Shown: piece after piece, positions 1 through 64,000 of the stretch | Numbering within the stretch: the first letter of the stretch is position 1 | How the letters are laid out: each line of letters starts with the position of its first letter | Assembly (NCBI GenBank): GCA_963769025.1 | Contig: CAVYKI010000003.1 | Span: forward strand, 768,001-832,000 | Length of the DNA stretch: 64,000 bases | Direction: 5' to 3' | Origin: an uncultured Verrucomicrobiae bacterium | Lineage (GTDB): Bacteria > Verrucomicrobiota > Verrucomicrobiia > Chthoniobacterales > Chthoniobacteraceae | Position numbers and translations under genes: made by a program | The notes under the pieces: generated by a model | The model's input: the letters and a program-made list of their open reading frames with translations, nothing else | What the model was told of the DNA's origin: nothing | Databases searched by the model: none

Positions 1-741
1 TGCCTGAAGGAAGGCGTGGCGAACGACTGGTCGCACCGCGATGCGCTGGCGAAGCTGCTGCGCTTCGAGTCGAGCGCGACCGAGGGCGGGAAGTTCACGA
101 GCCTCGCGGACTACGTTTCGCGGATGCCGGAGGAGCAGAAGGAGATTTACTTCCTGAGCGCCGCGAACCGCGAGGCGTGCGAAGCCGCGCCGAGCTACGA
201 GGTGTTCCGGGAGAAGAAGTGGGAGATGTTTTTCCTCACCGATGCGCGCGACGAGTTTGTCCTGGAACAGCTTCGCGAATTCGACGGCAAGAAGCTCGTG
301 GCCGCGGAAAAAGCGGACGTGAAGCTGGAACGCGAAGCGAAGGGCCTCGATGAGGACACGGCGAAGAAGCTGGCGGAATTCATCAAGGAAGCGGTCGGCG
401 AACGCGTGGGCGAAGTGCGCGTGTCGAAGCGGCTCGTGGGCAGCCCGGCCATCGCGCTTTCCTCGGACAGCGAGATGACGGTGAACATGCGCCGCATGAT
501 GAAGGCGCTCAACCGCGACGGCGAGGCCGGTCCGGAGCCGAAGCCGGACATTGAAATCAACCCCGACCACGCGCTCATCGTGAGCCTTGAGAAGATGCGC
601 AATTCCGACGCGGAACTCGGCAAGGCCGTGGCGATGCAGGTCGCAGACCAGGCGCTCGCCGCCGCGGGATTGCTGGACGATCCGCGCACGATGCTCGGGC
701 GGATGACCGGCCTGCTCGAAAAACTCTGCGCGAAGCCGTAG
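1..741 (+). CDS. htpG: Hsp90 chaperone HtpG, C-terminal part (5'-truncated by window)
   Basis: Frame is open from base 1. LKEGVAND...AKLLRFESS, SLADYVSRM..EQKEIYF, DEFVLEQLREFDGKKL, VRVSKRL..SPA and EINPDHALI are HtpG middle/C-domain motifs. Confidence 0.95.
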   Translation, partial: CLKEGVANDWSHRDALAKLLRFESSATEGGKFTSLADYVSRMPEEQKEIYFLSAANREACEAAPSYEVFREKKWEMFFLTDARDEFVLEQLREFDGKKLVAAEKADVKLEREAKGLDEDTAKKLAEFIKEAVGERVGEVRVSKRLVGSPAIALSSDSEMTVNMRRMMKALNRDGEAGPEPKPDIEINPDHALIVSLEKMRNSDAELGKAVAMQVADQALAAAGLLDDPRTMLGRMTGLLEKLCAKP

Positions 742-847
742 GCCGTTCACCAAAGGCGACCCGGCGCTCAGTAGTTGACCCCGGTGCGTCCGGGCTGTCA
801 GATTGGGAACGACCGCCCTGCGGTTCCAACAACAACTACACACCCTT

Positions 848-1231
848 ATGAAACAATACATCATCATCGCCGCCATTGCCGCGCTGGGCTTCACCGCCTG
901 CGAGAAGAAGGACGTCGAAACAAAAGCAAAAGAAGACGTCCAGAAGGCCATGGACAAAGCCACTACAGAGGTGGACAAGGCCACCAAGGAAGCCAAGGAA
1001 ACGGTGGACAAGGCGACTCAGGAAGCCAAGGAGACCGTGGACAAAGCCAAGGCTGAGGCGAAAGAAGCAGTCCAAGCCGCTGCGCCTTCGGCCCCGGTTC
1101 CTTCCGCGCCCGTTCCTTCGGCACCGAAGCCTCCGAAGCCTGCGCCGACCACCGACGAGGTGATCAACGCTCCGCCGGACGCCGCTCCCGCACCCGCGCC
1201 GAAGCCCCCGACTCCCCCGGCTGGCAACTAA
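848..1231 (+). CDS. Small lipoprotein with 11-aa amphipathic repeats and Pro/Ala-rich tail
   Basis: ATG at 848; MKQYIIIAAIAALGFTA-C lipobox; VDKATxEAKET x3; PSAPV repeats; followed by an intrinsic terminator. Confidence 0.85.
   Translation: MKQYIIIAAIAALGFTACEKKDVETKAKEDVQKAMDKATTEVDKATKEAKETVDKATQEAKETVDKAKAEAKEAVQAAAPSAPVPSAPVPSAPKPPKPAPTTDEVINAPPDAAPAPAPKPPTPPAGN
971..1069 (+). repeat. Three imperfect 33-bp coding tandem repeats
   Basis: Units start gtggacaa at 971, 1004 and 1037. Confidence 0.85.
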
Positions 1232-1257
1232 GCGACGCATCCCAGATTCCCAACAAG

Positions 1258-1292
1258 ACCCCGGCTTCGAGAGAGGCCGGGGTTTTCTTTTT
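1258..1292 (+). terminator. Rho-independent terminator
   Basis: accccggcttc-gaga-gaggccggggt hairpin followed by a T-rich tract (tttcttttt). Confidence 0.85.
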
Positions 1293-1413
1293 CGACGACG
1301 AACGTTCTCCGCCGGCCGGAGAGCGGGACGCGCCACCGCCGCCGGGACGCCCCGCTCCGGTTCACTGACAACCGATGCCGCAGGCGCGTCACGAAAGGTT
1401 TGGGACTTTTTGT

Positions 1414-1441
1414 TTGCACAAAGCGGATGCGCCGCTAGTTT
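1414..1441 (+). promoter_or_regulatory. Putative sigma70 promoter of rpmE-prfA
   Basis: TTGCAC-16 bp-TAGTTT, 26 nt upstream of the rpmE ATG. Confidence 0.4.
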
Positions 1442-1467
1442 GCGCGCCCCATTTTCCGCAAAAAGCC

Positions 1468-1698
1468 ATGAAAGCCGAAATCCATCCCGAATACACCGAT
1501 ACCACCATCTCCTGCGCATGCGGAGCCGTCATCCACACCCGCTCGACGCGCAAGACGCTGCAGGTCGGCATCTGCGCTTCGTGCCATCCATTCTTCACGG
1601 GTGAGCAGAAGTTCGTCGATACCGCAGGCCGCATCGAGAAGTTCACGAAGCGCTTCGGCGGCACCGAGCTTCGCCGGAAAAAGGTCGCCAAGGCCTAG
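1468..1698 (+). CDS. rpmE: 50S ribosomal protein L31 (Zn-binding, four-Cys type)
   Basis: MKAEIHPEY...CACG...[24 protein letters not shown]. Confidence 0.97.
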
Positions 1699-1779
1699 CT
1701 CCGCAGATCCTGATTTTCGCGACGGTGGAGGCGCCATGTGCGGCTCCACCGTTTCGTTTTTTGCCACGACAAAAGCGCC

Positions 1780-2856
1780 ATGGACTTCACGCCATTGATG
1801 GATCGCAAGCGGGATCGCTTCGCCGAGGTCGAGGCTGCCGTGGCCGCGCCCGGTCTCTACGACAACCCGAAGAAGGCGCAGGAAATCCTCCGTGAGCACA
1901 GCCGCCTGAAGGAGTCGCTCGCGCTGTGGGACGAATTCCAAAAGCTGGAGCGCGAAATCGCCGACAGCCGTGAACTCGCCAAGGGCGACGACGAACTCGC
2001 GGAGATGGCGCGCGCGGAGCTGCCTGACTTGGAAGCCCGCGTGGCGAAGCTGGAGCGTGAGGTGCAGTTTTCGCTGCTGCCGCCCGACCCGAATGATGAC
2101 CGCGATGCCATCATGGAAATCCGCGCCGGCACGGGTGGCGATGAGGCGGCGCTTTTTGCCGCGGACCTGCACCGCATGTATTCGTATTACGCGGAGACCA
2201 TCGGGCTGAAAATCGAGCCTCTCGAGTCCTCGCCCAGCGACTTGGGCGGCTACAAGGAAATCATTTTCAAGGTCACCGGTGAAAACGTGTTCCGGAAGCT
2301 GCGCTTCGAGAGCGGCGTGCATCGCGTGCAGCGCGTGCCGGCGACCGAGGCGCAGGGGCGCATCCACACGAGCGTCGCGACTGTCGCCGTGCTGCCGGAG
2401 GCTGAGGAAGTGGATTTTGAACTCAAGCCCGACGACCTCCGCATCGAAGTCTGCCGTTCCGGCGGCCCCGGGGGGCAGGGCGTGAACACGACGGATTCCG
2501 CGGTGCAGGTGATGCACATTCCCACCGGCACGATCGTCCGCTGTCAGGACGGACGCAGCCAGCAGAAGAACAAGGAAAAGGCGCTGACCATCCTGCGTTC
2601 GCGCCTGCTGGAGAAGAAACAGCGCGAGGAGGCGGAAAAATACGCGGCGCACCGCAAGAGCCAGATCGGCAGCGGCGACCGGTCGGAAAAAATCCGCACG
2701 TATAATTTCCCGCAGAACCGAGTGACCGACCACCGCATCGAGCTCACGCTCTACAATCTCGATCGGTTCATGGAAGGCGACCTCGGCGAAATGCTCACCG
2801 CGCTCCAGGAAGCGGACCTCGCCGACCGGCTCGCCGCTGCGAACGCCGGGAACTGA
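1780..2856 (+). CDS. prfA: Peptide chain release factor 1
   Basis: [29 protein letters not shown] (PxT, RF1-specific); [26 protein letters not shown]. Confidence 0.97.
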
Positions 2857-3032
2857 GGCAGCGCCCGCGCGCCGGGATTGTCGCCCACCGAAAGAGCCGG
2901 CTCGAAGCACTTTTTGCCGCCTTCGGTCGCGTCGCCCGGCAACAGACGAGCCGGCGAAAATATTGGACCAATTTCCGGATTGCGCCCGAAGCGATTGAGC
3001 ATAAGTTCGCGCCCCTTTTCTTCCAACACGCC

Positions 3033-3992
3033 ATGATCACCCAACTCGACCAACTCAAGAAACTCACCAAAGTCGTCGCCGATACGGGCGATTTCGAATC
3101 CATGAAGGCCTACAAGCCGCAGGATGCGACGACGAATCCCTCGCTCATCCTCGCCGCCGCCTCCAAGCCGGAGTACGCGCCGCTCGTGGACAAGGCCGTG
3201 GCCGACCGCAAGAACAGCGGCCTCACCGGCGCCGCGCAGGTGGAGGACGTGATCGACAACATCCTCGTGAATTTCGGTCTCGAAATTCTGAAGATCGTCC
3301 CCGGCCGCGTGAGCACGGAGACGGATGCGCGCCTGTCATTCGACAAGGACGGAAGCATCAAAAAGGCCCACCAACTCATCGCAATTTACGAGAAGAACGG
3401 CATCAGCCGCGACCGCGTGCTGATCAAGATCGCGAGCACGTGGGAGGGCATCAAGGCCGCCGAGGTGCTCGAAAAGGAAGGCATCCACTGCAACCTGACG
3501 CTCCTCTTCTCGCTCGCGCAGGCGATTGCGTGCGCCGAGGGCGGCATCACGCTCATCTCGCCTTTCGTCGGCCGCATCCTCGACTGGTACAAGGCCTCGA
3601 CGAAGAAGGATTACGCTCCGACCGAGGACCCCGGCGTGGTGTCGGTCACGCAGATTTTCAACTACTACAAGAAATTCGGCTACAAGACCGAGGTGATGGG
3701 CGCGTCGTTCCGCAACAAGGGCGAGATCACGGAGCTCGCGGGCTGCGACCTGCTCACCATCAGCCCGGCGCTGCTCGGGGAACTCCAGGCCAGCACGGAG
3801 CCGATCGTGCGGAAACTCGACGCGAGCGCCGCGAAGGGCATGGACATCGCCAAGCGGCACATCGACGAAAAGACGTTCCGCTACGAGGTGAACGATGACG
3901 CGATGGCGACGGAGAAGACGGCGGACGGCATCCGCAAGTTCGCCGCGGACATCGTGAAGCTCGAGCAGCTCGTCGCGAAGAAGCTCGGCTAA
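3033..3992 (+). CDS. tal: Transaldolase (large, TalB type)
   Basis: [59 protein letters not shown]. Confidence 0.97.
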
Positions 3993-5338
3993 CGAGCCTC
4001 CACGCGTAACCGCTCCAGCAAAGGGCGGTGGTCGAAAAAACCTGCCGCGCCCGGTGGTGCCGGGATCGTATGCCCGTCGCCGAGCCAGATGCGGCCGGCG
4101 TGCAGAGCCGCGAGCGCGTCGGCGTTGAAGGCAAAGTATTTTTGCGGCCGGGTGCCGCCTTGCAGTGCGACGAGTGCGGTCATGCCCCAGTGATCCATCG
4201 CTGTGCGCGCGACCCACGGGACGGCCTCGTGCGGGACGACGGCGCGCGGGTCATTTGCGATGTCGTTTTCAAGCCGCACGACGAGCCGGTGCCAACCGAG
4301 TGACTGGAGTGCGATGACGACGAAGAACACGGCTGCCGAAGCGGGCGCGAATGCGAACGAAACCGGCTTTCCCGGCACGCGACGCGCGGCGAGGAATGCA
4401 GCGATGAGGAACGGGAATGCGAACGGCACGACCCACCGGCGGTAGTTGATCGCGCCCGCCCAGCGCTCCGGCACCGCAGCCCACCACGCCCACAGCACGC
4501 CCGTGGCGGCAAGTGCCAGCAACCCCGCGCGCTGCGCGCCGCGGCCACGCGCGAGTGGCGCAAGGGCGGCGAGCCACATGGCGAGCATCCCGTAGAGCGG
4601 CGGGCCGACCACGCCGTCACACCATGTCGTGGCGATCTCCGACCACGACATGCGCTGCGCCGCGTAGCTGTCGTGCAGCGCACCCGACCAGTTCGGGTTC
4701 GAGATCCACAGCACCTTCGCGATTGCAAGTGCGAGCAACACCGCGAGTGCCGCCACTTTTGCGGACTGTGCGCGTCGGAATTCCGGCTGCGATCGGCCGA
4801 CCAGCCACGCCGCGATCAGCGCCGCTCCGAGGAGCAGGATGCCCGCCTGATGAGAGAGTTGGAAAAGGGCGAGCACGCCGAGCGCACACGCACAACGCCG
4901 CGACACCGGCACGAGCGCGCCGAGGAATACCGGCCAGAACATCGTCTGCTGCCAGATGCTGTCGTTGATCACGAACGCCTGCCCCGGCAGTCCCGCGAGC
5001 GCGACGCCGAACGCAGCCCATACGATCAGCTCCGGCCGGTTCCGCCGCACGACGAGCCACGAGATCCCCAGGCTCGCCGCCGGAGCGGCGATGAATGGCA
5101 GGCCGAATGCAAACGTGAGCGCGGTGAGATTATCCGTCGCGCTGCTCAGCGCGACGCAGGGCCACCACAGCAGCCACGAGTGGAATCGCGTCTGGTAAAA
5201 ATACGGCTTCTGCTCCACGAGGCTGACGGCGAGCTGGTATGCGCCGTCCCACACGAGCGGCAGGCCGCAGACGCAGGCGATGATTGATGCCGCGACGAGC
5301 AGGCCGCACGTCAGCCACACCGCGCGGGCCGCGCTCAA
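3989..5338 (-). CDS. Polytopic membrane protein, possibly GT-C fold
   Basis: 449 aa with many hydrophobic segments; acidic WDG motif just after TM1; TTG start overlaps the epsI stop. Function is inferred. Confidence 0.65.
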
Positions 5339-6030
5339 TGGTACTGGACGGTGTCGAGGTGGATCTTCGGCGCGAGCATCGCGATGAAGTTGCGGATGGC
5401 CTGCTGCGATCCTTTGCGTGCGGCTTCGTTGTCCTTCGGATCCTTCTGGGGCGGCACGATCCCGCTCACGAGGATGAATGCCCAGCGCTGGTTGACGCCA
5501 CGGAAGAGCCGGTCCCGATTATCGATGGCCCAACGTTCCCAGTGGCCGTTGCAGACCTCATCTTCTCCGACGAACCAGTAGAACGCCTGCAGATCGAGTG
5601 TGACGGGGCTTTTTTCCGCCTGGATGAGACGGCTGCAGCGCAACTGCGTGACGGGGAAAGTCCCGCGCGTCGGCAGCGACACGGCAAAGGTGTCGCTCTC
5701 CCGCCGGGCCCATCCCTGCGCATCGAGGCAGCGCTCGGGGCGGTGGATGCTCGTGCTCATATCGCGGCCGGAAAGGACGATGGTGACGGTAATTTCGTGG
5801 TCGCCGAGATTCCGGTAGACCTTGCGGATGATGCGGGTGCCGGTGGCGACACCGAGGCCGAAGCGTTCCTTGTCGGTGATTTCCCCGTCGGTGCCGATCC
5901 AGTTGGCAACGTAATCCGGCAGTTCCATGCGGATGCCGGTGGGTTGGTTGGGGCTTTTCGGGAGAAGGAAGACGGTCGCAAACCCGAGCGCCATGAACGC
6001 GAGCAATGTGGCAAGCCGGCTAGTAGTCAT
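5335..6030 (-). CDS. epsI: Exosortase-associated EpsI family protein
   Basis: N-terminal TM; SIHRPERCLDAQGW motif; YWFVG; overlaps the exosortase 3' end; ATG at 6030. Confidence 0.88.
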   Translation of the reverse strand: MTTSRLATLLAFMALGFATVFLLPKSPNQPTGIRMELPDYVANWIGTDGEITDKERFGLGVATGTRIIRKVYRNLGDHEITVTIVLSGRDMSTSIHRPERCLDAQGWARRESDTFAVSLPTRGTFPVTQLRCSRLIQAEKSPVTLDLQAFYWFVGEDEVCNGHWERWAIDNRDRLFRGVNQRWAFILVSGIVPPQKDPKDNEAARKGSQQAIRNFIAMLAPKIHLDTVQYH

Positions 6031-7099
6031 AGTGCAGCGGCTTCTTGGGCTTCGGTGCCTTCCCGGGTGCCGGGGAAGATTTGGGAGCGGCCGACTTGGC
6101 CGGCTGCGCGGCAAACCATTGCTCGAAAAGCGCACGCCAGTCGCGATTGATCAGCGATCCAAAGCCGGCCATCGCGGCGACAGCCACGGGGAAGAACACG
6201 AGGCCCGAGTAGTCGTGGTAGCTCTTTGTCGCGATCTCGGGACTCACAAACCGGGCGAAGAGGACGACGGAAAACACGCGGGCGAAATTTCCCAGCACGG
6301 CGAAAATCAGCGAACTGCCGAAGAGGATCACGCCCCGCACAGTCCCGCGCATCACAAAGTAGGCGTAAAGTGCGGCGATCGTGCTCATCGCCATGAGCGA
6401 CCGGATTCCCGAGCAGCCGCCCGCGACCTCCATCGGCGGAAACCTCCCGTCGGCTGACGTGATGCTGCTGCCATCCACAAGGATCGGGATGCCGCAGATC
6501 GAGGAAAGAATCTGGATGGCCTTCGCCGTGAGCACCTGCAGGGACGCGGTGCCCTGCACGACTCCGCCGAGCGGCGTCATGAAAAGGAGAAAGATGCACG
6601 GAAAGAGAACAAGCCGGCTGATCGGCACGCCAAAAAGAAAACGCGTGATCCCGTAAAACAGGAACGGCAGCGCAAAAATCGTGTACCGCGCCTCCGTGCA
6701 GCGCACACCCGCGACATAAAGCAGCACGCCAGCTCCGACAAACCACAATCCGGAATTGCTGCCCCGCTTCGGCAGCACGGCGATCTCCTTCCATCGGAAA
6801 AGGACGAGCAAGACGGATACCGGAAGGATGAACCAGCAGTGCTCCTGATCGTTTTCCGCATTCCACCCGGCCGAGATCCAGTGCGCGGCACTGATTTTCA
6901 TCCCCACGAATGCCTTGATCCCAAAGTAGGCGTACCCAAGCACACCGATGAGAAGGCCAAGCAGCACCGTCTGCACGGGATTTTTCCGGCACCATCGGAA
7001 CAGCGCGGCAAGCAGCCTAGGGACGTCGGGAAACAACGTCCGGTCCGCTTCGCGAACCGGTTCATCGAGATCAACGATGGGTTGTGAGGTCTCTGCCAT
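6020..7099 (-). CDS. Exosortase (EpsH/Xrt family)
   Basis: Multi-TM protein with Cys-Arg-His triad: VAGGCSGIRSL, GNFARV, YHDYSG. Confidence 0.93.
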   Translation of the reverse strand: MAETSQPIVDLDEPVREADRTLFPDVPRLLAALFRWCRKNPVQTVLLGLLIGVLGYAYFGIKAFVGMKISAAHWISAGWNAENDQEHCWFILPVSVLLVLFRWKEIAVLPKRGSNSGLWFVGAGVLLYVAGVRCTEARYTIFALPFLFYGITRFLFGVPISRLVLFPCIFLLFMTPLGGVVQGTASLQVLTAKAIQILSSICGIPILVDGSSITSADGRFPPMEVAGGCSGIRSLMAMSTIAALYAYFVMRGTVRGVILFGSSLIFAVLGNFARVFSVVLFARFVSPEIATKSYHDYSGLVFFPVAVAAMAGFGSLINRDWRALFEQWFAAQPAKSAAPKSSPAPGKAPKPKKPLHYDY

Positions 7100-7192
7100 C
7101 GCGGCGAACCTACCGCATACCAGGCGTCCTTCAACGCACTTCTCGGGTGCCTTCGCAAGGCGTCAACCCCTCCCGGCGCGACGGCGCCGCGG

Positions 7193-7912
7193 TCAAAGGG
7201 CGAAGCCGGCGGACTTCGCGTCGCGATCGAACATCCGCACCGTGTCCAGCGAGAGATCCGTGAGATCCATTCCGGCCATCTTGATCGCCTTGGCCAGGAT
7301 GTCGTGCTGGACGGTCACGATGTGCGCGCCGCACGCGTCGGCCTGGAAGATATTGAGCACTTCGCGCACGCTCGCCCAGAGCAGTTCCGCCTTCGGGAGC
7401 GGATTCAGGATCTCCAGCGACTTGCGCATGACATTCACCGGATCGCGCCCCGTGTCGGCGATGCGACCGGCGAAGACCGACACGACGGATGGCACCTCCG
7501 GGTTCAGGACTGCGGCGACTGCGCGCACCTGCTCGACGGAGAGGATGGCCGTGACGTTGAGCTGCACGCCCTCCGTCGCGAGGTCGCGGATGAGATCATA
7601 CGACGGCGCACCCGCGGGATTCATCACGGGGATCTTCACATACACATTGCCCTGCCACGCCGCGATCTTCAGCGCCTGCCGCCGCATCTCGGCGAAGTCG
7701 TCCGAGAACACCTCGAAGGAGATCGGCTTGTCCTTTACGGTCTGCAGGATGTCCTTCGCGAAGCCCTCGTAGTCCCGGATGCCGCTCTTGTTCATCAGCG
7801 TCGGGTTGGTGGTCATTCCCTTGATGAGCGGATTCGCGTAAAGCTGGACCATGCCGGCCTTGTCGGCGCCGTCGGCGAAGATTTGCACGCGGAGATGTTT
7901 AAGCGAGGTCAT
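7193..7912 (-). CDS. Small transaldolase (TalC/FSA fold), sugar-cluster associated, LmbR-like candidate
   Basis: IFADGAD, MTTNPTL, ISFEV, VYVKIP (Schiff-base Lys), LNVTAI, SVFAGRIAD, LLWASVR. Confidence 0.9.
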   Translation of the reverse strand: MTSLKHLRVQIFADGADKAGMVQLYANPLIKGMTTNPTLMNKSGIRDYEGFAKDILQTVKDKPISFEVFSDDFAEMRRQALKIAAWQGNVYVKIPVMNPAGAPSYDLIRDLATEGVQLNVTAILSVEQVRAVAAVLNPEVPSVVSVFAGRIADTGRDPVNVMRKSLEILNPLPKAELLWASVREVLNIFQADACGAHIVTVQHDILAKAIKMAGMDLTDLSLDTVRMFDRDAKSAGFAL

Positions 7913-8046
7913 TGGGGCTGGGCTGTGGCACGCGCGGACGGCTCAAATTCCGCACATGCCGCTCCCTTAAAGCAGGCGCGGTGCCCGCGGCCCTGAACAT
8001 CTCGCCGCAGGCCCGAACGTCAGGCGGGAAGCGGTGGCCGCCCGCC

Positions 8047-9033
8047 TCAGATCACCTGCTTCGTTCCCTCGAAATCGAAGCGGAAACGCACCTCGCGTCA
8101 GGCCGGCCTGCCGCATCGCATGCCGCAGACGCGTTCTTGTCCTCGGCGTAAGAACATCAGGAATCCGCCGCCGCCCGCGCCGATGAGCTTTCCGCCGAGC
8201 GCGCCATTCGCCATCGCAAGGTCGTACCATTCGTTGATCTGCGGGTTGCTCATCCCGCCGGAGCGCTCCTTTTTCCGCTGCCAGTGCACGTCCATCAGCC
8301 GCGCGAATTCGCGCAGATCGCCGGACTCGAGCGCCTCCTTGCTCTGGAGCCCGAGCTCCTTGACGAAGTGCAGATTGTCCACCATCGCCCTGTCCAGGCT
8401 CTTGGTCCGGTCGTTCTGCTCCTTCAGGATCGCAGACGCCGAACGCGTGTAGCCGGTGAAGAACAGCAGCAGGTTGTCCTCCAGATTGAAGAGCGTCTCC
8501 TCGTCGATTTTCACGCGGCAGGACCTCGACCTTGCCGCCCGGGAGAAAATGAAACGAGGTGAGGCCGCCGACCGCCGCGATGTACTGGTCCTGCTTGCCG
8601 ATCGGCTCGTCGCAGCTTCTCGATCTCGATCTCGCAGGCCTGCGCCGCGATCTCCGCCGGGACGCACGATGTTCTTTCTGTAAGCGTGCAGCGCCTTCAG
8701 CAGCGCGGTCGTGAAGCTGCCCGACGAGCCAAGCCCCGTGCCCGCCGGGATGTCCGCCATCGAGGTCGAGTTCCAGATATGCGCGCATCCACACCGACGC
8801 AGCTTCAGCGCTTCGCGGATGATCGGGTGCTCGAGCTCGTCCACGCTCTTCACGCGCTCGAGCTTCGAGTACTTGACGATCAGCTCGTGCACGAAGGTCC
8901 GGTGCAGCGTGATGTAGACGTATTTGTCGATCGCCGCCGCGATGAGGAAGCCGCCGTGCTCTTCGTAGTAGGACGGCAGGTCGGTGCCGCCGCCGCCGAG
9001 GGAGATGCGAAGGGGTGAGCGTGTGATGATCAT
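8047..9033 (-). CDS. GHMP sugar-phosphate kinase (HddA/LmbP-like), several frameshifts
   Basis: MIITRSPLRISLGGGGTD, DIPAGTGLGSSG, GKQDQY, GGKLIGAGGGGFLMF and C-terminal RFRFDFEGTKQVI* are spread over different frames. Confidence 0.88.
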
Positions 9034-10025
9034 GCGTAGCCGCTCTTTTTGTAAATCGTCTCGACGATACGCAGCGCCGCCGCGCGCTTCGCGCAAGCCC
9101 GGGGTTCGGCGCGCGCCCGAGGCGGATGTCTTCGATGAAAGCCTCCGCACTCCAGCCGCCACGACTCGTCGCCGCGCGGATACTCGAAGATCGTCGTCTC
9201 CGGCGGCCCCATCTCCGGCAGCATCTTGTAAAAGTGCAGCCGCTCGACGCCGTAGCTGCCGCCGAGTCCTTCGATGTGCAGCTTCCCGTCGCGACCGTAG
9301 ATTTCGAGGGAGAACAGATTCTTCCACTCCGTGCAGCTCACGTGCAGCCACGCGGTCTGGTCCTGCGCGGTGCGGAGATTGAGGAACGCGTTGTCGTCCA
9401 CCGGCATGTCCCAGAAGTAGGTCGTCGCGTGACCCGTCGATGCTCGTGAAATCGCCGAGGAACCAGCGGGCGAGATCGATCAGATGCACGCCCTGGTCGA
9501 TGAGTTCGCCGCCGCCGGAGAGCTTCGGATCGGCGCGCCATTCGCGGTCGTAGCCCGACCCGTCCGCCGTGCCCGTAGCGCCCGCGGAGAAACATCAGCG
9601 GCCCGAGCGACGCCGGAGTCCGCAAGCTCGCGCGCCTTTTGCAGCGCCGGGTGGAAGCGGTGATTGTATCCCACGCGGACAATCACGCGCTTCTCCTCCG
9701 CCAGCACGCGAAGCGCTTCCGCCTCGTCCGCCAGGAATGCACCGGGCTTCTCGACGAGCACGTGCTTGCTGGCGCGGATCGCGTCCCCGGTCAGCGGGGA
9801 AAGGGCGGAGTTCACCGTGGAAACGATCACCGCATCCACGTCCGCCGACTTGAAGACCTCCGCCGGATCCGTCACCGCGCGGCATCCCGGCACCGTCGCG
9901 GCAAGCGACTCAGCCCGCCCGCGATCGAGATCGCACACGACGGCGAGCGAGCCCGCCGGCAGGCACGCCGCGCGCTTTTTTCCAATCAGCCCGCAACCGA
10001 TGATCGCAAATCTCACCGCGCTCAT
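9030..10025 (-). CDS. Gfo/Idh/MocA family oxidoreductase, frameshifted
   Basis: AIIGCGLIG, HVLVEKP, VGYNHRFHP, GGGELIDQGVHLIDL across frames; start and stop overlap the neighbours. Confidence 0.88.
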
Positions 10026-10886
10026 TGTTCCCACTTTTTGCCCCGGTCCTCGGGCACGATTCGCCGCAGTGTGTAGATGTCGCCGAATTCGTCGCTTGTG
10101 CGTGTGCAGCGTCGCTCCACGGGTCCCACTGCGCGGAGATGAGCCGCCCCGTCACGCCGTCACTGTCTCTGCTGCGCGAGGTATGCGCAGAGATTTGCCG
10201 CGAGTCCTGGCGGCGTGGCGCCATCCTCGGCCCACTTCTCATTCTTCGCGTAAAATGCCGCGCCGACTTTCTCCGGCCCGGCGTCGAGGACCTCCTGCGA
10301 TCATGCGCGTCTTGAGCGCGCCGGGCGCGACGGCGTTCACGTCGATGCCGTGCGGCTTCAGCTCCTCGGCCAGCGTCTCCATCAGCCGCACGACCGCCGC
10401 CTTCGACGCCGCGTAGGCACTGATGTTCGGCAGCGGATTCGTCGCGCCGCCACCGGAGATGATGATGATCTTCCCTCGGGCCGCGGCCTTGAAGTGCGGG
10501 ATCAGCGCGCGGCACGGCAGCAGCACGCCGTAGAGGTTGATCTCAATCGCGCGCGCCCACTCGGCAAATGGCACCGTCCTCGGTCGGCCCCATCGGGCCG
10601 TAGACGCCGGCGTTGTTCACGAGGATGTGGATGGCACCCATCTCCGCCAACGCGCCGGCGACCAGCTCATTCACCTGCGGCTCGTAGGAAACATCGCACG
10701 TGCGCGCGAGCACCTTCTGCCCGGCTGCGCGACCGCCGCGAGTTCCGCGCGCGTCTTCTCGAGCAGCGCCGCGTCCCGCGCGCAGATCATCACGCTCGCG
10801 CCTTCGCGGACGAAGTTCTCCGCAATGGCCCGACCCAGGCCCTGGCTGCCGCCGGTGATGAGCGCGTTGAGTCCCTGGAGTTTCAT
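10022..10886 (-). CDS. Short-chain dehydrogenase/reductase, frameshifted
   Basis: ITGGSQGLG, LVNNAG, YAASK, VNAVAPG; C-terminus DIYTLRRIVPEDRGKKWEQ*. Confidence 0.88.
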
Positions 10887-12156
10887 GTGGCTTTTCCCAC
10901 GGAGAAGTAACGGAGCCCCGCCGTCGCCGGCAGCACGGAATTCACAAAACGATTCGCATCAAAAATCAGCGGGCGGCGCATCGTGGGAATTAATTCCGCC
11001 CACGGCAGCGCCTTGAATTCCGGCCACTCGGTGCAGACGACCGCAGCGTCCGCACCAGCGAGTGCGCTGCTGGGATCGGGCGCCATCGTCGCACGCCGCG
11101 AGGTTGGCGGGCAGTTGCCTTGCCGCCGGATCAAACGCGCGGACCTCGCACCCTTCCGCGAGCAGCCGTTCGCAAAGCTCGACCGCATGCGCTGCGGCGC
11201 AGCGTGTCCGTCCCCGGCGTGTAGGTCAGCCCGAGCACGGCGACCGCGACGCCGCGCAGCGCGCCGACCTCGTCCTTCAGCCGGCGCAGCGCCCAGCCCT
11301 TGTGCCGGTCGTTGCTCTGCTTGATGGCCGGGATGAGTGCGAGCGGCTCTCCGCGGCTCGCGGCGAGTTGCGTGAGCGCCACCACGTCGCGAGCGAGCGT
11401 CCCGCCTGCGAACGCCGCGCCGGGTCCGAGATACGCCCGCTGCCCGATGCGGATGTCGCTCTTCAGCCCGGCCTCGACCTCCTTCGCATCTGCACCGGTC
11501 AGCTCGCAGAGCCGGGCGATTTCGTTGGCGAATGTCATCGACAGCGCGAGGAACGAATTGAGCGCGTGCTTGGTCATCTCCGCCGACTCCGTGCTCATCC
11601 AGATCACATTCGCGCAAAACGGGCGGAACAACTCGGAAAGCAACGCGCGATCCGCTTCGTTGCGGCAGCCCGCGACGATGCGCTCCGGCTCGTTAAAAAC
11701 CTTCAGCGCTCCGCCGAGCCGCAAATTCTCCGGCGAGCATGCGAAACGCAACGCCGGAAATTCCGTCTCGAGCCGGCGACACGTCCCGCCGGCAGCTGCG
11801 ACGAAATGAGAAACAGCGCGTCCGCCATTTGACGCAGGAACGATTCGCCGGATGCGCTCCATGACAAACTCCGCGTCCGACTCATCGTCGTCGTTCACCG
11901 GCGTATCGTAGGTGACCCACACCACGTCGGCATCCGCGCACGCCGTGTTTGCATCCGTGGCAAAGTCCAGCCTCCCGCTGCGCAGCCCGTCGCGGGTGAG
12001 GTCCTCGAGGCCCGGCTCGAAGAGCGGCGGCCTTCCCTCGCGCAGCGCCGCGATGTTGCCCGCGTCGAAATCGAGCCCGATCACCGCGAAGTGCCGCGCG
12101 CAGCAGGCCGCCGTCACGCACCCGAGATGCCAGAGCCCGAGGACGGCGATCTTCAT
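10883..12156 (-). CDS. UDP-glucose/GDP-mannose dehydrogenase-like protein lacking the catalytic Cys, frameshifted
   Basis: MKIAVLGLWHLG, PLFEPGL, YDTP, CSPENLRLG, SAEMTKHALNSFLA..MTFANE, D.RIG..YLGPGAAFAGGTLARD, VLGLTY.PGTDTLR, TEWPEF, IFDANRF. Confidence 0.85.
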
Positions 12157-13125
12157 CGCCGCGTGAGCACCCACTGGTTTTGCTGCAGCCACTGCAGCGT
12201 GCGCACGATGCCCTGCTCGATGCGTGAGCTTCGGCTGCCAGCCGGTGGCGCGGATTTTTGCGGTGTCGAGGAAGATGAACGGGTTGTCGCCGATCCAGCC
12301 GCGCTCGCCGCCGGTGAATTTCAGCTCCGGCTTGAGCCCGAGGTGCGCGCAGATCCAGCCGATCGAATCGGTCACCTGGCAGTACTCCGCCGTGCCGAGA
12401 TTGTAGATCTGCACGCGGTGCTTCGCCTTCTCCGCCGTGCGCGCGTTGACGACATGGAGGATCGCATCCACGCAGTCCTGCACGTAGAGATACGACTTCC
12501 GCTGCGTGCCGTCGCCGAGCACGGTGAGGTGATCCGGGTGTTCGAGCAGCTGCTTGTAGAAATCGAACACGTGCCCGTGCGTGTAGCGCTCGCCGAGGAT
12601 CGACACGAAACGGAAGATGTAACCCTCGAAGCCGAAGCCCTCGCAGTACGCCTCGATCAGATTTTCACCCGCGACCTTCGACGCGCCGTAGAGCGAAGTC
12701 TGGATCGGGAACGGCGCATCCTCCGGCGTCGGGATCACCGGCGCCTCGCCGTACACCGAGCCGGTCGAGGAGAACGCGATGCGCCTGATGCCGTTCGCGC
12801 GCATCGCCTCGAGCACATTGAAGGTCGCGATGGTGTTCTGCTGCAGGTCGCGGCCAGGATGCTCGGTGCCGAAACGCACGTCCGCATTTGCCGCGAAATG
12901 AAACACCATGTCGCAGCCTGCCATCGCCTTCGTCAGCGCCGCCGCATCGAGGTTGTCCCCTCGGTGGAGGACGAACCCCGGCTGCTTCCTTGCCGGCTCC
13001 AAGAACTCCTCCTGCCCCGCGGAAAAATTATCCCAGCCAACGACCTGAATGCCGAGTGCGAGCAACCGGTCCGCCATGGTGCTGCCGATGAATCCGGCGA
13101 CGCCTGTGATGAAAATTTTCTCCAT
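12153..13125 (-). CDS. NAD-dependent epimerase/dehydratase (GalE-like extended SDR)
   Basis: ITGVAGFIG, HFAANADV, FSSTGSVYG, SLYGASK; one extra base near 12222 hides the stop that overlaps the next ATG. Confidence 0.9.
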
Positions 13126-13197
13126 GAACCGCGCGAGTGTCGGCGGGGACTTTCGCGGTTGTCCAGCGAACAAACGCAGCGTTCGCCCGTCGCGTGC

Positions 13198-14220
13198 CTA
13201 CGGTTTGCGTTCGCCGCGCACCTTCGCCTTCTCCTCGCCGTATTTGTAAAAGGGCTCTCGGAAAAGGTAGAGCAGCCAGTGCGCAAATCCGGCGAGCGGC
13301 GAATGGTAGCCGAGCCAAGCGAGGAACGCGCTGTTAAAGCAGGCCAGCCCCGGGTAATCGGTCCACTTGCGGGTGAGGAAAAACGGCTTCCGTTGGAACT
13401 TCGCGATGTCGTCGTTGATGCGAATTTCCTCGAAGGGACACCACCAGCCGCGCGATCTGAAGTGCCGCAGGTAGCTCACCCGCTCCTCATCGATCTGCAT
13501 CAGCCGGCAGCATGCACGGTCCGCGGCGACGAGATCGTTCGACCCGAGCACGACATTGAAATCCACGACATCCCCGAGCATCGGCCCGGTGCGATTCAGC
13601 CCGTAGCGGCCGTCGATGATCGAGTAGGCATTCGGCAGGCGGCTGTTCAACTGGTACATGACCTCTGCAAAGTAAGGATGCAGCTTCAGCCGCACGTTCG
13701 GTTCCTGGATGCAGCCCCACTGGTTCTTGATCGACATCGAGACCAGCGTGTTCATGTGGATCTTCGGGACTGGCAGCGTGATGAACGCATCAATCTCGTG
13801 CAGGAGCAGCCGCGGCACCGGCACGCGCAGCCGCCGCCAGCCGGCGCGCACATCGATCCACTCCGGCTCCGTGAAGCTGAGATTGATCACCTCCGCACCG
13901 GCCTCCTTCGCCATTTCGTAGATGCCCATTCCCTTGAAAACCTCGTCCATCGAGAAGCGGTTGTAGCCGCCGCTGTCCGCCTCGCCGATGACGACGCGGT
14001 AGCCGTGGCGGATGAGGCACAACGTCACCGCACGGAGGCAATCCAGCGAGGTCATCACGCCGGGGCGGAACTCGGGAAATGTGAGATTCGGCTTCAGGAA
14101 AACCCGCGCCCCGGGCGCGACGTTCTCGAAGAAACCGATCTGCGCGAGCGTCTCCTCGATCACCGGTGCGTAGCCGCCGGCTTCGAGGCTCTTGATGAAT
14201 ACGACGGGCTGTTTGCTCAT
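13198..14220 (-). CDS. DUF362 family protein
   Basis: VFLKPNL, VIGEAD, LPVPKIH...SMSIKNQWG, IIDG....GP, DLVAAD. Confidence 0.8.
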   Translation of the reverse strand: MSKQPVVFIKSLEAGGYAPVIEETLAQIGFFENVAPGARVFLKPNLTFPEFRPGVMTSLDCLRAVTLCLIRHGYRVVIGEADSGGYNRFSMDEVFKGMGIYEMAKEAGAEVINLSFTEPEWIDVRAGWRRLRVPVPRLLLHEIDAFITLPVPKIHMNTLVSMSIKNQWGCIQEPNVRLKLHPYFAEVMYQLNSRLPNAYSIIDGRYGLNRTGPMLGDVVDFNVVLGSNDLVAADRACCRLMQIDEERVSYLRHFRSRGWWCPFEEIRINDDIAKFQRKPFFLTRKWTDYPGLACFNSAFLAWLGYHSPLAGFAHWLLYLFREPFYKYGEEKAKVRGERKP

Positions 14221-15377
14221 TTGCGCTCCAGGCATTCCTGATAGACGCGCTCGATCCTGCCCGCCATGTCTTTCAGCGCGAAACGGTCGGCGATCCTCCG
14301 GCGTCCCGCCGCTCCGAAACGCCGCCGCAGTTCGCCATCGCGCAGGAGCGATTCCAGTTTCTCCGCGAGCGCCACGGCATCATCCGGTGGCACGAGGAAA
14401 CCGGTTTCGCCGTCTGCCACCTGCTCGGTGGAGCCGCCGATGTTCGTGGCAATCACAGGCAGGCCCATGCACATCGCCTCCATGACCACGCCGCCAAATG
14501 GCTCCGGTTGCGCGGACGGCAGCACGAAGATGTCCATCGCCGAATAGGCGGGACGCGGATCGGGGAGTTCGCCCGTGAAAATCACGTCCGCTTCGAGGCC
14601 GAACTCGCGCACGATTCCGTGCAACGCGGCGAGATGCGATTCGTTGCCGGGGAACGGCGCGCCGACGACGAGGAATTTCGCCCGAACCCCGCGCTGGCGG
14701 AGCAACCCTGCGGCGCGCAGCAAGACCTCCTGCCCTTTTCGCCGGAGTTTGATCCGCCCGACGCAACCGACCACCGGCCCGTCCCCGAGCGCGTGCTGCG
14801 CGCGAAATTCCGCGCCACCCTGACGGTCGCCGCGTTCGAATTCCGCGATGTCGAAGCCGTTGTTGATCACCGTGACTTTCGCGCGATCGTTGAACTGCCC
14901 GGCGATCGCCTCCGAAACGGCGATGATGCGCACGGCAAAAACGCGCATCCATTTTTCATGGAAGCGCCAGAAGCCGCGGAACTCCTGGAACCAGTCGCGG
15001 ATGTGCCAGACATGCGGCAGGCCCGCGAGCCAAGCCGCCGGGCCTGGGGAGAGGATCACGCCGGTGTTCGAGTGGACGAGCACGATGCGTTCGCGCTTCA
15101 GGATCGCGAGCACGCCCAGCACCGAGCGCGGGATGTTCAGCAAAAAAAACGGCAGCCGCCAGGACTTGAGGACTGCGCGGTCGATGACGCTGAGCGGCGG
15201 ATAGACGAGCACTCGCACGCCGGTAGCGCGCAATTGCTCCGCGAGCGGGCCCTCGGCGGGCAGCATCACGAACGGCTCGTAGCGCTGCCGGTCCAGCGTG
15301 CGCAGCAGCCGCAGGAGCGAGCGGCTCGCGCCGTAGATGTCGGCGCTGTTGTGAACGTAGAGAATGCGGTCCGGCAT
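14217..15377 (-). CDS. Glycosyltransferase family 4
   Basis: YGASRSL, VWHIRD, IAVSEAI, RKGQ, EPFGGVVMEAM (E-X7-E). Confidence 0.92.
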   Translation of the reverse strand: MPDRILYVHNSADIYGASRSLLRLLRTLDRQRYEPFVMLPAEGPLAEQLRATGVRVLVYPPLSVIDRAVLKSWRLPFFLLNIPRSVLGVLAILKRERIVLVHSNTGVILSPGPAAWLAGLPHVWHIRDWFQEFRGFWRFHEKWMRVFAVRIIAVSEAIAGQFNDRAKVTVINNGFDIAEFERGDRQGGAEFRAQHALGDGPVVGCVGRIKLRRKGQEVLLRAAGLLRQRGVRAKFLVVGAPFPGNESHLAALHGIVREFGLEADVIFTGELPDPRPAYSAMDIFVLPSAQPEPFGGVVMEAMCMGLPVIATNIGGSTEQVADGETGFLVPPDDAVALAEKLESLLRDGELRRRFGAAGRRRIADRFALKDMAGRIERVYQECLERK

Positions 15378-15383
15378 GGTTGC

Positions 15384-16745
15384 TTACTTCGAGCGGTGCA
15401 GATTGCGCACGTAGAGGAATTTCCCGCTGCCGGAAGCCGGGATGTCCGGCACGCGGTCGATGGCGAGTTGCGCGCCAGGGCCCAGCACTTTCCCGAGATC
15501 GTCGCGGATGCGCGCCGCTGTCTCACGAAATGCATCGTCGGACAACGAACCGTCCATCTGCATCGCGAGCGAATAGTCCGCGGCGCCGTGCTGGACGAAC
15601 TGGAATTTTCCAAGCGCGCCCGCGTTGTGGACGACGCCGACCAAATGGCGGATGAAAATGGGGCTCACGTACGCGCCGTCTGCGGCTGTGATGAATTCGG
15701 AGATGCGGCCCTCGACGCGTTCGAGCAGCGGCAGCGGCGAGCCGCAGGGGCAAAGGCCGTCCTTCAGCGCGCCCATGTCGCCGATCTCGTAGCGGATGAT
15801 CGGGAAGCGGCGGTTGTTCAAGAGCGTCACGAGAATTCGGCCCATCGTGCCGGCGGGCACTGACTGGCCGTGGTCATCCACGATCTCGAGATGCACGCCG
15901 GTTTGGTAAATGTGGAAGCCACCCGCAGCGCATTCGCAGGCCATGTCCGCGCATTCGCGGCTGCCGTACTTGTTATGAACGCGCGCACCGAAGACCCGGC
16001 GGATGATGTTGCGATTCTCCTCCGTCACGGTGCCGGCGCAGGCCATCACGGACTTCAGCGGACGCATTTGCATCCCCCGCTTCTCGATGAAGCGCGCGAG
16101 CTGCTCGGCGGCATCCACGTAGGCCATGAGGTGCATGAGCGATGAGCCATTGATCTCCTGCGCGTAGGCCATCATGCGCGCTTCGTCCATGAGGAAGGCA
16201 TTGAGCGGACGCGCCTGGAGCAGCTCGGTGAGGATGCGCTTCTGTGCGGAGTCCTTCGCCTCGCTGATGTCGCGCATCGAGCCCCACAGCATGAAGAACG
16301 GCGTGCCGAGGGCGAACCCGCACAGATGCTGCGAATACAACCGGCCAGCGCGGCCCCAGTCGCGGAAGTCGCGATCGTGGATGACTCGCGTCGGCGTGCC
16401 GGTGGAGCCGCCGGTCTTCACGTCGACCCACGAGTAGCGCCGCTTTCGTTTCTCGCCGCGGTATTCCGCGAGCAGCGAGGGCTCCATCATTTCCCCGAAA
16501 TGCGCATGCACGTCGTTTTTCCGCAGCACCGGAAACGCCGCGAGCTCCGCGCTCTGCACGCGGTCGCGATAGTACGGCACATTTTCCACCGCATGCCGCA
16601 GCAGCGCGGTGAGGCGCTCGTGGTGGACGTCCGCGAGGCGCGCGGGAGTCCATTTTTCCACGTCGAGAAACTCGCGGTAATGCGTGCGCAAATCCGAGCC
16701 GAGCAGGTCGTGGCCGATGAGGAACGCGTGCTTTCGCCAGTTCAT
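15384..16745 (-). CDS. CapK/phenylacetate-CoA ligase-like adenylate-forming enzyme
   Basis: A.ENVPYY, KTGGSTGTP, YGSRE, LVTLL....PIIRYEIGD, CPCG, VEGR; ATG at 16745. Confidence 0.87.
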   Translation of the reverse strand: MNWRKHAFLIGHDLLGSDLRTHYREFLDVEKWTPARLADVHHERLTALLRHAVENVPYYRDRVQSAELAAFPVLRKNDVHAHFGEMMEPSLLAEYRGEKRKRRYSWVDVKTGGSTGTPTRVIHDRDFRDWGRAGRLYSQHLCGFALGTPFFMLWGSMRDISEAKDSAQKRILTELLQARPLNAFLMDEARMMAYAQEINGSSLMHLMAYVDAAEQLARFIEKRGMQMRPLKSVMACAGTVTEENRNIIRRVFGARVHNKYGSRECADMACECAAGGFHIYQTGVHLEIVDDHGQSVPAGTMGRILVTLLNNRRFPIIRYEIGDMGALKDGLCPCGSPLPLLERVEGRISEFITAADGAYVSPIFIRHLVGVVHNAGALGKFQFVQHGAADYSLAMQMDGSLSDDAFRETAARIRDDLGKVLGPGAQLAIDRVPDIPASGSGKFLYVRNLHRSK

Positions 16746-18103
16746 TCCAGTTCGATGTGATCCCGCCAGCCGGGCGGAGGGAGAAAGCGCCGGAGCACCG
16801 GAATGGCGTCGATGCCGCGGTCGCTGCGCTGCCCGTTCAGATCCACGGCGAACGCAGCCGGGTCGAAGCCGCCGAATGCCGCGTCCGGGAACCGGCGCCA
16901 GTTCGCGAGCAGGCGGATTTTCCGGAAATCGAAACCCATCATCCTGGCCATCGCAAAATCGACGAGGAACGGATTGCGCGCCGCGAGCATCACGCCGGCC
17001 TGCACGGGCAGCGGCTGCAGCGGGCCGTTGCCCTCGCCCGCGACGATGCCGTCCATGATGGAAACAAACTGCCGCTGCGGATCGGCGCGGAGCGGACCGC
17101 CATGGGCGTGGGCGAAAAGAATGATGCGGTTCAGATCGTACACCATGCGCCAGATCGAGTCGTTCCCGTACCACGAGCCGGAGCCGACATAGAAGGTGCC
17201 GCCGAGATTTTCCTTCGTGCCGACGGTCTTGATTCCCCGGAGCTTCTTCACCACCTCCCATCCGCCCTTGAGCACCTTGAAAAGCAGGCGCGATTTTTTT
17301 TGGAAGCGCTCACGCAGCCGGGCCTGCAGAAGCATCCAGCGCGACACGTTTTCCGGAAATTCGTCGCCGCCGGCCGACGGGAGTCCCAGCTGGTGGTGCA
17401 CGAGGTAGGCCTTGGAGCCGTTGATGCCGACGAGATTCTTGAGCGCGCCGGTGACGCCGGTCTTCTGGTGCGTCTTCATCTTCGGCAGATTGATGACGAG
17501 GTCGGCCTCGAGCACGGTGCGTGCGATGAGGTAGCGGTGCTGGCCCTTGCGATGCACGCTCACGGTCTCGGCGGGATCGTAGTCGGAGACGCGGAAGGAC
17601 GCGGCGTTGTGGCTGACTTCCTCGAGGAGGCTCGAGTCGTCGATGACGATCTCGCTGTAGCCGAGCGGGTCGCCGGGATGCGCCGTGTCGAGTTCGAGAA
17701 AACCGCCTTCGGGCCGCCAGCGTTCGCGGCGCAGGTCGAGGAACTGGATCGCCGGCTGCGTGTGGCCGCGATATTTCCCGATGAGCCGATCCACGCCCGC
17801 CTGCGCGAGCAGCGCGGACCAGTCGCACGTCTGGAGCGGCACGTCGCCGATGGTGAGCTTTTCCAGCCGCGGATATTTTTGCAGGCACGCCTGGATGCAC
17901 TGGTCGATCAGCTCCGTGCTGGTGACCAATGCGGCGATGGGAAATTCCGCGTGCTCCTGGTGCTTCACCCAGTTCGGCTTGATCATCACCTTGCGGAAGT
18001 CGCCCTCGGGAAGATTGCGCAGGATGAACGCAGAAGCCTCGTCCGGACGGGCGATCAGCACGTCGAGGAAAGGCGGTGTCGCGGCGCGGTTCACCGGCTC
18101 CAT
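16742..18103 (-). CDS. DUF362 family protein (long form)
   Basis: VMIKPNWV, IGDVP, VINLPKMKTHQKTGVTGALKNLVG, MDGIVAGEGNGP. Confidence 0.82.
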   Translation of the reverse strand: MEPVNRAATPPFLDVLIARPDEASAFILRNLPEGDFRKVMIKPNWVKHQEHAEFPIAALVTSTELIDQCIQACLQKYPRLEKLTIGDVPLQTCDWSALLAQAGVDRLIGKYRGHTQPAIQFLDLRRERWRPEGGFLELDTAHPGDPLGYSEIVIDDSSLLEEVSHNAASFRVSDYDPAETVSVHRKGQHRYLIARTVLEADLVINLPKMKTHQKTGVTGALKNLVGINGSKAYLVHHQLGLPSAGGDEFPENVSRWMLLQARLRERFQKKSRLLFKVLKGGWEVVKKLRGIKTVGTKENLGGTFYVGSGSWYGNDSIWRMVYDLNRIILFAHAHGGPLRADPQRQFVSIMDGIVAGEGNGPLQPLPVQAGVMLAARNPFLVDFAMARMMGFDFRKIRLLANWRRFPDAAFGGFDPAAFAVDLNGQRSDRGIDAIPVLRRFLPPPGWRDHIELE

Positions 18104-18945
18104 CGGAAGGAGGGTTTCGCGACGTGAAAGGAGGTACGCGCGGACGGATCGAGATAGACGGAATAGTCGAACGGCGCGTGGCGGTAGGCGCCGTGGAGCA
18201 GCTTGCGCAGCCGGTAGTGCGCGAGCACGGCGAGACGCAGGGCCCGCGCCCAACCGGGTGCGGAGGCGATGAGTTGCGCCTGCTCCCGCACGCCGCGCTC
18301 GGAGAGCATCATGTTGGAACCGTGGTCGAGGAACGTGGAGGTGATGCGCGGGAGGATGCCCATCGGCACGCCGGTGTCGATCAGGCGCATGACCCATTCG
18401 CCATCGCCGATCGCACAGCGGTCGGGATTGAAGAGCAACCCGCGGTCGAGGATCGCCTGTCTCCGAAAAAAGGTCGCGCAGGTCAGGATCGCCAGGTTGC
18501 CGCTCACCCACGTGTGGATTTTGCCGGGCAGGATCGCCTTCCGCAGGCAGAGGCACCGTCCCTGCGCGTCGATCACCAGAGCATGGGCAAAGGCCACATC
18601 GACGGCCGGATTTTCGTCGAAGTATTTCCCGACGGCCTCCAGCGCCCCCGGGAGATACTGCTCATCGCAATTCAGGTACGCGGCGATTTCGCCGCTCGCG
18701 CGCTGGAGGCCGCGGTTGATCGCGTCGTACATCCCGGTGTCCTTTTCCACGAAGAGCCGGAAGGCGCGCGCAGGGTCGCCGCGCTGCAGCCCAGCCGCCC
18801 ACGCCTCCAGCTCGGGGCCGGTTCCGGCATCCTGCACGATGTGCTCGCTGGTCACGCCTTCCTGATCGGCGACGGAAGCCGCCGCCAGTTTGAGCCAGGC
18901 CAATTGTCGAAAGCTGGGGGTGATGATCGAGAACTTCGGCCGCAT
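18091..18945 (-). CDS. Glycosyltransferase family 2
   Basis: FSIITPSF, VQDAG, EKDTGMYDAINRG, YLNCDE. Confidence 0.9.
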   Translation of the reverse strand: MRPKFSIITPSFRQLAWLKLAAASVADQEGVTSEHIVQDAGTGPELEAWAAGLQRGDPARAFRLFVEKDTGMYDAINRGLQRASGEIAAYLNCDEQYLPGALEAVGKYFDENPAVDVAFAHALVIDAQGRCLCLRKAILPGKIHTWVSGNLAILTCATFFRRQAILDRGLLFNPDRCAIGDGEWVMRLIDTGVPMGILPRITSTFLDHGSNMMLSERGVREQAQLIASAPGWARALRLAVLAHYRLRKLLHGAYRHAPFDYSVYLDPSARTSFHVAKPSFRWSR

Positions 18946-19137
18946 GCGCGCGGCTACAGTGAGCGCGCACGCGGAATCCCGCAAGGCGGCGCTCGCCGCC
19001 AGCCGGATGGATGGCGATAGGCGCGCCTCTTTGCACTTTACTGGCCGCACGGGCTGTCCCTACCGTCCGCGCGCCTTTCACAGCCGATTCCGGGTGGCCT
19101 TTCGTGCGCTCCGGTCGCACAACGGCCCAACCCATCC

Positions 19138-19266
19138 ATGAGCGTCGCATTTGCCACCGGTTCCGCGGGTCTGATCGGCTTGAAATCGGGCTCCCCGGTC
19201 CTTGCTGCGGATCCGGATGTGGCGCAAGCCGGGACCGGCGATGGATGCCCTCCAAGTGGCCGATGA
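19138..19266 (+). pseudogene. 42-aa remnant of an NAD-dependent epimerase N-terminus
   Basis: Reads MSVAFATGSAGLIGLKS...GR*, with a TGxxGxxG Rossmann motif; its TGA overlaps the ATG of the next GT2. Confidence 0.55.
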
Positions 19267-20039
19267 TGCCTGTCCCGGATAGCCCCACCGCTCCGGCGCG
19301 GCTCCAGCTTCTTTCGATCGTTATCCCGGCCCGCGACGAGGAAGCCTGCATCGCATCCACGGTCGAGCACCTTCACGTCGAGCTCGATCTCCGCGCGGTG
19401 CCGCACGAGATCGTGGTCGTCGACGATGGGAGCAGCGACAAGACGTGGGATGTCCTCCAATCCATCAAGGCCCGCATTCCGCAGTTGCAAGCGATCCGGA
19501 ACGAAGGACCGCACGGCTTCGGGAGGGCCATCATCGCCGGCCTCGGTCACTCGAGGGGCGATGCGATCGTCATCATGATGGCGGACGAATCCGACGACTG
19601 CCGGGACGTGGTGCGCTACTGGGAAAAGCTCAACGAGGGCTACGACTGCGTGTTTGGCAGCCGGTTCGTCAAAGGCGGCGGCGTGATCGACTATCCGCGC
19701 TTCAAGCTGCTCGTGAACCGGCTCGCGAACTTCTTCCTGCGCGTGCTTTTCAACATCCGGCTCAACGACACCACCAACGCGTTCAAGGCGTATCGCCGCA
19801 CCGTCATCGAAGGGTGCCGCCCGCTCATCGCGCCGCACTTCAATCTCACCGTCGAGCTCCCGCTGAAGGCCATCGTGCGCGGCTTCTCGTGGACCGTGAT
19901 CCCGATCACGTGGCGCAACCGCCGCCACGGCGAGGCCAAGCTCAAGATCAAGGAAATGGGCAGCCGCTACCTCTTCATCTGCCTCTACGTGTGGTTGGAA
20001 AAATACTTCAGCCGGGGCGACTATCGGAAGCAGCCATGA
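19263..20039 (+). CDS. GT2, DPM1-like polyprenol-phosphate glycosyltransferase
   Basis: LSIVIPARDEE, VVDDGSSDKT, GFGRAIIAG, MMADESD, VFGSRF, DTTNAFKAYR. Confidence 0.9.
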   Translation: MMPVPDSPTAPARLQLLSIVIPARDEEACIASTVEHLHVELDLRAVPHEIVVVDDGSSDKTWDVLQSIKARIPQLQAIRNEGPHGFGRAIIAGLGHSRGDAIVIMMADESDDCRDVVRYWEKLNEGYDCVFGSRFVKGGGVIDYPRFKLLVNRLANFFLRVLFNIRLNDTTNAFKAYRRTVIEGCRPLIAPHFNLTVELPLKAIVRGFSWTVIPITWRNRRHGEAKLKIKEMGSRYLFICLYVWLEKYFSRGDYRKQP

Positions 20040-20728
20040 CCGGGAACGAACCGACAGAATTGCGCGGCATCTACCAGCGTCGCTTTGAAAAAATGCGCGA
20101 CTACCGCAAGCGCGTCTGGGAGGTGCTGGTCCGTGAGAAATTCCAGGCCTGCGTGAAACCGGATGCCACGGTGCTCGACCTCGGGTGCGGCTACGGCGAA
20201 TTCATCAACCAGATCCGCTGCGGGAAAAAATACGGCATGGATCTGAACCCGGACTCCCGCAAAAATCTCGCTCCCGACGTGGAGCTGCTGGAGCAGGATT
20301 GCTCCACGCGCTGGCCGTTTCCGGACGACACGCTCGACACCGTTTTCACGAGCAACTTCTTCGAGCACCTGCCCGGCAAAGCGGCGCTCAAGGCCACGCT
20401 CGACGAGGCTCATCGCTGCCTGAAACCGGGAGGCCGGCTCATCGCCATCGGTCCCAACATCAAATACCTGCCCGGCAGTTACTGGGATTTTTGGGACCAT
20501 CACCTTCCACTCACGGAGCTCTCCCTGTCGGAGGGGCTCGCCAGCTGCGGCTTTTCCATCCGCGAATGCGTGGACCGTTTTCTCCCCTACACGATGGTGA
20601 ACGCCCGCGAGCACCCGCCGATTTTCGTCTCCCTCTACCTTCGCCTGCCGATCCTCTGGAGATTCTTCGGCCGTCAGTTTCTCATCATCGCGTCGAAGGA
20701 ACCCCCGGGCCAGCGCCCCACATTCTAA
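20036..20728 (+). CDS. Class I SAM-dependent methyltransferase
   Basis: VLDLGCGYG, SNFFEHL, RCLKPGGRL; ATGA overlap with the GT2. Confidence 0.9.
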   Translation: MTGNEPTELRGIYQRRFEKMRDYRKRVWEVLVREKFQACVKPDATVLDLGCGYGEFINQIRCGKKYGMDLNPDSRKNLAPDVELLEQDCSTRWPFPDDTLDTVFTSNFFEHLPGKAALKATLDEAHRCLKPGGRLIAIGPNIKYLPGSYWDFWDHHLPLTELSLSEGLASCGFSIRECVDRFLPYTMVNAREHPPIFVSLYLRLPILWRFFGRQFLIIASKEPPGQRPTF

Positions 20729-20735
20729 AGTGCAA

Positions 20736-21722
20736 ATGCAACCGCAACCAAAGGCGGGCTCGCCCGCCGTCGAAGTCTCGATCGTCATTCCGTTCTTCAA
20801 TGAAGAGGACGGCGTGGAGCGGCTCATGGAAAGGCTGCGCGCCCTGCTGGCAAACCAGAATCCGCAGTGGCAGCTCGTGCTCGTCAACGACGGGAGCCTG
20901 GACGACACGCGGGACCGTTTGCTCACGCGGCTCCGTGGCTTCGCAAATTGGAAATACATCCAGTTGAGCCGCAACTTCGGCCAGCAGGCGGCCTACCGCG
21001 CCGGCATCGACGCGAGCGACGGGAACGCCGTCGTCCTCCTGGATGCCGACCTGCAGGACCCGCCGGAACTCATCCCCGAAATGGTGGAACGCTGGAAACG
21101 AGGCGCGAAGCTCATCACCGCCTGCCGCAAGAGCAGGGCCGAGAAGGGCCTCCGGCGGCTGTTCTTCGAGGCGTTCCATTTCCTCTTCCATCGCATCACC
21201 GGCGGCGTGATGCCAAAGGACAGCGGCACCTTTGGACTGATGGACCGCGTCGTCGCAGACCAGTTGCGCAGGATGCCCGAGCTGAACGTCTTCTTTCCCG
21301 CCCTGCGCTCCTGGGTCGGCTTCAGGCAGGAGATCGTCTGGTACGATCGCGAAGCGCGGGAGGGAGCGCCGAAGCAGTCCATCCGGCGACTTTTCAGCTA
21401 TGCTTGGAATGGCATCACCAGCTTCAGCACCGTTCCGCTCCGGCTGATTTCGGTGCTCGGGCTGCTCGTCTCGATTGTCGGGTTCGGCTACGCTGGCGTC
21501 CTGATCGTGATCCGCTTCATGCAGACCTTCGGTTACTTTCCGGGACTGGTCGTGCAGGGCTTCACCACGCTCGCATCGGCGACGCTCTGCCTCGGAGGCA
21601 TCCAGCTCCTGTGCCTGGGCATCATGGGGGAATACCTGACCAAGATTTACACCGAGGTAAAACGGCGCCCGCCCTACGTGGTCGAGGAAGTCCTGGAGTC
21701 GCCGCGCACCGATGAATCCTGA
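20736..21722 (+). CDS. GT2, GtrB/ArnC-like undecaprenyl-phosphate glycosyltransferase
   Basis: SIVIPFFNEE, NDGSLD, LSRNFGQQAA, LDADLQDPPELI; two C-terminal TMs; GEYL..IY.EVK.RP.Y. Confidence 0.92.
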   Translation: MQPQPKAGSPAVEVSIVIPFFNEEDGVERLMERLRALLANQNPQWQLVLVNDGSLDDTRDRLLTRLRGFANWKYIQLSRNFGQQAAYRAGIDASDGNAVVLLDADLQDPPELIPEMVERWKRGAKLITACRKSRAEKGLRRLFFEAFHFLFHRITGGVMPKDSGTFGLMDRVVADQLRRMPELNVFFPALRSWVGFRQEIVWYDREAREGAPKQSIRRLFSYAWNGITSFSTVPLRLISVLGLLVSIVGFGYAGVLIVIRFMQTFGYFPGLVVQGFTTLASATLCLGGIQLLCLGIMGEYLTKIYTEVKRRPPYVVEEVLESPRTDES

Positions 21723-22464
21723 GGAATACGAGCGGCTCGAGCGCGTCGAGGGGGAGCATTGGTTTTATGCGGGCAAACGGAGGATTGTGCTCGAGAGCCT
21801 GCGCCGGCTCGGTGCGCTGGGCGCGGGAAAGGTGCTCGTCGATTGCGGCGCGGGCACCGGCTTTTTCGCGCGGGAAGCGGGCCGGGAATGTTCCGTGATC
21901 GCCGTCGATGATCACGAGGAGTCCCTCGCGATCGCGCGCAAGTACCTCGGCGACGATCATGTCCGGAAAGGCTCGTGCACCGCCCTGCCGCTCGCCGATG
22001 CCAGTGCGGACATCGCCACGGCGCTCGACGTGATCGAGCACATCCCCGACGATGCCGCCGCAGTCGGCGAAATGTTCCGCATCCTGCGGCCCGGCGGAAC
22101 GCTCATCGTCACCGTGCCGGCATTCCAATCCCTCTGGAGCGACTGGGACGTCGCACTGCACCACCAGCGGCGCTACCGCCGGAAGCCGCTCCGCGACCTT
22201 CTCTCCGCGCGCGGCTTCGAGGTGCTGCGCTGCGAATACGTCAATGTCCTCGCATTCCCGGCCGTCTGGATTTTGCGCAAGTGGCGCACCTGGTTTCCGG
22301 GCAGGGAACCGGGCGCGACGTTGCGGGCCGAGGAACGGATCCCGCCCGCGTGGCTCAACGGGCTGCTAATGGCGGCATTCGTCCGTCCGGCATTGCAGAC
22401 TGCGGTGTCCTTTCCATTCGGCGTCGGACTGCTCGCAGTCGCCCGTAAGCCGTCAAACCCGTAA
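21712..22464 (+). CDS. Class I SAM-dependent methyltransferase
   Basis: EHWFY, VDCGAGTG, LDVIEHI, RILRPGG..IVTVPA, D...HHQRRY. Confidence 0.9.
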   Translation: MNPEEYERLERVEGEHWFYAGKRRIVLESLRRLGALGAGKVLVDCGAGTGFFAREAGRECSVIAVDDHEESLAIARKYLGDDHVRKGSCTALPLADASADIATALDVIEHIPDDAAAVGEMFRILRPGGTLIVTVPAFQSLWSDWDVALHHQRRYRRKPLRDLLSARGFEVLRCEYVNVLAFPAVWILRKWRTWFPGREPGATLRAEERIPPAWLNGLLMAAFVRPALQTAVSFPFGVGLLAVARKPSNP

Positions 22465-22467
22465 CGC

Positions 22468-23952
22468 GTGAGCACCACCGCAAAGCTTTTTCTTCTCGTG
22501 GCGCTCGCGCTTTGCACGCTGATGCCGAGCACACAAAGCCTGTGGATGGACGAGGCGCAGACGTGGCGCCTTGCGTCGATGCCCTCGCTCAGCGCAGTCG
22601 TCGCGGACTTGCGGCAGACGCAGGCGTCCGAGGCGATGATGCCGCTCGGGATGTTTTCCGCGTGGATCTCCGCGCGCGTCTTCGGACTGGGCGAATGGCA
22701 GATGCGGGCGCCAAACATTTTTTGGGCCGCGGCGTCCGTCGTCGCATTCGCCATGATCGGACGGCGGTGGAAAGCGCCGTGGAGTCCCCTGCTCTTCGCC
22801 ATCCAGCCCTTCCTCTGGTTTTACGCCAACGAAGCGCGGCCCTACGCCCTCCAAATCGCGGCAGGCGCGTGGCTGCTCGCCGGGTTGGTCGCGGCATTCG
22901 ACGAACGTGCGATCTCCGCGAAGACATTGCTCATTGTCTCGGTCGCGTCGTGCGCGCTCGTCGGGACGACCCTTTTCGGCATCCTCACGGCCGGTCCCGC
23001 GATTGCGATCCTGGCGTGGTTCGCGCGGCGCGAGCGGTGGGCGCTGCCGGAGAAATGGAAGCTGTGCGCCACCGTCGTCCTGATCTGGTTTGCAACGCTC
23101 GGGGTCTATTACCTCTTCGCGATCCTGCGCGGCGCAGCGGGCGCGCGCCTGTGGGCGGTGGGAATCCAAAACATCCTCTTTGCCCTCTACGAGATTGGCG
23201 GCTTCGGCGGCCTTGGATTCGGCCGCACGGAGATCCGTGAACTCGCGCAACTTGGGAAGCTCGCGACGATTCTGAAATGTCCCTGGTGGGGCATCCTCGC
23301 GTCGGGATTGCTGGCGGGCTCCTACCTTGTTGCGGGCCGCTGGCTGCTCATGCGTTTGAAGCAGCCGAAGGTGCGAGACGTCGCCATTTCCGTGGCGCTG
23401 ATCGCTGCCCTCAGCCTCGGTGCGCTCGCAGTGCTCGCGCTCGTGGTGCATTTCCCATTTTGGGGCCGCCACGCGGCGCCGGTTTTTCCATTCGTTTGCG
23501 GGCTGCTCATTTTCTCCATCGCCCACGCTCCGAGGCGGCGCGGGCTTGCCGCGATCGCGATCGCATGCCTCTGCCTCGCGCTCGCCGTGTCCACGGTGCA
23601 ACTGCGGCTGGCCCCGCAACACCGCAAGGACGATTACCGCTCTGCGGCCGTGCTCGCGAGGAAGGGCCTGGAGGACAATAAGGAAGTCTGGTGGAGCGCG
23701 GACCGCGAGACGGCCCGCTACTACGGCGTTGCATTCCGCGATCCCGAGCGGCCCGGCCCGGGCGCATTCTACGCGAGCGGGAGCAGCCGCGGCATGCTCA
23801 ACACCCAGCCGTTGCCCGATCTCATTCTCATGTCCAAGCCGGACGTCTTCGATCCGAGCGGAACGCTGGCCGGCTACGTCGCCGACAATCAGTACCGGCG
23901 CGAGCAACGGTTCAACGCATTCGAGGCGCTCGTGAAACCGCCGCCTCGCTAG
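22468..23952 (+). CDS. GT-C (ArnT/PMT-like) membrane glycosyltransferase
   Basis: QSLWMDE after TM1; YANEARPYAL; multiple TMs; KDDYRSA. Confidence 0.78.
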   Translation: MSTTAKLFLLVALALCTLMPSTQSLWMDEAQTWRLASMPSLSAVVADLRQTQASEAMMPLGMFSAWISARVFGLGEWQMRAPNIFWAAASVVAFAMIGRRWKAPWSPLLFAIQPFLWFYANEARPYALQIAAGAWLLAGLVAAFDERAISAKTLLIVSVASCALVGTTLFGILTAGPAIAILAWFARRERWALPEKWKLCATVVLIWFATLGVYYLFAILRGAAGARLWAVGIQNILFALYEIGGFGGLGFGRTEIRELAQLGKLATILKCPWWGILASGLLAGSYLVAGRWLLMRLKQPKVRDVAISVALIAALSLGALAVLALVVHFPFWGRHAAPVFPFVCGLLIFSIAHAPRRRGLAAIAIACLCLALAVSTVQLRLAPQHRKDDYRSAAVLARKGLEDNKEVWWSADRETARYYGVAFRDPERPGPGAFYASGSSRGMLNTQPLPDLILMSKPDVFDPSGTLAGYVADNQYRREQRFNAFEALVKPPPR

Positions 23953-23970
23953 GGCGGTTTCTGGAAAACT

Positions 23971-24055
23971 GCAGCCGCCGACGGCAGGAGGCGGGCACTT
24001 TTGAGATGCCTATTACAGAGGGAAAGCGTGCCCGCCTCGTTCCCTCGTCGGCTAC
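23971..24055. repeat. REP-like inverted repeat pair between convergent genes
   Basis: gcagccgccgacggcaggaggcgggcac ... gtgcccgcctcgttccctcgtcggctac form imperfect inverted arms with G(C/T)AG..CTAC ends. Confidence 0.6.
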
Positions 24056-24073
24056 GAAATAAAGTGAACCGCG

Positions 24074-25582
24074 CTAGCGGGATTCCTTTCGCCGATAGGC
24101 CGTGAAGCGCCCGTCGCTTTCGACCACCTCGAACCCGGCGCCCGTGAGCCAGTCGTCGCTCTCAGCCTTTGGAACCGCGGCACCTCGGAACCTGGCGAAT
24201 GCGCCCGCCAGCCCCGATGGCGCAGGCTGCGGAGACGTCACCACGGCCACCTTCGCCCGCTCCATCGCCAGCCCACGGATTTTCTCCGGCGTGCCGCCTG
24301 TCCAAACGAAAGCCGGCCGGCCGGAGTAGTAGGCCGGCACGGGATTGTACGGGTAATCCACCATGTCGAAGCGATGGTTCGGCCGGAAGAGGATCACCTC
24401 TCCCGGCCCGGAGTGATCGCGCACCCACTGCGCAGCCTCGAAGATTTGCCGGTCCTGCTTGAACAGGTAAAACCAGACTGGAATCGGCGGCACGACCACG
24501 AGGAGCGCGATGATCGGGATCGCGACCGCCCGCATTTTCGCAACCCAACCCAACGCAAGGAGCGCCTCAATCCCGATCCCGAAAAGCGCGCAGAGTGGCG
24601 CCACTGCCGGAAGGTTGTAGTAGCTCTGGCTCGAGCCCGCGTTGCCAAACCAGATCAGGTAAAACAGTGCGATCGACACGAGCCACACGCCGAGAAGCCC
24701 GCGACTCCTCGTGCGGATGAACGTCCAAAGTCCCATCGCCGCAGCCAGCGCCGCCGGTCCGGAAAAGACGAAGGCGCCGAGATACCCGGCGAGCATCATC
24801 CACGGCCTCGCTTGAAAGCGGCTGCCCAGCGGACCGATGAAACCGCGCAGGGCTTCGCCCGAATTCCACTCGGGCAGGTACGCGGAATTGATCGAGTCCA
24901 CGTAGCCACTCCAGGCCTTGAGCGCCGCGACGGTGAGCAGGCCTGCGATGATGGTGCGCGGCATGACCAGCGTGCGCCATCCGTGACGGAACGCGACCGC
25001 CGCTAGCAGGAGATAGAGGTGCGCAAACTCGGGCAGCTTCACCAGCAATCCGACCGCTCCGACGGACGTGAGCGCGATCCATCGTCCAAGACCGGGCTTT
25101 TCGTCATGGCGCAGCACCAGGACGACGAACGCAAACGCCAGCGCCTGCACGAGCATCTCGGGCATGAATGCCTGACCGTAGAAAACTTCCAGCGGCGCGA
25201 TGACGAAGAGCAGATTCGCCCAGAACGTCTTTGCCCCGCCGAGCATCCGGCGCCAGATCGCTTGCAGAAGGACGAAGGAGAAAGCCCACAGGACGATCGA
25301 TGTCACCTTTCCGCTCAGATCGAGATTTCCCGTGAACCAATGCACGGCCATCACGAGATAGTTGTAGAGCGGCAGCTCGAGGATGAAGTGCGCATCCAGA
25401 TCGCCCAGCCACGGGATTTTCGCCGCCAAGGGGAAGCCCGGCTGCCCGATGAGGCTCTCCGTCGCCGCCGCTGTCTGGCACTGGCGGAGCAGGTGGGCAT
25501 CCACCAATGGCTGGTTGAGGGCCACGCTGCGCAGGAGGATTCCCAGGATGAGGAATACCCAGAATGAGCGCGCCGATTTCAT
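24074..25582 (-). CDS. GT-C (ArnT/GT39-like) membrane glycosyltransferase
   Basis: D.H..RQ.QTA, ELPLYNY, YGQAFMPE, LLVKLP, YYNLP; many TMs. Confidence 0.8.
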   Translation of the reverse strand: MKSARSFWVFLILGILLRSVALNQPLVDAHLLRQCQTAAATESLIGQPGFPLAAKIPWLGDLDAHFILELPLYNYLVMAVHWFTGNLDLSGKVTSIVLWAFSFVLLQAIWRRMLGGAKTFWANLLFVIAPLEVFYGQAFMPEMLVQALAFAFVVLVLRHDEKPGLGRWIALTSVGAVGLLVKLPEFAHLYLLLAAVAFRHGWRTLVMPRTIIAGLLTVAALKAWSGYVDSINSAYLPEWNSGEALRGFIGPLGSRFQARPWMMLAGYLGAFVFSGPAALAAAMGLWTFIRTRSRGLLGVWLVSIALFYLIWFGNAGSSQSYYNLPAVAPLCALFGIGIEALLALGWVAKMRAVAIPIIALLVVVPPIPVWFYLFKQDRQIFEAAQWVRDHSGPGEVILFRPNHRFDMVDYPYNPVPAYYSGRPAFVWTGGTPEKIRGLAMERAKVAVVTSPQPAPSGLAGAFARFRGAAVPKAESDDWLTGAGFEVVESDGRFTAYRRKESR

Positions 25583-25610
25583 CGAGGCCAGGACCGAGGA
25601 GCCGCGCGGA

Positions 25611-26675
25611 CTAACTGGAAATCTCCAGCCATTGCGGATTTTCAGCCGCGTGGATGGCGATCTCCTCCAGCGTGTCCTCGATGGAAATTTCCGGACGCCA
25701 CTGCCACTGGCGCTCGGCGAGACCCGCATCCATTACCATCCACGGAATGTCGAAAGGCCGCTCCGCTGCATCCACGCCGACTCTGTGTTTTCCGAACCGG
25801 CGCTCGCACCATCCGCTGAGTTGCCGCAGCGACATGGCGCGAGCGGCGCCGCCCGCCACGTTTTGCATCCGGCTCACGGCACGGTGCGGGTCGCGGAGTT
25901 GCGCGAGGACGAGGCGCCCCAGATCGCGCGGGTGCAGGCAATCGCGGACCTGATGTCCCTCGCCGCCGAAACCGATGTATCGCAGCGGACGGCGCTGCGC
26001 CCACGAGTGAATCCAGAAACTGAAGATGCCCTGATCCGCGCGACCGAACTGCCCCGCGCCGGCCAGCACGCCGCAGCGGTTGATCCACACCGGCAGGCCG
26101 AAGGCGGCCCCGTATTCCAGCGCGAGCTGCTCGGAGCAGAGCTTCGTGCTGCCGTAGAGCGAGACCGGCGCATCGGTCGGGAAGCTCTCCCCCACGCCGG
26201 CAGCGGTGACACCGGGTGGGAGCGCGCGCCCTGCTTCGGGGTGAAATGCGTCGCCTTCCACCCGCACCGGCAGGCTGGCGAGCGGCGGAATGGAATACAC
26301 GCGGCTCGTGCTCAGCAGCAGAAAACCCGCGCAGTGCGCCTTGCAGTATTCGAGCATCTGCACGGTGCCGCCGAGATTGTGCTCGATGATCTGCCGACTG
26401 CTCGTGCGCCCGTCCACGCCTGCGAGCACGCTCGCGTTCGCCGCTGCATCGATGACCCAGTCGGCCGGCGGGAGCGCATCGATGTCGCTCTGCACGCGGA
26501 GATCGGCATGGGAAACCTTCACGCCAAGCGCTTGCAGCTTCCGCCGGTTCGTCTCGCTGCCTGGACGGATGAAATTGTCGAACCCGCAGACGGTGATGGA
26601 GGAATCCTGTTCGCGAAAATGGCGCGCCAGCGAACTGCCCACGAACCCGCAGATGCCCGAGATGAGAACCTTCAT
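25611..26675 (-). CDS. NAD-dependent epimerase (CDP-paratose 2-epimerase-like)
   Basis: LISGICGFVG, DNFIRPGS, STSRVYS, SLYGSTK, NRCGVLAGAGQFG..DQG, GHQVRD. Confidence 0.87.
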   Translation of the reverse strand: MKVLISGICGFVGSSLARHFREQDSSITVCGFDNFIRPGSETNRRKLQALGVKVSHADLRVQSDIDALPPADWVIDAAANASVLAGVDGRTSSRQIIEHNLGGTVQMLEYCKAHCAGFLLLSTSRVYSIPPLASLPVRVEGDAFHPEAGRALPPGVTAAGVGESFPTDAPVSLYGSTKLCSEQLALEYGAAFGLPVWINRCGVLAGAGQFGRADQGIFSFWIHSWAQRRPLRYIGFGGEGHQVRDCLHPRDLGRLVLAQLRDPHRAVSRMQNVAGGAARAMSLRQLSGWCERRFGKHRVGVDAAERPFDIPWMVMDAGLAERQWQWRPEISIEDTLEEIAIHAAENPQWLEISS

Positions 26676-26803
26676 CGGCTCGGCCTTATGAGTTCCAAGT
26701 CCAGCGGTCGGCGCATTTGCGACGCTGTCTAGGCGAGGGTCAATGTGCGGTCAAGTGCCCGGCGCTTGTCGCCCGGCGCACGCTCCGGTAGCTTCGCACA
26801 CCA

Positions 26804-27658
26804 ATGTCCCCCGGTTCGCTTTGTCGCCGCCCGCTCAATGTAGTGACCGCTTGCCGTGCGGCGGATGTGCGCATCCTGCGCCTGGCTCTCGACGGCTTGC
26901 AGCGCTTTGTCCCCTTCCGGAAACTGCACGTCATCACGGCGCGGTCGAATTTCTCGCGCTGCCGCCGCGCCCTCGGAAATGATGTGGAGTTGCTCGATGA
27001 AGACGCGCTGATCCCCGGCATGACCTTGCAGAGTCTTCGCGGGCTCGCACTGCCGGGTTTTCCGAAAGGCGCAGGCTGGTACTTTCAGCAGCTCCTGAAG
27101 TTTGCGTTCGCTCTCCGCGAGCCGGCCGACGATTACTGCCTCATCTGGGACGCGGATACGGTTCCGCTGCGCGCGCTCGAGTTTTTCGACACGGAAGGCC
27201 GGATGCTCCTGACCACTGCGGAGGAAGAGCACATTCCGTATTTCGAGACGTACCGAAGGCTGCTGGGCGAGGAGCCGCGGCGGGAGTGTTCCTTCATCGC
27301 GCAGCACATGATCGTGCAGACAGCCGTGCTGCGTGAAATGCTGGCTACGATCGAGGGCAGGCTGCCGGGCCACGAAAATTGGGCGTGGGCGATCATGAAA
27401 AATCTCGCGGGGAGCAGCACGAATCTTTTCAGCGAATACGAGATGCTCGGCCATTACACTAGGAACCACTTTCCCGAGCGCGTGGCTTTGCGGCAGCTGC
27501 CCTGGCTGCGCGATGGTTCGCGGGAGATCGGGGGAATGCCATCGGCGGCGGATCTGGCGCGGCTTGGCGGGCGGTACGCATTTGCCGCCTTCGAATCCGG
27601 GCAGATGCCGCTGCGCCGCTTCGTCCGCACGCTGCGCGGATGGCTGGGTGGACGCTGA
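26804..27658 (+). CDS. Putative nucleotide-sugar transferase (DUF6492-like)
   Basis: GWYFQQLLK, IWDADTV (DxD), SFIAQHM, FSEYE; start uncertain. Confidence 0.65.
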   Translation: MSPGSLCRRPLNVVTACRAADVRILRLALDGLQRFVPFRKLHVITARSNFSRCRRALGNDVELLDEDALIPGMTLQSLRGLALPGFPKGAGWYFQQLLKFAFALREPADDYCLIWDADTVPLRALEFFDTEGRMLLTTAEEEHIPYFETYRRLLGEEPRRECSFIAQHMIVQTAVLREMLATIEGRLPGHENWAWAIMKNLAGSSTNLFSEYEMLGHYTRNHFPERVALRQLPWLRDGSREIGGMPSAADLARLGGRYAFAAFESGQMPLRRFVRTLRGWLGGR

Positions 27659-27680
27659 CAGGCGGAAGCGCTGCGTCCCG

Positions 27681-28397
27681 TCAGCGGCCTTGCGACACGC
27701 GCTTGCGAAGCGCCTCGGGCATGACTTGCAAAAGGAGCGCGCACAATTTCCGGGGCAGAAACCGGCCGAGCAATTCCACGGGCTGCATCCGCATCGCCCG
27801 CAGTCTGCGCGCGGCGGCAGTGCGGCTCGCGGCGGTCGGCAAGTCGCGGAGTTTCACCGCGGTGAGCAGCCCCTCGACGCTGATGTCGTGGAGTTCGACT
27901 TTCCAGTTGTCCAGCAGCTCGAGGTAGGGCCGCAGCCATTTTCCCTTCCGGAGTTTGGCGTCGTGCGCGAGCAGTTGTCCGCCGACCGGGATGCGGTCGG
28001 CGAGCAGTTGGAACTCCGTGATTTGCTCCATCGGGTTGTCGCCGCCATCGAGAAACGCGATATCGACGCACGCTTCCGCGCCGAGTTCCTTCAGCCACTT
28101 CGGGATCACATCCTGCGAAAAACCGAAGAGCGGCGTGAACCGGTGCGCCGCCTCGGGAATGGCCTTGCGGATGTTCTCGATCATCCGGTCGTAGATGGAG
28201 CGATCCGCTTCGACGCCCCACAGGCGGCCCTCGCCATTCTGTTGCAGCGCCTTGAGAAAATGCAGCGTGCTTCCGCCCCCGAGCCACGTGCCGATCTCGA
28301 TGACGATCCGCGGTTTCCGCGGCGCGTCGAGGATCGCGGCGGTGAGGATGCACCGCTCCTCGGGATTGAGCTGGCCGGAGATTTCGACGGCGGACAT
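27681..28397 (-). CDS. Class I SAM methyltransferase (Methyltransf_24-like)
   Basis: VIEIGTWLGGGST, IAFLDG, LLAHD. Confidence 0.8.
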   Translation of the reverse strand: MSAVEISGQLNPEERCILTAAILDAPRKPRIVIEIGTWLGGGSTLHFLKALQQNGEGRLWGVEADRSIYDRMIENIRKAIPEAAHRFTPLFGFSQDVIPKWLKELGAEACVDIAFLDGGDNPMEQITEFQLLADRIPVGGQLLAHDAKLRKGKWLRPYLELLDNWKVELHDISVEGLLTAVKLRDLPTAASRTAAARRLRAMRMQPVELLGRFLPRKLCALLLQVMPEALRKRVSQGR

Positions 28398-28410
28398 GGG
28401 GCGCGCTGGG

Positions 28411-29571
28411 TTACGGATTCCGCGCGGCACCGGCAAGCACTTCGTGGTAAATCTCCACGTGCCGCCGCGCGATGACCTCCGGATGGTAGCGTCGCCGCAT
28501 CTCCGCGGCAGCGGCAGTCGGGCGGGGCGAACCGGCGCGCAGCCACGCAGCGATCCTTCCCTCCAACGCATCGCGATCTTCCAGTGGGAAAAGTTCCGCG
28601 CCTTCCACGTCGGTTGCGATGTCGCGGAGTCCGCCGACATCGGTCCCGAAGAATTTGAGATTCCTCGCCAATGCTTCCGCCGCCACGAGCCCGAACGCCT
28701 CCTCGCTTGGGACATGGACCAGCACCGACGCGGCATCCATTGCCGCAATCAATTCGGCGAGCGTTTTCATCCCAAAGTGCCGCGCAAAACCTGCGGCTCC
28801 GGCTTCGCGGATGCGGTTCAAAAACCGCGCGGCGTAAGGATCAGCCGGATCCGCAGCTCCGAAGAAATGGATTTCAAAATCCAATCCCTCGCCATGCAGC
28901 CGCTCCGCTACTTCGAACAATTCCGATTGCCGCTTGTAGCCACAGATGGTGCCGATGTTCAGAAGGACGGGTCTCGGCGGACGCACCGCCGTCGCCGGAG
29001 TGTCGAAGAACCCGGCGCGCAGCGCGTTCGGGACACGCCACGTCCGCCGGGCACGGGGACGGACCACGGATTCCGTGTACGCGGAATTGCAAAAAACGCC
29101 GCCCGCCCTCGGCAGCGCAAAATTTTCGAGCCGTGCCGCCAGCCAGTAATAACCGCCGAAGCGCGCGCGGACGTGCTTCGCCACCTGCGCCATGTTGCCA
29201 TGGATGGTAACCACATTCGGGAAGCCCGAGAAGACTGCGGCCAGCGCGCATTCCCGCTCGGTCCCCTGGCCGTGAACGATGTCCGGTTTTAGTTCGCGGA
29301 GTTTGCGGCGGATGGCACGGATGCAGCCCTGATAGCCGGTGCGCAGCCAGCCGAACTTGGGGACGTGGAGCAGGTGAAACCACGTGTTGTCCGCGATTTT
29401 CTCCGGCGATCGCATCGGCCGCTGGGTGCAGGAGACGACATGCACTTCCAGCCCCGGCTGGCCGGCCAGCCCCTGGATGACCGCTTCGATCGCCGGGCCA
29501 AACTGCGGCTCGGGCAGTTCGTAATTGCGAAGATGCTCGCGGTTGTCCGTGGTGAGTATGGCCAGGCGCAT
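28411..29571 (-). CDS. Glycosyltransferase family 4
   Basis: PDIVHGQG, VTIHG, VPNAL, EAFGLVAAEALA. Confidence 0.9.
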   Translation of the reverse strand: MRLAILTTDNREHLRNYELPEPQFGPAIEAVIQGLAGQPGLEVHVVSCTQRPMRSPEKIADNTWFHLLHVPKFGWLRTGYQGCIRAIRRKLRELKPDIVHGQGTERECALAAVFSGFPNVVTIHGNMAQVAKHVRARFGGYYWLAARLENFALPRAGGVFCNSAYTESVVRPRARRTWRVPNALRAGFFDTPATAVRPPRPVLLNIGTICGYKRQSELFEVAERLHGEGLDFEIHFFGAADPADPYAARFLNRIREAGAAGFARHFGMKTLAELIAAMDAASVLVHVPSEEAFGLVAAEALARNLKFFGTDVGGLRDIATDVEGAELFPLEDRDALEGRIAAWLRAGSPRPTAAAAEMRRRYHPEVIARRHVEIYHEVLAGAARNP

Positions 29572-29759
29572 TCGCCTGCGAGAGTGGCAGCGGGTTGGGA
29601 AGTCGTCAAAGGGCGCGTCGTCCGCGCTGCGACCACGGGCGTTCTCCGCCTGCGGAGGCCGTGCGGAATGACCTGCTGGGGAGCCGCTCCACGCAGAACG
29701 ATCCACCCGCGCACAACGGAGCCGGTGCCGGCAGGGAGCCAGCGCAAGCCCGGAGCGGC

Positions 29760-30737
29760 TTAACTCGCAGCGGTTGGAGGGCGTTGCGGCTTTCGCTTCA
29801 TACTGCGGTAAAGTAGCGCGATCAGGAGATGGTGCAGCGGACCAGCCAGGGCCATGAGCGGCTTAAAAGTCCGCTCGGTGCGCCATTGGTCCCGGATCGT
29901 CACGGCGGTCCCGCGGAGGAATGAGTATAGACCGTAGCGAACCGGGCGGGCGCGCAGGCGGCTCCAAAATTCCGGCCACTCCGCACTCTGCCAACGCCAG
30001 CGCGGGAGGTCGAGCGGGCTGCCCAGCAATGACTGGGCGATGACGCGCCGCCAAACGGAACCTTGCCGGCGGACGAGAATGTTTTTCAGCCCATAGGATT
30101 TTCTCACCGGCTCGTGCCGCAGGACCAACGCCAGCGGCTCGTAGCGACCATCGGGAACCGGCACTTGCTCGGCCATGCCGAAGAAACGCACGCGCCGCCG
30201 ATGGATGAAAAAAATCCGCCCTGCCGGCCAGCGCCGGGTGACGGCGCGCACTCCGTCCCAAAGCGGCCAGATGCAGGTGTAGCCCGACACGTCCGCCGGC
30301 GGCTCCGGCGCTGCCCGACAACCCTCCAGCCACATCTTCATCTCCACGCTGGGATATTCGTCCGCATCGAGCCGGAGAATCCAATCATGCCGCGCTTGCG
30401 ACCACGCAAATGGCCAATGCGGTTCCTGCTGGAAACAGCGCGGGCCTTCGAAGAAACGCCCGCCGTGTTTCACGACCAGCTCATGAATGCTGCCGGGCCT
30501 GGGCGGCACGTTCGGCTCCCTGTAGACAGGGATCGGCGGTGTGCCGGGATCGATTCGCGAAAAATCGAGGGCATTTGCGCCGGGCGCAGCGATGACGGCA
30601 GGTTTTTCCGGTTCGGGCTGTTCCGGCCCGTCGTGAACCACGACGAGATCGTCGTAAAGGCCGGCACTTTCCTGAAGCAAGCGGGCGAGAAGCTCCCGCT
30701 CCCGGCAAATGCACACGACGAGGGAAATGGGACGCAT
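29760..30737 (-). CDS. GT2-like glycosyltransferase (WaaE/KdtX-like)
   Basis: ISLVV, VVVHDG, ARHDWILRLDADE. Confidence 0.75.
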   Translation of the reverse strand: MRPISLVVCICRERELLARLLQESAGLYDDLVVVHDGPEQPEPEKPAVIAAPGANALDFSRIDPGTPPIPVYREPNVPPRPGSIHELVVKHGGRFFEGPRCFQQEPHWPFAWSQARHDWILRLDADEYPSVEMKMWLEGCRAAPEPPADVSGYTCIWPLWDGVRAVTRRWPAGRIFFIHRRRVRFFGMAEQVPVPDGRYEPLALVLRHEPVRKSYGLKNILVRRQGSVWRRVIAQSLLGSPLDLPRWRWQSAEWPEFWSRLRARPVRYGLYSFLRGTAVTIRDQWRTERTFKPLMALAGPLHHLLIALLYRSMKRKPQRPPTAAS

Positions 30738-30754
30738 GATCAGATGGGATGGAG

Positions 30755-31969
30755 TCAGGGACGCGCGGACAGTTCGCCGGTGGTGCGCGCGCATCGCTCA
30801 AAGCACTCGAACAAAATCCGCCGCATCCGGGCCGCGTCGAACTCGGTCCGGGCGCAGCGGACAATCTCGCCGCGGAATCGCGCCCACGGATCGGGTTCTG
30901 AAAGCGCGTCCGACAATCGCTGCTCCAGCCCGTCCTCCGACGTCGCATCGCAGCACACGCCGATGTCGTAGGCGCGGGCCATTTTCATGACGCTGCATCC
31001 CGGATGCCCCAACGTGATGAGCGGCAGACCCGCGGCGAGACACGTGATGAATTTGGTCGGAAAGCTGAACCGGTTGTAGCGGGGGTTCCCATCGGTCAGC
31101 GCCATCGGCGAAAAGCCCCAATCGCAATCGCGCAGCCGCTGCGACAACTCCGGCTCCGCGAGATTTCCGTGTTCGATGATCCACTCCGCATCGAACCATG
31201 GCCGCGCGGCATACGAATGCGCGCCAAAGAGGTGCATCTCGATCCGCCGTGGCTGCGCGGCCTTCACCCGCCTGAGGGCCGCGACGAAACGCGCGAACAC
31301 CTCTTCGACGACGATGGTCCCGGCGTGAGCGATCCGAATCGCGGAGCGTGGCGCGGACTGTTTCGTTTCCAGAAATGCGAAGTCCTCCGGCTCGAGTCCG
31401 GCGTGCAGCATCTGCGAGGCTTCGCAGCTGGTCCGCTCCTGCAAATCGGCGATCATCGGGTGCGAAGTTGCATCCCTCGTCGTCGCGGTCGCGTAAAGCT
31501 TTTCCGCCGCACGGGCGAGACGCTGGCAGCGTTCGGTTCCGAAGCGCGGAATGTTGCCGCCGACATCCACGAAGTCCTGGACGGTGACGTGGAATCCAAC
31601 GCGCGCAGCCGGCAGGACCGAGGCAAGCGGCAGGACCGCCCAGTTGTGGGGAATGACCCAAATCACATCCGGTCGCACTTCCCGGATCGCCGCGCGGAGA
31701 TGGCGCGCAGCCCACCGTGCCCACACGTTCTCAAGGAGCCATGATTTTGGGAGGATCATCCGATTTTGCGGATACAGTTTTGCCGGAATGCGCGCCACGC
31801 GGTGAGCCGCAGTTTCCATTCGGAAGCGTTGATCCCTTTCCGGCAGGCAACTCCACCATGCGAGACGATCCACGGGCCAATCCTTCAACATCTGGCGGAC
31901 CACCGCCGGGCCGCCGCCGGATGCGTTCGGCGGAAATTCAGTGGCGACCAGCAGTTTGGGCGCTGGCAT
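30755..31969 (-). CDS. GT-B/GT4-like glycosyltransferase
   Basis: FPPNASGGG, IAHAGT, SFPTKFITCLAAGLPLI. Confidence 0.75.
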   Translation of the reverse strand: MPAPKLLVATEFPPNASGGGPAVVRQMLKDWPVDRLAWWSCLPERDQRFRMETAAHRVARIPAKLYPQNRMILPKSWLLENVWARWAARHLRAAIREVRPDVIWVIPHNWAVLPLASVLPAARVGFHVTVQDFVDVGGNIPRFGTERCQRLARAAEKLYATATTRDATSHPMIADLQERTSCEASQMLHAGLEPEDFAFLETKQSAPRSAIRIAHAGTIVVEEVFARFVAALRRVKAAQPRRIEMHLFGAHSYAARPWFDAEWIIEHGNLAEPELSQRLRDCDWGFSPMALTDGNPRYNRFSFPTKFITCLAAGLPLITLGHPGCSVMKMARAYDIGVCCDATSEDGLEQRLSDALSEPDPWARFRGEIVRCARTEFDAARMRRILFECFERCARTTGELSARP

Positions 31970-31972
31970 GGC

Positions 31973-32815
31973 TCAGCCTTTCACCGCGATGATGTTGCAG
32001 CCGTCGCCGAATCCCGCGGCGGCGGCGGCATCGAGCAGCTTGCGCTTCCACCGGCTGTCCGGCGTGTAGCCGTGCAAGGTGCGGCAGGAAAAAATCGAGA
32101 AGCCTTCCGCCCGCAACAGACGGCGCATCTGCGCGGCAGTGAACTGCCAGAGGTGCGAGTCGAGGCACCATGTCCCCCATTTTTCACGGAGCATGAATCG
32201 CGGGAGCGAAGCGTAGTTTGGAAAGGCCAGCATCAACTGGCCGCCGGACTTCAAGAGGCGATGCATCTCGCGGAGATAGGCCACGGGATCGGGGACGTGC
32301 TCGATGGTGTGCGAGCAGTGGATCACATCGAAGACTTCCGGCTTCTCCCATTGCCCGATCAGGCTCCCCTGCCGCGTCTCGAAGCCGAGCTGCGCGCAGA
32401 GCCCGGCGGCCCATTTCGAGTGATCGAGTCCGGTGGCTGCAAAGCCCATCGTCTGTGCGAGCCTGAGCGCGCGCCCGGTCGAGCATCCCACGTCGAGAAA
32501 CGTGACGTCCTTCTGGCTGAACTGACGCAGGCGCGCCGTCATCAGATCGGCGAAGTGGCTCAGGCCGTGCGGATGGATCGCCTGCCCCTGCCCGGCGTAG
32601 GGGGCGTGGTAGTCCTCCTCGTATTCGTCGGTGATCCCCGGCATGCGGCGGCGCACGCCGCATTTGCCACAGCGAACGATGCTGACATCGCGCACCGGAT
32701 CGCGCCCGAGCGTCCACTCCTTGAAATGATGGATGCGCCGGAAACGCCCGCTCCCGCAGATGTTGCAGACTTCGGCTGCATAGGCTTTTTCGTGCATGGA
32801 AGCGTCGCTCGTCAT
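31973..32815 (-). CDS. Class I SAM methyltransferase with N-terminal Zn-finger-like CxxC pair
   Basis: CNICG...CGKCG, FLDVGCSTG, HTIEHVPDP, LLKSGG....FPN, HLWQF. Confidence 0.87.
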   Translation of the reverse strand: MTSDASMHEKAYAAEVCNICGSGRFRRIHHFKEWTLGRDPVRDVSIVRCGKCGVRRRMPGITDEYEEDYHAPYAGQGQAIHPHGLSHFADLMTARLRQFSQKDVTFLDVGCSTGRALRLAQTMGFAATGLDHSKWAAGLCAQLGFETRQGSLIGQWEKPEVFDVIHCSHTIEHVPDPVAYLREMHRLLKSGGQLMLAFPNYASLPRFMLREKWGTWCLDSHLWQFTAAQMRRLLRAEGFSIFSCRTLHGYTPDSRWKRKLLDAAAAAGFGDGCNIIAVKG

Positions 32816-32849
32816 CGAGCTATATCCCAGGAGATCATCGGGCGCGCAC

Positions 32850-33596
32850 TCACGTGACCCGGGCTACAAACAGGAGACCCGGAGAAAGACCCGGCATCTT
32901 GCGGCCCAGCCATGCATCCACACGCGCCGGGGCTGTCTTCATTTTTTTCATGAAGAACTTCGCCACCCAGAAGCAAACGCGCTCCCAAAAATAACCGTTC
33001 ATCCGGAACGATACTCCGCGCACGTCGGTGACGCTCAATCCTTCCTCGTTCAACAATCGGGACATGGACCTTATCGTGTAGAAGCGGACGTGCCCTGTGA
33101 GTTCCGTATCAGGCGAGGGGTAATGCAGCCACTCGAGCGTCCTCCCGAAAGGAACGGCCATCCTCACGAAAAGCGGGACCGCATTTGGGACAGTCACGAT
33201 CAGCGTGCCTCCCGGCGCCAGTGCATTTCTCGCGAGGCGAATGGCGTTTCTTGGATCGAGAAGGTGTTCGCAGACCTCGCTGATCACGATCACATCGAAC
33301 TTGGACGAAAATGGGAGGGCATCATCGTTGTTCAGATCGACTCGCATGACTCTCAGGCCGGCGGCGACGCAAACCTCCACCGCGCCCGCCTCATATTCAC
33401 AGCCGAAGACCTCGTGATGTTTCTGCAGGCGCTGAATCAGTGCGCCACGACCGCAGCCGATATCGCACAACTTCCCCGCCGGCAGGGCGGTCAGGATTCC
33501 TTCCAGGGTCATAAAACGCGAATCAGTCTCAAAATAGTCATCGGATGGATCGAGGCTCGCGGCCATCCTGACGTACGTCTTTGTGAGATAATCCAT
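32850..33596 (-). CDS. Class I SAM-dependent methyltransferase
   Basis: CDIGCGRG, EVCEHLLDP, LAPGGTLIVTVPN, HVRFYT. Confidence 0.88.
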   Translation of the reverse strand: MDYLTKTYVRMAASLDPSDDYFETDSRFMTLEGILTALPAGKLCDIGCGRGALIQRLQKHHEVFGCEYEAGAVEVCVAAGLRVMRVDLNNDDALPFSSKFDVIVISEVCEHLLDPRNAIRLARNALAPGGTLIVTVPNAVPLFVRMAVPFGRTLEWLHYPSPDTELTGHVRFYTIRSMSRLLNEEGLSVTDVRGVSFRMNGYFWERVCFWVAKFFMKKMKTAPARVDAWLGRKMPGLSPGLLFVARVT

Positions 33597-33668
33597 TCTA
33601 GCGTTGGGCGGTACCGGTTTGCCCGAATCCGTAAACCGGATGCGCAGAGAGGTCGAGAAGTTCGCTCT

Positions 33669-34934
33669 TCACTCCGCCTCTGGACGAGCGCGAAGGAAGC
33701 GCTTCCGCCATTGATGAAAGCGCACGCGGCAATGAAAGGGACGCAGGGCAATCTGCTCACGCAGCGAGTGGCCGAATTGATGCGCATCGAGATGGCGAGC
33801 GGCAGCCTGCGCATTGGCCAGATCCGCCGCGATGCGCGGGTTGTCGCACCCGGCGATGGTTGCGTTCAGCGCACCTTCGAGGCGATCCAGCGATGCCTCC
33901 GGATCGGCGAGCCGGCGGATTCGGAGCTGCGCCTGGCGACCCAGTTCCGCGCGCAAGCCGCGATCCGCTGCGAGGGTCAGAATTGCGCGGGCCATGGTGG
34001 CCGGTGTGCTGGCGATGAAGCCGCACGCGCCCGGTCGGACCAATTCGATCTGTGCCTGATCCCCCCAGGGCACGGAATTGGCGATGACCGGTTTGCCGTA
34101 GTTCATGGGTTCGGCGATGCCATAGCCAAAACTTTCCCCGATGCTTGATGTGTGCAACACGGCATCGAGGCTCGCGATTGTCATTCGCAGTTCGTGAAGG
34201 TCGCCTGTCGCAGGGAGAATGGCGAAGCGGTCGCGATCCGGCGATCCGGCGAGCGCGCGCGTCACAGCCGGCGGCGGTTCCCGGAGCAGGAGCTTGATGC
34301 GCGGGTTCTTTTGGAGTGCGAGCCGGAAGGCGCGCAGCGGGAGATCGGTCCACTTGTTCGGTTCCGGTCGCGATAAACGGCCGAAAAGAACCTCATCCCT
34401 CTCGATGCCGTGCGATGCACGGAAGCTGTCCACTGCATCGGGGGCAGGGGCATCCTCCGCATCCAATGGATAGATGGCGACGCTCGCTTTGCGGAAATAG
34501 TCTTCGTCCAGTTTCCGAAAACTGCGCCGTGCGGCCTGCACGCAACTCGTCCACGAAATAAACAGACGGAAATCCGTCCACCGATCCTCGCCGGGATTGT
34601 CGAGTTGCCCGAAGATGTTCGTCTGCACGACGGGGATTTTCGGGAGGCTGGCGAGCGCCTCGCCAAGCACGTCGCCCTCGTGCGGATGCCCCGGCGCGTG
34701 TGCGTGAATGACGCCGGGTTTCCGATCGCGCAATTCACGTGCGATGGCAGCGGGTGAGCGTTCCACCACCTGCACGGCGATTCCCGCGTCTTCCAATTCA
34801 CCTCTGCGCGGTCCGTCGCACAATGTGAGCACGGCGATGTCATGCCCGCGCTCTCGCAGGCCATGTGCCCAACGACAGGCCGCCTTTTCCGTGCCGCCGA
34901 GGCCGAGGGCGTTCAAAAACGTCAGGATCTTCAC
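33669..34934 (-). CDS. Glycosyltransferase family 4-like
   Basis: LGLGGTEK, VIHAH, GESFGYGIAEPM..GKPVI. Confidence 0.85.
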   Translation of the reverse strand: MKILTFLNALGLGGTEKAACRWAHGLRERGHDIAVLTLCDGPRRGELEDAGIAVQVVERSPAAIARELRDRKPGVIHAHAPGHPHEGDVLGEALASLPKIPVVQTNIFGQLDNPGEDRWTDFRLFISWTSCVQAARRSFRKLDEDYFRKASVAIYPLDAEDAPAPDAVDSFRASHGIERDEVLFGRLSRPEPNKWTDLPLRAFRLALQKNPRIKLLLREPPPAVTRALAGSPDRDRFAILPATGDLHELRMTIASLDAVLHTSSIGESFGYGIAEPMNYGKPVIANSVPWGDQAQIELVRPGACGFIASTPATMARAILTLAADRGLRAELGRQAQLRIRRLADPEASLDRLEGALNATIAGCDNPRIAADLANAQAAARHLDAHQFGHSLREQIALRPFHCRVRFHQWRKRFLRARPEAE

Positions 34935-35755
34935 AGTGCCGGAGATGGGCGGGTGTCACTCGCGGGGTTCGATCGTTCGAAAAGTTCCAATGAGGTGAAG
35001 CGATCCTCCTGCAACGTCCGCGTCCGGTCGAAACCGAGGCTGCGGAGACGTTCCTGACACGCAGACCGGTCGCACTTGTCGTGATGAAACTCAAAGATGG
35101 CCACGCGCGTCCGTCGCAGCAGATCGGGATAGTTTTGGATGACGTCCCATTCCGAGCCCTCGATGTCGCACTTGAAGAGATCGATGGAATCCCCCGGCGG
35201 CACAAGTGTGTCGAGGTTCACGAACGGGACCTCGATGCCCTTGGCGGAATCGTTCGTGGAGAGCGAAGTCATCGCGTGATAGGCGGCCCCTGCGATTCTC
35301 GCGGCCCCATCGAGTCTTCCCGCCAGACCATGCACGGCGTGGTGGCGGCCCTGTAAAGCCGGCGAAGCAGCGAGGCGCTGAACGAGCTGGGAGTACGTCC
35401 TCGGGCAGCCCTCGATACACGTGATTCGGAAGTTCCCCGCTTCCCGTTCAGTCTTTGCCAGCAGATGCGCCACCCGGAGCGCGAAAAAGCCGACGTTCGC
35501 ACCGATATCCAACACCTTGAGCGAGGCACCCGCGCCCTTTTGGGCGATGGCCGCCTGAATGGCAGTGTCGTATTCGTTATCGGCGAAAATCGCGGTGTAG
35601 ATGATCCAATCGGCCCAGCTTTTCACTTTGATGTGCACGCCCGTGGTGAGGAGGAGTCCGAGGTCGAGCCGCTGAAGGATGAGTTCGTGGAGCCTGTTTT
35701 TCAGATTCCACCGGATAGCACGGAGCTTGTTTGCGAGACGGACACGGAAAGACAT
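34931..35755 (-). CDS. FkbM family methyltransferase
   Basis: VLDIGANVGFF, IDLFKCDIEGSE, IFEFH. Confidence 0.88.
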   Translation of the reverse strand: MSFRVRLANKLRAIRWNLKNRLHELILQRLDLGLLLTTGVHIKVKSWADWIIYTAIFADNEYDTAIQAAIAQKGAGASLKVLDIGANVGFFALRVAHLLAKTEREAGNFRITCIEGCPRTYSQLVQRLAASPALQGRHHAVHGLAGRLDGAARIAGAAYHAMTSLSTNDSAKGIEVPFVNLDTLVPPGDSIDLFKCDIEGSEWDVIQNYPDLLRRTRVAIFEFHHDKCDRSACQERLRSLGFDRTRTLQEDRFTSLELFERSNPASDTRPSPAL

Positions 35756-35774
35756 AGACTCTTATCAATATTGG

Positions 35775-37211
35775 TCAGGTTCGGCGGTAGCGGGATGCCA
35801 GATACCCGGCGACCAACGTGCCATGAAGCACAGCCAGCCCAGCCGGAACCCCTGTCGAGCGGGGCACCGCGCGCCAGATCGCCAGAAAAAGCAGTGCGAC
35901 GGCACCTTGGCAGGCGACCATTTTCCAAGTCGCAAGCGCGCGCCATCCACCGCCCCCAATGAGCCGGATGACATACATGTCTTGGGCGATGTCGCCGAGG
36001 CGCCCGAACAGGTAACCCCATGCGACCCCGACCATGCCGGCCACATTCCACCCGACATAAATGCCGCCCGCGGTGAGGAGGCCCGTGGCGATCTGAAAGG
36101 CGCTCAATGTTCCCATCCGATCAAGAGGTCCCATCTGCGAGGCAGAAATGCTCGCGACGGCATTCAGACAGGCGCCCACGATCAGGATCGGGAAGACGGT
36201 TCCCACTGCAGTCCCGACCTCCTCCCCGAGCCAAAGTCGCAGGAGGACGGGGTACCAAACCGCCGTCCACAGCGCCACATGCAGATACCACCCGAAGACG
36301 AACGAGAAGCACTCATTATACACCGTTGCCACGGCGGATCCGCGCCCGAGCGAGATGCTCGTATTGCAGAAAACCGGCCCCATGATTGCCCCGCTCAGGC
36401 CCTGTATCCTCGCACCCACATTTGCGGCGATGTTATAATGGGCAAAGCTGGCAGCAGGCGCGATTTTTCCGACGATGAGGCGATCGATAGAACCAAACAG
36501 CGCCCCGGAGACCAGCGAAAGGACCGTCCTGCCCGTGAAGGACGACATTTCCCGGGCCCGCAGCCCGGAACAGGAGGCAATGTCGAGACCGAGGCCGTAA
36601 CGTTTGCGGGCATGAAGGCCATAGACAGCGAGTTGGAGCCCGGCGACAGCGGTGGCCCACAAAATGAGCACCATCGGATTGCGCGTCCATCGCGCGAGCA
36701 CAAGCGCGACCGCGAGTTGAAAAAGCGTCAGTGAAGTTCGCGCCACGCCGATGAATTTGTAGTCGAGGTGGACTTGGGACAGGATGTTCCAAAACTGCCC
36801 GTAACAGGAAAGAAAGAGGCCAAAACCGGCCGCGGCGAACGACCAGCGAAGCAAGTCCCTGCTTTCCGGATCCACGTTGAACCACTGCGGCCCAAGTCCG
36901 ATTCCCAGCGCCATGAACAAGGCAGCCATTCCCGCCAGGAGCGGAATCGCGATGGCGTTCGCGGTGCCCCAATATTCGCGGATGGCTTGTTTGTCGCCTC
37001 GCCCGAGGGCGATTCCGATGTAGCGCCCGACCGCCACCCCGAAACCGAGATCCATGAAGCCAAAAATGCCCGTGAAAGTGAGCACGTACATCCAGAGCGC
37101 ATACTTCTCCGGACCGAGGAAACGGTAGAAGAGCGGCACCGATATGATGTTCAACGCGGTCACCACGAGCAGTGGCAACATGTTCCATAGAGTCTGGCGC
37201 TTGAGGCTCAC
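35775..37211 (-). CDS. wzx: Oligosaccharide flippase (Wzx/MOP family)
   Basis: MSLKRQTLWN, LGPEKYALW, MDLGFG, DRLIVG, YNIA; about 12 TMs. Confidence 0.85.
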   Translation of the reverse strand: MSLKRQTLWNMLPLLVVTALNIISVPLFYRFLGPEKYALWMYVLTFTGIFGFMDLGFGVAVGRYIGIALGRGDKQAIREYWGTANAIAIPLLAGMAALFMALGIGLGPQWFNVDPESRDLLRWSFAAAGFGLFLSCYGQFWNILSQVHLDYKFIGVARTSLTLFQLAVALVLARWTRNPMVLILWATAVAGLQLAVYGLHARKRYGLGLDIASCSGLRAREMSSFTGRTVLSLVSGALFGSIDRLIVGKIAPAASFAHYNIAANVGARIQGLSGAIMGPVFCNTSISLGRGSAVATVYNECFSFVFGWYLHVALWTAVWYPVLLRLWLGEEVGTAVGTVFPILIVGACLNAVASISASQMGPLDRMGTLSAFQIATGLLTAGGIYVGWNVAGMVGVAWGYLFGRLGDIAQDMYVIRLIGGGGWRALATWKMVACQGAVALLFLAIWRAVPRSTGVPAGLAVLHGTLVAGYLASRYRRT

Positions 37212-37308
37212 CGTTTTTTGGAGCCTCCCGAGAGGCCATTCTCCGGCCCGGCTTTTTCAATGAAGCGCAGCCCCGAACGACTTTGCAGGCCGGTCGAGAA
37301 TCGGCGCA

Positions 37309-37899
37309 TCATGGTTTGGCAGCAGCCGCTTTCACAGCAGTTCCACGCGCCGCCGGCGGACCCACGGGATACGTCCCCTTGGGGTTGAAATGTTCGACCG
37401 TGAGTTTGCCGCCGGAGGCAGTGAGCCGTTCGATGACGACATCGCCCTCAAACTCCACCAGCAAATCGGGTCCCTTCACGACGAGCTTTCCCGGACGCGG
37501 AGGAACCACGGGAGAGCCGTTGACTTCCTGAAGCAGCGCAGTGCCATCGGCCTTGAGCGTAATCCGCCGGCTCCCGTTGGAGCCGTAGTTGACAAACCAT
37601 GTGCCAAAGATTTTCGGCGCCTCGGTGGCCACGATGCTGCTCGACTTGAGGGAGTCGATCTCGTCCTGCACGGCGGCAGCCCCGCGCGCGTCCCCGCGGG
37701 CGCCGAGCGTGCGCTTGAGCACATCGAGCCTCGATCCGTAACGGTCGCGGATGGGCCGTGTGGCAAACTCGATTTCCTTGAGATAGGTCCCGCGCGCCTG
37801 GGCGAGTTCCTGGGGTTCGTCGTCTGCTCGGACATGGTGCGGTGCGGCGCTCAAGACGAGCAAGAGTGCATGGAACAGGGCCGGGATGCGGGATCTCAT
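37309..37899 (-). CDS. Secreted hypothetical protein (helical N-domain plus beta-rich C-domain)
   Basis: Signal peptide ending VRA; good codon bias; ATG at 37899. Confidence 0.7.
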   Translation of the reverse strand: MRSRIPALFHALLLVLSAAPHHVRADDEPQELAQARGTYLKEIEFATRPIRDRYGSRLDVLKRTLGARGDARGAAAVQDEIDSLKSSSIVATEAPKIFGTWFVNYGSNGSRRITLKADGTALLQEVNGSPVVPPRPGKLVVKGPDLLVEFEGDVVIERLTASGGKLTVEHFNPKGTYPVGPPAARGTAVKAAAAKP

Positions 37900-37996
37900 A
37901 AGGAGCGGATGGGTTTCGCTGCAATCGTTGGTGTTGGTGGTGTTATGAAGCGGCAGCAAACAGGGTGGCGCATCGCTTGGCGGACGGTTCTTGCGT

Positions 37997-39586
37997 TCAG
38001 ATTATCGGAGCAGACTGGAGTGCCCTCCGGGAGCCGCCTGGCAGCGCCAGTTCGCCGCCGTTTCCCTGCGCAACGCCCGTCGCGTCGGGTGTGCCGAGCA
38101 ACTTCACCCGCGCACGGTCGATCACCCGGAGCAATCCGGCTGCAAAAAATGTTTCCGCCATATTCGAGTCATAGCCGCCAGCCACGAAGATGAAAGGCAA
38201 CGGCGCGAATACCACCGGCATCCCGACGAAAAGTGCCACGGGAAACAGGGCCGTTCCGTGGCACGCCCGGATCAGGCGGTAGGCCCGCACCGTCAGCAAC
38301 AGCATGAGCGGGAAAAACAAGGCAAGCCCGACCAGGCCTGCGTACCGGATCGTGGAGAGCGGTCCGCTGTGATAAGTGCCCACGATGAGGAACGCCTCCT
38401 GGCCGACGCCGGTCACAAAGCCCGTCGGGGACTGCATGATGCCGAGTTCGTAGCGCGTAAAACCGAACCCGTCGCCGAGCCACTTGTTCCGGATCCATTT
38501 GTCATCGACGAGGACCATGTTCCACATCTGGTAACGCCACTCGCTGGATGCCCGCGCGTCGCTCGCCGCTTCGTAATCCCAATTGCCAGGAAAAAACGAG
38601 AGCGCCCGCTGCGCCGCAAGGGGCAGTTGGAAAAGCCGCCCATGCCCAATCGCTGCAAACCCCACGAAAATCAAGGCGGCCAGCGCGAAGACGGCGATGT
38701 CCTGCTTGCGTTTCCGGAAATACGAGGAAAGGCCGATATACACGAACACCGTCAGGACTCCGCTGCGATAGCCCGAGAAAAGGACGCAGGTCATGAATGC
38801 GATCGCCGCCAGGAACCTGATCAAATGATGCGGAAAGAGAAAGCTGAAGGGCGTGAAGTAGGAAGTGAGCACCTGCATCCCCTTGACGCCTACGGCGCCC
38901 AGCAACGGGCGCCTTCCGAGCACATCTTCATTGATGATCTGGCCCGTCTCATACTCCGGCGGTGCGAATGTGGAATAGAACATCCCCAGACGCGTCGCCA
39001 TGGATGGCCAGACCAGCGTGATGAGGTTGCCAAGCGAGACAAAGGCTGCACCCGCCAGCGCAAAGATCGGAAGCAGCCGCACCTTCCCCAGATCCACCGG
39101 GACACGCTTGAGCACCGAGAAAGCGAGGAAGGCGATGAAGATGTCGAAGTACGGCCGGCCTCCCACCATCGTCGAGCCCAGCCAATCGACGCCGACGGGG
39201 TTGCGCGCGTACACCGTCACCAGATAGCCGAGATTGAGGAGCACGAAAAAATCGACCAGATCGAACTCGGGTTTGCTGCGGAGGAGCTTCAGCGCGTAAA
39301 ACACCAGAAAACCGACGGTGGCGACCCCGACGGCGATGTCGCGCACGGAAAGGGGCACGCCCGCAAACGGAAGCCGCCCCGTAAGCTCCCAGCACAGCGG
39401 GATCAGCAGCCAGACTCCGGTCCGCCAGAGGACGATCGTGGCAATCGTCACGACACCGAGCGCGATCAATCCGAGCAGCTTGAACTGGCCGCCACCGATC
39501 AGGCTGCCGCAGAGAATCGCAAACGCGCACGAGAGCACGATGGCGACGGCGGCGCTGACGTACTGGAGGGTGCGGTCGAGAGACAT
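37997..39586 (-). CDS. O-antigen polymerase/ligase-like (Wzy/WaaL family) membrane protein
   Basis: About 12 TMs; SGYRS, S.EWR..MW, WLGDGFG, YHSG (Wzy_C-like His). Confidence 0.78.
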   Translation of the reverse strand: MSLDRTLQYVSAAVAIVLSCAFAILCGSLIGGGQFKLLGLIALGVVTIATIVLWRTGVWLLIPLCWELTGRLPFAGVPLSVRDIAVGVATVGFLVFYALKLLRSKPEFDLVDFFVLLNLGYLVTVYARNPVGVDWLGSTMVGGRPYFDIFIAFLAFSVLKRVPVDLGKVRLLPIFALAGAAFVSLGNLITLVWPSMATRLGMFYSTFAPPEYETGQIINEDVLGRRPLLGAVGVKGMQVLTSYFTPFSFLFPHHLIRFLAAIAFMTCVLFSGYRSGVLTVFVYIGLSSYFRKRKQDIAVFALAALIFVGFAAIGHGRLFQLPLAAQRALSFFPGNWDYEAASDARASSEWRYQMWNMVLVDDKWIRNKWLGDGFGFTRYELGIMQSPTGFVTGVGQEAFLIVGTYHSGPLSTIRYAGLVGLALFFPLMLLLTVRAYRLIRACHGTALFPVALFVGMPVVFAPLPFIFVAGGYDSNMAETFFAAGLLRVIDRARVKLLGTPDATGVAQGNGGELALPGGSRRALQSAPII

Positions 39587-39680
39587 CGAATTGGGGATAT
39601 TACAAAAGATCGCCCGCATGGAAAGGGCGACTCTGAGCGAATCATCCCGCGAGGCGGAATGCGATCCGCGCGTCAGCGCG

Positions 39681-40827
39681 CTATTTTCGCTGCGCCTTCA
39701 GCCACGTGAGTGCGGAAAGTTCACCGTCGCTGCGGTTCCTGCGGAGGTATTCGGCGAGGAGTTCCCCGTTCTGGCTCTGCAGGACCCACTCCAGACCCGC
39801 CGTGAGATCCTTCACGTTCTGCTTCTGCGTTTCCATTTCCGCGAGGCGCTGCGCGGGTACGACGGTGAGCCATGCGGGCTGCGAATCGGCGGGCAGGGCC
39901 TTGAGGGCGCGGGCTTCCATCGAGACGCCGACGAGCTGGCCGATGAGCGTGCGCGAAGCCTCCGGCGTGGCGAAGGTGCGGCCGAGACTGTACGTGAGCC
40001 GGAGCGCGTCATCCGCCGCGGCGGTGTCGCCGGCGTCGGCTGCCGACTTCTGCCATTCCATGAGGCTGCGGGAAGACTGCTGCGCGGCGCCCATGTGCGG
40101 GAGCGTCAGGCCGGCCATCGCGAGGAGACTGGCCTCCACGGAACTGACCCCGAGGTCTTCGTAGAGCAGTTGCGCGCTGTCCATGCGCTCGTTGGCGTAG
40201 GTGTAAAATGCGGGGCGTTCGAGCGCGGCGCGGATCTCGGCGACGGCCTCACCGGTTTGCTTCGCCTTGAAAAGTTCCTGCGCGGAAAAAATCCACGGCA
40301 GCGGATTGTTCGGATCGGCGGCCTTGAATCGCTCGATGAGCGCCATGCGCTCCGCGTCCGGCTGGTAGGTCTCTCCAGGCTTGCGGATCCGCACTTGCGG
40401 GGACCGACTCGATCGCCGCCATCAGGACAATGGGGCTGTTGGGAAAAAGCTCGAGCGCGCGTTCGAGCAGCTGGCGGTCGCGGGTCACGCCGAACGCCGC
40501 GACGAGGTTCGCCGGGGTCTCGCCGTGCTTCGCGAGGAAGCGCGTGATGTCCTCCGCAGTGGCTTTGGGGATCGTTTCGCCAAAATCGTCCCGAGTTCAT
40601 CAGCGAGGCGAAGCGCTTCCAATTCACCGCCGGCGTCTTTTCGGCGGAGCCGTGGAGCCCGGCGAAATGGAATTCTGCGCGACGCTGCCCGACGCGTGCG
40701 TGTCGCCCATTTTGTCCGGCGGCAAATCATCAGGACCGGACGTTTCCGGACCTGCCGACAGAAAAAAATACGCGCACGCCGCAATGGCAGCGAGCAGCGC
40801 GACGGCGGCAACGACGCGGGCGTTCAT
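39681..40827 (-). CDS. Membrane-anchored helical/TPR-like hypothetical protein, frameshifted
   Basis: N-terminal TM MNARVVAAVALLAAIAACAYFF; coding pieces in different frames join into the 237-aa C-terminal ORF. Confidence 0.6.
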
Positions 40828-40882
40828 GGGAAGACTTTGCCAGCCGGGACGCGGTTCGTCGCGCGGTTTTTTCGGGTGGAGA

Positions 40883-42611
40883 TCAGTTTGCACCGGCGGC
40901 GGGAACCGGAGCGGGCGTCTCTTTCCAGAGCACGCGCTCGACCCAGTCGCCGAAGCGCTCGTTGCCGCCGAGACGCTCGGCTTTCCAGCGCGTGAAGAGC
41001 GACTTCAGCTCGGGGATGATCTCCGGGTCCTTCACGAGGTCGCGCCAGACCTTGTTGATGCGCGTGCAGTTTTCATTGCCGCCGAGCCAGAGCTGGTAGC
41101 GGCCGGGGCCTTTGCCGACGAGGCCGATCTCGGCCATGTAGGGGCGCGCGCAGCCGTTCGGGCAGCCGGTCATGCGGATGATGATTTCCTCGCCGGCCAT
41201 GCCGAGTTCGCCGAGCGTCTCGTCGATGCGCCCGAGCAGCGTCGGAAGGTAGCGTTCGCTCTCCGCGAGGCCGAGGCCGCACGTGGGCATGCTCGGGCAC
41301 GCCATGCTCGCGAGGTGGATGGCGTTTGCCTGGTTGTCCACGGGGATGCCGTGCTCGGCGAGCAGCACGGTGATCGCGGCCTGGTCGCCGGGCTTGATGT
41401 TGGCGAGGATGAGATTCTGCGAAGGCGTGAGGCGCACTTCGGCCTGATATTTTTCCACGATGGCACGCAGCGCGGTCTTCTGCCGGCGCGCCGGGGACGT
41501 CCTTGATGCGGCCGGTCTCGACGTAAAGTCCGAGGAACATCGAGCCGTCGAGCGCCTCACCCCAGCCGAACGTGTCGCCCTGCTTGGTGAATTTGAACGG
41601 CTTTGCGTCGGGAAGTTTGTAGCCGATGCGATCCTCGAGTTCCTTGCGGAACCACTCGGCGCCCTTTTCCTCGAGGACATACTTGAGCCGCGCGTGCTTG
41701 CGATCCGTGCGGTCGCCAAAGTCGCGATGCACGGTGAGCACGCCGCGCGAAACTTCCACGAGCTGCTCGGGCGTGACGAATCCGATCACGTCCGCGATGC
41801 GCGGGAAGGTCTGCGTGAGGCCGTGCGTGCGGCCCTGCCCGCCGCCGACGGTGAGATTGTAGCCGATGATTTTTCCGCCCTCCTCGATGGCGATGTAGCC
41901 GAGGCAATTCGTGAGGATGTCCACGTCGTTCAGCGGCTGGAGCGCGAAGGCGGTCTTGAATTTGCGCGGCAGGTACGTGCGGCCGTAGAGCGGATCCACG
42001 AAGTCCTTGTTCTCCGGGGCCTCGAGGTTGAGCTGCACGCCCTCGACCCAGATCGAGTGATACGCCTTCGTCTTCGGCATCAGCGCCTCGGAGACGCGCG
42101 TGGCGTCGGCGAGGAGTTGCGCATGCTGTGCGCTCGCGACGGGCGCGGGCGGGCTCATCACGTTGCGGTTCACGTCACCGCACGCGGCGACCGTGTCCAT
42201 CATCGCGGCGTTGATCTGCTTCATCAGCGGCCCGAGGCCGGATTTTACCACGCCGTGAAACTGAAAGCTCTGCCGCGAAGTAATGCGCAGGGTGTCGTTC
42301 CCGTACCGCGTCGCAAGGTCGTCGTAAACGAGGTAACCCTTCGGTGAGAGCACGCCGCCGGGGATGCGCCCGCGGATCATGAAGATGAATTTTTTGCCCG
42401 CCTTGCGCAGATCGCGGTCATCCTGCTGGTAGATGCCGTGGAATTTCAGGAACTGCTGATCGTCGTCGGAAAAGCGATCCAGCGCCGGGTCCGCGAGGGT
42501 GGCGGCGAGGGTGCCCGCGAGCGTCGGGATCGCGGTTTTGATCTCCTCGTTGTGCGTGGGTTTCTTTTCCTTCGGTGCGGCGGGCGTGGTGGCGACAGCG
42601 GTTTCGCTCAT
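40883..42611 (-). CDS. cysI: Assimilatory sulfite reductase hemoprotein (CysI/Sir), one frameshift near 41490
   Basis: LKFHGIYQQDDRD, FMIR.RIPGG, ACGDVNRN, YLPRKFK; siroheme/4Fe-4S ligands CPSMPTC and GCPNGC. Confidence 0.92.
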
Positions 42612-42745
42612 GGTCTTTCGTGCGTTTCGGTTTGGATAAATGCGGATATTCTTCGATCCGGGGCGCGCACTGTGGAGCACATGTGCGGGTAGCGCAAGGG
42701 CATCGAACCCCCGGTCTGCCATGAAATTTCGGAGCGCGCCGTGCG

Positions 42746-42973
42746 TCAGTGCAGCAGCAGGGCAAAGGCTCCCGTGAGCGCGACTGCATGCAGCCACACC
42801 ATCAGGACTTGCATCCGGCTGTATGCGCGGGAGCTGCTGTTCTCGCTCGGCACATCGGGATCGGGCCCGAAGAAGCGTTCAAAATTCAAGACGAGATAGC
42901 CTCCCGCAAACAGCGTCAGAACGAACAGGCCGGTGAAGATGATTTGGATGAAGAGAAGTGGTTCCTGATTCAT
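42746..42973 (-). CDS. Small two-TM membrane protein
   Basis: 75 aa; two hydrophobic helices around a polar loop; directly downstream of the MocR gene. Confidence 0.65.
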   Translation of the reverse strand: MNQEPLLFIQIIFTGLFVLTLFAGGYLVLNFERFFGPDPDVPSENSSSRAYSRMQVLMVWLHAVALTGAFALLLH

Positions 42974-43003
42974 GCCTCACGCTACCGCCACTGGAAATCC
43001 CGG

Positions 43004-43040
43004 CCAGATGCAGATCGCGTGATTTCCCACCGGTACAGAT
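43004..43040 (-). promoter_or_regulatory. Candidate MocR operator (ATCTG repeats)
   Basis: Minus strand reads ATCTGTAccggtgggaaatcacgcgATCTGCATCTGg, upstream of the small membrane gene. Confidence 0.45.
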
Positions 43041-43051
43041 AGGGCGCTCCG

Positions 43052-44485
43052 CTACGCCATCGCCTTCACCAGATCGCCGAGGATTTCCACGGCGCGTCCC
43101 AGTTTTTCGGACCACGCATGGCCGCAGTTCAGCCGGATGAAATTCGGAAAGCCCTGCCGGACAGAAAACATCGGACCCGGCGCGATGCTGATCTTCTCCG
43201 CCAGCGCGCGCTCGTGAAGCCGCAGCGCGCAAACACCCTTCGGCAGCCGGGCCCAGAGCACGAATCCGCCGCGTGGTCGCGTGAGCCTGACACCCTCAGG
43301 AAATGCCGCCACGACCGCCGCACTCATCCGTTCAATCTGATCGGCGAAATGGCGGCGCAACGCACGCAAGTGGTGATCGTAGCCGCCGTTCGCAAGGAAC
43401 TCCGCGATCGCGAGCTGCGGCAGCGTCGCCGTGGCCAGCGTGCTCGTCAGCTTGAGCGCTTTCACCTTTTCAAAATACCGGCCCGGAGCGACCCAGCCCA
43501 CGCGGTAGCCCGGTGCGAGCGTCTTGGAAAACGAACTGCACAGCAGCACACGCCCGGCGCGGTCGTATGATTGCGCGGTGCGCGGACGCGAGCCGTCGTG
43601 AGCAAGATCGCCGTTGATGTCGTCCTCGATCAGCGGCACGTCGCGGCGTGCGAGGATTTTCACCAGCCGCTGTTTGGCTGCGTCCGGCATGAGCGAGCCG
43701 AGCGGGTTGTTGAAATTCGGCGAGGCAAGGCACGCGGCGATGCGGTGCTTTGCCAGCGCACGCTCGAGCGCGTCGAGGTCCATGCCGTCGCGCGGATGCA
43801 TCGGGATTTCGAGCGCCTTCAGCTTCAGCTCCTCGATAATCTGGAGCACGCCAAAGTAGGCCGGCGACTCCAAGGCCACCATGTCGCCAGGCTTCGTCAC
43901 GGCGCGCAGGGACAGCGCCAGCGCCTCCGTGCCGCCGCAGGTCGTGATGATTTCCTCCGGCGAAAGATTCCCGCCCCAGTCCAGCGACCGCTTCGCGATC
44001 TGCCGGCGCAGCGCCTCCGATCCCGGCGGCATCTCGTAGGCCAGGCCGCGCGCACCCGCGCTGCGCGCCACCGCCGCCATGATGCGGCCCAGCTTTGCCA
44101 CCGGCAGCACCTCCGCCCCCGGATACCCCGCGCCCAGCGGCACCACATCCGGCATCCTCACCGCATCGAAAACCCGCGCCTGTAAACTGCCCACCGCGAC
44201 CGTCGCCGCAGCATGCGCGGGCCGCGAAACGCCCGGCTCCAGCGCCCGCTTCCTCCATTGCGTGCGCACAAAAAACCCCGACCTCGGCCGCGCCTCGATC
44301 CACCCGCGATCTTCGAGCGAAAGATACGCCTGTGCCGCCGTCGTCACGCTCACACCATGCTGCGCCGCTGCACGCCGCACCGACGGGATACGCTCCCCCG
44401 GCCGCAGTGCGCCCGTGCGGATGAGCTTCTCGATCTTCGCGGCGATCTGCTCGTAAAGCGCCGGTGAGCCTGCGGGCGGAATCAT
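43052..44485 (-). CDS. MocR/GabR-type GntR regulator with PLP aminotransferase domain
   Basis: LYEQIA..I...[12 protein letters not shown]...[20 protein letters not shown] winged [26 protein letters not shown]. Confidence 0.93.
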
Positions 44486-44590
44486 CGTCGCAGTCTAGCC
44501 ACATCTGCGAAAGACCACAGCTTTACCTTTGCCGCGCGCCATGTAGCTTGCGCGCCCTTTTCACCACCGCAACACAGGCTCCCACGCGCC

Positions 44591-47500
44591 ATGCTCACCA
44601 GCGCCCAGATCCGCCAGCAGTTCCTCGATTTCTTCCGCGAGAAACAGCACACCATCGTGCCGAGCTCGTCGCTCATGCCCGACTCGCCGAACCTGCTCTT
44701 CACCAACGCCGGCATGAACCAGTTCGTCCCCATCTTCCTCGGCGAGCGCACGGCGGATGTGAGCAAGTGGGGCGGCGCCATCCCCGGCAGCGACACGCGC
44801 GCGGCGGACACGCAGAAGTGCATCCGCGCCGGCGGCAAGCACAACGACCTCGATGACGTCGGCCTCGACACGTATCACCACACGTTCTTCGAGATGCTCG
44901 GGAACTGGAGCTTCGGCGATTACTTCAAAAAGGAAGCCATCGCGTGGGCGTGGGAACTGATCGTCGAGCGGTTCAAATTTCCGCCGAACCGCGTCTACGC
45001 GACCATCTATCAGCCCGATCCGGGCGACCCGGCCGAGCGCGATCAGGAGGCTTGGGATCTGTGGGCGGAGAAATTCCGCAGCGTCGGCCTCGACCCCGCC
45101 GTCCACATCGTCAACGGCAACAAGAAGGACAACTTCTGGATGATGGGCGAGACCGGCCCGTGCGGCCCGTGCAGCGAGATCCACATCGACCTCACCCCCG
45201 CCGGCGACACCACGCGGCGCGCTGGTCAACAAAGGCACCGCCGAGTGCATCGAGATCTGGAACAACGTCTTCATCCAGTTCAACGCGAACCCCGACGGCA
45301 CCTTCACGCCGCTCCCCGCGCAGCACGTCGATACCGGCATGGGCTTCGAGCGCCTCACCTCGATCATCCAGGGCACGAAGAATTTCACCGACTTCGCCAA
45401 CGCGAAAATCTCCAACTACGAGACCGACATCTTCCGCCCGATCTTCGACGAGCTGGAGAAAATGAGCGGCCACCAATACGGCAGCACGCTCCCGCAGCCG
45501 AACGCCGCCGGGCCAGATCATCCCGACGAGCGAGCAGGAGAAAGTGGACGTCGCCTTCCGCGTCATCGCCGATCACATCCGCACGCTCAGCTTCGCCATC
45601 GCCGACGGCATCCAGCCCGGCAACACCGACCGCAACTACGTCCTGCGCCGCATCCTGCGCCGCGCCGTGCGCTACGGCCGCTCGCTCGGCTTCACGGAGC
45701 CGTTTTTCTACAAGCTCGTCGACGTCCTCGCCCGCACGATGGGCGACGTCTTCCCCGAAATCCGCGCGAAGCAGAAGCACGTGGAGGAAGTGCTGAAGCG
45801 GGAGGAGGAGGCGTTCAACAAGACGCTGGATCGGGGAATCGAGCTTTTCGAAGATGTGATCGAGCACGCATTGATCGGTGAAGTCAGTTGCAGATCGTCG
45901 ACCTGCTTTCGAGGTGAACTCCCCTCGATTGGAGGCGTAAAGACATGGCTCTCAGCCCGTTGGACGGTTGGATGACACTCCGAACGGGGTCTGCGAGACG
46001 CGAAGCTGAGTTCGCAGAACGACTGCGGACTTCGGGAGAAAGTTTCGTGGCGAGTTGCAGAACGGAACGCCGACGTTGCGGAAAGTCGCGAAGCATGGCT
46101 GACCAGAACGTTCGCGGCATCGCAAGTTGCTTCCGAGGTGCGATTCGACATTCCCGGTTCATTGCCTTCAAGCTCTACGACACCTACGGCTTCCCGCTCG
46201 ACCTCACCGAACTCATGGCCCGCGAGCGCGGCCTGACCGTGGACACGGCCGGTTTTGAAAAGCACATGGAAGAGCAGCGCGCCCGCGCCCGCGCCGCGCA
46301 GAAGAAGACCAGTCATCGAGCTTTCCGAAGTCGAGACGAAGAGCCCACGCACTTCCTCGGCTACGATCACGACCACACCGGCGCCGATGTGCAGGAAGTG
46401 CTTTCGGCTGAAGGACAAGCACCGCCGTCATCGCTCGAACAACTCCGTGTGCTACGCCGAGATGGGCGGGCAGGTCGGCGACACCGGCGAGATGACCCAC
46501 GGCGGCAATGTCCTGGCGCATCGCCAACACGCAGAAGAGCGGCCACACCTGGCTGCATTTCCTCGACGAAGCCGATGCGCCCGCCGTCGGCGAGCACGTC
46601 ACGCATCGAGCTCGACCGCGCGCGCCGCGGCGCCATCCAGCGGCACCACACCGTCACGCATCTGCTGCACTGGGCGCTGCACGAAGTCGTGAGCAAGGAG
46701 GCCACGCAGAAGGGCTCCTTCGTCGGGCCGGACAAGCTGACCTTCGACTTCAACAGCGCCGCGCTCACGCCCGCGCAGGTGCGCGACATCGAGCGGCTCG
46801 TGAACGAACGCATCGTCGAAAACGCCGCGCGTCTCGTGGATCGAAGTGCCTTACGCCGACGTGCGCGGGCGCGCCGACATCATGCAGTTCTTCGGCGACA
46901 AATACGGCGAGACCGTGCGCGTCGTGCAGATCGGCGGCACCGCCGCGTGCGCTCGACGGCTACTCCATGGAACTCTGCGCCGGCACCCACACGCGCGCGA
47001 CCGGCGAGATCGGCCTCTTCCGGATCGCGAGCGAAGCCGCCATCGCCGCCGGCGTCCGCCGCATCGAAGCCGTCGGCCGGCCTCACACGCCTACGACCTC
47101 GCCACCGCCGACACGCAGCGCCTCCACGCGCTCGCCACGAAGCTCGGCACGCCGCTCGCCCGAACTCGAAAAGCGAATCGAAGGCATGCTCGCGCAGCAG
47201 AAGGAACTCGAGAAGGCGCTCAAGTCCGCCCAGCCAGCGCGAAGCCGCCGGCCGCGCGAAGGATCTGCTCGCCAACGCGCAGACGATCAACGGCACCCCC
47301 GCGATCATCGCCAATCTCGGCGGACGCCGACGGCGACACGCTGCAGACCGTCGCCGACGCGCTGAAGTCGCACGGCTTCCACGGCGTCATCGTCCTCGGC
47401 GGCAGCGCGAACGGCGCCGTCGCGCTCGTCGCGAGCGTCGCCACGGACTTCACCGCGAAAGTGCAGGCCGGGAAAATCATCCAGCACCATCGCCCCGCTC

Positions 47501-47605
47501 GTCGGCGGCAAAGGCGGCGGCAAACCCGACAACGCCCGCGGCGGCGGCAAGGACCCGAGCAAGCTCGACGAGGCGCTTGCACAAGCGGTGACGATGCTAG
47601 GGTGA
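44591..47605 (+). CDS. alaS: Alanine--tRNA ligase (many frameshifts, internal insert)
   Basis: [92 protein letters not shown]. Confidence 0.95.
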
Positions 47606-47651
47606 TTCAGGGTTCGCCAGCCACTCCGTTTCATCGCGATCTGTTTCTTTC

Positions 47652-48104
47652 ATGCGACACGTCATCGCTCTCGTCGGATTTCTCCTCCTGACCTTTCTCG
47701 CGCCCGTCGTCGGGTTGCTGGGGAAGCCGGACGCATGGTTTGCGAATCTCGCGAAGCCGTCATGGAACCCTCCCGCCTGGGTCTTCGGGCCGGTGTGGAC
47801 CGTCCTTTACGTCACCATCGCAGTATCGGCGTGGGGCATGTGGAAACGTGCCGGCTGGCACCGCGCCCACGCTGCGTGGCTCGCGCAGCTCGTGCTCAAC
47901 GCCGCTTGGACTCCGGTCTTCTTCGGCCTGCACCGGCCCGGCCTGGCCGTTGTCGTCATCGTGGCGATGTGGTTAGGCATCGCGGGAACCATCGTCGCAT
48001 TCGCAAAAGTCGAACGATGGACCGCGTGGCTGCTCGCGCCGTATCTCGCGTGGGTCACATTCGCGACCGCGCTGAACATCGCCATCTGGCGGCTGAATCC
48101 GTGA
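47652..48104 (+). CDS. tspO: TspO/MBR tryptophan-rich sensory protein
   Basis: WFANLAKPSWNPPAWVFGPVWTVLY, LNAAWTPVFFG, LLAPYLAWVTFATALN. Confidence 0.95.
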   Translation: MRHVIALVGFLLLTFLAPVVGLLGKPDAWFANLAKPSWNPPAWVFGPVWTVLYVTIAVSAWGMWKRAGWHRAHAAWLAQLVLNAAWTPVFFGLHRPGLAVVVIVAMWLGIAGTIVAFAKVERWTAWLLAPYLAWVTFATALNIAIWRLNP

Positions 48105-48187
48105 CGCAACTGCGGAGCCGGGCAAGCGACGTTGCGATCTGCACTGGCGCCGCGACGGAAACCGCGCTAGCTACACGCCCCTTTCCA

Positions 48188-49225
48188 ATGACCCGAGTCT
48201 CCGATCTTCACGTAATCGCGAACACCGCGCTCCCTTCCCCGAAGGAAATGAGCGAGGGAATTCCGCGCAGCGATGCGCACGCGGCGTTCGTCTGCGACTC
48301 GCGCACGGCCATCGCGCGGACGATCTCCGGCGCGGACCCGCGCTTCCTGCTCATCGTCGGCCCGTGCTCGATCCACGATCTGAAAGGCGGGCACGAATAC
48401 GCCGAGCGGCTCGCGAAGCTGGCCGCCGAAGTGCGCGACCGCGTGCTGATCGTGATGCGCGTCTATTTTGAAAAACCGCGGACGACCGTCGGCTGGAAGG
48501 GGCTCATCATGGACCCGCACCTCGACGGCACGAACGACATCCCGGCCGGGCTGCGGATCGCACGGAAATTCCTGCGCGATGTGCTCGATCTCGGCCTGCC
48601 GACGGCGACCGAGATGCTCGACCCGATCACGCCGCAGTACATCGCCGACCTCACGTGCTGGACGGCCATCGGCGCGCGGACGACGGAAAGCCAGACGCAC
48701 CGCCAGATGGCGAGCGGACTCTCGATGCCGGTCGGCTTTAAGAACACGACAAGCGGCGCGGTGACTCCGGCGATCAACGCGATCAAGGCGGCGACGCAGC
48801 GCCAGACTTTCCTCGGGATCGACGAGCGCGGGCGGGCCAGTGTGGTCAGCACGACGGGGAATCCCGACTGCCACGTGATCCTGCGCGGCGGCGACGACTC
48901 GCCGAACTGCGACGCAGCATCCGTGAACAAGGCGCTGGCGGCACTCGCGAAGGCGGGACTGCCGGCAAACGTGATGGTGGACGCGAGCCACGCGAATTGC
49001 GCGAAGGAATGCGAACGGATGCCGGCGACGTTCCGCGAGATCCTCGCGCAGCGCGCGGGCGGCGCGAAAGGGATCATCGGCGCGATGCTGGAGAGCAACC
49101 TCGTCGCTGGCGCGCAGTCGCTCGGCAAGGATCGCAGCGCGCTCACCTACGGGCAGTCGATCACCGACCAGTGCATCGACTGGGCGACGACCGAGAAGCT
49201 CGTGTTCGAAGCGGCGGCGCTCTGA
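48188..49225 (+). CDS. 3-deoxy-7-phosphoheptulonate (DAHP) synthase, class I-alpha (AroF/G/H type)
   Basis: VGPCSIHD, MRVYFEKPRTTVGWKG, AIGARTTESQTHR, HVILRGG, DASHAN, YGQSITD.CI.W. Confidence 0.95.
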   Translation: MTRVSDLHVIANTALPSPKEMSEGIPRSDAHAAFVCDSRTAIARTISGADPRFLLIVGPCSIHDLKGGHEYAERLAKLAAEVRDRVLIVMRVYFEKPRTTVGWKGLIMDPHLDGTNDIPAGLRIARKFLRDVLDLGLPTATEMLDPITPQYIADLTCWTAIGARTTESQTHRQMASGLSMPVGFKNTTSGAVTPAINAIKAATQRQTFLGIDERGRASVVSTTGNPDCHVILRGGDDSPNCDAASVNKALAALAKAGLPANVMVDASHANCAKECERMPATFREILAQRAGGAKGIIGAMLESNLVAGAQSLGKDRSALTYGQSITDQCIDWATTEKLVFEAAAL

Positions 49226-49341
49226 GCGAAGACAGCGCGGGCGGGGCCTGGAAAACCGCGGGCAGCGAGACGAAACGGGCGCCGAGCCGCCGGCGCAGAA
49301 GGCGGCAAAAGCCATGCAAAGGCCACGTGTCACTCCTGTGA

Positions 49342-49419
49342 TGAGATTGAGTCTTAAAAACATTTGACACCGAAAGCGACTGCGCTACACACGGCGCCTG
49401 CGACTGAGACTTAGTCGCA
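49342..49419 (+). promoter_or_regulatory. Promoter with two Fur-box-like operators
   Basis: TGAGATT-G-AGTCTTA (49342-49356); perfect TTGACA (49364-49369); 21-bp palindrome TGCGACTGAGACTTAGTCGCA (49399-49419). Confidence 0.6.
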
Positions 49420-49461
49420 TACAACACACAAAACCACGTAACACACACGCAAGTTCATCTC

Positions 49462-50226
49462 ATGCAACGTCCATCCACCCTCGCCTTCACTGCCATCGCC
49501 AGCCTTCTGCTCTCGATGACTCCAGGCACCGCTCACGCGGACAACCGGCCATTCACCTACACGTATGAAGCCACGACGGCTCCGAAAGGCTCGATCGAAT
49601 ACGAGCAGTGGGTGACTTGGAGAGCCCGCCGCGGCGCGCCGGGCGACATGAACCGGTTCGATTTCCGGCATGAGCTGGAATTCGGCATCACCGACCGGCT
49701 GCAACTCGGCCTCTACCTTTCAAACTGGCGCGTCGTCGAACAGCGCGGCACGACGACCACCATGTGGGACGGCGTCGCAGTGGAGGCGATCTACAACCTG
49801 ACGAACCCGACGACCGACTGGATCGGCTCCGCCCTCTACGGGGAGATCGTCGTCGGCGATGAGGTGTTCAAACTGGAAGGAAAGCTGATCTTTCAGAAGA
49901 ACTTCGGGAAACTGATTGCCGCCTACAACGCCACGCTCGAGGCGGAATGGGAAGGCTCGGGGCTGCGCCACGACAAGGGCGAGTTCAAGCAGTCCGCGGG
50001 CGTCAGCTATGAGCTGACCCCGAAATGGAGCGTGGGCGCGGAATTGCTGCACGAAGTGGAATTCGACCGCTGGGGCCCCGCGGGCGACCACGCGGCGTAC
50101 ATCGGGCCGAACGTGTCCTACCGCTTCAAGCGCGGCTTCGTCACCACGACGATGCTTTTCCAAGCCACCGGAATCCGGTCCGAAGCCGATGTCCAGACCC
50201 GCCTCATTTTCGGCATCCTCTTCTAG
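49462..50226 (+). CDS. Outer-membrane beta-barrel protein (DUF6662-like)
   Basis: Signal peptide ending AHA; FTYTYEATT.PKG..EYEQW; ELEFGITDRLQ; alternating beta-strands; C-terminal Phe. Confidence 0.75.
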   Translation: MQRPSTLAFTAIASLLLSMTPGTAHADNRPFTYTYEATTAPKGSIEYEQWVTWRARRGAPGDMNRFDFRHELEFGITDRLQLGLYLSNWRVVEQRGTTTTMWDGVAVEAIYNLTNPTTDWIGSALYGEIVVGDEVFKLEGKLIFQKNFGKLIAAYNATLEAEWEGSGLRHDKGEFKQSAGVSYELTPKWSVGAELLHEVEFDRWGPAGDHAAYIGPNVSYRFKRGFVTTTMLFQATGIRSEADVQTRLIFGILF

Positions 50227-50233
50227 CCTCACC

Positions 50234-50536
50234 GTGCGGATGCGGCGCGGCGGCGTGATGTTCCTCACGTCGCTCGCGCTCGCATCGTGCGTGAGCCTGG
50301 AGACCGCCGTGCCTCCCGTCGCGACGCTCGTGGCGCACGGCAGAAACACCGCCACGCTCGAAGCCGGCCGCCGCACTTATCTGGGCGTCTGCGCCGACTG
50401 CCATACGGCGCAACCGGTGCGCGACTTTTCCGCTTCGCAGTGGCCGGCGATCATCGCGGACATGTCCGAGCGCTCAAAGCTCTCGCCGGAGGAGCATCGC
50501 GCCGTGCTGGCCTACGTGCTCGCAGCGGCGAAATAG
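50234..50536 (+). CDS. Monoheme cytochrome c lipoprotein
   Basis: Lipobox LAS-C; CADCH heme motif; distal W...I..M; start is 50234 (GTG) or 50240 (ATG). Confidence 0.8.
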   Translation: MRMRRGGVMFLTSLALASCVSLETAVPPVATLVAHGRNTATLEAGRRTYLGVCADCHTAQPVRDFSASQWPAIIADMSERSKLSPEEHRAVLAYVLAAAK

Positions 50537-50621
50537 GACCGCGCGAGATTTCGCAACCCGCTCTCGACCTCGCGGGGTGGAGATGCTTTAACCCGCGCGC
50601 TTCAATTTCAAAGTACACACC

Positions 50622-51890
<1,269 letters not shown>

Positions 51891-51949
51891 CCCGGCGGGA
51901 TTCGTGTGAATTGACGCAGGGGAGTTTGCGTCCACCTTGCCGCATCCGC

Positions 51950-52804
51950 ATGAAACGGCTCCCCCTCCTCCTCGCCACGGCCCTGCTTCTGGCGACGGCC
52001 ACCGCCAGCGATCAAATCCGCGACGTGCAAGGCGTGCTGAAGGCGCAGGGATTCTATTACGGTGAAGTGACCGGCACGGAGAGCGCCGAGACCGGGAGCC
52101 GCGATCCGCCGCTTCCAGATCCGCAACGGCATTTCCGTCACCGGAAAGCTGAACGCCGAGACACTCACCGCGCTGGGCCTGGGACGGAAAAGGATCGCGA
52201 CGGCCGAGCCCGCTCCGACGACGCGCCCGCCGCCCAAGCCCGCGCAGCAACCCGCCCCGGTCGCCGTGGCGCAGAAGCAACTGAACCCTCCCCCGCCCGC
52301 GGAGCGGCGCATGCAGAAGGCTGCCGAGCCGGTCGTGCCGATGAAAAGGCCGCGCGAGCTTCCTCCCGAAGCCGAAGCGAAGGTCGCGGTGCAGAATCCG
52401 CCGCGACAGCGTGAGGACGAGCGACCTGTCCGTGATCGAGCCGCCGACTCCCGTTGCCGCCGGCGGTGTCCACGCCGTTCACGACGATGTTCCGCGACAC
52501 GCCGTATGCCGCTGCGCCGCGCGATGTCCAGATGAGCGTGATCCGTCGCGCACAGGCGATCATGGCGTCGCGGCGGTTCTATCGCGGCCCGATCGATGGC
52601 GTCGCAGGGCCGGCCACGAGCGAGGCGATATTTCTTTTCCAAGACGATGCCGATCTACGCCGCACGGGACGTCTCGACCTCGATACACTCGACGAGATGA
52701 ACCTGCTCCCGCAGGCGCCGCGCGCGAATCCGCTGCTGAAGCCCTTTTACAATCCCAACCGTCGCCGCGATTCCTCCGTGTCCGACGATTACCGGATCCG
52801 CTGA
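51950..52804 (+). CDS. Secreted protein with two peptidoglycan-binding domains and Pro-rich linker, frameshifted
   Basis: Signal peptide; VQ..LKAQGFYYG.V.G...AIRRFQ..NG...TGKL; second repeat AQ.....FYRGPIDG..GP.T..AI..FQ....TGRLD..TL. Confidence 0.8.
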
Positions 52805-52806
52805 GG

Positions 52807-53629
52807 TTATTTCGTTTCGGGAAAGCCGACGCTCTGCAGCTCGGCCCACACGCTGCCGACCTGGACGTCGGCGGAGATTTTCAACATCAGCCGGTCGCTG
52901 TCGTCGGAAATCCACGCGGTCGCCTTCTTGAATTTTTTGTGCGGCGTGAGGCGGTAGTCGTCCGCAATTCCACTGAGCTGCAGGTCGCATCGGATCGCGT
53001 TCCACTCGCGCCCAGCGACCGTCAGCCGTTCGCGCCCCGTGACCGTCGCCGTCGCCAGGTAGGGCGCGCCGCCGGGATACACGCAAAGCTTCACCGAATC
53101 GCCCTGCGCGAGCGCCTGGCTGCGGATGAAGAACACCGCGCTGTTCAGGTCATGCACATCCGGAAAAACGAAACGTCGCGGAGCGCGCTGGACGGCTTCC
53201 GGCGGAATCTGCGTCCGCGTCTGCACCGGCCCGTCCGCGAGGAAATCCACGGTGGTCGTCACCACTTTTTTTTTGTACGTCTCCGTCTGCGTCAGCTTCA
53301 CGGGGCGGAAGGTCACAGGGTCGAATGCCGCCGTGGCCTTCGCGTCCATCTTCCACATCGTCCGCGCGACGCCCGTGGTCTTCGCGGTGAAATCGAGCAC
53401 GCACAGCCCCTCGGGCGACATCGCCATGGCCACGATCCGCCTCCGCCGCGGTGATCCCGCTCCATCCAAACGCGTAGCGGAAAACCGCCGGGCGCATCTT
53501 CCCGAACGGCCCGGGCTTTTTCCAAATCTCGTCACGCCAGTCGGCCTTGGAAACGGACGCTGAAATGGCCGCGGCCACCGCAAGCGACGGAAGCGCGACG
53601 CCCGTTGCCCCGATGCGGCCCGGCGTCTT
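52807..53629 (-). CDS. DUF3108-like exported protein, frameshift near 53430, no clear own start
   Basis: RYAFGWSGITAA, DLNSA, ATAWISDD..R....I...V.VG.V. Confidence 0.65.
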
Positions 53630-54370
53630 TGAACGGGGCAGCAAAAACTCCACCGCATCCGCGGACACCCAACCGCGCTGACCGCCGGGCAGACGGCAAT
53701 ACACCCATGCGCCGTGCTCGCCAATCACGCGCAACTGGCTGCCGCCGCGCAGCACTTCGCCCGCCGCGGAATGCTCCGCGGGCTCGGGATGCACATTCGT
53801 CCGGTCGGCGACGACGATGGCCACTTGCCCGCGCTCGGCAGACATCCAGTATATCGCGCCGCCGTATCCCGCAGCGGCCGCCACGCCGAGCACCGACGCC
53901 CAAAATGCCGGGCCGGTCTTTTTCCTCCACATCTGCGATGCGGCGATGAGCATGAAAAGCCATGCACCGCCGAGCGCGAGCGCAGTCGCCGTTGTCGGCG
54001 AAAACCACGTGAGCGCCTTCTCCCACCACGCCTGCTCAAGCAGCCGCGCCCCGGCTTTTTCCCGTGTGAGACGGAGATTCGCCACGGCATCCGGCAGGCG
54101 CGGCCGCAGCACGAGCGCGCGTTCGTAGCTCAGCGCGGCCGGGCCGAGCTTGCCGAGCCGGTAGCACGTGTTGCCGAGATTATAGAGCGCGTTCGCGTGC
54201 AGCCCGCCCGCGAGCGAGCGCTCGTAGGCGCGCAATGCGGCGGCGAAGTCACCTTCCGCATACGCGCGGTTCGCCACGGCAAAATCGCCCTCGGGCCCGG
54301 CGAACGCGCGGGTGCAGAGCGACACCGCGATGAACAGGCAGAGCCATGGAATCCGTGCCAAGCCGCTCAT
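53630..54370 (-). CDS. batE: BatE-like TPR + SH3b protein (reads through into the DUF3108 frame)
   Basis: ANRAY..GDF..A...YE, YNLGNTCY, YERAL...P..DA.ANL; two TMs; SH3b W......G..GWV. Confidence 0.8.
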
Positions 54371-56129
54371 TTCCTCGGGCTCTTTTCAAAGTCGGCGACC
54401 AGTGCCATCACCCGATCCCGCTCGATTGTCGCTGATGCGATCCGATTCCCCTCCTGCGCCGGCGTAGAGCAGCTCGGTGCGCTCCTCGAAAATTTCGCGC
54501 AGCGACTTCGCCGTCTCCGCGTCCAGCTTGCGCGAGCCGAGCAGCGCGTCCGCGTCATCGTCCGGCTGCACGCCGCCGTTCTCCAGTTGCACCTGCATCC
54601 GCATCGCCTTCACCGCCGCGTCCAGCACCTCGGCGCGTCCGGCCGCGCCCCTTGCCTGCGCGAGCAGCGCCGCCCGCTCTCGCCGCAGCGCCGCGATGCG
54701 CGCGAGGTTTTCATCGCTGCGGCGGCGGCGCCACACGAGGAACGCAAACGCAACCGGCACCGGCGCAAACATCACCGAAAAGAAAACCGCGGGCGAAAGC
54801 GACGGACCGAACGTCGCGCTCGCCGGACCGAGGTCCGGAAGGTTCGCCAGGATGTCCCGCTCCGCGGGCGCCTTCGGCTCCGCTTTCGGCGACTGCCGCG
54901 CGTGTCGTCTCGACGGATGCAGGCGCGACCGGCTTCAACGGCTCGCCCTCGACGGTGAGCGGCGCCGGCGCGCTCTTCAGCGTCACGTACTTTTCGCCCT
55001 CGGGATCAAAATAGCTGAACGCGAACACGGGCATCGTCGTTTTCTTCGCCGTCGGCGTCACCGGCAGTTCGAACGTCTTCACGCCCTCCGTCCCCCCGTT
55101 CTCGCTCCCTTGGAAGTTCTGCTTCGCGGAATACGTCGTCCATCCTTCCGGCTCCGCGAGCGGCGGCTGGCCGATGCGATCGAAATTCCCGCTCCCCGTG
55201 ATCGTCAACTTCATGCTCACCGGCTCGCCGATCTTCACGCGGTCCGGCGTGCCCGTCGCCGCAAACTCAAACTTCCCGATCGCGCCGGAAAATCCCTCCG
55301 GCCGTCCCTCGACCGGCAGCGGCTGCACCTGAATCTCGAGCACCGGTGCAGTCACGCTCATTTCCTGCGTCTGCCCGAAGCGCGGCGCGAAGAAATCGAG
55401 GCGCGACTGGTTGCGCCCCATTTTCGACACCGCAAGATTCACCGGCACGGGACCGATGCTCAGCTTCCCGGCCCTCGCGGGCGTCAGCACAGTGGAAAAT
55501 GACACGAGGATGTAGCGCTTTCCGGCCAGCTCCACCTCGCGCTGCGACGGCTTGCCGAGCGGCTGGATGCTGAACCCGTCACCATTGAGCGCCGGGCTGC
55601 TGCGCAAATCCCATCGCGCTTCCGTATTGAGATAAAGCCGGATTTCGAGCGGCGCCACTTCGCCGACATAGAGGTTCCGTTTCGGCAGCGAAATTTTTGC
55701 GAAGGCCAGATCGCCCGCCTCGTTCGCATTCTCACCGGGCGTCACCGTCAGCGTCGCTGGCAGCGTCTTCAGCACGTTCCCGCCCACGCGCACCTCGAGC
55801 GCCGGGATCGTGAACTTGCCCTCGCGCTTCGGGATGAGCGTGTAGGTGTAGGTGACCCTGCGCGACACGTTGCCGTTGATGAAGCTGAGCTGGCTGCTCT
55901 GGCTCGTGCCGCGAAGCTCGAGCCCGTCCACGGCGGGCGCAGGCGGACTGTCCGCCGCGGATTCGCCCTCGATGATCAGGTCATACTCCACCGCCTCGCC
56001 GACGCTCGCAGTGCTCGACGACAAAACTCCGCGCACCTTGGACTCCGCGAACGCCGCGCACAGCGGCAGCAGCATCGCGAGCAGCGTGGCGAGACCGATC
56101 CGGAGCCGGGGAAAAATGTGACGCGTCAT
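54367..56129 (-). CDS. batD: BatD family protein, frameshifted near the C-terminus
   Basis: Signal peptide; TYTLIP..EGKFTIP, YVGE, V.PLP...P..FSGAIGKF, ITGSGN, FSYFDP....Y.TL. Confidence 0.85.
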
Positions 56130-56137
56130 CGTGCTGG

Positions 56138-58219
56138 CTACCAATTCTTGAAAGGCTTGCTCGGGTTTTTCACGGGCTCGTCCTTCGGATCGAGCAGCCG
56201 CACCCGGCGGTCCACGCGCTTCATCGCCTCGAGAATCTGCGCCGCGTCCTTCTCGGTCATGCGCCCCTCCTGCGCGGCCTGCGCCGCCTCTGCGGCCTCC
56301 GCCGCGGGATCCTGCTTCTCGGGGTCTTGCTGACCCGGATTCGCCGCCTTCACCTCGCCGGACTTCTGTTTGTCGTCCGCGCCATCCTTCGGCTGCGGCT
56401 GCGGCTTGTCCCCCGGTTTTTCATCGGGATTCTGCTGCTGCGCATCTTTCTTCTCGGCGCCGGGCTCGTCCTTTCCATCCTTCTGCTGCCCGTCGGATTT
56501 TTGCTGCTGCGAATCCTTCTTCTCCTGCCCGTCCTTCTGCTGGTCGTCCTTGCCGCCGTCCTTCTTTTCCTGCTCCTTCTTATCGTCCTTCGGATCCTTG
56601 CCAGAGCCATCTTTCTGCGAAGCGTCGGGATTCTGCTTTTGCGGATCATCCTTCCCGTCCTTCCCGTCCTGTGAGGAGTCCTGCTTGTCCTGATCCTTCT
56701 TCTCCTGGTCCTTCTTCTCCTGGTCCTGCTTTTCCTTTTCGTCCTTTTTTTCGTCCTCCTTCTCCTTCTGTTCCTCCTTTTCCAGCTCGGCGATGAGCTT
56801 CGTGACGATCTCCCGGTTGTGCTGCGCGTCCTCGTGCTTCGGCTCCGACTTCAGCACCTCGTCGTACTGCCGCACCGCATCCTTCAGGCTGCCAATCTTG
56901 TCCGCCTTCTTCTCCAGCGCCACCGCGCGGCGGGCGATCGTGTTGGCAAGATTGTAAGCGGCGCGGTTCTTCAGTTCCGGCGGCGCGGTGCCCAGCGCCT
57001 TGCTGAATGCCGCCGCCGCCCGCGCGTAATCTCCCAGCTCGTATGCCGCAGCGCCCGCATCGAAATGCAGCTCCGCGCCGTCCCGTCTCTTCAGCTCGCT
57101 GTCGAATTCCCCGAGCGAGCCCGCGTAGTCCTTCGCCTCGAATTTCTCAAGGCCCGCGTGGCGCGCCTCGGTGCGCGCCGCGAGAAGCACGAGTGCCGCG
57201 GTCGCGACCTTCGTGAGCTTCGCGACACGCCGCGTTTCCCCCAGCAGCAGGCCCGAGGCGATTGCCGCAAGCGATGCCGCAAGCGGCCACTGGTAGCGCT
57301 CGATGGGCACCTTTGAGAATCGTGCGTCTGTTTCGCGTTCTTTCATTTTGCCGAGGCCGTCGCGGACGATTTGCTGCATCTCCGCCGGACCGCTTCTGAG
57401 CGCAACGTAGAAGCCCCCGCCCGCTTCCGCAACTTCCCGCATGCGCGGCTCGTCGAGCGTCGATCTCACATACTGGCCCCGGTCGTCGCGCAGGAATTCC
57501 GTGCCGCCGCCCGGCGTCGGCACCGGAATCAGCGAACCTTCGGGCGAGCCGAGGCCCACCGTGAAGATGCGGAACCGATCCTTATGCTCCCGCGCCGCCT
57601 CGATCGCATCCGCCTCCAGCTCCTCGCCGTCGGAAAAAATGATCAGCGCCCGGTGCTCGCTCTCGCCCTTGCCGAATGCCTCGTCCGCCGCCTTGATGGC
57701 CTCGGCGAGATTCGTCCCGCCGCGCGGGATGATTTCGGTGTCGAGTTCCTGCAGGGTCTCGCGCACCGCGCCGAAGTCCGACGTCAGCGGCGCCTGCAAA
57801 AACGACGAGCCGGCAAACGCAAGCAGTCCGACGCGGTCCCCTTCGACCTGGTTCAGCAGATCCTCCGCGGCGAGCTTCGCGCGGGTGAGGCGGTTCGGCA
57901 GGAGGTCCGTCGCGAGCATGGATTTCGAGGTGTCGATCGCAAAGATGATGTCGCGTCCGCTCTGCCTTTTCTCCTCCCACGTGAAGCCCCACTGCGGCCG
58001 CGCGAGCGCGACCAACGCAAGCCCGACACCGAGCAGCAGCAGCGCATAACCCCAGCGCCGACGCGCAAGGCTCACGCTGCCCGCGAGCCTCGGCTGCAAC
58101 CGCGCCGCGATGAGCCGGTCGAGCGCGATGCGCCGGGATTTCTCCGCGTGGAAAAGCAGCGCGGCGAGAAGCGGCAGCGCTGCCAGCGCCCACAGGAACA
58201 GCGGATGGGCAAAACGCAT
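56138..58219 (-). CDS. BatB/BatC-type VWA + TPR protein with Q/E/K/D-rich tail
   Basis: ALARPQWG, DTSKSMLA.D..PNRL (MIDAS), SDGE, TPRs, low-complexity linker, A.QIL..M...KNW end. Confidence 0.88.
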   Translation of the reverse strand: MRFAHPLFLWALAALPLLAALLFHAEKSRRIALDRLIAARLQPRLAGSVSLARRRWGYALLLLGVGLALVALARPQWGFTWEEKRQSGRDIIFAIDTSKSMLATDLLPNRLTRAKLAAEDLLNQVEGDRVGLLAFAGSSFLQAPLTSDFGAVRETLQELDTEIIPRGGTNLAEAIKAADEAFGKGESEHRALIIFSDGEELEADAIEAAREHKDRFRIFTVGLGSPEGSLIPVPTPGGGTEFLRDDRGQYVRSTLDEPRMREVAEAGGGFYVALRSGPAEMQQIVRDGLGKMKERETDARFSKVPIERYQWPLAASLAAIASGLLLGETRRVAKLTKVATAALVLLAARTEARHAGLEKFEAKDYAGSLGEFDSELKRRDGAELHFDAGAAAYELGDYARAAAAFSKALGTAPPELKNRAAYNLANTIARRAVALEKKADKIGSLKDAVRQYDEVLKSEPKHEDAQHNREIVTKLIAELEKEEQKEKEDEKKDEKEKQDQEKKDQEKKDQDKQDSSQDGKDGKDDPQKQNPDASQKDGSGKDPKDDKKEQEKKDGGKDDQQKDGQEKKDSQQQKSDGQQKDGKDEPGAEKKDAQQQNPDEKPGDKPQPQPKDGADDKQKSGEVKAANPGQQDPEKQDPAAEAAEAAQAAQEGRMTEKDAAQILEAMKRVDRRVRLLDPKDEPVKNPSKPFKNW

Positions 58220-58224
58220 GTCGC

Positions 58225-59238
58225 TCACGGCACGGTCCTCCAGAGCGTCTGCGTAAGGATTGCATGCAGCGCCGCGAGCGCCACGCCCGCGCCGATGAAC
58301 CACTGGAAAATGTCCTTCCAGTCCGTCTTCCGCTTCAGCTTCACCTCGGTCTTTTCCAGCTTGTCGATTTCCTCGAAAATCCGGTTCAGCGAATTGGTAT
58401 CCATCGCGACGAAGAATTTCCCATTGCCGATCTCCGCCACCTTTCGGAGCTGCCCCTCGTCCACCGTCACGTTGATGGTCCGGTAAACCTTGTTGCCGAA
58501 AAAGTCGCGCCCCACCGGGAACGGCGCAGTGCCGTTCGTGCCCGCGGCGATGGTGTAGATTTTGATGCCCAGCGTCTTCGCGGCCTCCGCAGCGGTCGCG
58601 GGCGGGACCGTCGTCACCGTCTCGTCGCCGTCGGTGAGCAGGACGATGATCTTGCTCTTCGCCTGCTTGTCCTTGAGCCGGTTCGCCGCGCTCGCCAGCG
58701 CCGAGCCGATGGATGTGCCGTCCTCGACGAGGCCCACGCGGAGCCGTTCGAGATTCTTCAGCAGCCAGTCGTGGTCGAGCGTGAGCGGGCTCACGAGATA
58801 AGGACGGCCGGCAAATGCGATGATGCCGATGCGATCATTCGGCCGCCCCTCGATGAAGCGCTTCGTCACGTCCTTCACGACCTCGATGCGGCTCGCGCGG
58901 TCATTTCCGAGCGTGAAGTCCTCCGCCTGCATCGAACCCGACACATCCAGCTCCAAGATGATGTCCACGCCGCTCGACTCGATCGTTTCCTGCGTCTTGC
59001 CGAGTTGCGGCCGGGCGAGCGCCACGACGAAACACGCGAGCGACGCGCAAATGATGAACGAGCGGAATCCGCCAGCGCCCGACCGGCGCTGACGCGCAAA
59101 GCCACGCAGCGGCTGGATGAACGAAAACCGGATCGCTGGCGAAGGTCCGCGCCCGCCCTGAAGCCACGCAATGACGGGAATGAGAATCAGCGCGAGCAGC
59201 CACCACGGCTGCGCAAAGCCATACGCGTCGAACTTCAT
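58225..59238 (-). CDS. batA: BatA VWA-domain protein
   Basis: ALARPQ, DVSGSM.AED, DRIGIIAF, SPLTLDH, GTSIG, LLTDG, IDKLEK. Confidence 0.9.
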   Translation of the reverse strand: MKFDAYGFAQPWWLLALILIPVIAWLQGGRGPSPAIRFSFIQPLRGFARQRRSGAGGFRSFIICASLACFVVALARPQLGKTQETIESSGVDIILELDVSGSMQAEDFTLGNDRASRIEVVKDVTKRFIEGRPNDRIGIIAFAGRPYLVSPLTLDHDWLLKNLERLRVGLVEDGTSIGSALASAANRLKDKQAKSKIIVLLTDGDETVTTVPPATAAEAAKTLGIKIYTIAAGTNGTAPFPVGRDFFGNKVYRTINVTVDEGQLRKVAEIGNGKFFVAMDTNSLNRIFEEIDKLEKTEVKLKRKTDWKDIFQWFIGAGVALAALHAILTQTLWRTVP

Positions 59239-59774
59239 GGCCGCGCCCCCTGCACAAATGCCGCCGCGGCGCCGAGCAGCTCGCTGTTTTCCTCCGCGTG
59301 CGCCTCGACGCGCGCAAACTTGAGCATGTCGCAGCGTTCGAGGAACGTCGCGAGCAACGCCTTGTCCCCTTCGGAAAACCGCGCCGATTCCGCGATGCTT
59401 GCGAGGAATTCCGGCGATGTCTGCGTCGTCGCATGCAGGGCAAACTGTCCGCTCACGTACGTGCGCAGCACGTCGGAGACCCGCACGCTGAACGCGTAGG
59501 GATCGAGTTCGCGGATGTGCGCGCGCAAATCCTCCAGCGCACGCAGCGCGATTTGCCGCGGCGTCGGCGGAGGCGCGGCGGGCTTGCGGCGGACGAGCCA
59601 CACGATGAACCACACGAGCAGCGCGAGCGCGATGACCGCACCGATGCCAATCGCCCACCACACCCACGGCGGCCACGGCACGTCCACCGGCGGCGCATTT
59701 TCGCGCAGACCCGCAAGCGGATCGGGCACGGGCGCTGCCGGAGGCGGAGCGGATTGGATCGCGGCGAGGATCAT
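59235..59774 (-). CDS. DUF4381-like membrane protein of the Bat operon
   Basis: One TM followed by AL..LE.L, LRTY, TSPEFL, CD..KFA. Confidence 0.75.
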   Translation of the reverse strand: MILAAIQSAPPPAAPVPDPLAGLRENAPPVDVPWPPWVWWAIGIGAVIALALLVWFIVWLVRRKPAAPPPTPRQIALRALEDLRAHIRELDPYAFSVRVSDVLRTYVSGQFALHATTQTSPEFLASIAESARFSEGDKALLATFLERCDMLKFARVEAHAEENSELLGAAAAFVQGARP

Positions 59775-60660
59775 CCCATTGAGAGCCGGTGCTCGCGCGT
59801 GCTGAAGAAGCGGCGCAGCGCGGGCACGTAGTCCTGGTTCGTCTGCAACGTGATGGTGTCCACGCCGAGGCGCCGGAAGCCGGACGGCAGATCATCATGC
59901 CAGCCGCCGACCTCGCGAGGCGTAGCGCACGCGCGTCTTGCGGTCGGAGGTGTCCACGAGCACGCGCTCGCCGGTCTCCGCGTCCTCGAGGACGATGCGG
60001 CCCACGTCGGGCAGTTCGAGTTCGCGCGGGTCCACGATGGTCATCGCGACGAGGTCGTGGCGGCGCGCGGTGACGCGCAGTTGCTTGCCGTAATCCGGCG
60101 CGTGGAAATCCGAGAGCATGAGCACGACCGAGCGGCGGCTCGTGACGCGGTTGAGAAATTCCAGCGCGCCCGCGAGGTCGGTGCCGCGGCCCTTTGGCTC
60201 GAAGAACAGGATCTCGCGGATGATGCGCAGCGAATGTCCCCGGCCCTTCCCCGGCGGGATGAACAGCTCGACGTGATCGGAAAACAGGATGCAGCCGACC
60301 TTGTCGTTGTTGCGGATGGCGCTGAACGCAAACACGCACGCGACCTCCGCGGCGAGTTCGCGCTTGCTGAGATGCACGCTGCCGAATTCGCCCGACGCGC
60401 TCACGTCCACGACGAGCATCACCGTCAGCTCGCGCTCCTCGGTGAATTTCTTGATGAACGGCATCGCCCATGCGCGCCGTGACGTTCCAGTCAATCGCCC
60501 GCACGTCGTCGCCCGGCTGATACTCGCGCACTTCCTCGAAGTTCATCCCGCGCCCCTTGAACGCGGAACGGTACTGCCCGGAAAAAGCCGTCTGCACGAG
60601 CCCACGGGTCTTCAGCTCGATGTGGCGGATCTTTTTGAGAATGTCGCGCGCGCTGTCCAT
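59771..60660 (-). CDS. DUF58 family protein, frameshifted
   Basis: YRSAFKGRGMNFEEVREYQPGDDVRAIDWNVTAR, EERELTV, DVSASG.FGS, SDF, D.ETG. Confidence 0.88.
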
Positions 60661-60669
60661 GCGCAGTTC

Positions 60670-61656
60670 CTACGGCACCGGAAGCGTCGCGAAGACCTTC
60701 TCCACGATCTTCTCGCTCGTGAGGTTTTCCGCTTCCGCCTCATACGTAATCGCCACGCGGTGGCGCAGCACGTCGAGGCCGATGCTTTTCACGTCCTGCG
60801 GCGTCACGTAGCCGCGGCCGCTCAGGAAGGCGCGCGCCTTGGCTGCGAGCGTGAGGGCGATGGTCGCGCGCGGGCTCGCGCCCCAGCGGATGAGGCCGGC
60901 CATCTGCAGCTTGTAGGCGGCGGGCTCGCGCGTGGCGAAGACGATGTCCACGATGTAGTCCTTCACGCGGTCGTCCATGTAGATGCTGTTCACGAGTTCG
61001 CGGGCGCGGATGATTTGGTCGGGGTCCACGACGGCGTTCACGTTCAGCTTCGGCGCGCTCGTGCCCATGAGGTCGAGGATTTGCCGCTCCTCCACTTTGC
61101 TCGGGTAGGTGATGTTGAGCTTCAGCATGAAGCGGTCGAGCTGCGCCTCGGGCAGCGTGTAGGTGCCTTCCTGTTCGAGCGGGTTTTGCGTCGCGAGCAC
61201 GAGGAACGGGTCGGGCAGCTTGAACGTCTGATCGCCGATCGTCACCTGCCGCTCCTGCATCGCCTCGAGCAGCGCGCTCTGCACCTTCGCGGGCGCGCGG
61301 TTGATTTCGTCCGCGAGGATCAGGTTGCGAAAAATGGGGCCCTGCTTCGTGGTGAACGCGCCTTCGCGGGGATTGTAGACCAGCGTGCCGATGAGGTCCG
61401 CCGGCAGCAGATCCGGCGTGAACTGGATGCGCCGGAAGCCCGTGTGAATCGCCGCGGAGAGCGTCTTCACCGCGAGCGTCTTCGCGAGGCCGGGCACGCC
61501 TTCGAGCAGGACGTGCCCATTCGTGAGCAGGCCGACGAGCAGGCCATCCACGAGATATTTCTGCCCGACGACCACGCGCCCCACCTCCTGCTGGAGGGCG
61601 GTGACCCAATGGCTGTGTTCCTTGACGCGGTCGGTGATTTCCTGGGTGCTGGTCAT
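60670..61656 (-). CDS. moxR: MoxR family AAA+ ATPase
   Basis: HVLLEGVPGLAKT, RIQFTPDLLPAD, LADEINRAPAKVQSALLEAM, ATQNP.EQEGTY.LPEAQLDRF, GASPRA. Confidence 0.96.
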   Translation of the reverse strand: MTSTQEITDRVKEHSHWVTALQQEVGRVVVGQKYLVDGLLVGLLTNGHVLLEGVPGLAKTLAVKTLSAAIHTGFRRIQFTPDLLPADLIGTLVYNPREGAFTTKQGPIFRNLILADEINRAPAKVQSALLEAMQERQVTIGDQTFKLPDPFLVLATQNPLEQEGTYTLPEAQLDRFMLKLNITYPSKVEERQILDLMGTSAPKLNVNAVVDPDQIIRARELVNSIYMDDRVKDYIVDIVFATREPAAYKLQMAGLIRWGASPRATIALTLAAKARAFLSGRGYVTPQDVKSIGLDVLRHRVAITYEAEAENLTSEKIVEKVFATLPVP

Positions 61657-61868
61657 GTGTGCGCGGAGTGAGAGGCGGAGTGAAAGGGGCGTTTTGTCTA
61701 AATGGAAACGACGGTGCGGGGAAGCGCGTTTGCGGCAATCCCCCAGACCGCGGCGCGAGGCAACTGGTTTGAACCGCAATTACGCCGAGGCACGAAGGAA
61801 CGCGGGGCCGACCAGCCGGCCAAAGGAGGAGATCGATCCTACTTTCCGCTCGACGGCACCGCAGGCGC

Positions 61869-63413
61869 TCAGGCTTCCCCGAGCAGCTCCTTTGCGGCGC
61901 GATTGCCGCTCTCGACTCCGCCGCACATGAAGCCGGAGAAATCGGCGCTCGTGTGTTCGCCGGCGAAGAGGAGGTTTCCGTCGAGCTCGGGCGTGGCGCA
62001 GTGTTCCAGCATCGCGGTGTACTGGCCGACGAGCGGGCACGTGTAGGAGCCGAGGACGAATTTCTGCGTCGGCCAGTGCATCATGATGCGCTTGCCGAGA
62101 TAGTCCGCTTCCATGCCGGGGAAGATCTTGTCGAGCTCCTTGAGCGTGGTGTCGAAACGGGTGTCGGGCGAGGCATCCGCCGCGGTCTTGCCGCCGAGGA
62201 AGTTCACGATGATGCCGGCCGGGCCCTCCTGTCCGCGGCTGCACTCCCAACAGGCCTGGAAGGTCTGGTCGGTGTACGCGCTCCCGTTGTTCACCGGGTT
62301 GGCCTTGCGCCAGAGGCGGCCCTTGAAGGCGAGCATCGCCTTCGTGTTGTTGCCGTAGCCGAGTTCCTGGATGGCCTTCAGCTTCTCCTTGCTGAGCCCG
62401 AGTTTCTCGATGCCGGCGACGCGGCCGCCGCGAAGCATGGTGAAGGGCAGCGTGCAGATCGTCTTTGCGAAGGTGGCCTCCTTGTAGCCTTTCGGCGTGT
62501 CAAAGGTGAGCTGCAGCTTGCCTTTCACCGCGGCGATGGCGGTGAGCTTGTGCTGCATGTGGATGGTCACTTTCCCGTCGAGCGCTTTCGCGAGCGCCTC
62601 GATGATCCGGCTGTTGCCGCCCGCGATGCGCTTGGATTCATCGCTCTCGCCGAACATCTCAAAGCCGTCCTTTGTGTCCGGCGAAAGGTAGGTAATGAGG
62701 TTGAGCGCCGACTGCTCCTTTGTCGCGCGGCCGTACTCGATCTCATACGCGACATCGATCATGTGGATCACCCAAGGCTCCACCTTGCCCTTAAAGGACT
62801 GGAGGTATTCGTGGATGCTCATCAGGTCGAATTTCTTCGCCTTGTCGGTGTAATTTTCCTTGTCGTCCTCCAGCCCTTCCGCGTCCTCCGCGAGCTGTTT
62901 TCCGAGGGGCTCAAAGGCGGGGATCAGTTCCTTGTCGGTGCGGATTTTGCCCTCGAAATGGTAGTACTCCACGCCCGGGTCGCCCTCCTTGAGCTCCTGG
63001 ATCTCGACGCCGAGTTCCTTCGCCAGTGCGATCAGGTCCTCGTGGTTGGAATCCACCAGTTCGCCGCCCAATTCCGTGAACATGGGCTTGCCGGCATTCT
63101 GGTCGGCCGGGATGAATCCATCCAGCGTGAGGATGCGCCCGCCGAGCCGGTTGCTGCCTTCGAAGAGCTCGACCTTCGCACCCGCCTGCACGAGCCGGAG
63201 CGCGGCGGTGAGCCCGGCGACGCCGGCACCGATGATGGCGACCGGGGCCTTTGGCGCCGCGGCGCGGCTGGCCCCGGCGGCGAGCAGTGTGGCGGTGACG
63301 GCGGCCGCGGATCTCCCGAGGAATTGCCGGCGGCTCAGGCCGGCCGCGTGCGGGGCGGCGGATTGGCGGAGGGCGCGGATGAGTTTGCGGAGGAGTGGCG
63401 TGTGTGGAGTCAT
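61869..63413 (-). CDS. Tat-exported flavin monoamine oxidase family protein
   Basis: SRRQFL Tat motif; IIGAGVAGL; E...R.GGR; ELGGE; FAGEHT; M.GGVESG.RAA. Confidence 0.9.
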   Translation of the reverse strand: MTPHTPLLRKLIRALRQSAAPHAAGLSRRQFLGRSAAAVTATLLAAGASRAAAPKAPVAIIGAGVAGLTAALRLVQAGAKVELFEGSNRLGGRILTLDGFIPADQNAGKPMFTELGGELVDSNHEDLIALAKELGVEIQELKEGDPGVEYYHFEGKIRTDKELIPAFEPLGKQLAEDAEGLEDDKENYTDKAKKFDLMSIHEYLQSFKGKVEPWVIHMIDVAYEIEYGRATKEQSALNLITYLSPDTKDGFEMFGESDESKRIAGGNSRIIEALAKALDGKVTIHMQHKLTAIAAVKGKLQLTFDTPKGYKEATFAKTICTLPFTMLRGGRVAGIEKLGLSKEKLKAIQELGYGNNTKAMLAFKGRLWRKANPVNNGSAYTDQTFQACWECSRGQEGPAGIIVNFLGGKTAADASPDTRFDTTLKELDKIFPGMEADYLGKRIMMHWPTQKFVLGSYTCPLVGQYTAMLEHCATPELDGNLLFAGEHTSADFSGFMCGGVESGNRAAKELLGEA

Positions 63414-63468
63414 ACCGTGGTGGTTGGTTGTGAGTTGGGTTTTGGGAAAAGCGGGACCGGCGTGAGCT

Positions 63469-63927
63469 TCAGGGCAGGCGGAGATTTTTCGCCGTGAGCT
63501 CTTTTTGCAAGGAATCTGCGACGGGCTTGGGGAGGAAAATCTGGTCGCCGGCGAGGGCGAGGTAGGTGCCCGATTCCGTCGCGACCGCAGTGCCGGTGGA
63601 GTCTTCGAGCAGGCGATTCACGAGGCCGTTGGCGTGTTTCGATTTGGCGGGGATTTCGGCGAGCGCCGCAGTCCGGACCGACTGCGCATCGCAAAGGATG
63701 ACCCCCTGGAATGCGACCATGCCGCCCAGGATGAGCACGTAGATGAGCAGGATGTGCTTTGGGAGGACGACGCGCCGCTTCTTCAGAAACCGATACAACA
63801 GCAGCCCGGCCACCGCGCACACCGCGATGATCAGCACCGCGGTGATCAGCCTCGGCAGGTACGCCGCCGAGACCTCCGCGCGGAATGCCTCGTCGAAGAC
63901 CGCGGTGAAATCAGGCGCCTCTTTCAT
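63469..63927 (-). CDS. Hypothetical membrane protein (2 TM)
   Basis: Two hydrophobic helices; ATG at 63927 just after the upstream terminator. Confidence 0.6.
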   Translation of the reverse strand: MKEAPDFTAVFDEAFRAEVSAAYLPRLITAVLIIAVCAVAGLLLYRFLKKRRVVLPKHILLIYVLILGGMVAFQGVILCDAQSVRTAALAEIPAKSKHANGLVNRLLEDSTGTAVATESGTYLALAGDQIFLPKPVADSLQKELTAKNLRLP

Positions 63928-63937
63928 GGTGTCGGGC

Positions 63938-63975
63938 AAAAAAAGGGAGGCGGCCATCGCTGACCGCCTCCCTTT
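63938..63975 (-). terminator. Rho-independent terminator of an upstream minus-strand gene
   Basis: Minus strand aaagggaggcgg-tcagcgatgg-ccgcctccc-ttttttt; a TAA at 63990-63988 lies just upstream. Confidence 0.85.
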
Positions 63976-64000
63976 GTTGCAATTGGTTTACTCGTCGTTG

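Follow-up and report, generated by a model that had tools for sequence, protein, structure and literature searches.

A candidate GDP-octose gene set in a surface-glycan locus of an uncultured Verrucomicrobiae bacterium

In the literature searched, the GDP-octose pathway belongs to the lincosamide antibiotics only. In Streptomyces lincolnensis and S. caelestis it runs through LmbR, LmbN, LmbP, LmbK and LmbO and then through LmbM, LmbL, LmbZ and LmbS, with LmbL and LmbZ contributing dehydration chemistry to the tailoring of the sugar. According to PMC5854111, LmbR forms octulose-8-phosphate from fructose-6-phosphate or sedoheptulose-7-phosphate and ribose-5-phosphate. The GDP-D-glycero-alpha-D-manno-heptose pathway of Campylobacter, Yersinia and Burkholderia capsules (GmhA, HddA, GmhB, HddC) shares its four-step activation logic and enzyme families with the genes described here. 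Its product is tailored by a 4,6-dehydratase. In the Coxiella burnetii LPS locus cbu0673-cbu0680, published listings assign a HAD-type phosphatase to cbu0673, a phosphoheptose isomerase to cbu0674 and epimerases to both cbu0676 and cbu0677; the product of cbu0678, listed as a reversed-domain HldE, is required for the O-antigen.

The window, a 64,000-nucleotide stretch from an uncultured Verrucomicrobiae bacterium, carries a six-gene cassette, and these three systems are among its closest known counterparts. No description of such a cassette outside the lincosamides was found in the literature searched, which left out most subscription journals. The same literature yielded no octose-bearing glycan tied to a cassette-carrying organism. 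The cassette and its surroundings are as follows.

3033-3992, plus strand: housekeeping transaldolase talAB (TIGR00874, 507 bits against a cut-off of 396), context outside the cassette
5335..7099, minus strand: exosortase and EpsI-family genes directly downstream, context
7912-7193, minus strand: small transaldolase (TIGR02134, 298.8 bits against a cut-off of 281.95), intact
7913..8046, minus strand: 134-nt gap between kinase and transaldolase, the site of the nucleotidyltransferase, SIS isomerase and HAD phosphatase in most relatives
9033-8047, minus strand: GHMP kinase (PF00288/PF08544), an anomeric sugar-phosphate kinase like HddA, WcbL and LmbP, with nine frameshifts
10025-9030, minus strand: Gfo/Idh/MocA oxidoreductase (PF01408), LmbZ-like family, five frameshifts
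10886-10022, minus strand: classical SDR (PF00106) of type A, which accompanies the Cys-less UGDH, six frameshifts
12156-10883, minus strand: UGDH-like protein (PF03721/PF00984/PF03720), LmbL-like role, four frameshifts
13125-12153, minus strand: NAD-dependent epimerase (PF01370), LmbM-like role, one frameshift
13198..39619, no strand assigned: glycan locus with GT4 and GT2 glycosyltransferases, methyltransferases, two DUF362 proteins and a Wzx-type flippase, and with a PMT_2-like membrane protein and a Wzy_C-like protein below their cut-offs

Domain models recover all the genes named in the preliminary description, which reported a co-oriented, mostly overlapping six-gene set beside a separate housekeeping tal. 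An ATGA overlap joins the first five genes, epimerase to kinase, at all four junctions. The arrangement is not a product of chance, because the identical six-gene order is intact in three genomes of the same genus (G014, G004 and G015). A scan for promoters and terminators returned nothing above chance level. The glycosyltransferases, flippase and methyltransferases adjoining the cassette bear out its placement in a surface-glycan locus. The further idea that the sugar is destined for PEP-CTERM glycoproteins finds no support beyond the adjacent exosortase gene; a crude pattern counted 15 PEP-CTERM-like tails in the genome.

The preliminary description expected isomerase, phosphatase and nucleotidyltransferase to be supplied from outside the window, and tblastn finds no match to any of them within it. 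The search located a SIS isomerase, a HAD phosphatase and a nucleotidyltransferase clustered on another contig of the same genome (G000:C9:1031700-1033604). The lincosamide-type core of transaldolase, isomerase, GHMP kinase, phosphatase and nucleotidyltransferase is thus complete but split between the window and C9, and the lincosamide-type tailoring genes for epimerase, UGDH-like protein and Gfo all lie in the window. In relatives the nine genes form one cassette, and the complete set is also found in Rhizobium jaguaris, in Lawsonia and in genomes from other phyla. This recurrence in related and unrelated bacteria agrees with the proposal of a conserved pathway, and the six window genes and the C9 trio likely constitute one nine-gene set.

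Judged by family, length and gene order taken from descriptions rather than by sequence comparison, this set shares eight of nine families with the lincosamide pathway. Most of its protein lengths are similar to those of the Ccb/Lmb sugar enzymes. The order lmbZ-lmbP-lmbO, given by consecutive accession numbers, matches Gfo, kinase and nucleotidyltransferase in the cassette, and the transaldolase comes last in both. The lincosamide set sits in an antibiotic cluster and includes the aminotransferase LmbS, whereas the cassette lies in glycan loci, can dispense with its UGDH-like gene and has an SDR instead. That an SDR stands where the aminotransferase would be expected agrees with the preliminary description: the PF00106 gene is present, the window holds no DegT-like match, and a full DegT gene appears in one of 31 epimerase-bearing loci (L033). 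A second DegT match, at L027, spans 41 aa only and was dropped. A carrier-protein domain fused to the isomerase was seen in none of 45 long matches scanned from the best 150 representatives, and two primer scans of metagenome contigs found no lmb or ccb genes. Two Streptomyces plasmid matches proved not to be lincosamide clusters.

The transaldolase keeps Lys, Glu and Phe at transaldolase-type positions; we take the Lys to be the Schiff-base residue and the Glu and Phe to be those typical of transaldolases. It had been described as a dedicated enzyme, but no octose- or cassette-specific residue was found, and in alignment and tree the cassette enzymes do not separate from family members outside the cassette. 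With 239 aa it exceeds the length of CcbR (222 aa), and the closest outside match to CcbR is a Cellulomonas enzyme; the cassette transaldolase is therefore perhaps no orthologue of LmbR.

Judged by its best structures, the epimerase is nearest to the GDP-sugar 4-epimerase (GDP-Gal4E) subgroup. Its five best structures, at E values from 1e-76 to 1e-57 ahead of a next tier at 1e-35, include 3EHE, 8RDG/8RDH/8RDI and 3AW9, which are GDP-preferring Gal4Es (PMC12171764). Of four characteristic GDP-Gal4E residues it retains R83, Y145 and H182 and has Ala for P80, and the Trp of its RGW motif, probably the residue that stacks on GDP, is kept as well. Characterised members of the subgroup, such as PhGal4E_1 (PDB 8RDG), were assayed on hexose nucleotides. 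Because of this affiliation and the retained residues, GDP is the likely sugar carrier, as had been supposed. The nearest outside match of CcbM is archaeal too.

The UGDH-like protein is not canonical and is predicted to be unable to form uronic acid because the required Cys is absent. Thr occupies that position in the window protein and in eight of eight aligned homologues (GGTLARD against the canonical GSCFPKD), and the cofactor loop is altered to GLWHLG. The genome's own Ugd, on C9, retains the catalytic Cys. A search for homologues of the UGDH-like protein met near relatives only among its best 120 matches, and an Atlas search returned only UGDH-named clusters; the predicted fold has a low-confidence centre (pTM 0.55) and was set aside. 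Of 19 loci with SDR type A, 17 have the Cys-less UGDH; of eight with type B, none does. Ten of 27 loci have Gfo and an SDR but no UGDH-like gene, and the Cys-less clade is absent from all five genomes of this kind that were searched. Although both genes of the proposed LmbL/LmbZ-style pairing are present, an obligatory pair therefore fits poorly, and that part of the proposal is weakened.

From the genes, their conservation, the purifying selection on them, their split arrangement and their residue changes, we infer, with a probability of about 0.55, that the nine-gene set makes a GDP-linked eight-carbon sugar tailored for cell-surface glycan; the reactions, the length of the carbon chain and the acceptor are all predictions. 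The transaldolase would transfer a three-carbon unit from fructose-6-phosphate or sedoheptulose-7-phosphate to ribose-5-phosphate, giving octulose-8-phosphate, which the divergent SIS isomerase would convert to octose-8-phosphate. The GHMP kinase, HAD phosphatase and nucleotidyltransferase would then yield GDP-octose, and the epimerase would invert C4. The Cys-less UGDH may form a ketone by oxidising the hydroxyl at C6, which in a C7 or C8 sugar is a secondary alcohol. Reduction or re-oxidation by Gfo and SDR would lead to an epimerised, perhaps 8-deoxy, neutral octose, which nearby GT2, GtrA and membrane transferases could transfer onto the envelope.

The frameshifts invite the reading that in this genome the cassette genes are decaying into pseudogenes, regardless of how the pathway works in relatives. 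Comparison with the three intact same-genus copies located 25 frameshifting indels, all in the first five genes, while the flanking talAB and the transaldolase have none. Yet the 1,922 codons compared contain no in-frame nonsense codon, and the dN/dS of 0.11-0.17 resembles the 0.07-0.18 of the intact relatives; since the three same-genus genomes are also intact, the frameshifts are probably assembly errors and decay is improbable. Consensus errors are further suggested because insertions account for 23 of the 25 events (22 of them single-base, against two deletions), and because the essential alaS inside the window is split and the C9 phosphatase carries a frameshift. Very improbable, in our judgement, is a division into separate pathways, with the window tailoring a hexose nucleotide, the transaldolase a passenger or general precursor booster, and the C9 trio unrelated. 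The trio does lie on a separate contig in five of five genomes of the genus searched, and four same-genus stretches (L100, L101, L103 and L104) show the transaldolase without a nearby cassette gene. Against this, the trio is 63-69% identical to the cassette members that most relatives have between kinase and transaldolase; of 65 relative loci whose upstream sequence extends for at least 3.3 kb, 50 hold kinase, nucleotidyltransferase, isomerase and phosphatase together with the transaldolase. The isomerase is also fused in some proteins to the transaldolase (as in P0172), to the phosphatase or to the nucleotidyltransferase.

A heptose product deserves closer weighing and is possible, if doubtful. 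Here a core of divergent GmhA, HddA, GmhB and HddC would make a modified GDP-heptose, the transaldolase would only raise the supply of sedoheptulose-7-phosphate, the epimerase and Gfo would alter ring stereocentres, and the Cys-less UGDH and type-A SDR would epimerise C6. Such a two-enzyme epimerisation would also account for the missing Cys, and the link of the Cys-less UGDH to SDR type A speaks for it. The best structures for the kinase are GDP-heptose-pathway kinases acting on heptose-7-phosphate (E 5e-50), the isomerase has the GmhA fold, and the nucleotidyltransferase finds MurU-type structures and then heptose-pathway enzymes. Besides having no special signature, the transaldolase occurs outside the cassette, adjoining a DHQ-synthase-like gene in the glycan locus L120. 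However, the kinase scores 119 against the cut-off of 600 on the HddA model NF049969, with the frameshifted ORF as query, and the isomerase reaches 61 bits against 209.45 on the GmhA model. After the conserved His the isomerase carries Asp where GmhA has Glu, and its remodelled phosphate loop contains an insert of six residues; these active-site motifs are invariant across phyla. A more GmhA-like gene (113 bits, likewise below that cut-off, a soft test), an HldE-like kinase and TalB are encoded in the same genome; a plain heptose supply would therefore be redundant, and the transaldolase is retained all the same. The dedicated transaldolase and the tailoring by Gfo, SDR, Cys-less UGDH and a GDP-Gal4E-like epimerase also differ from the GDP-heptose pathway. 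To our knowledge, known GDP-heptose clusters have no transaldolase.

In loci L159 and L123 the isomerase and the transaldolase belong to the same clades as those of the cassette, and an epimerase, a reversed HldE, a Gfo and a UGDH without the Cys accompany them. In this Coxiella-like variant an HldE-like kinase/transferase replaces the GHMP kinase and nucleotidyltransferase, Asn rather than Thr stands at the UGDH Cys position, and the SDR is missing. L159 follows the gene order of cbu0673-cbu0680, a likeness drawn from descriptions, with presumed identities for cbu0675, cbu0679 and cbu0680, rather than from compared sequences.

Tentatively, the GDP-octose reading may extend to a widespread, undescribed pathway for surface glycans that has at least three tailoring versions and was the source pool of the lincomycin sugar genes; its HldE-type sister version would be the unexplained heptose-like branch that the Coxiella O-antigen needs. 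Routine annotation presents the cassette enzymes as Ugd, GalE, galactokinase and a housekeeping transaldolase. Purifying selection acts on a cassette of the same families in Verrucomicrobiota, Pseudomonadota, Cyanobacteria and others, which predicts an envelope sugar not yet reported. Such a cassette also offers an enzymatic route to that sugar and a possible origin for the lincosamide sugar genes.

The cassette is genuine and conserved, and selection acts on it. Reading in three frames and scanning for protein families confirmed six minus-strand genes at 13125-7193, the same six that the preliminary description had assigned to a lincosamide-like GDP-octose cassette, and identified the housekeeping transaldolase gene it had placed nearby as talAB:

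13125-12153, minus strand, epimerase
12156-10883, minus strand, UGDH-like protein
10886-10022, minus strand, SDR
10025-9030, minus strand, Gfo protein
9033-8047, minus strand, GHMP kinase
7912-7193, minus strand, transaldolase
3033-3992, housekeeping talAB, outside the cassette

ATGA overlaps join the epimerase, UGDH-like, SDR, Gfo and kinase genes. Exosortase and EpsI genes lie downstream and a large glycan locus upstream; two polyprenol-phosphate-kind GT2 genes also occur in the window. Directly 5' on the same strand (13198-18556) are two DUF362 proteins, a GT4 and an F390-synthetase/PaaK-like ligase, possibly a glycan-acylating module. Among the matches listed, the closest named transaldolase relatives come from Spartobacteria and Chthoniobacter MAGs, which makes a Chthoniobacterales verrucomicrobium the likely source.

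When aligned with intact copies in the same-genus genomes G014, G004 and G015, the first five genes prove to have 25 frameshifting indels, of which 23 are insertions and 2 are deletions. Read in the G015 frame, the six genes are free of nonsense codons over 1,922 codons, with 84-90% amino-acid identity and dN/dS of 0.11-0.17 (0.07-0.18 in the two other relatives). The alaS gene at 44591-47591 is likewise spread across two ORFs, which points to assembly indels in the window, and consensus error is the likelier cause of the cassette frameshifts.

The nucleotidyltransferase, isomerase and phosphatase, which had been expected elsewhere in the genome, are encoded together on another contig (C9:1031700-1033604). 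Because the isomerase gene lies on a different contig from the cassette in all five same-genus genomes searched (with the whole trio in four and the isomerase alone in the fifth), the split operon is a genus trait. A transaldolase search gave at least 523 qualifying stretches, and 80 loci, many of them partial, were fetched; these hold homologues of the phosphatase (73), isomerase (67), nucleotidyltransferase (56), kinase (53), Gfo (36), epimerase (27), SDR (26) and UGDH (13). Where at least 3.3 kb of upstream sequence was available (65 loci), isomerase and phosphatase occur in 57 and all four activation genes in 50. The commonest order is epimerase, UGDH-like, SDR, Gfo, kinase, nucleotidyltransferase, isomerase, phosphatase, transaldolase. 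Complete nine-gene sets are carried by plasmids of Rhizobium jaguaris and Lawsonia and by alpha-/gammaproteobacterial and Leptolyngbya MAGs. The set on Lawsonia intracellularis plasmid 3 is shuffled; its neighbours encode an ABC permease, a GH99-like protein and two proteins of ~1,090 aa that lack annotation.

The transaldolase family is patchy, exceeding the cut-off in 14 of 31 relatives (this genome counted) and matching 6 of 400 genomes sampled from the phylum of genome G034. The divergent isomerase occurs in 34/86 genomes of the order of G102 versus 4/41 in the phylum of G031; four of six stretches fetched from that order have eight or nine of the cassette's genes, arranged in order. Four same-genus loci (L100, L101, L103, L104) have the transaldolase without other cassette genes nearby; genome G007 nevertheless encodes the divergent isomerase elsewhere. 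Isomerase fusions with transaldolase, phosphatase or nucleotidyltransferase also exist (P0172, P0123, P0132 and others). At L125:7757-10459, among glycan genes, the last part of a 901-aa ORF is a transaldolase domain; the ORF is a fusion or its start was called wrongly. The glycan locus L120:9712-19359 lacks the cassette and has a TIGR02134 transaldolase alongside a DHQ-synthase-like protein, an HpcH aldolase and a TPP enzyme.

The cassette covers eight of the nine families whose Lmb accession numbers run K-L-M-N-Z-P-O-S-R in the accessible text of PMC4351081, with the Z-P-O run also in common and a transaldolase again in last position; an SDR stands where Lmb has S. Most lengths are similar to those given there (CcbK 185, CcbL 436, CcbM 325, CcbN 202, CcbP 323, CcbO 232 and CcbR 222 aa). 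By gene content, the cassette resembles this pathway in its workings and is a candidate member of it. According to the available part of PMC12945683, GDP-octose becomes GDP-lincosamide through the action of LmbM, LmbL, CcbZ and CcbS. The five structures that best match the epimerase (E 1e-76 to 1e-57, against 1e-35 for the next tier) comprise among others 3EHE, 8RDG/8RDH/8RDI and 3AW9, which an excerpt of PMC12171764 places in a GDP-preferring 4-epimerase subgroup. Since R83, Y145 and H182 of this subgroup are also kept (P80 is Ala), sequence favours GDP as the probable carrier.

A GDP-octose for the envelope is the most likely product, with a probability of roughly 0.55; a modified GDP-heptose for the envelope is a distinctly weaker contender. 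The GHMP kinase is nearest to heptose-7-P kinases and the nucleotidyltransferase to MurU-type and heptose-pathway enzymes. The isomerase has a GmhA fold, but the residue following the conserved His is Asp instead of Glu, the GNGGS motif contains Val, and the phosphate loop has an insert; the protein scores 61 bits with the GmhA model, versus 113 for a second gene in this genome, where an HldE-like kinase reaches 322 of 345. The transaldolase conserves its catalytic residues, and among 17 sequences compared it is not distinct from non-cassette family members. According to the accessible portion of PMC5854111, LmbR produces octulose when R5P is combined with F6P or S7P, and a Trypanosoma transaldolase also yields octulose-8-P, so this activity is not unique to LmbR.

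The UGDH-like protein reads GGTLARD where GSCFPKD is expected and GLWHLG in the cofactor loop; the ordinary Ugd of this genome retains the cysteine. By established UGDH chemistry, enzymes lacking this catalytic cysteine are unable to finish oxidation to the uronic acid, so uronic acid formation would not be completed here. A single oxidation at the secondary C6 alcohol of a heptose or octose would not require it.

Epimerase, Gfo and SDR occur together in 27 loci. In 17 of these the Cys-less UGDH accompanies SDR type A, two have type A without it, and eight (L026, L027, L028, L033, L043, L062, L099, L126), a second tailoring version, have type B, ~40% identical to the other SDR, without it. Whole-genome searches of five type-B genomes (the only stated completeness being 82%, for one of them) did not find the Cys-less clade; their best UGDH matches reach at most 302 bits versus 626-768 for full-length members, some of which were among the model's building sequences. 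In six further loci, Gfo is present and SDR absent within the available stretch. The UGDH-like enzyme therefore tracks SDR type A, and Gfo probably works without it. The proposed LmbL/LmbZ-style dehydration pairing is weakened by its absence from 10 of the 27 loci and all five genomes, leaving the pathway reading unaffected. One type-B locus has a full DegT/DnrJ aminotransferase between SDR and Gfo (L033:3434-4612), the sole LmbS-like gene among 31 epimerase-bearing loci. Polyprenol-phosphate-kind GT2 occurs in eight and GtrA in four of these 31 (raw counts; many loci partial).

A sister version (L159:11766-19619; L123:9011-19977) shares the isomerase and transaldolase clades; its other genes encode an epimerase, an HldE-like enzyme with reversed domains, Gfo and a UGDH in which Asn takes the place of the cysteine. 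TPP E1 alpha/beta-type genes adjoin both, and L159 has two DegT genes. With its reversed HldE-like enzyme, the sister version parallels Coxiella cbu0673-0678, and its order in L159 is presumably that of cbu0674-0680. In the available text of PMC5843353, cbu0678 is required for full O-antigen, and mutations in cbu0674, 0676 and 0677 arise during passage; the comparison also drew on parts of PMC13552124, PMC13252051, PMC6759588 and PMC9997736, and the accessible part of the PMC7014725 supplement gave no match. This parallel, in gene order and not sequence, is the only link found that may tie the cassette to a surface phenotype.

The literature searched, outside which most subscription journals fall, held no description of the cassette beyond lincosamides. 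This analysis adds the operon's split and its partner trio, the link to GDP-preferring epimerases, the rule on SDR types and an HldE-type sister version of a cassette that most likely supplies a GDP-octose to the envelope.
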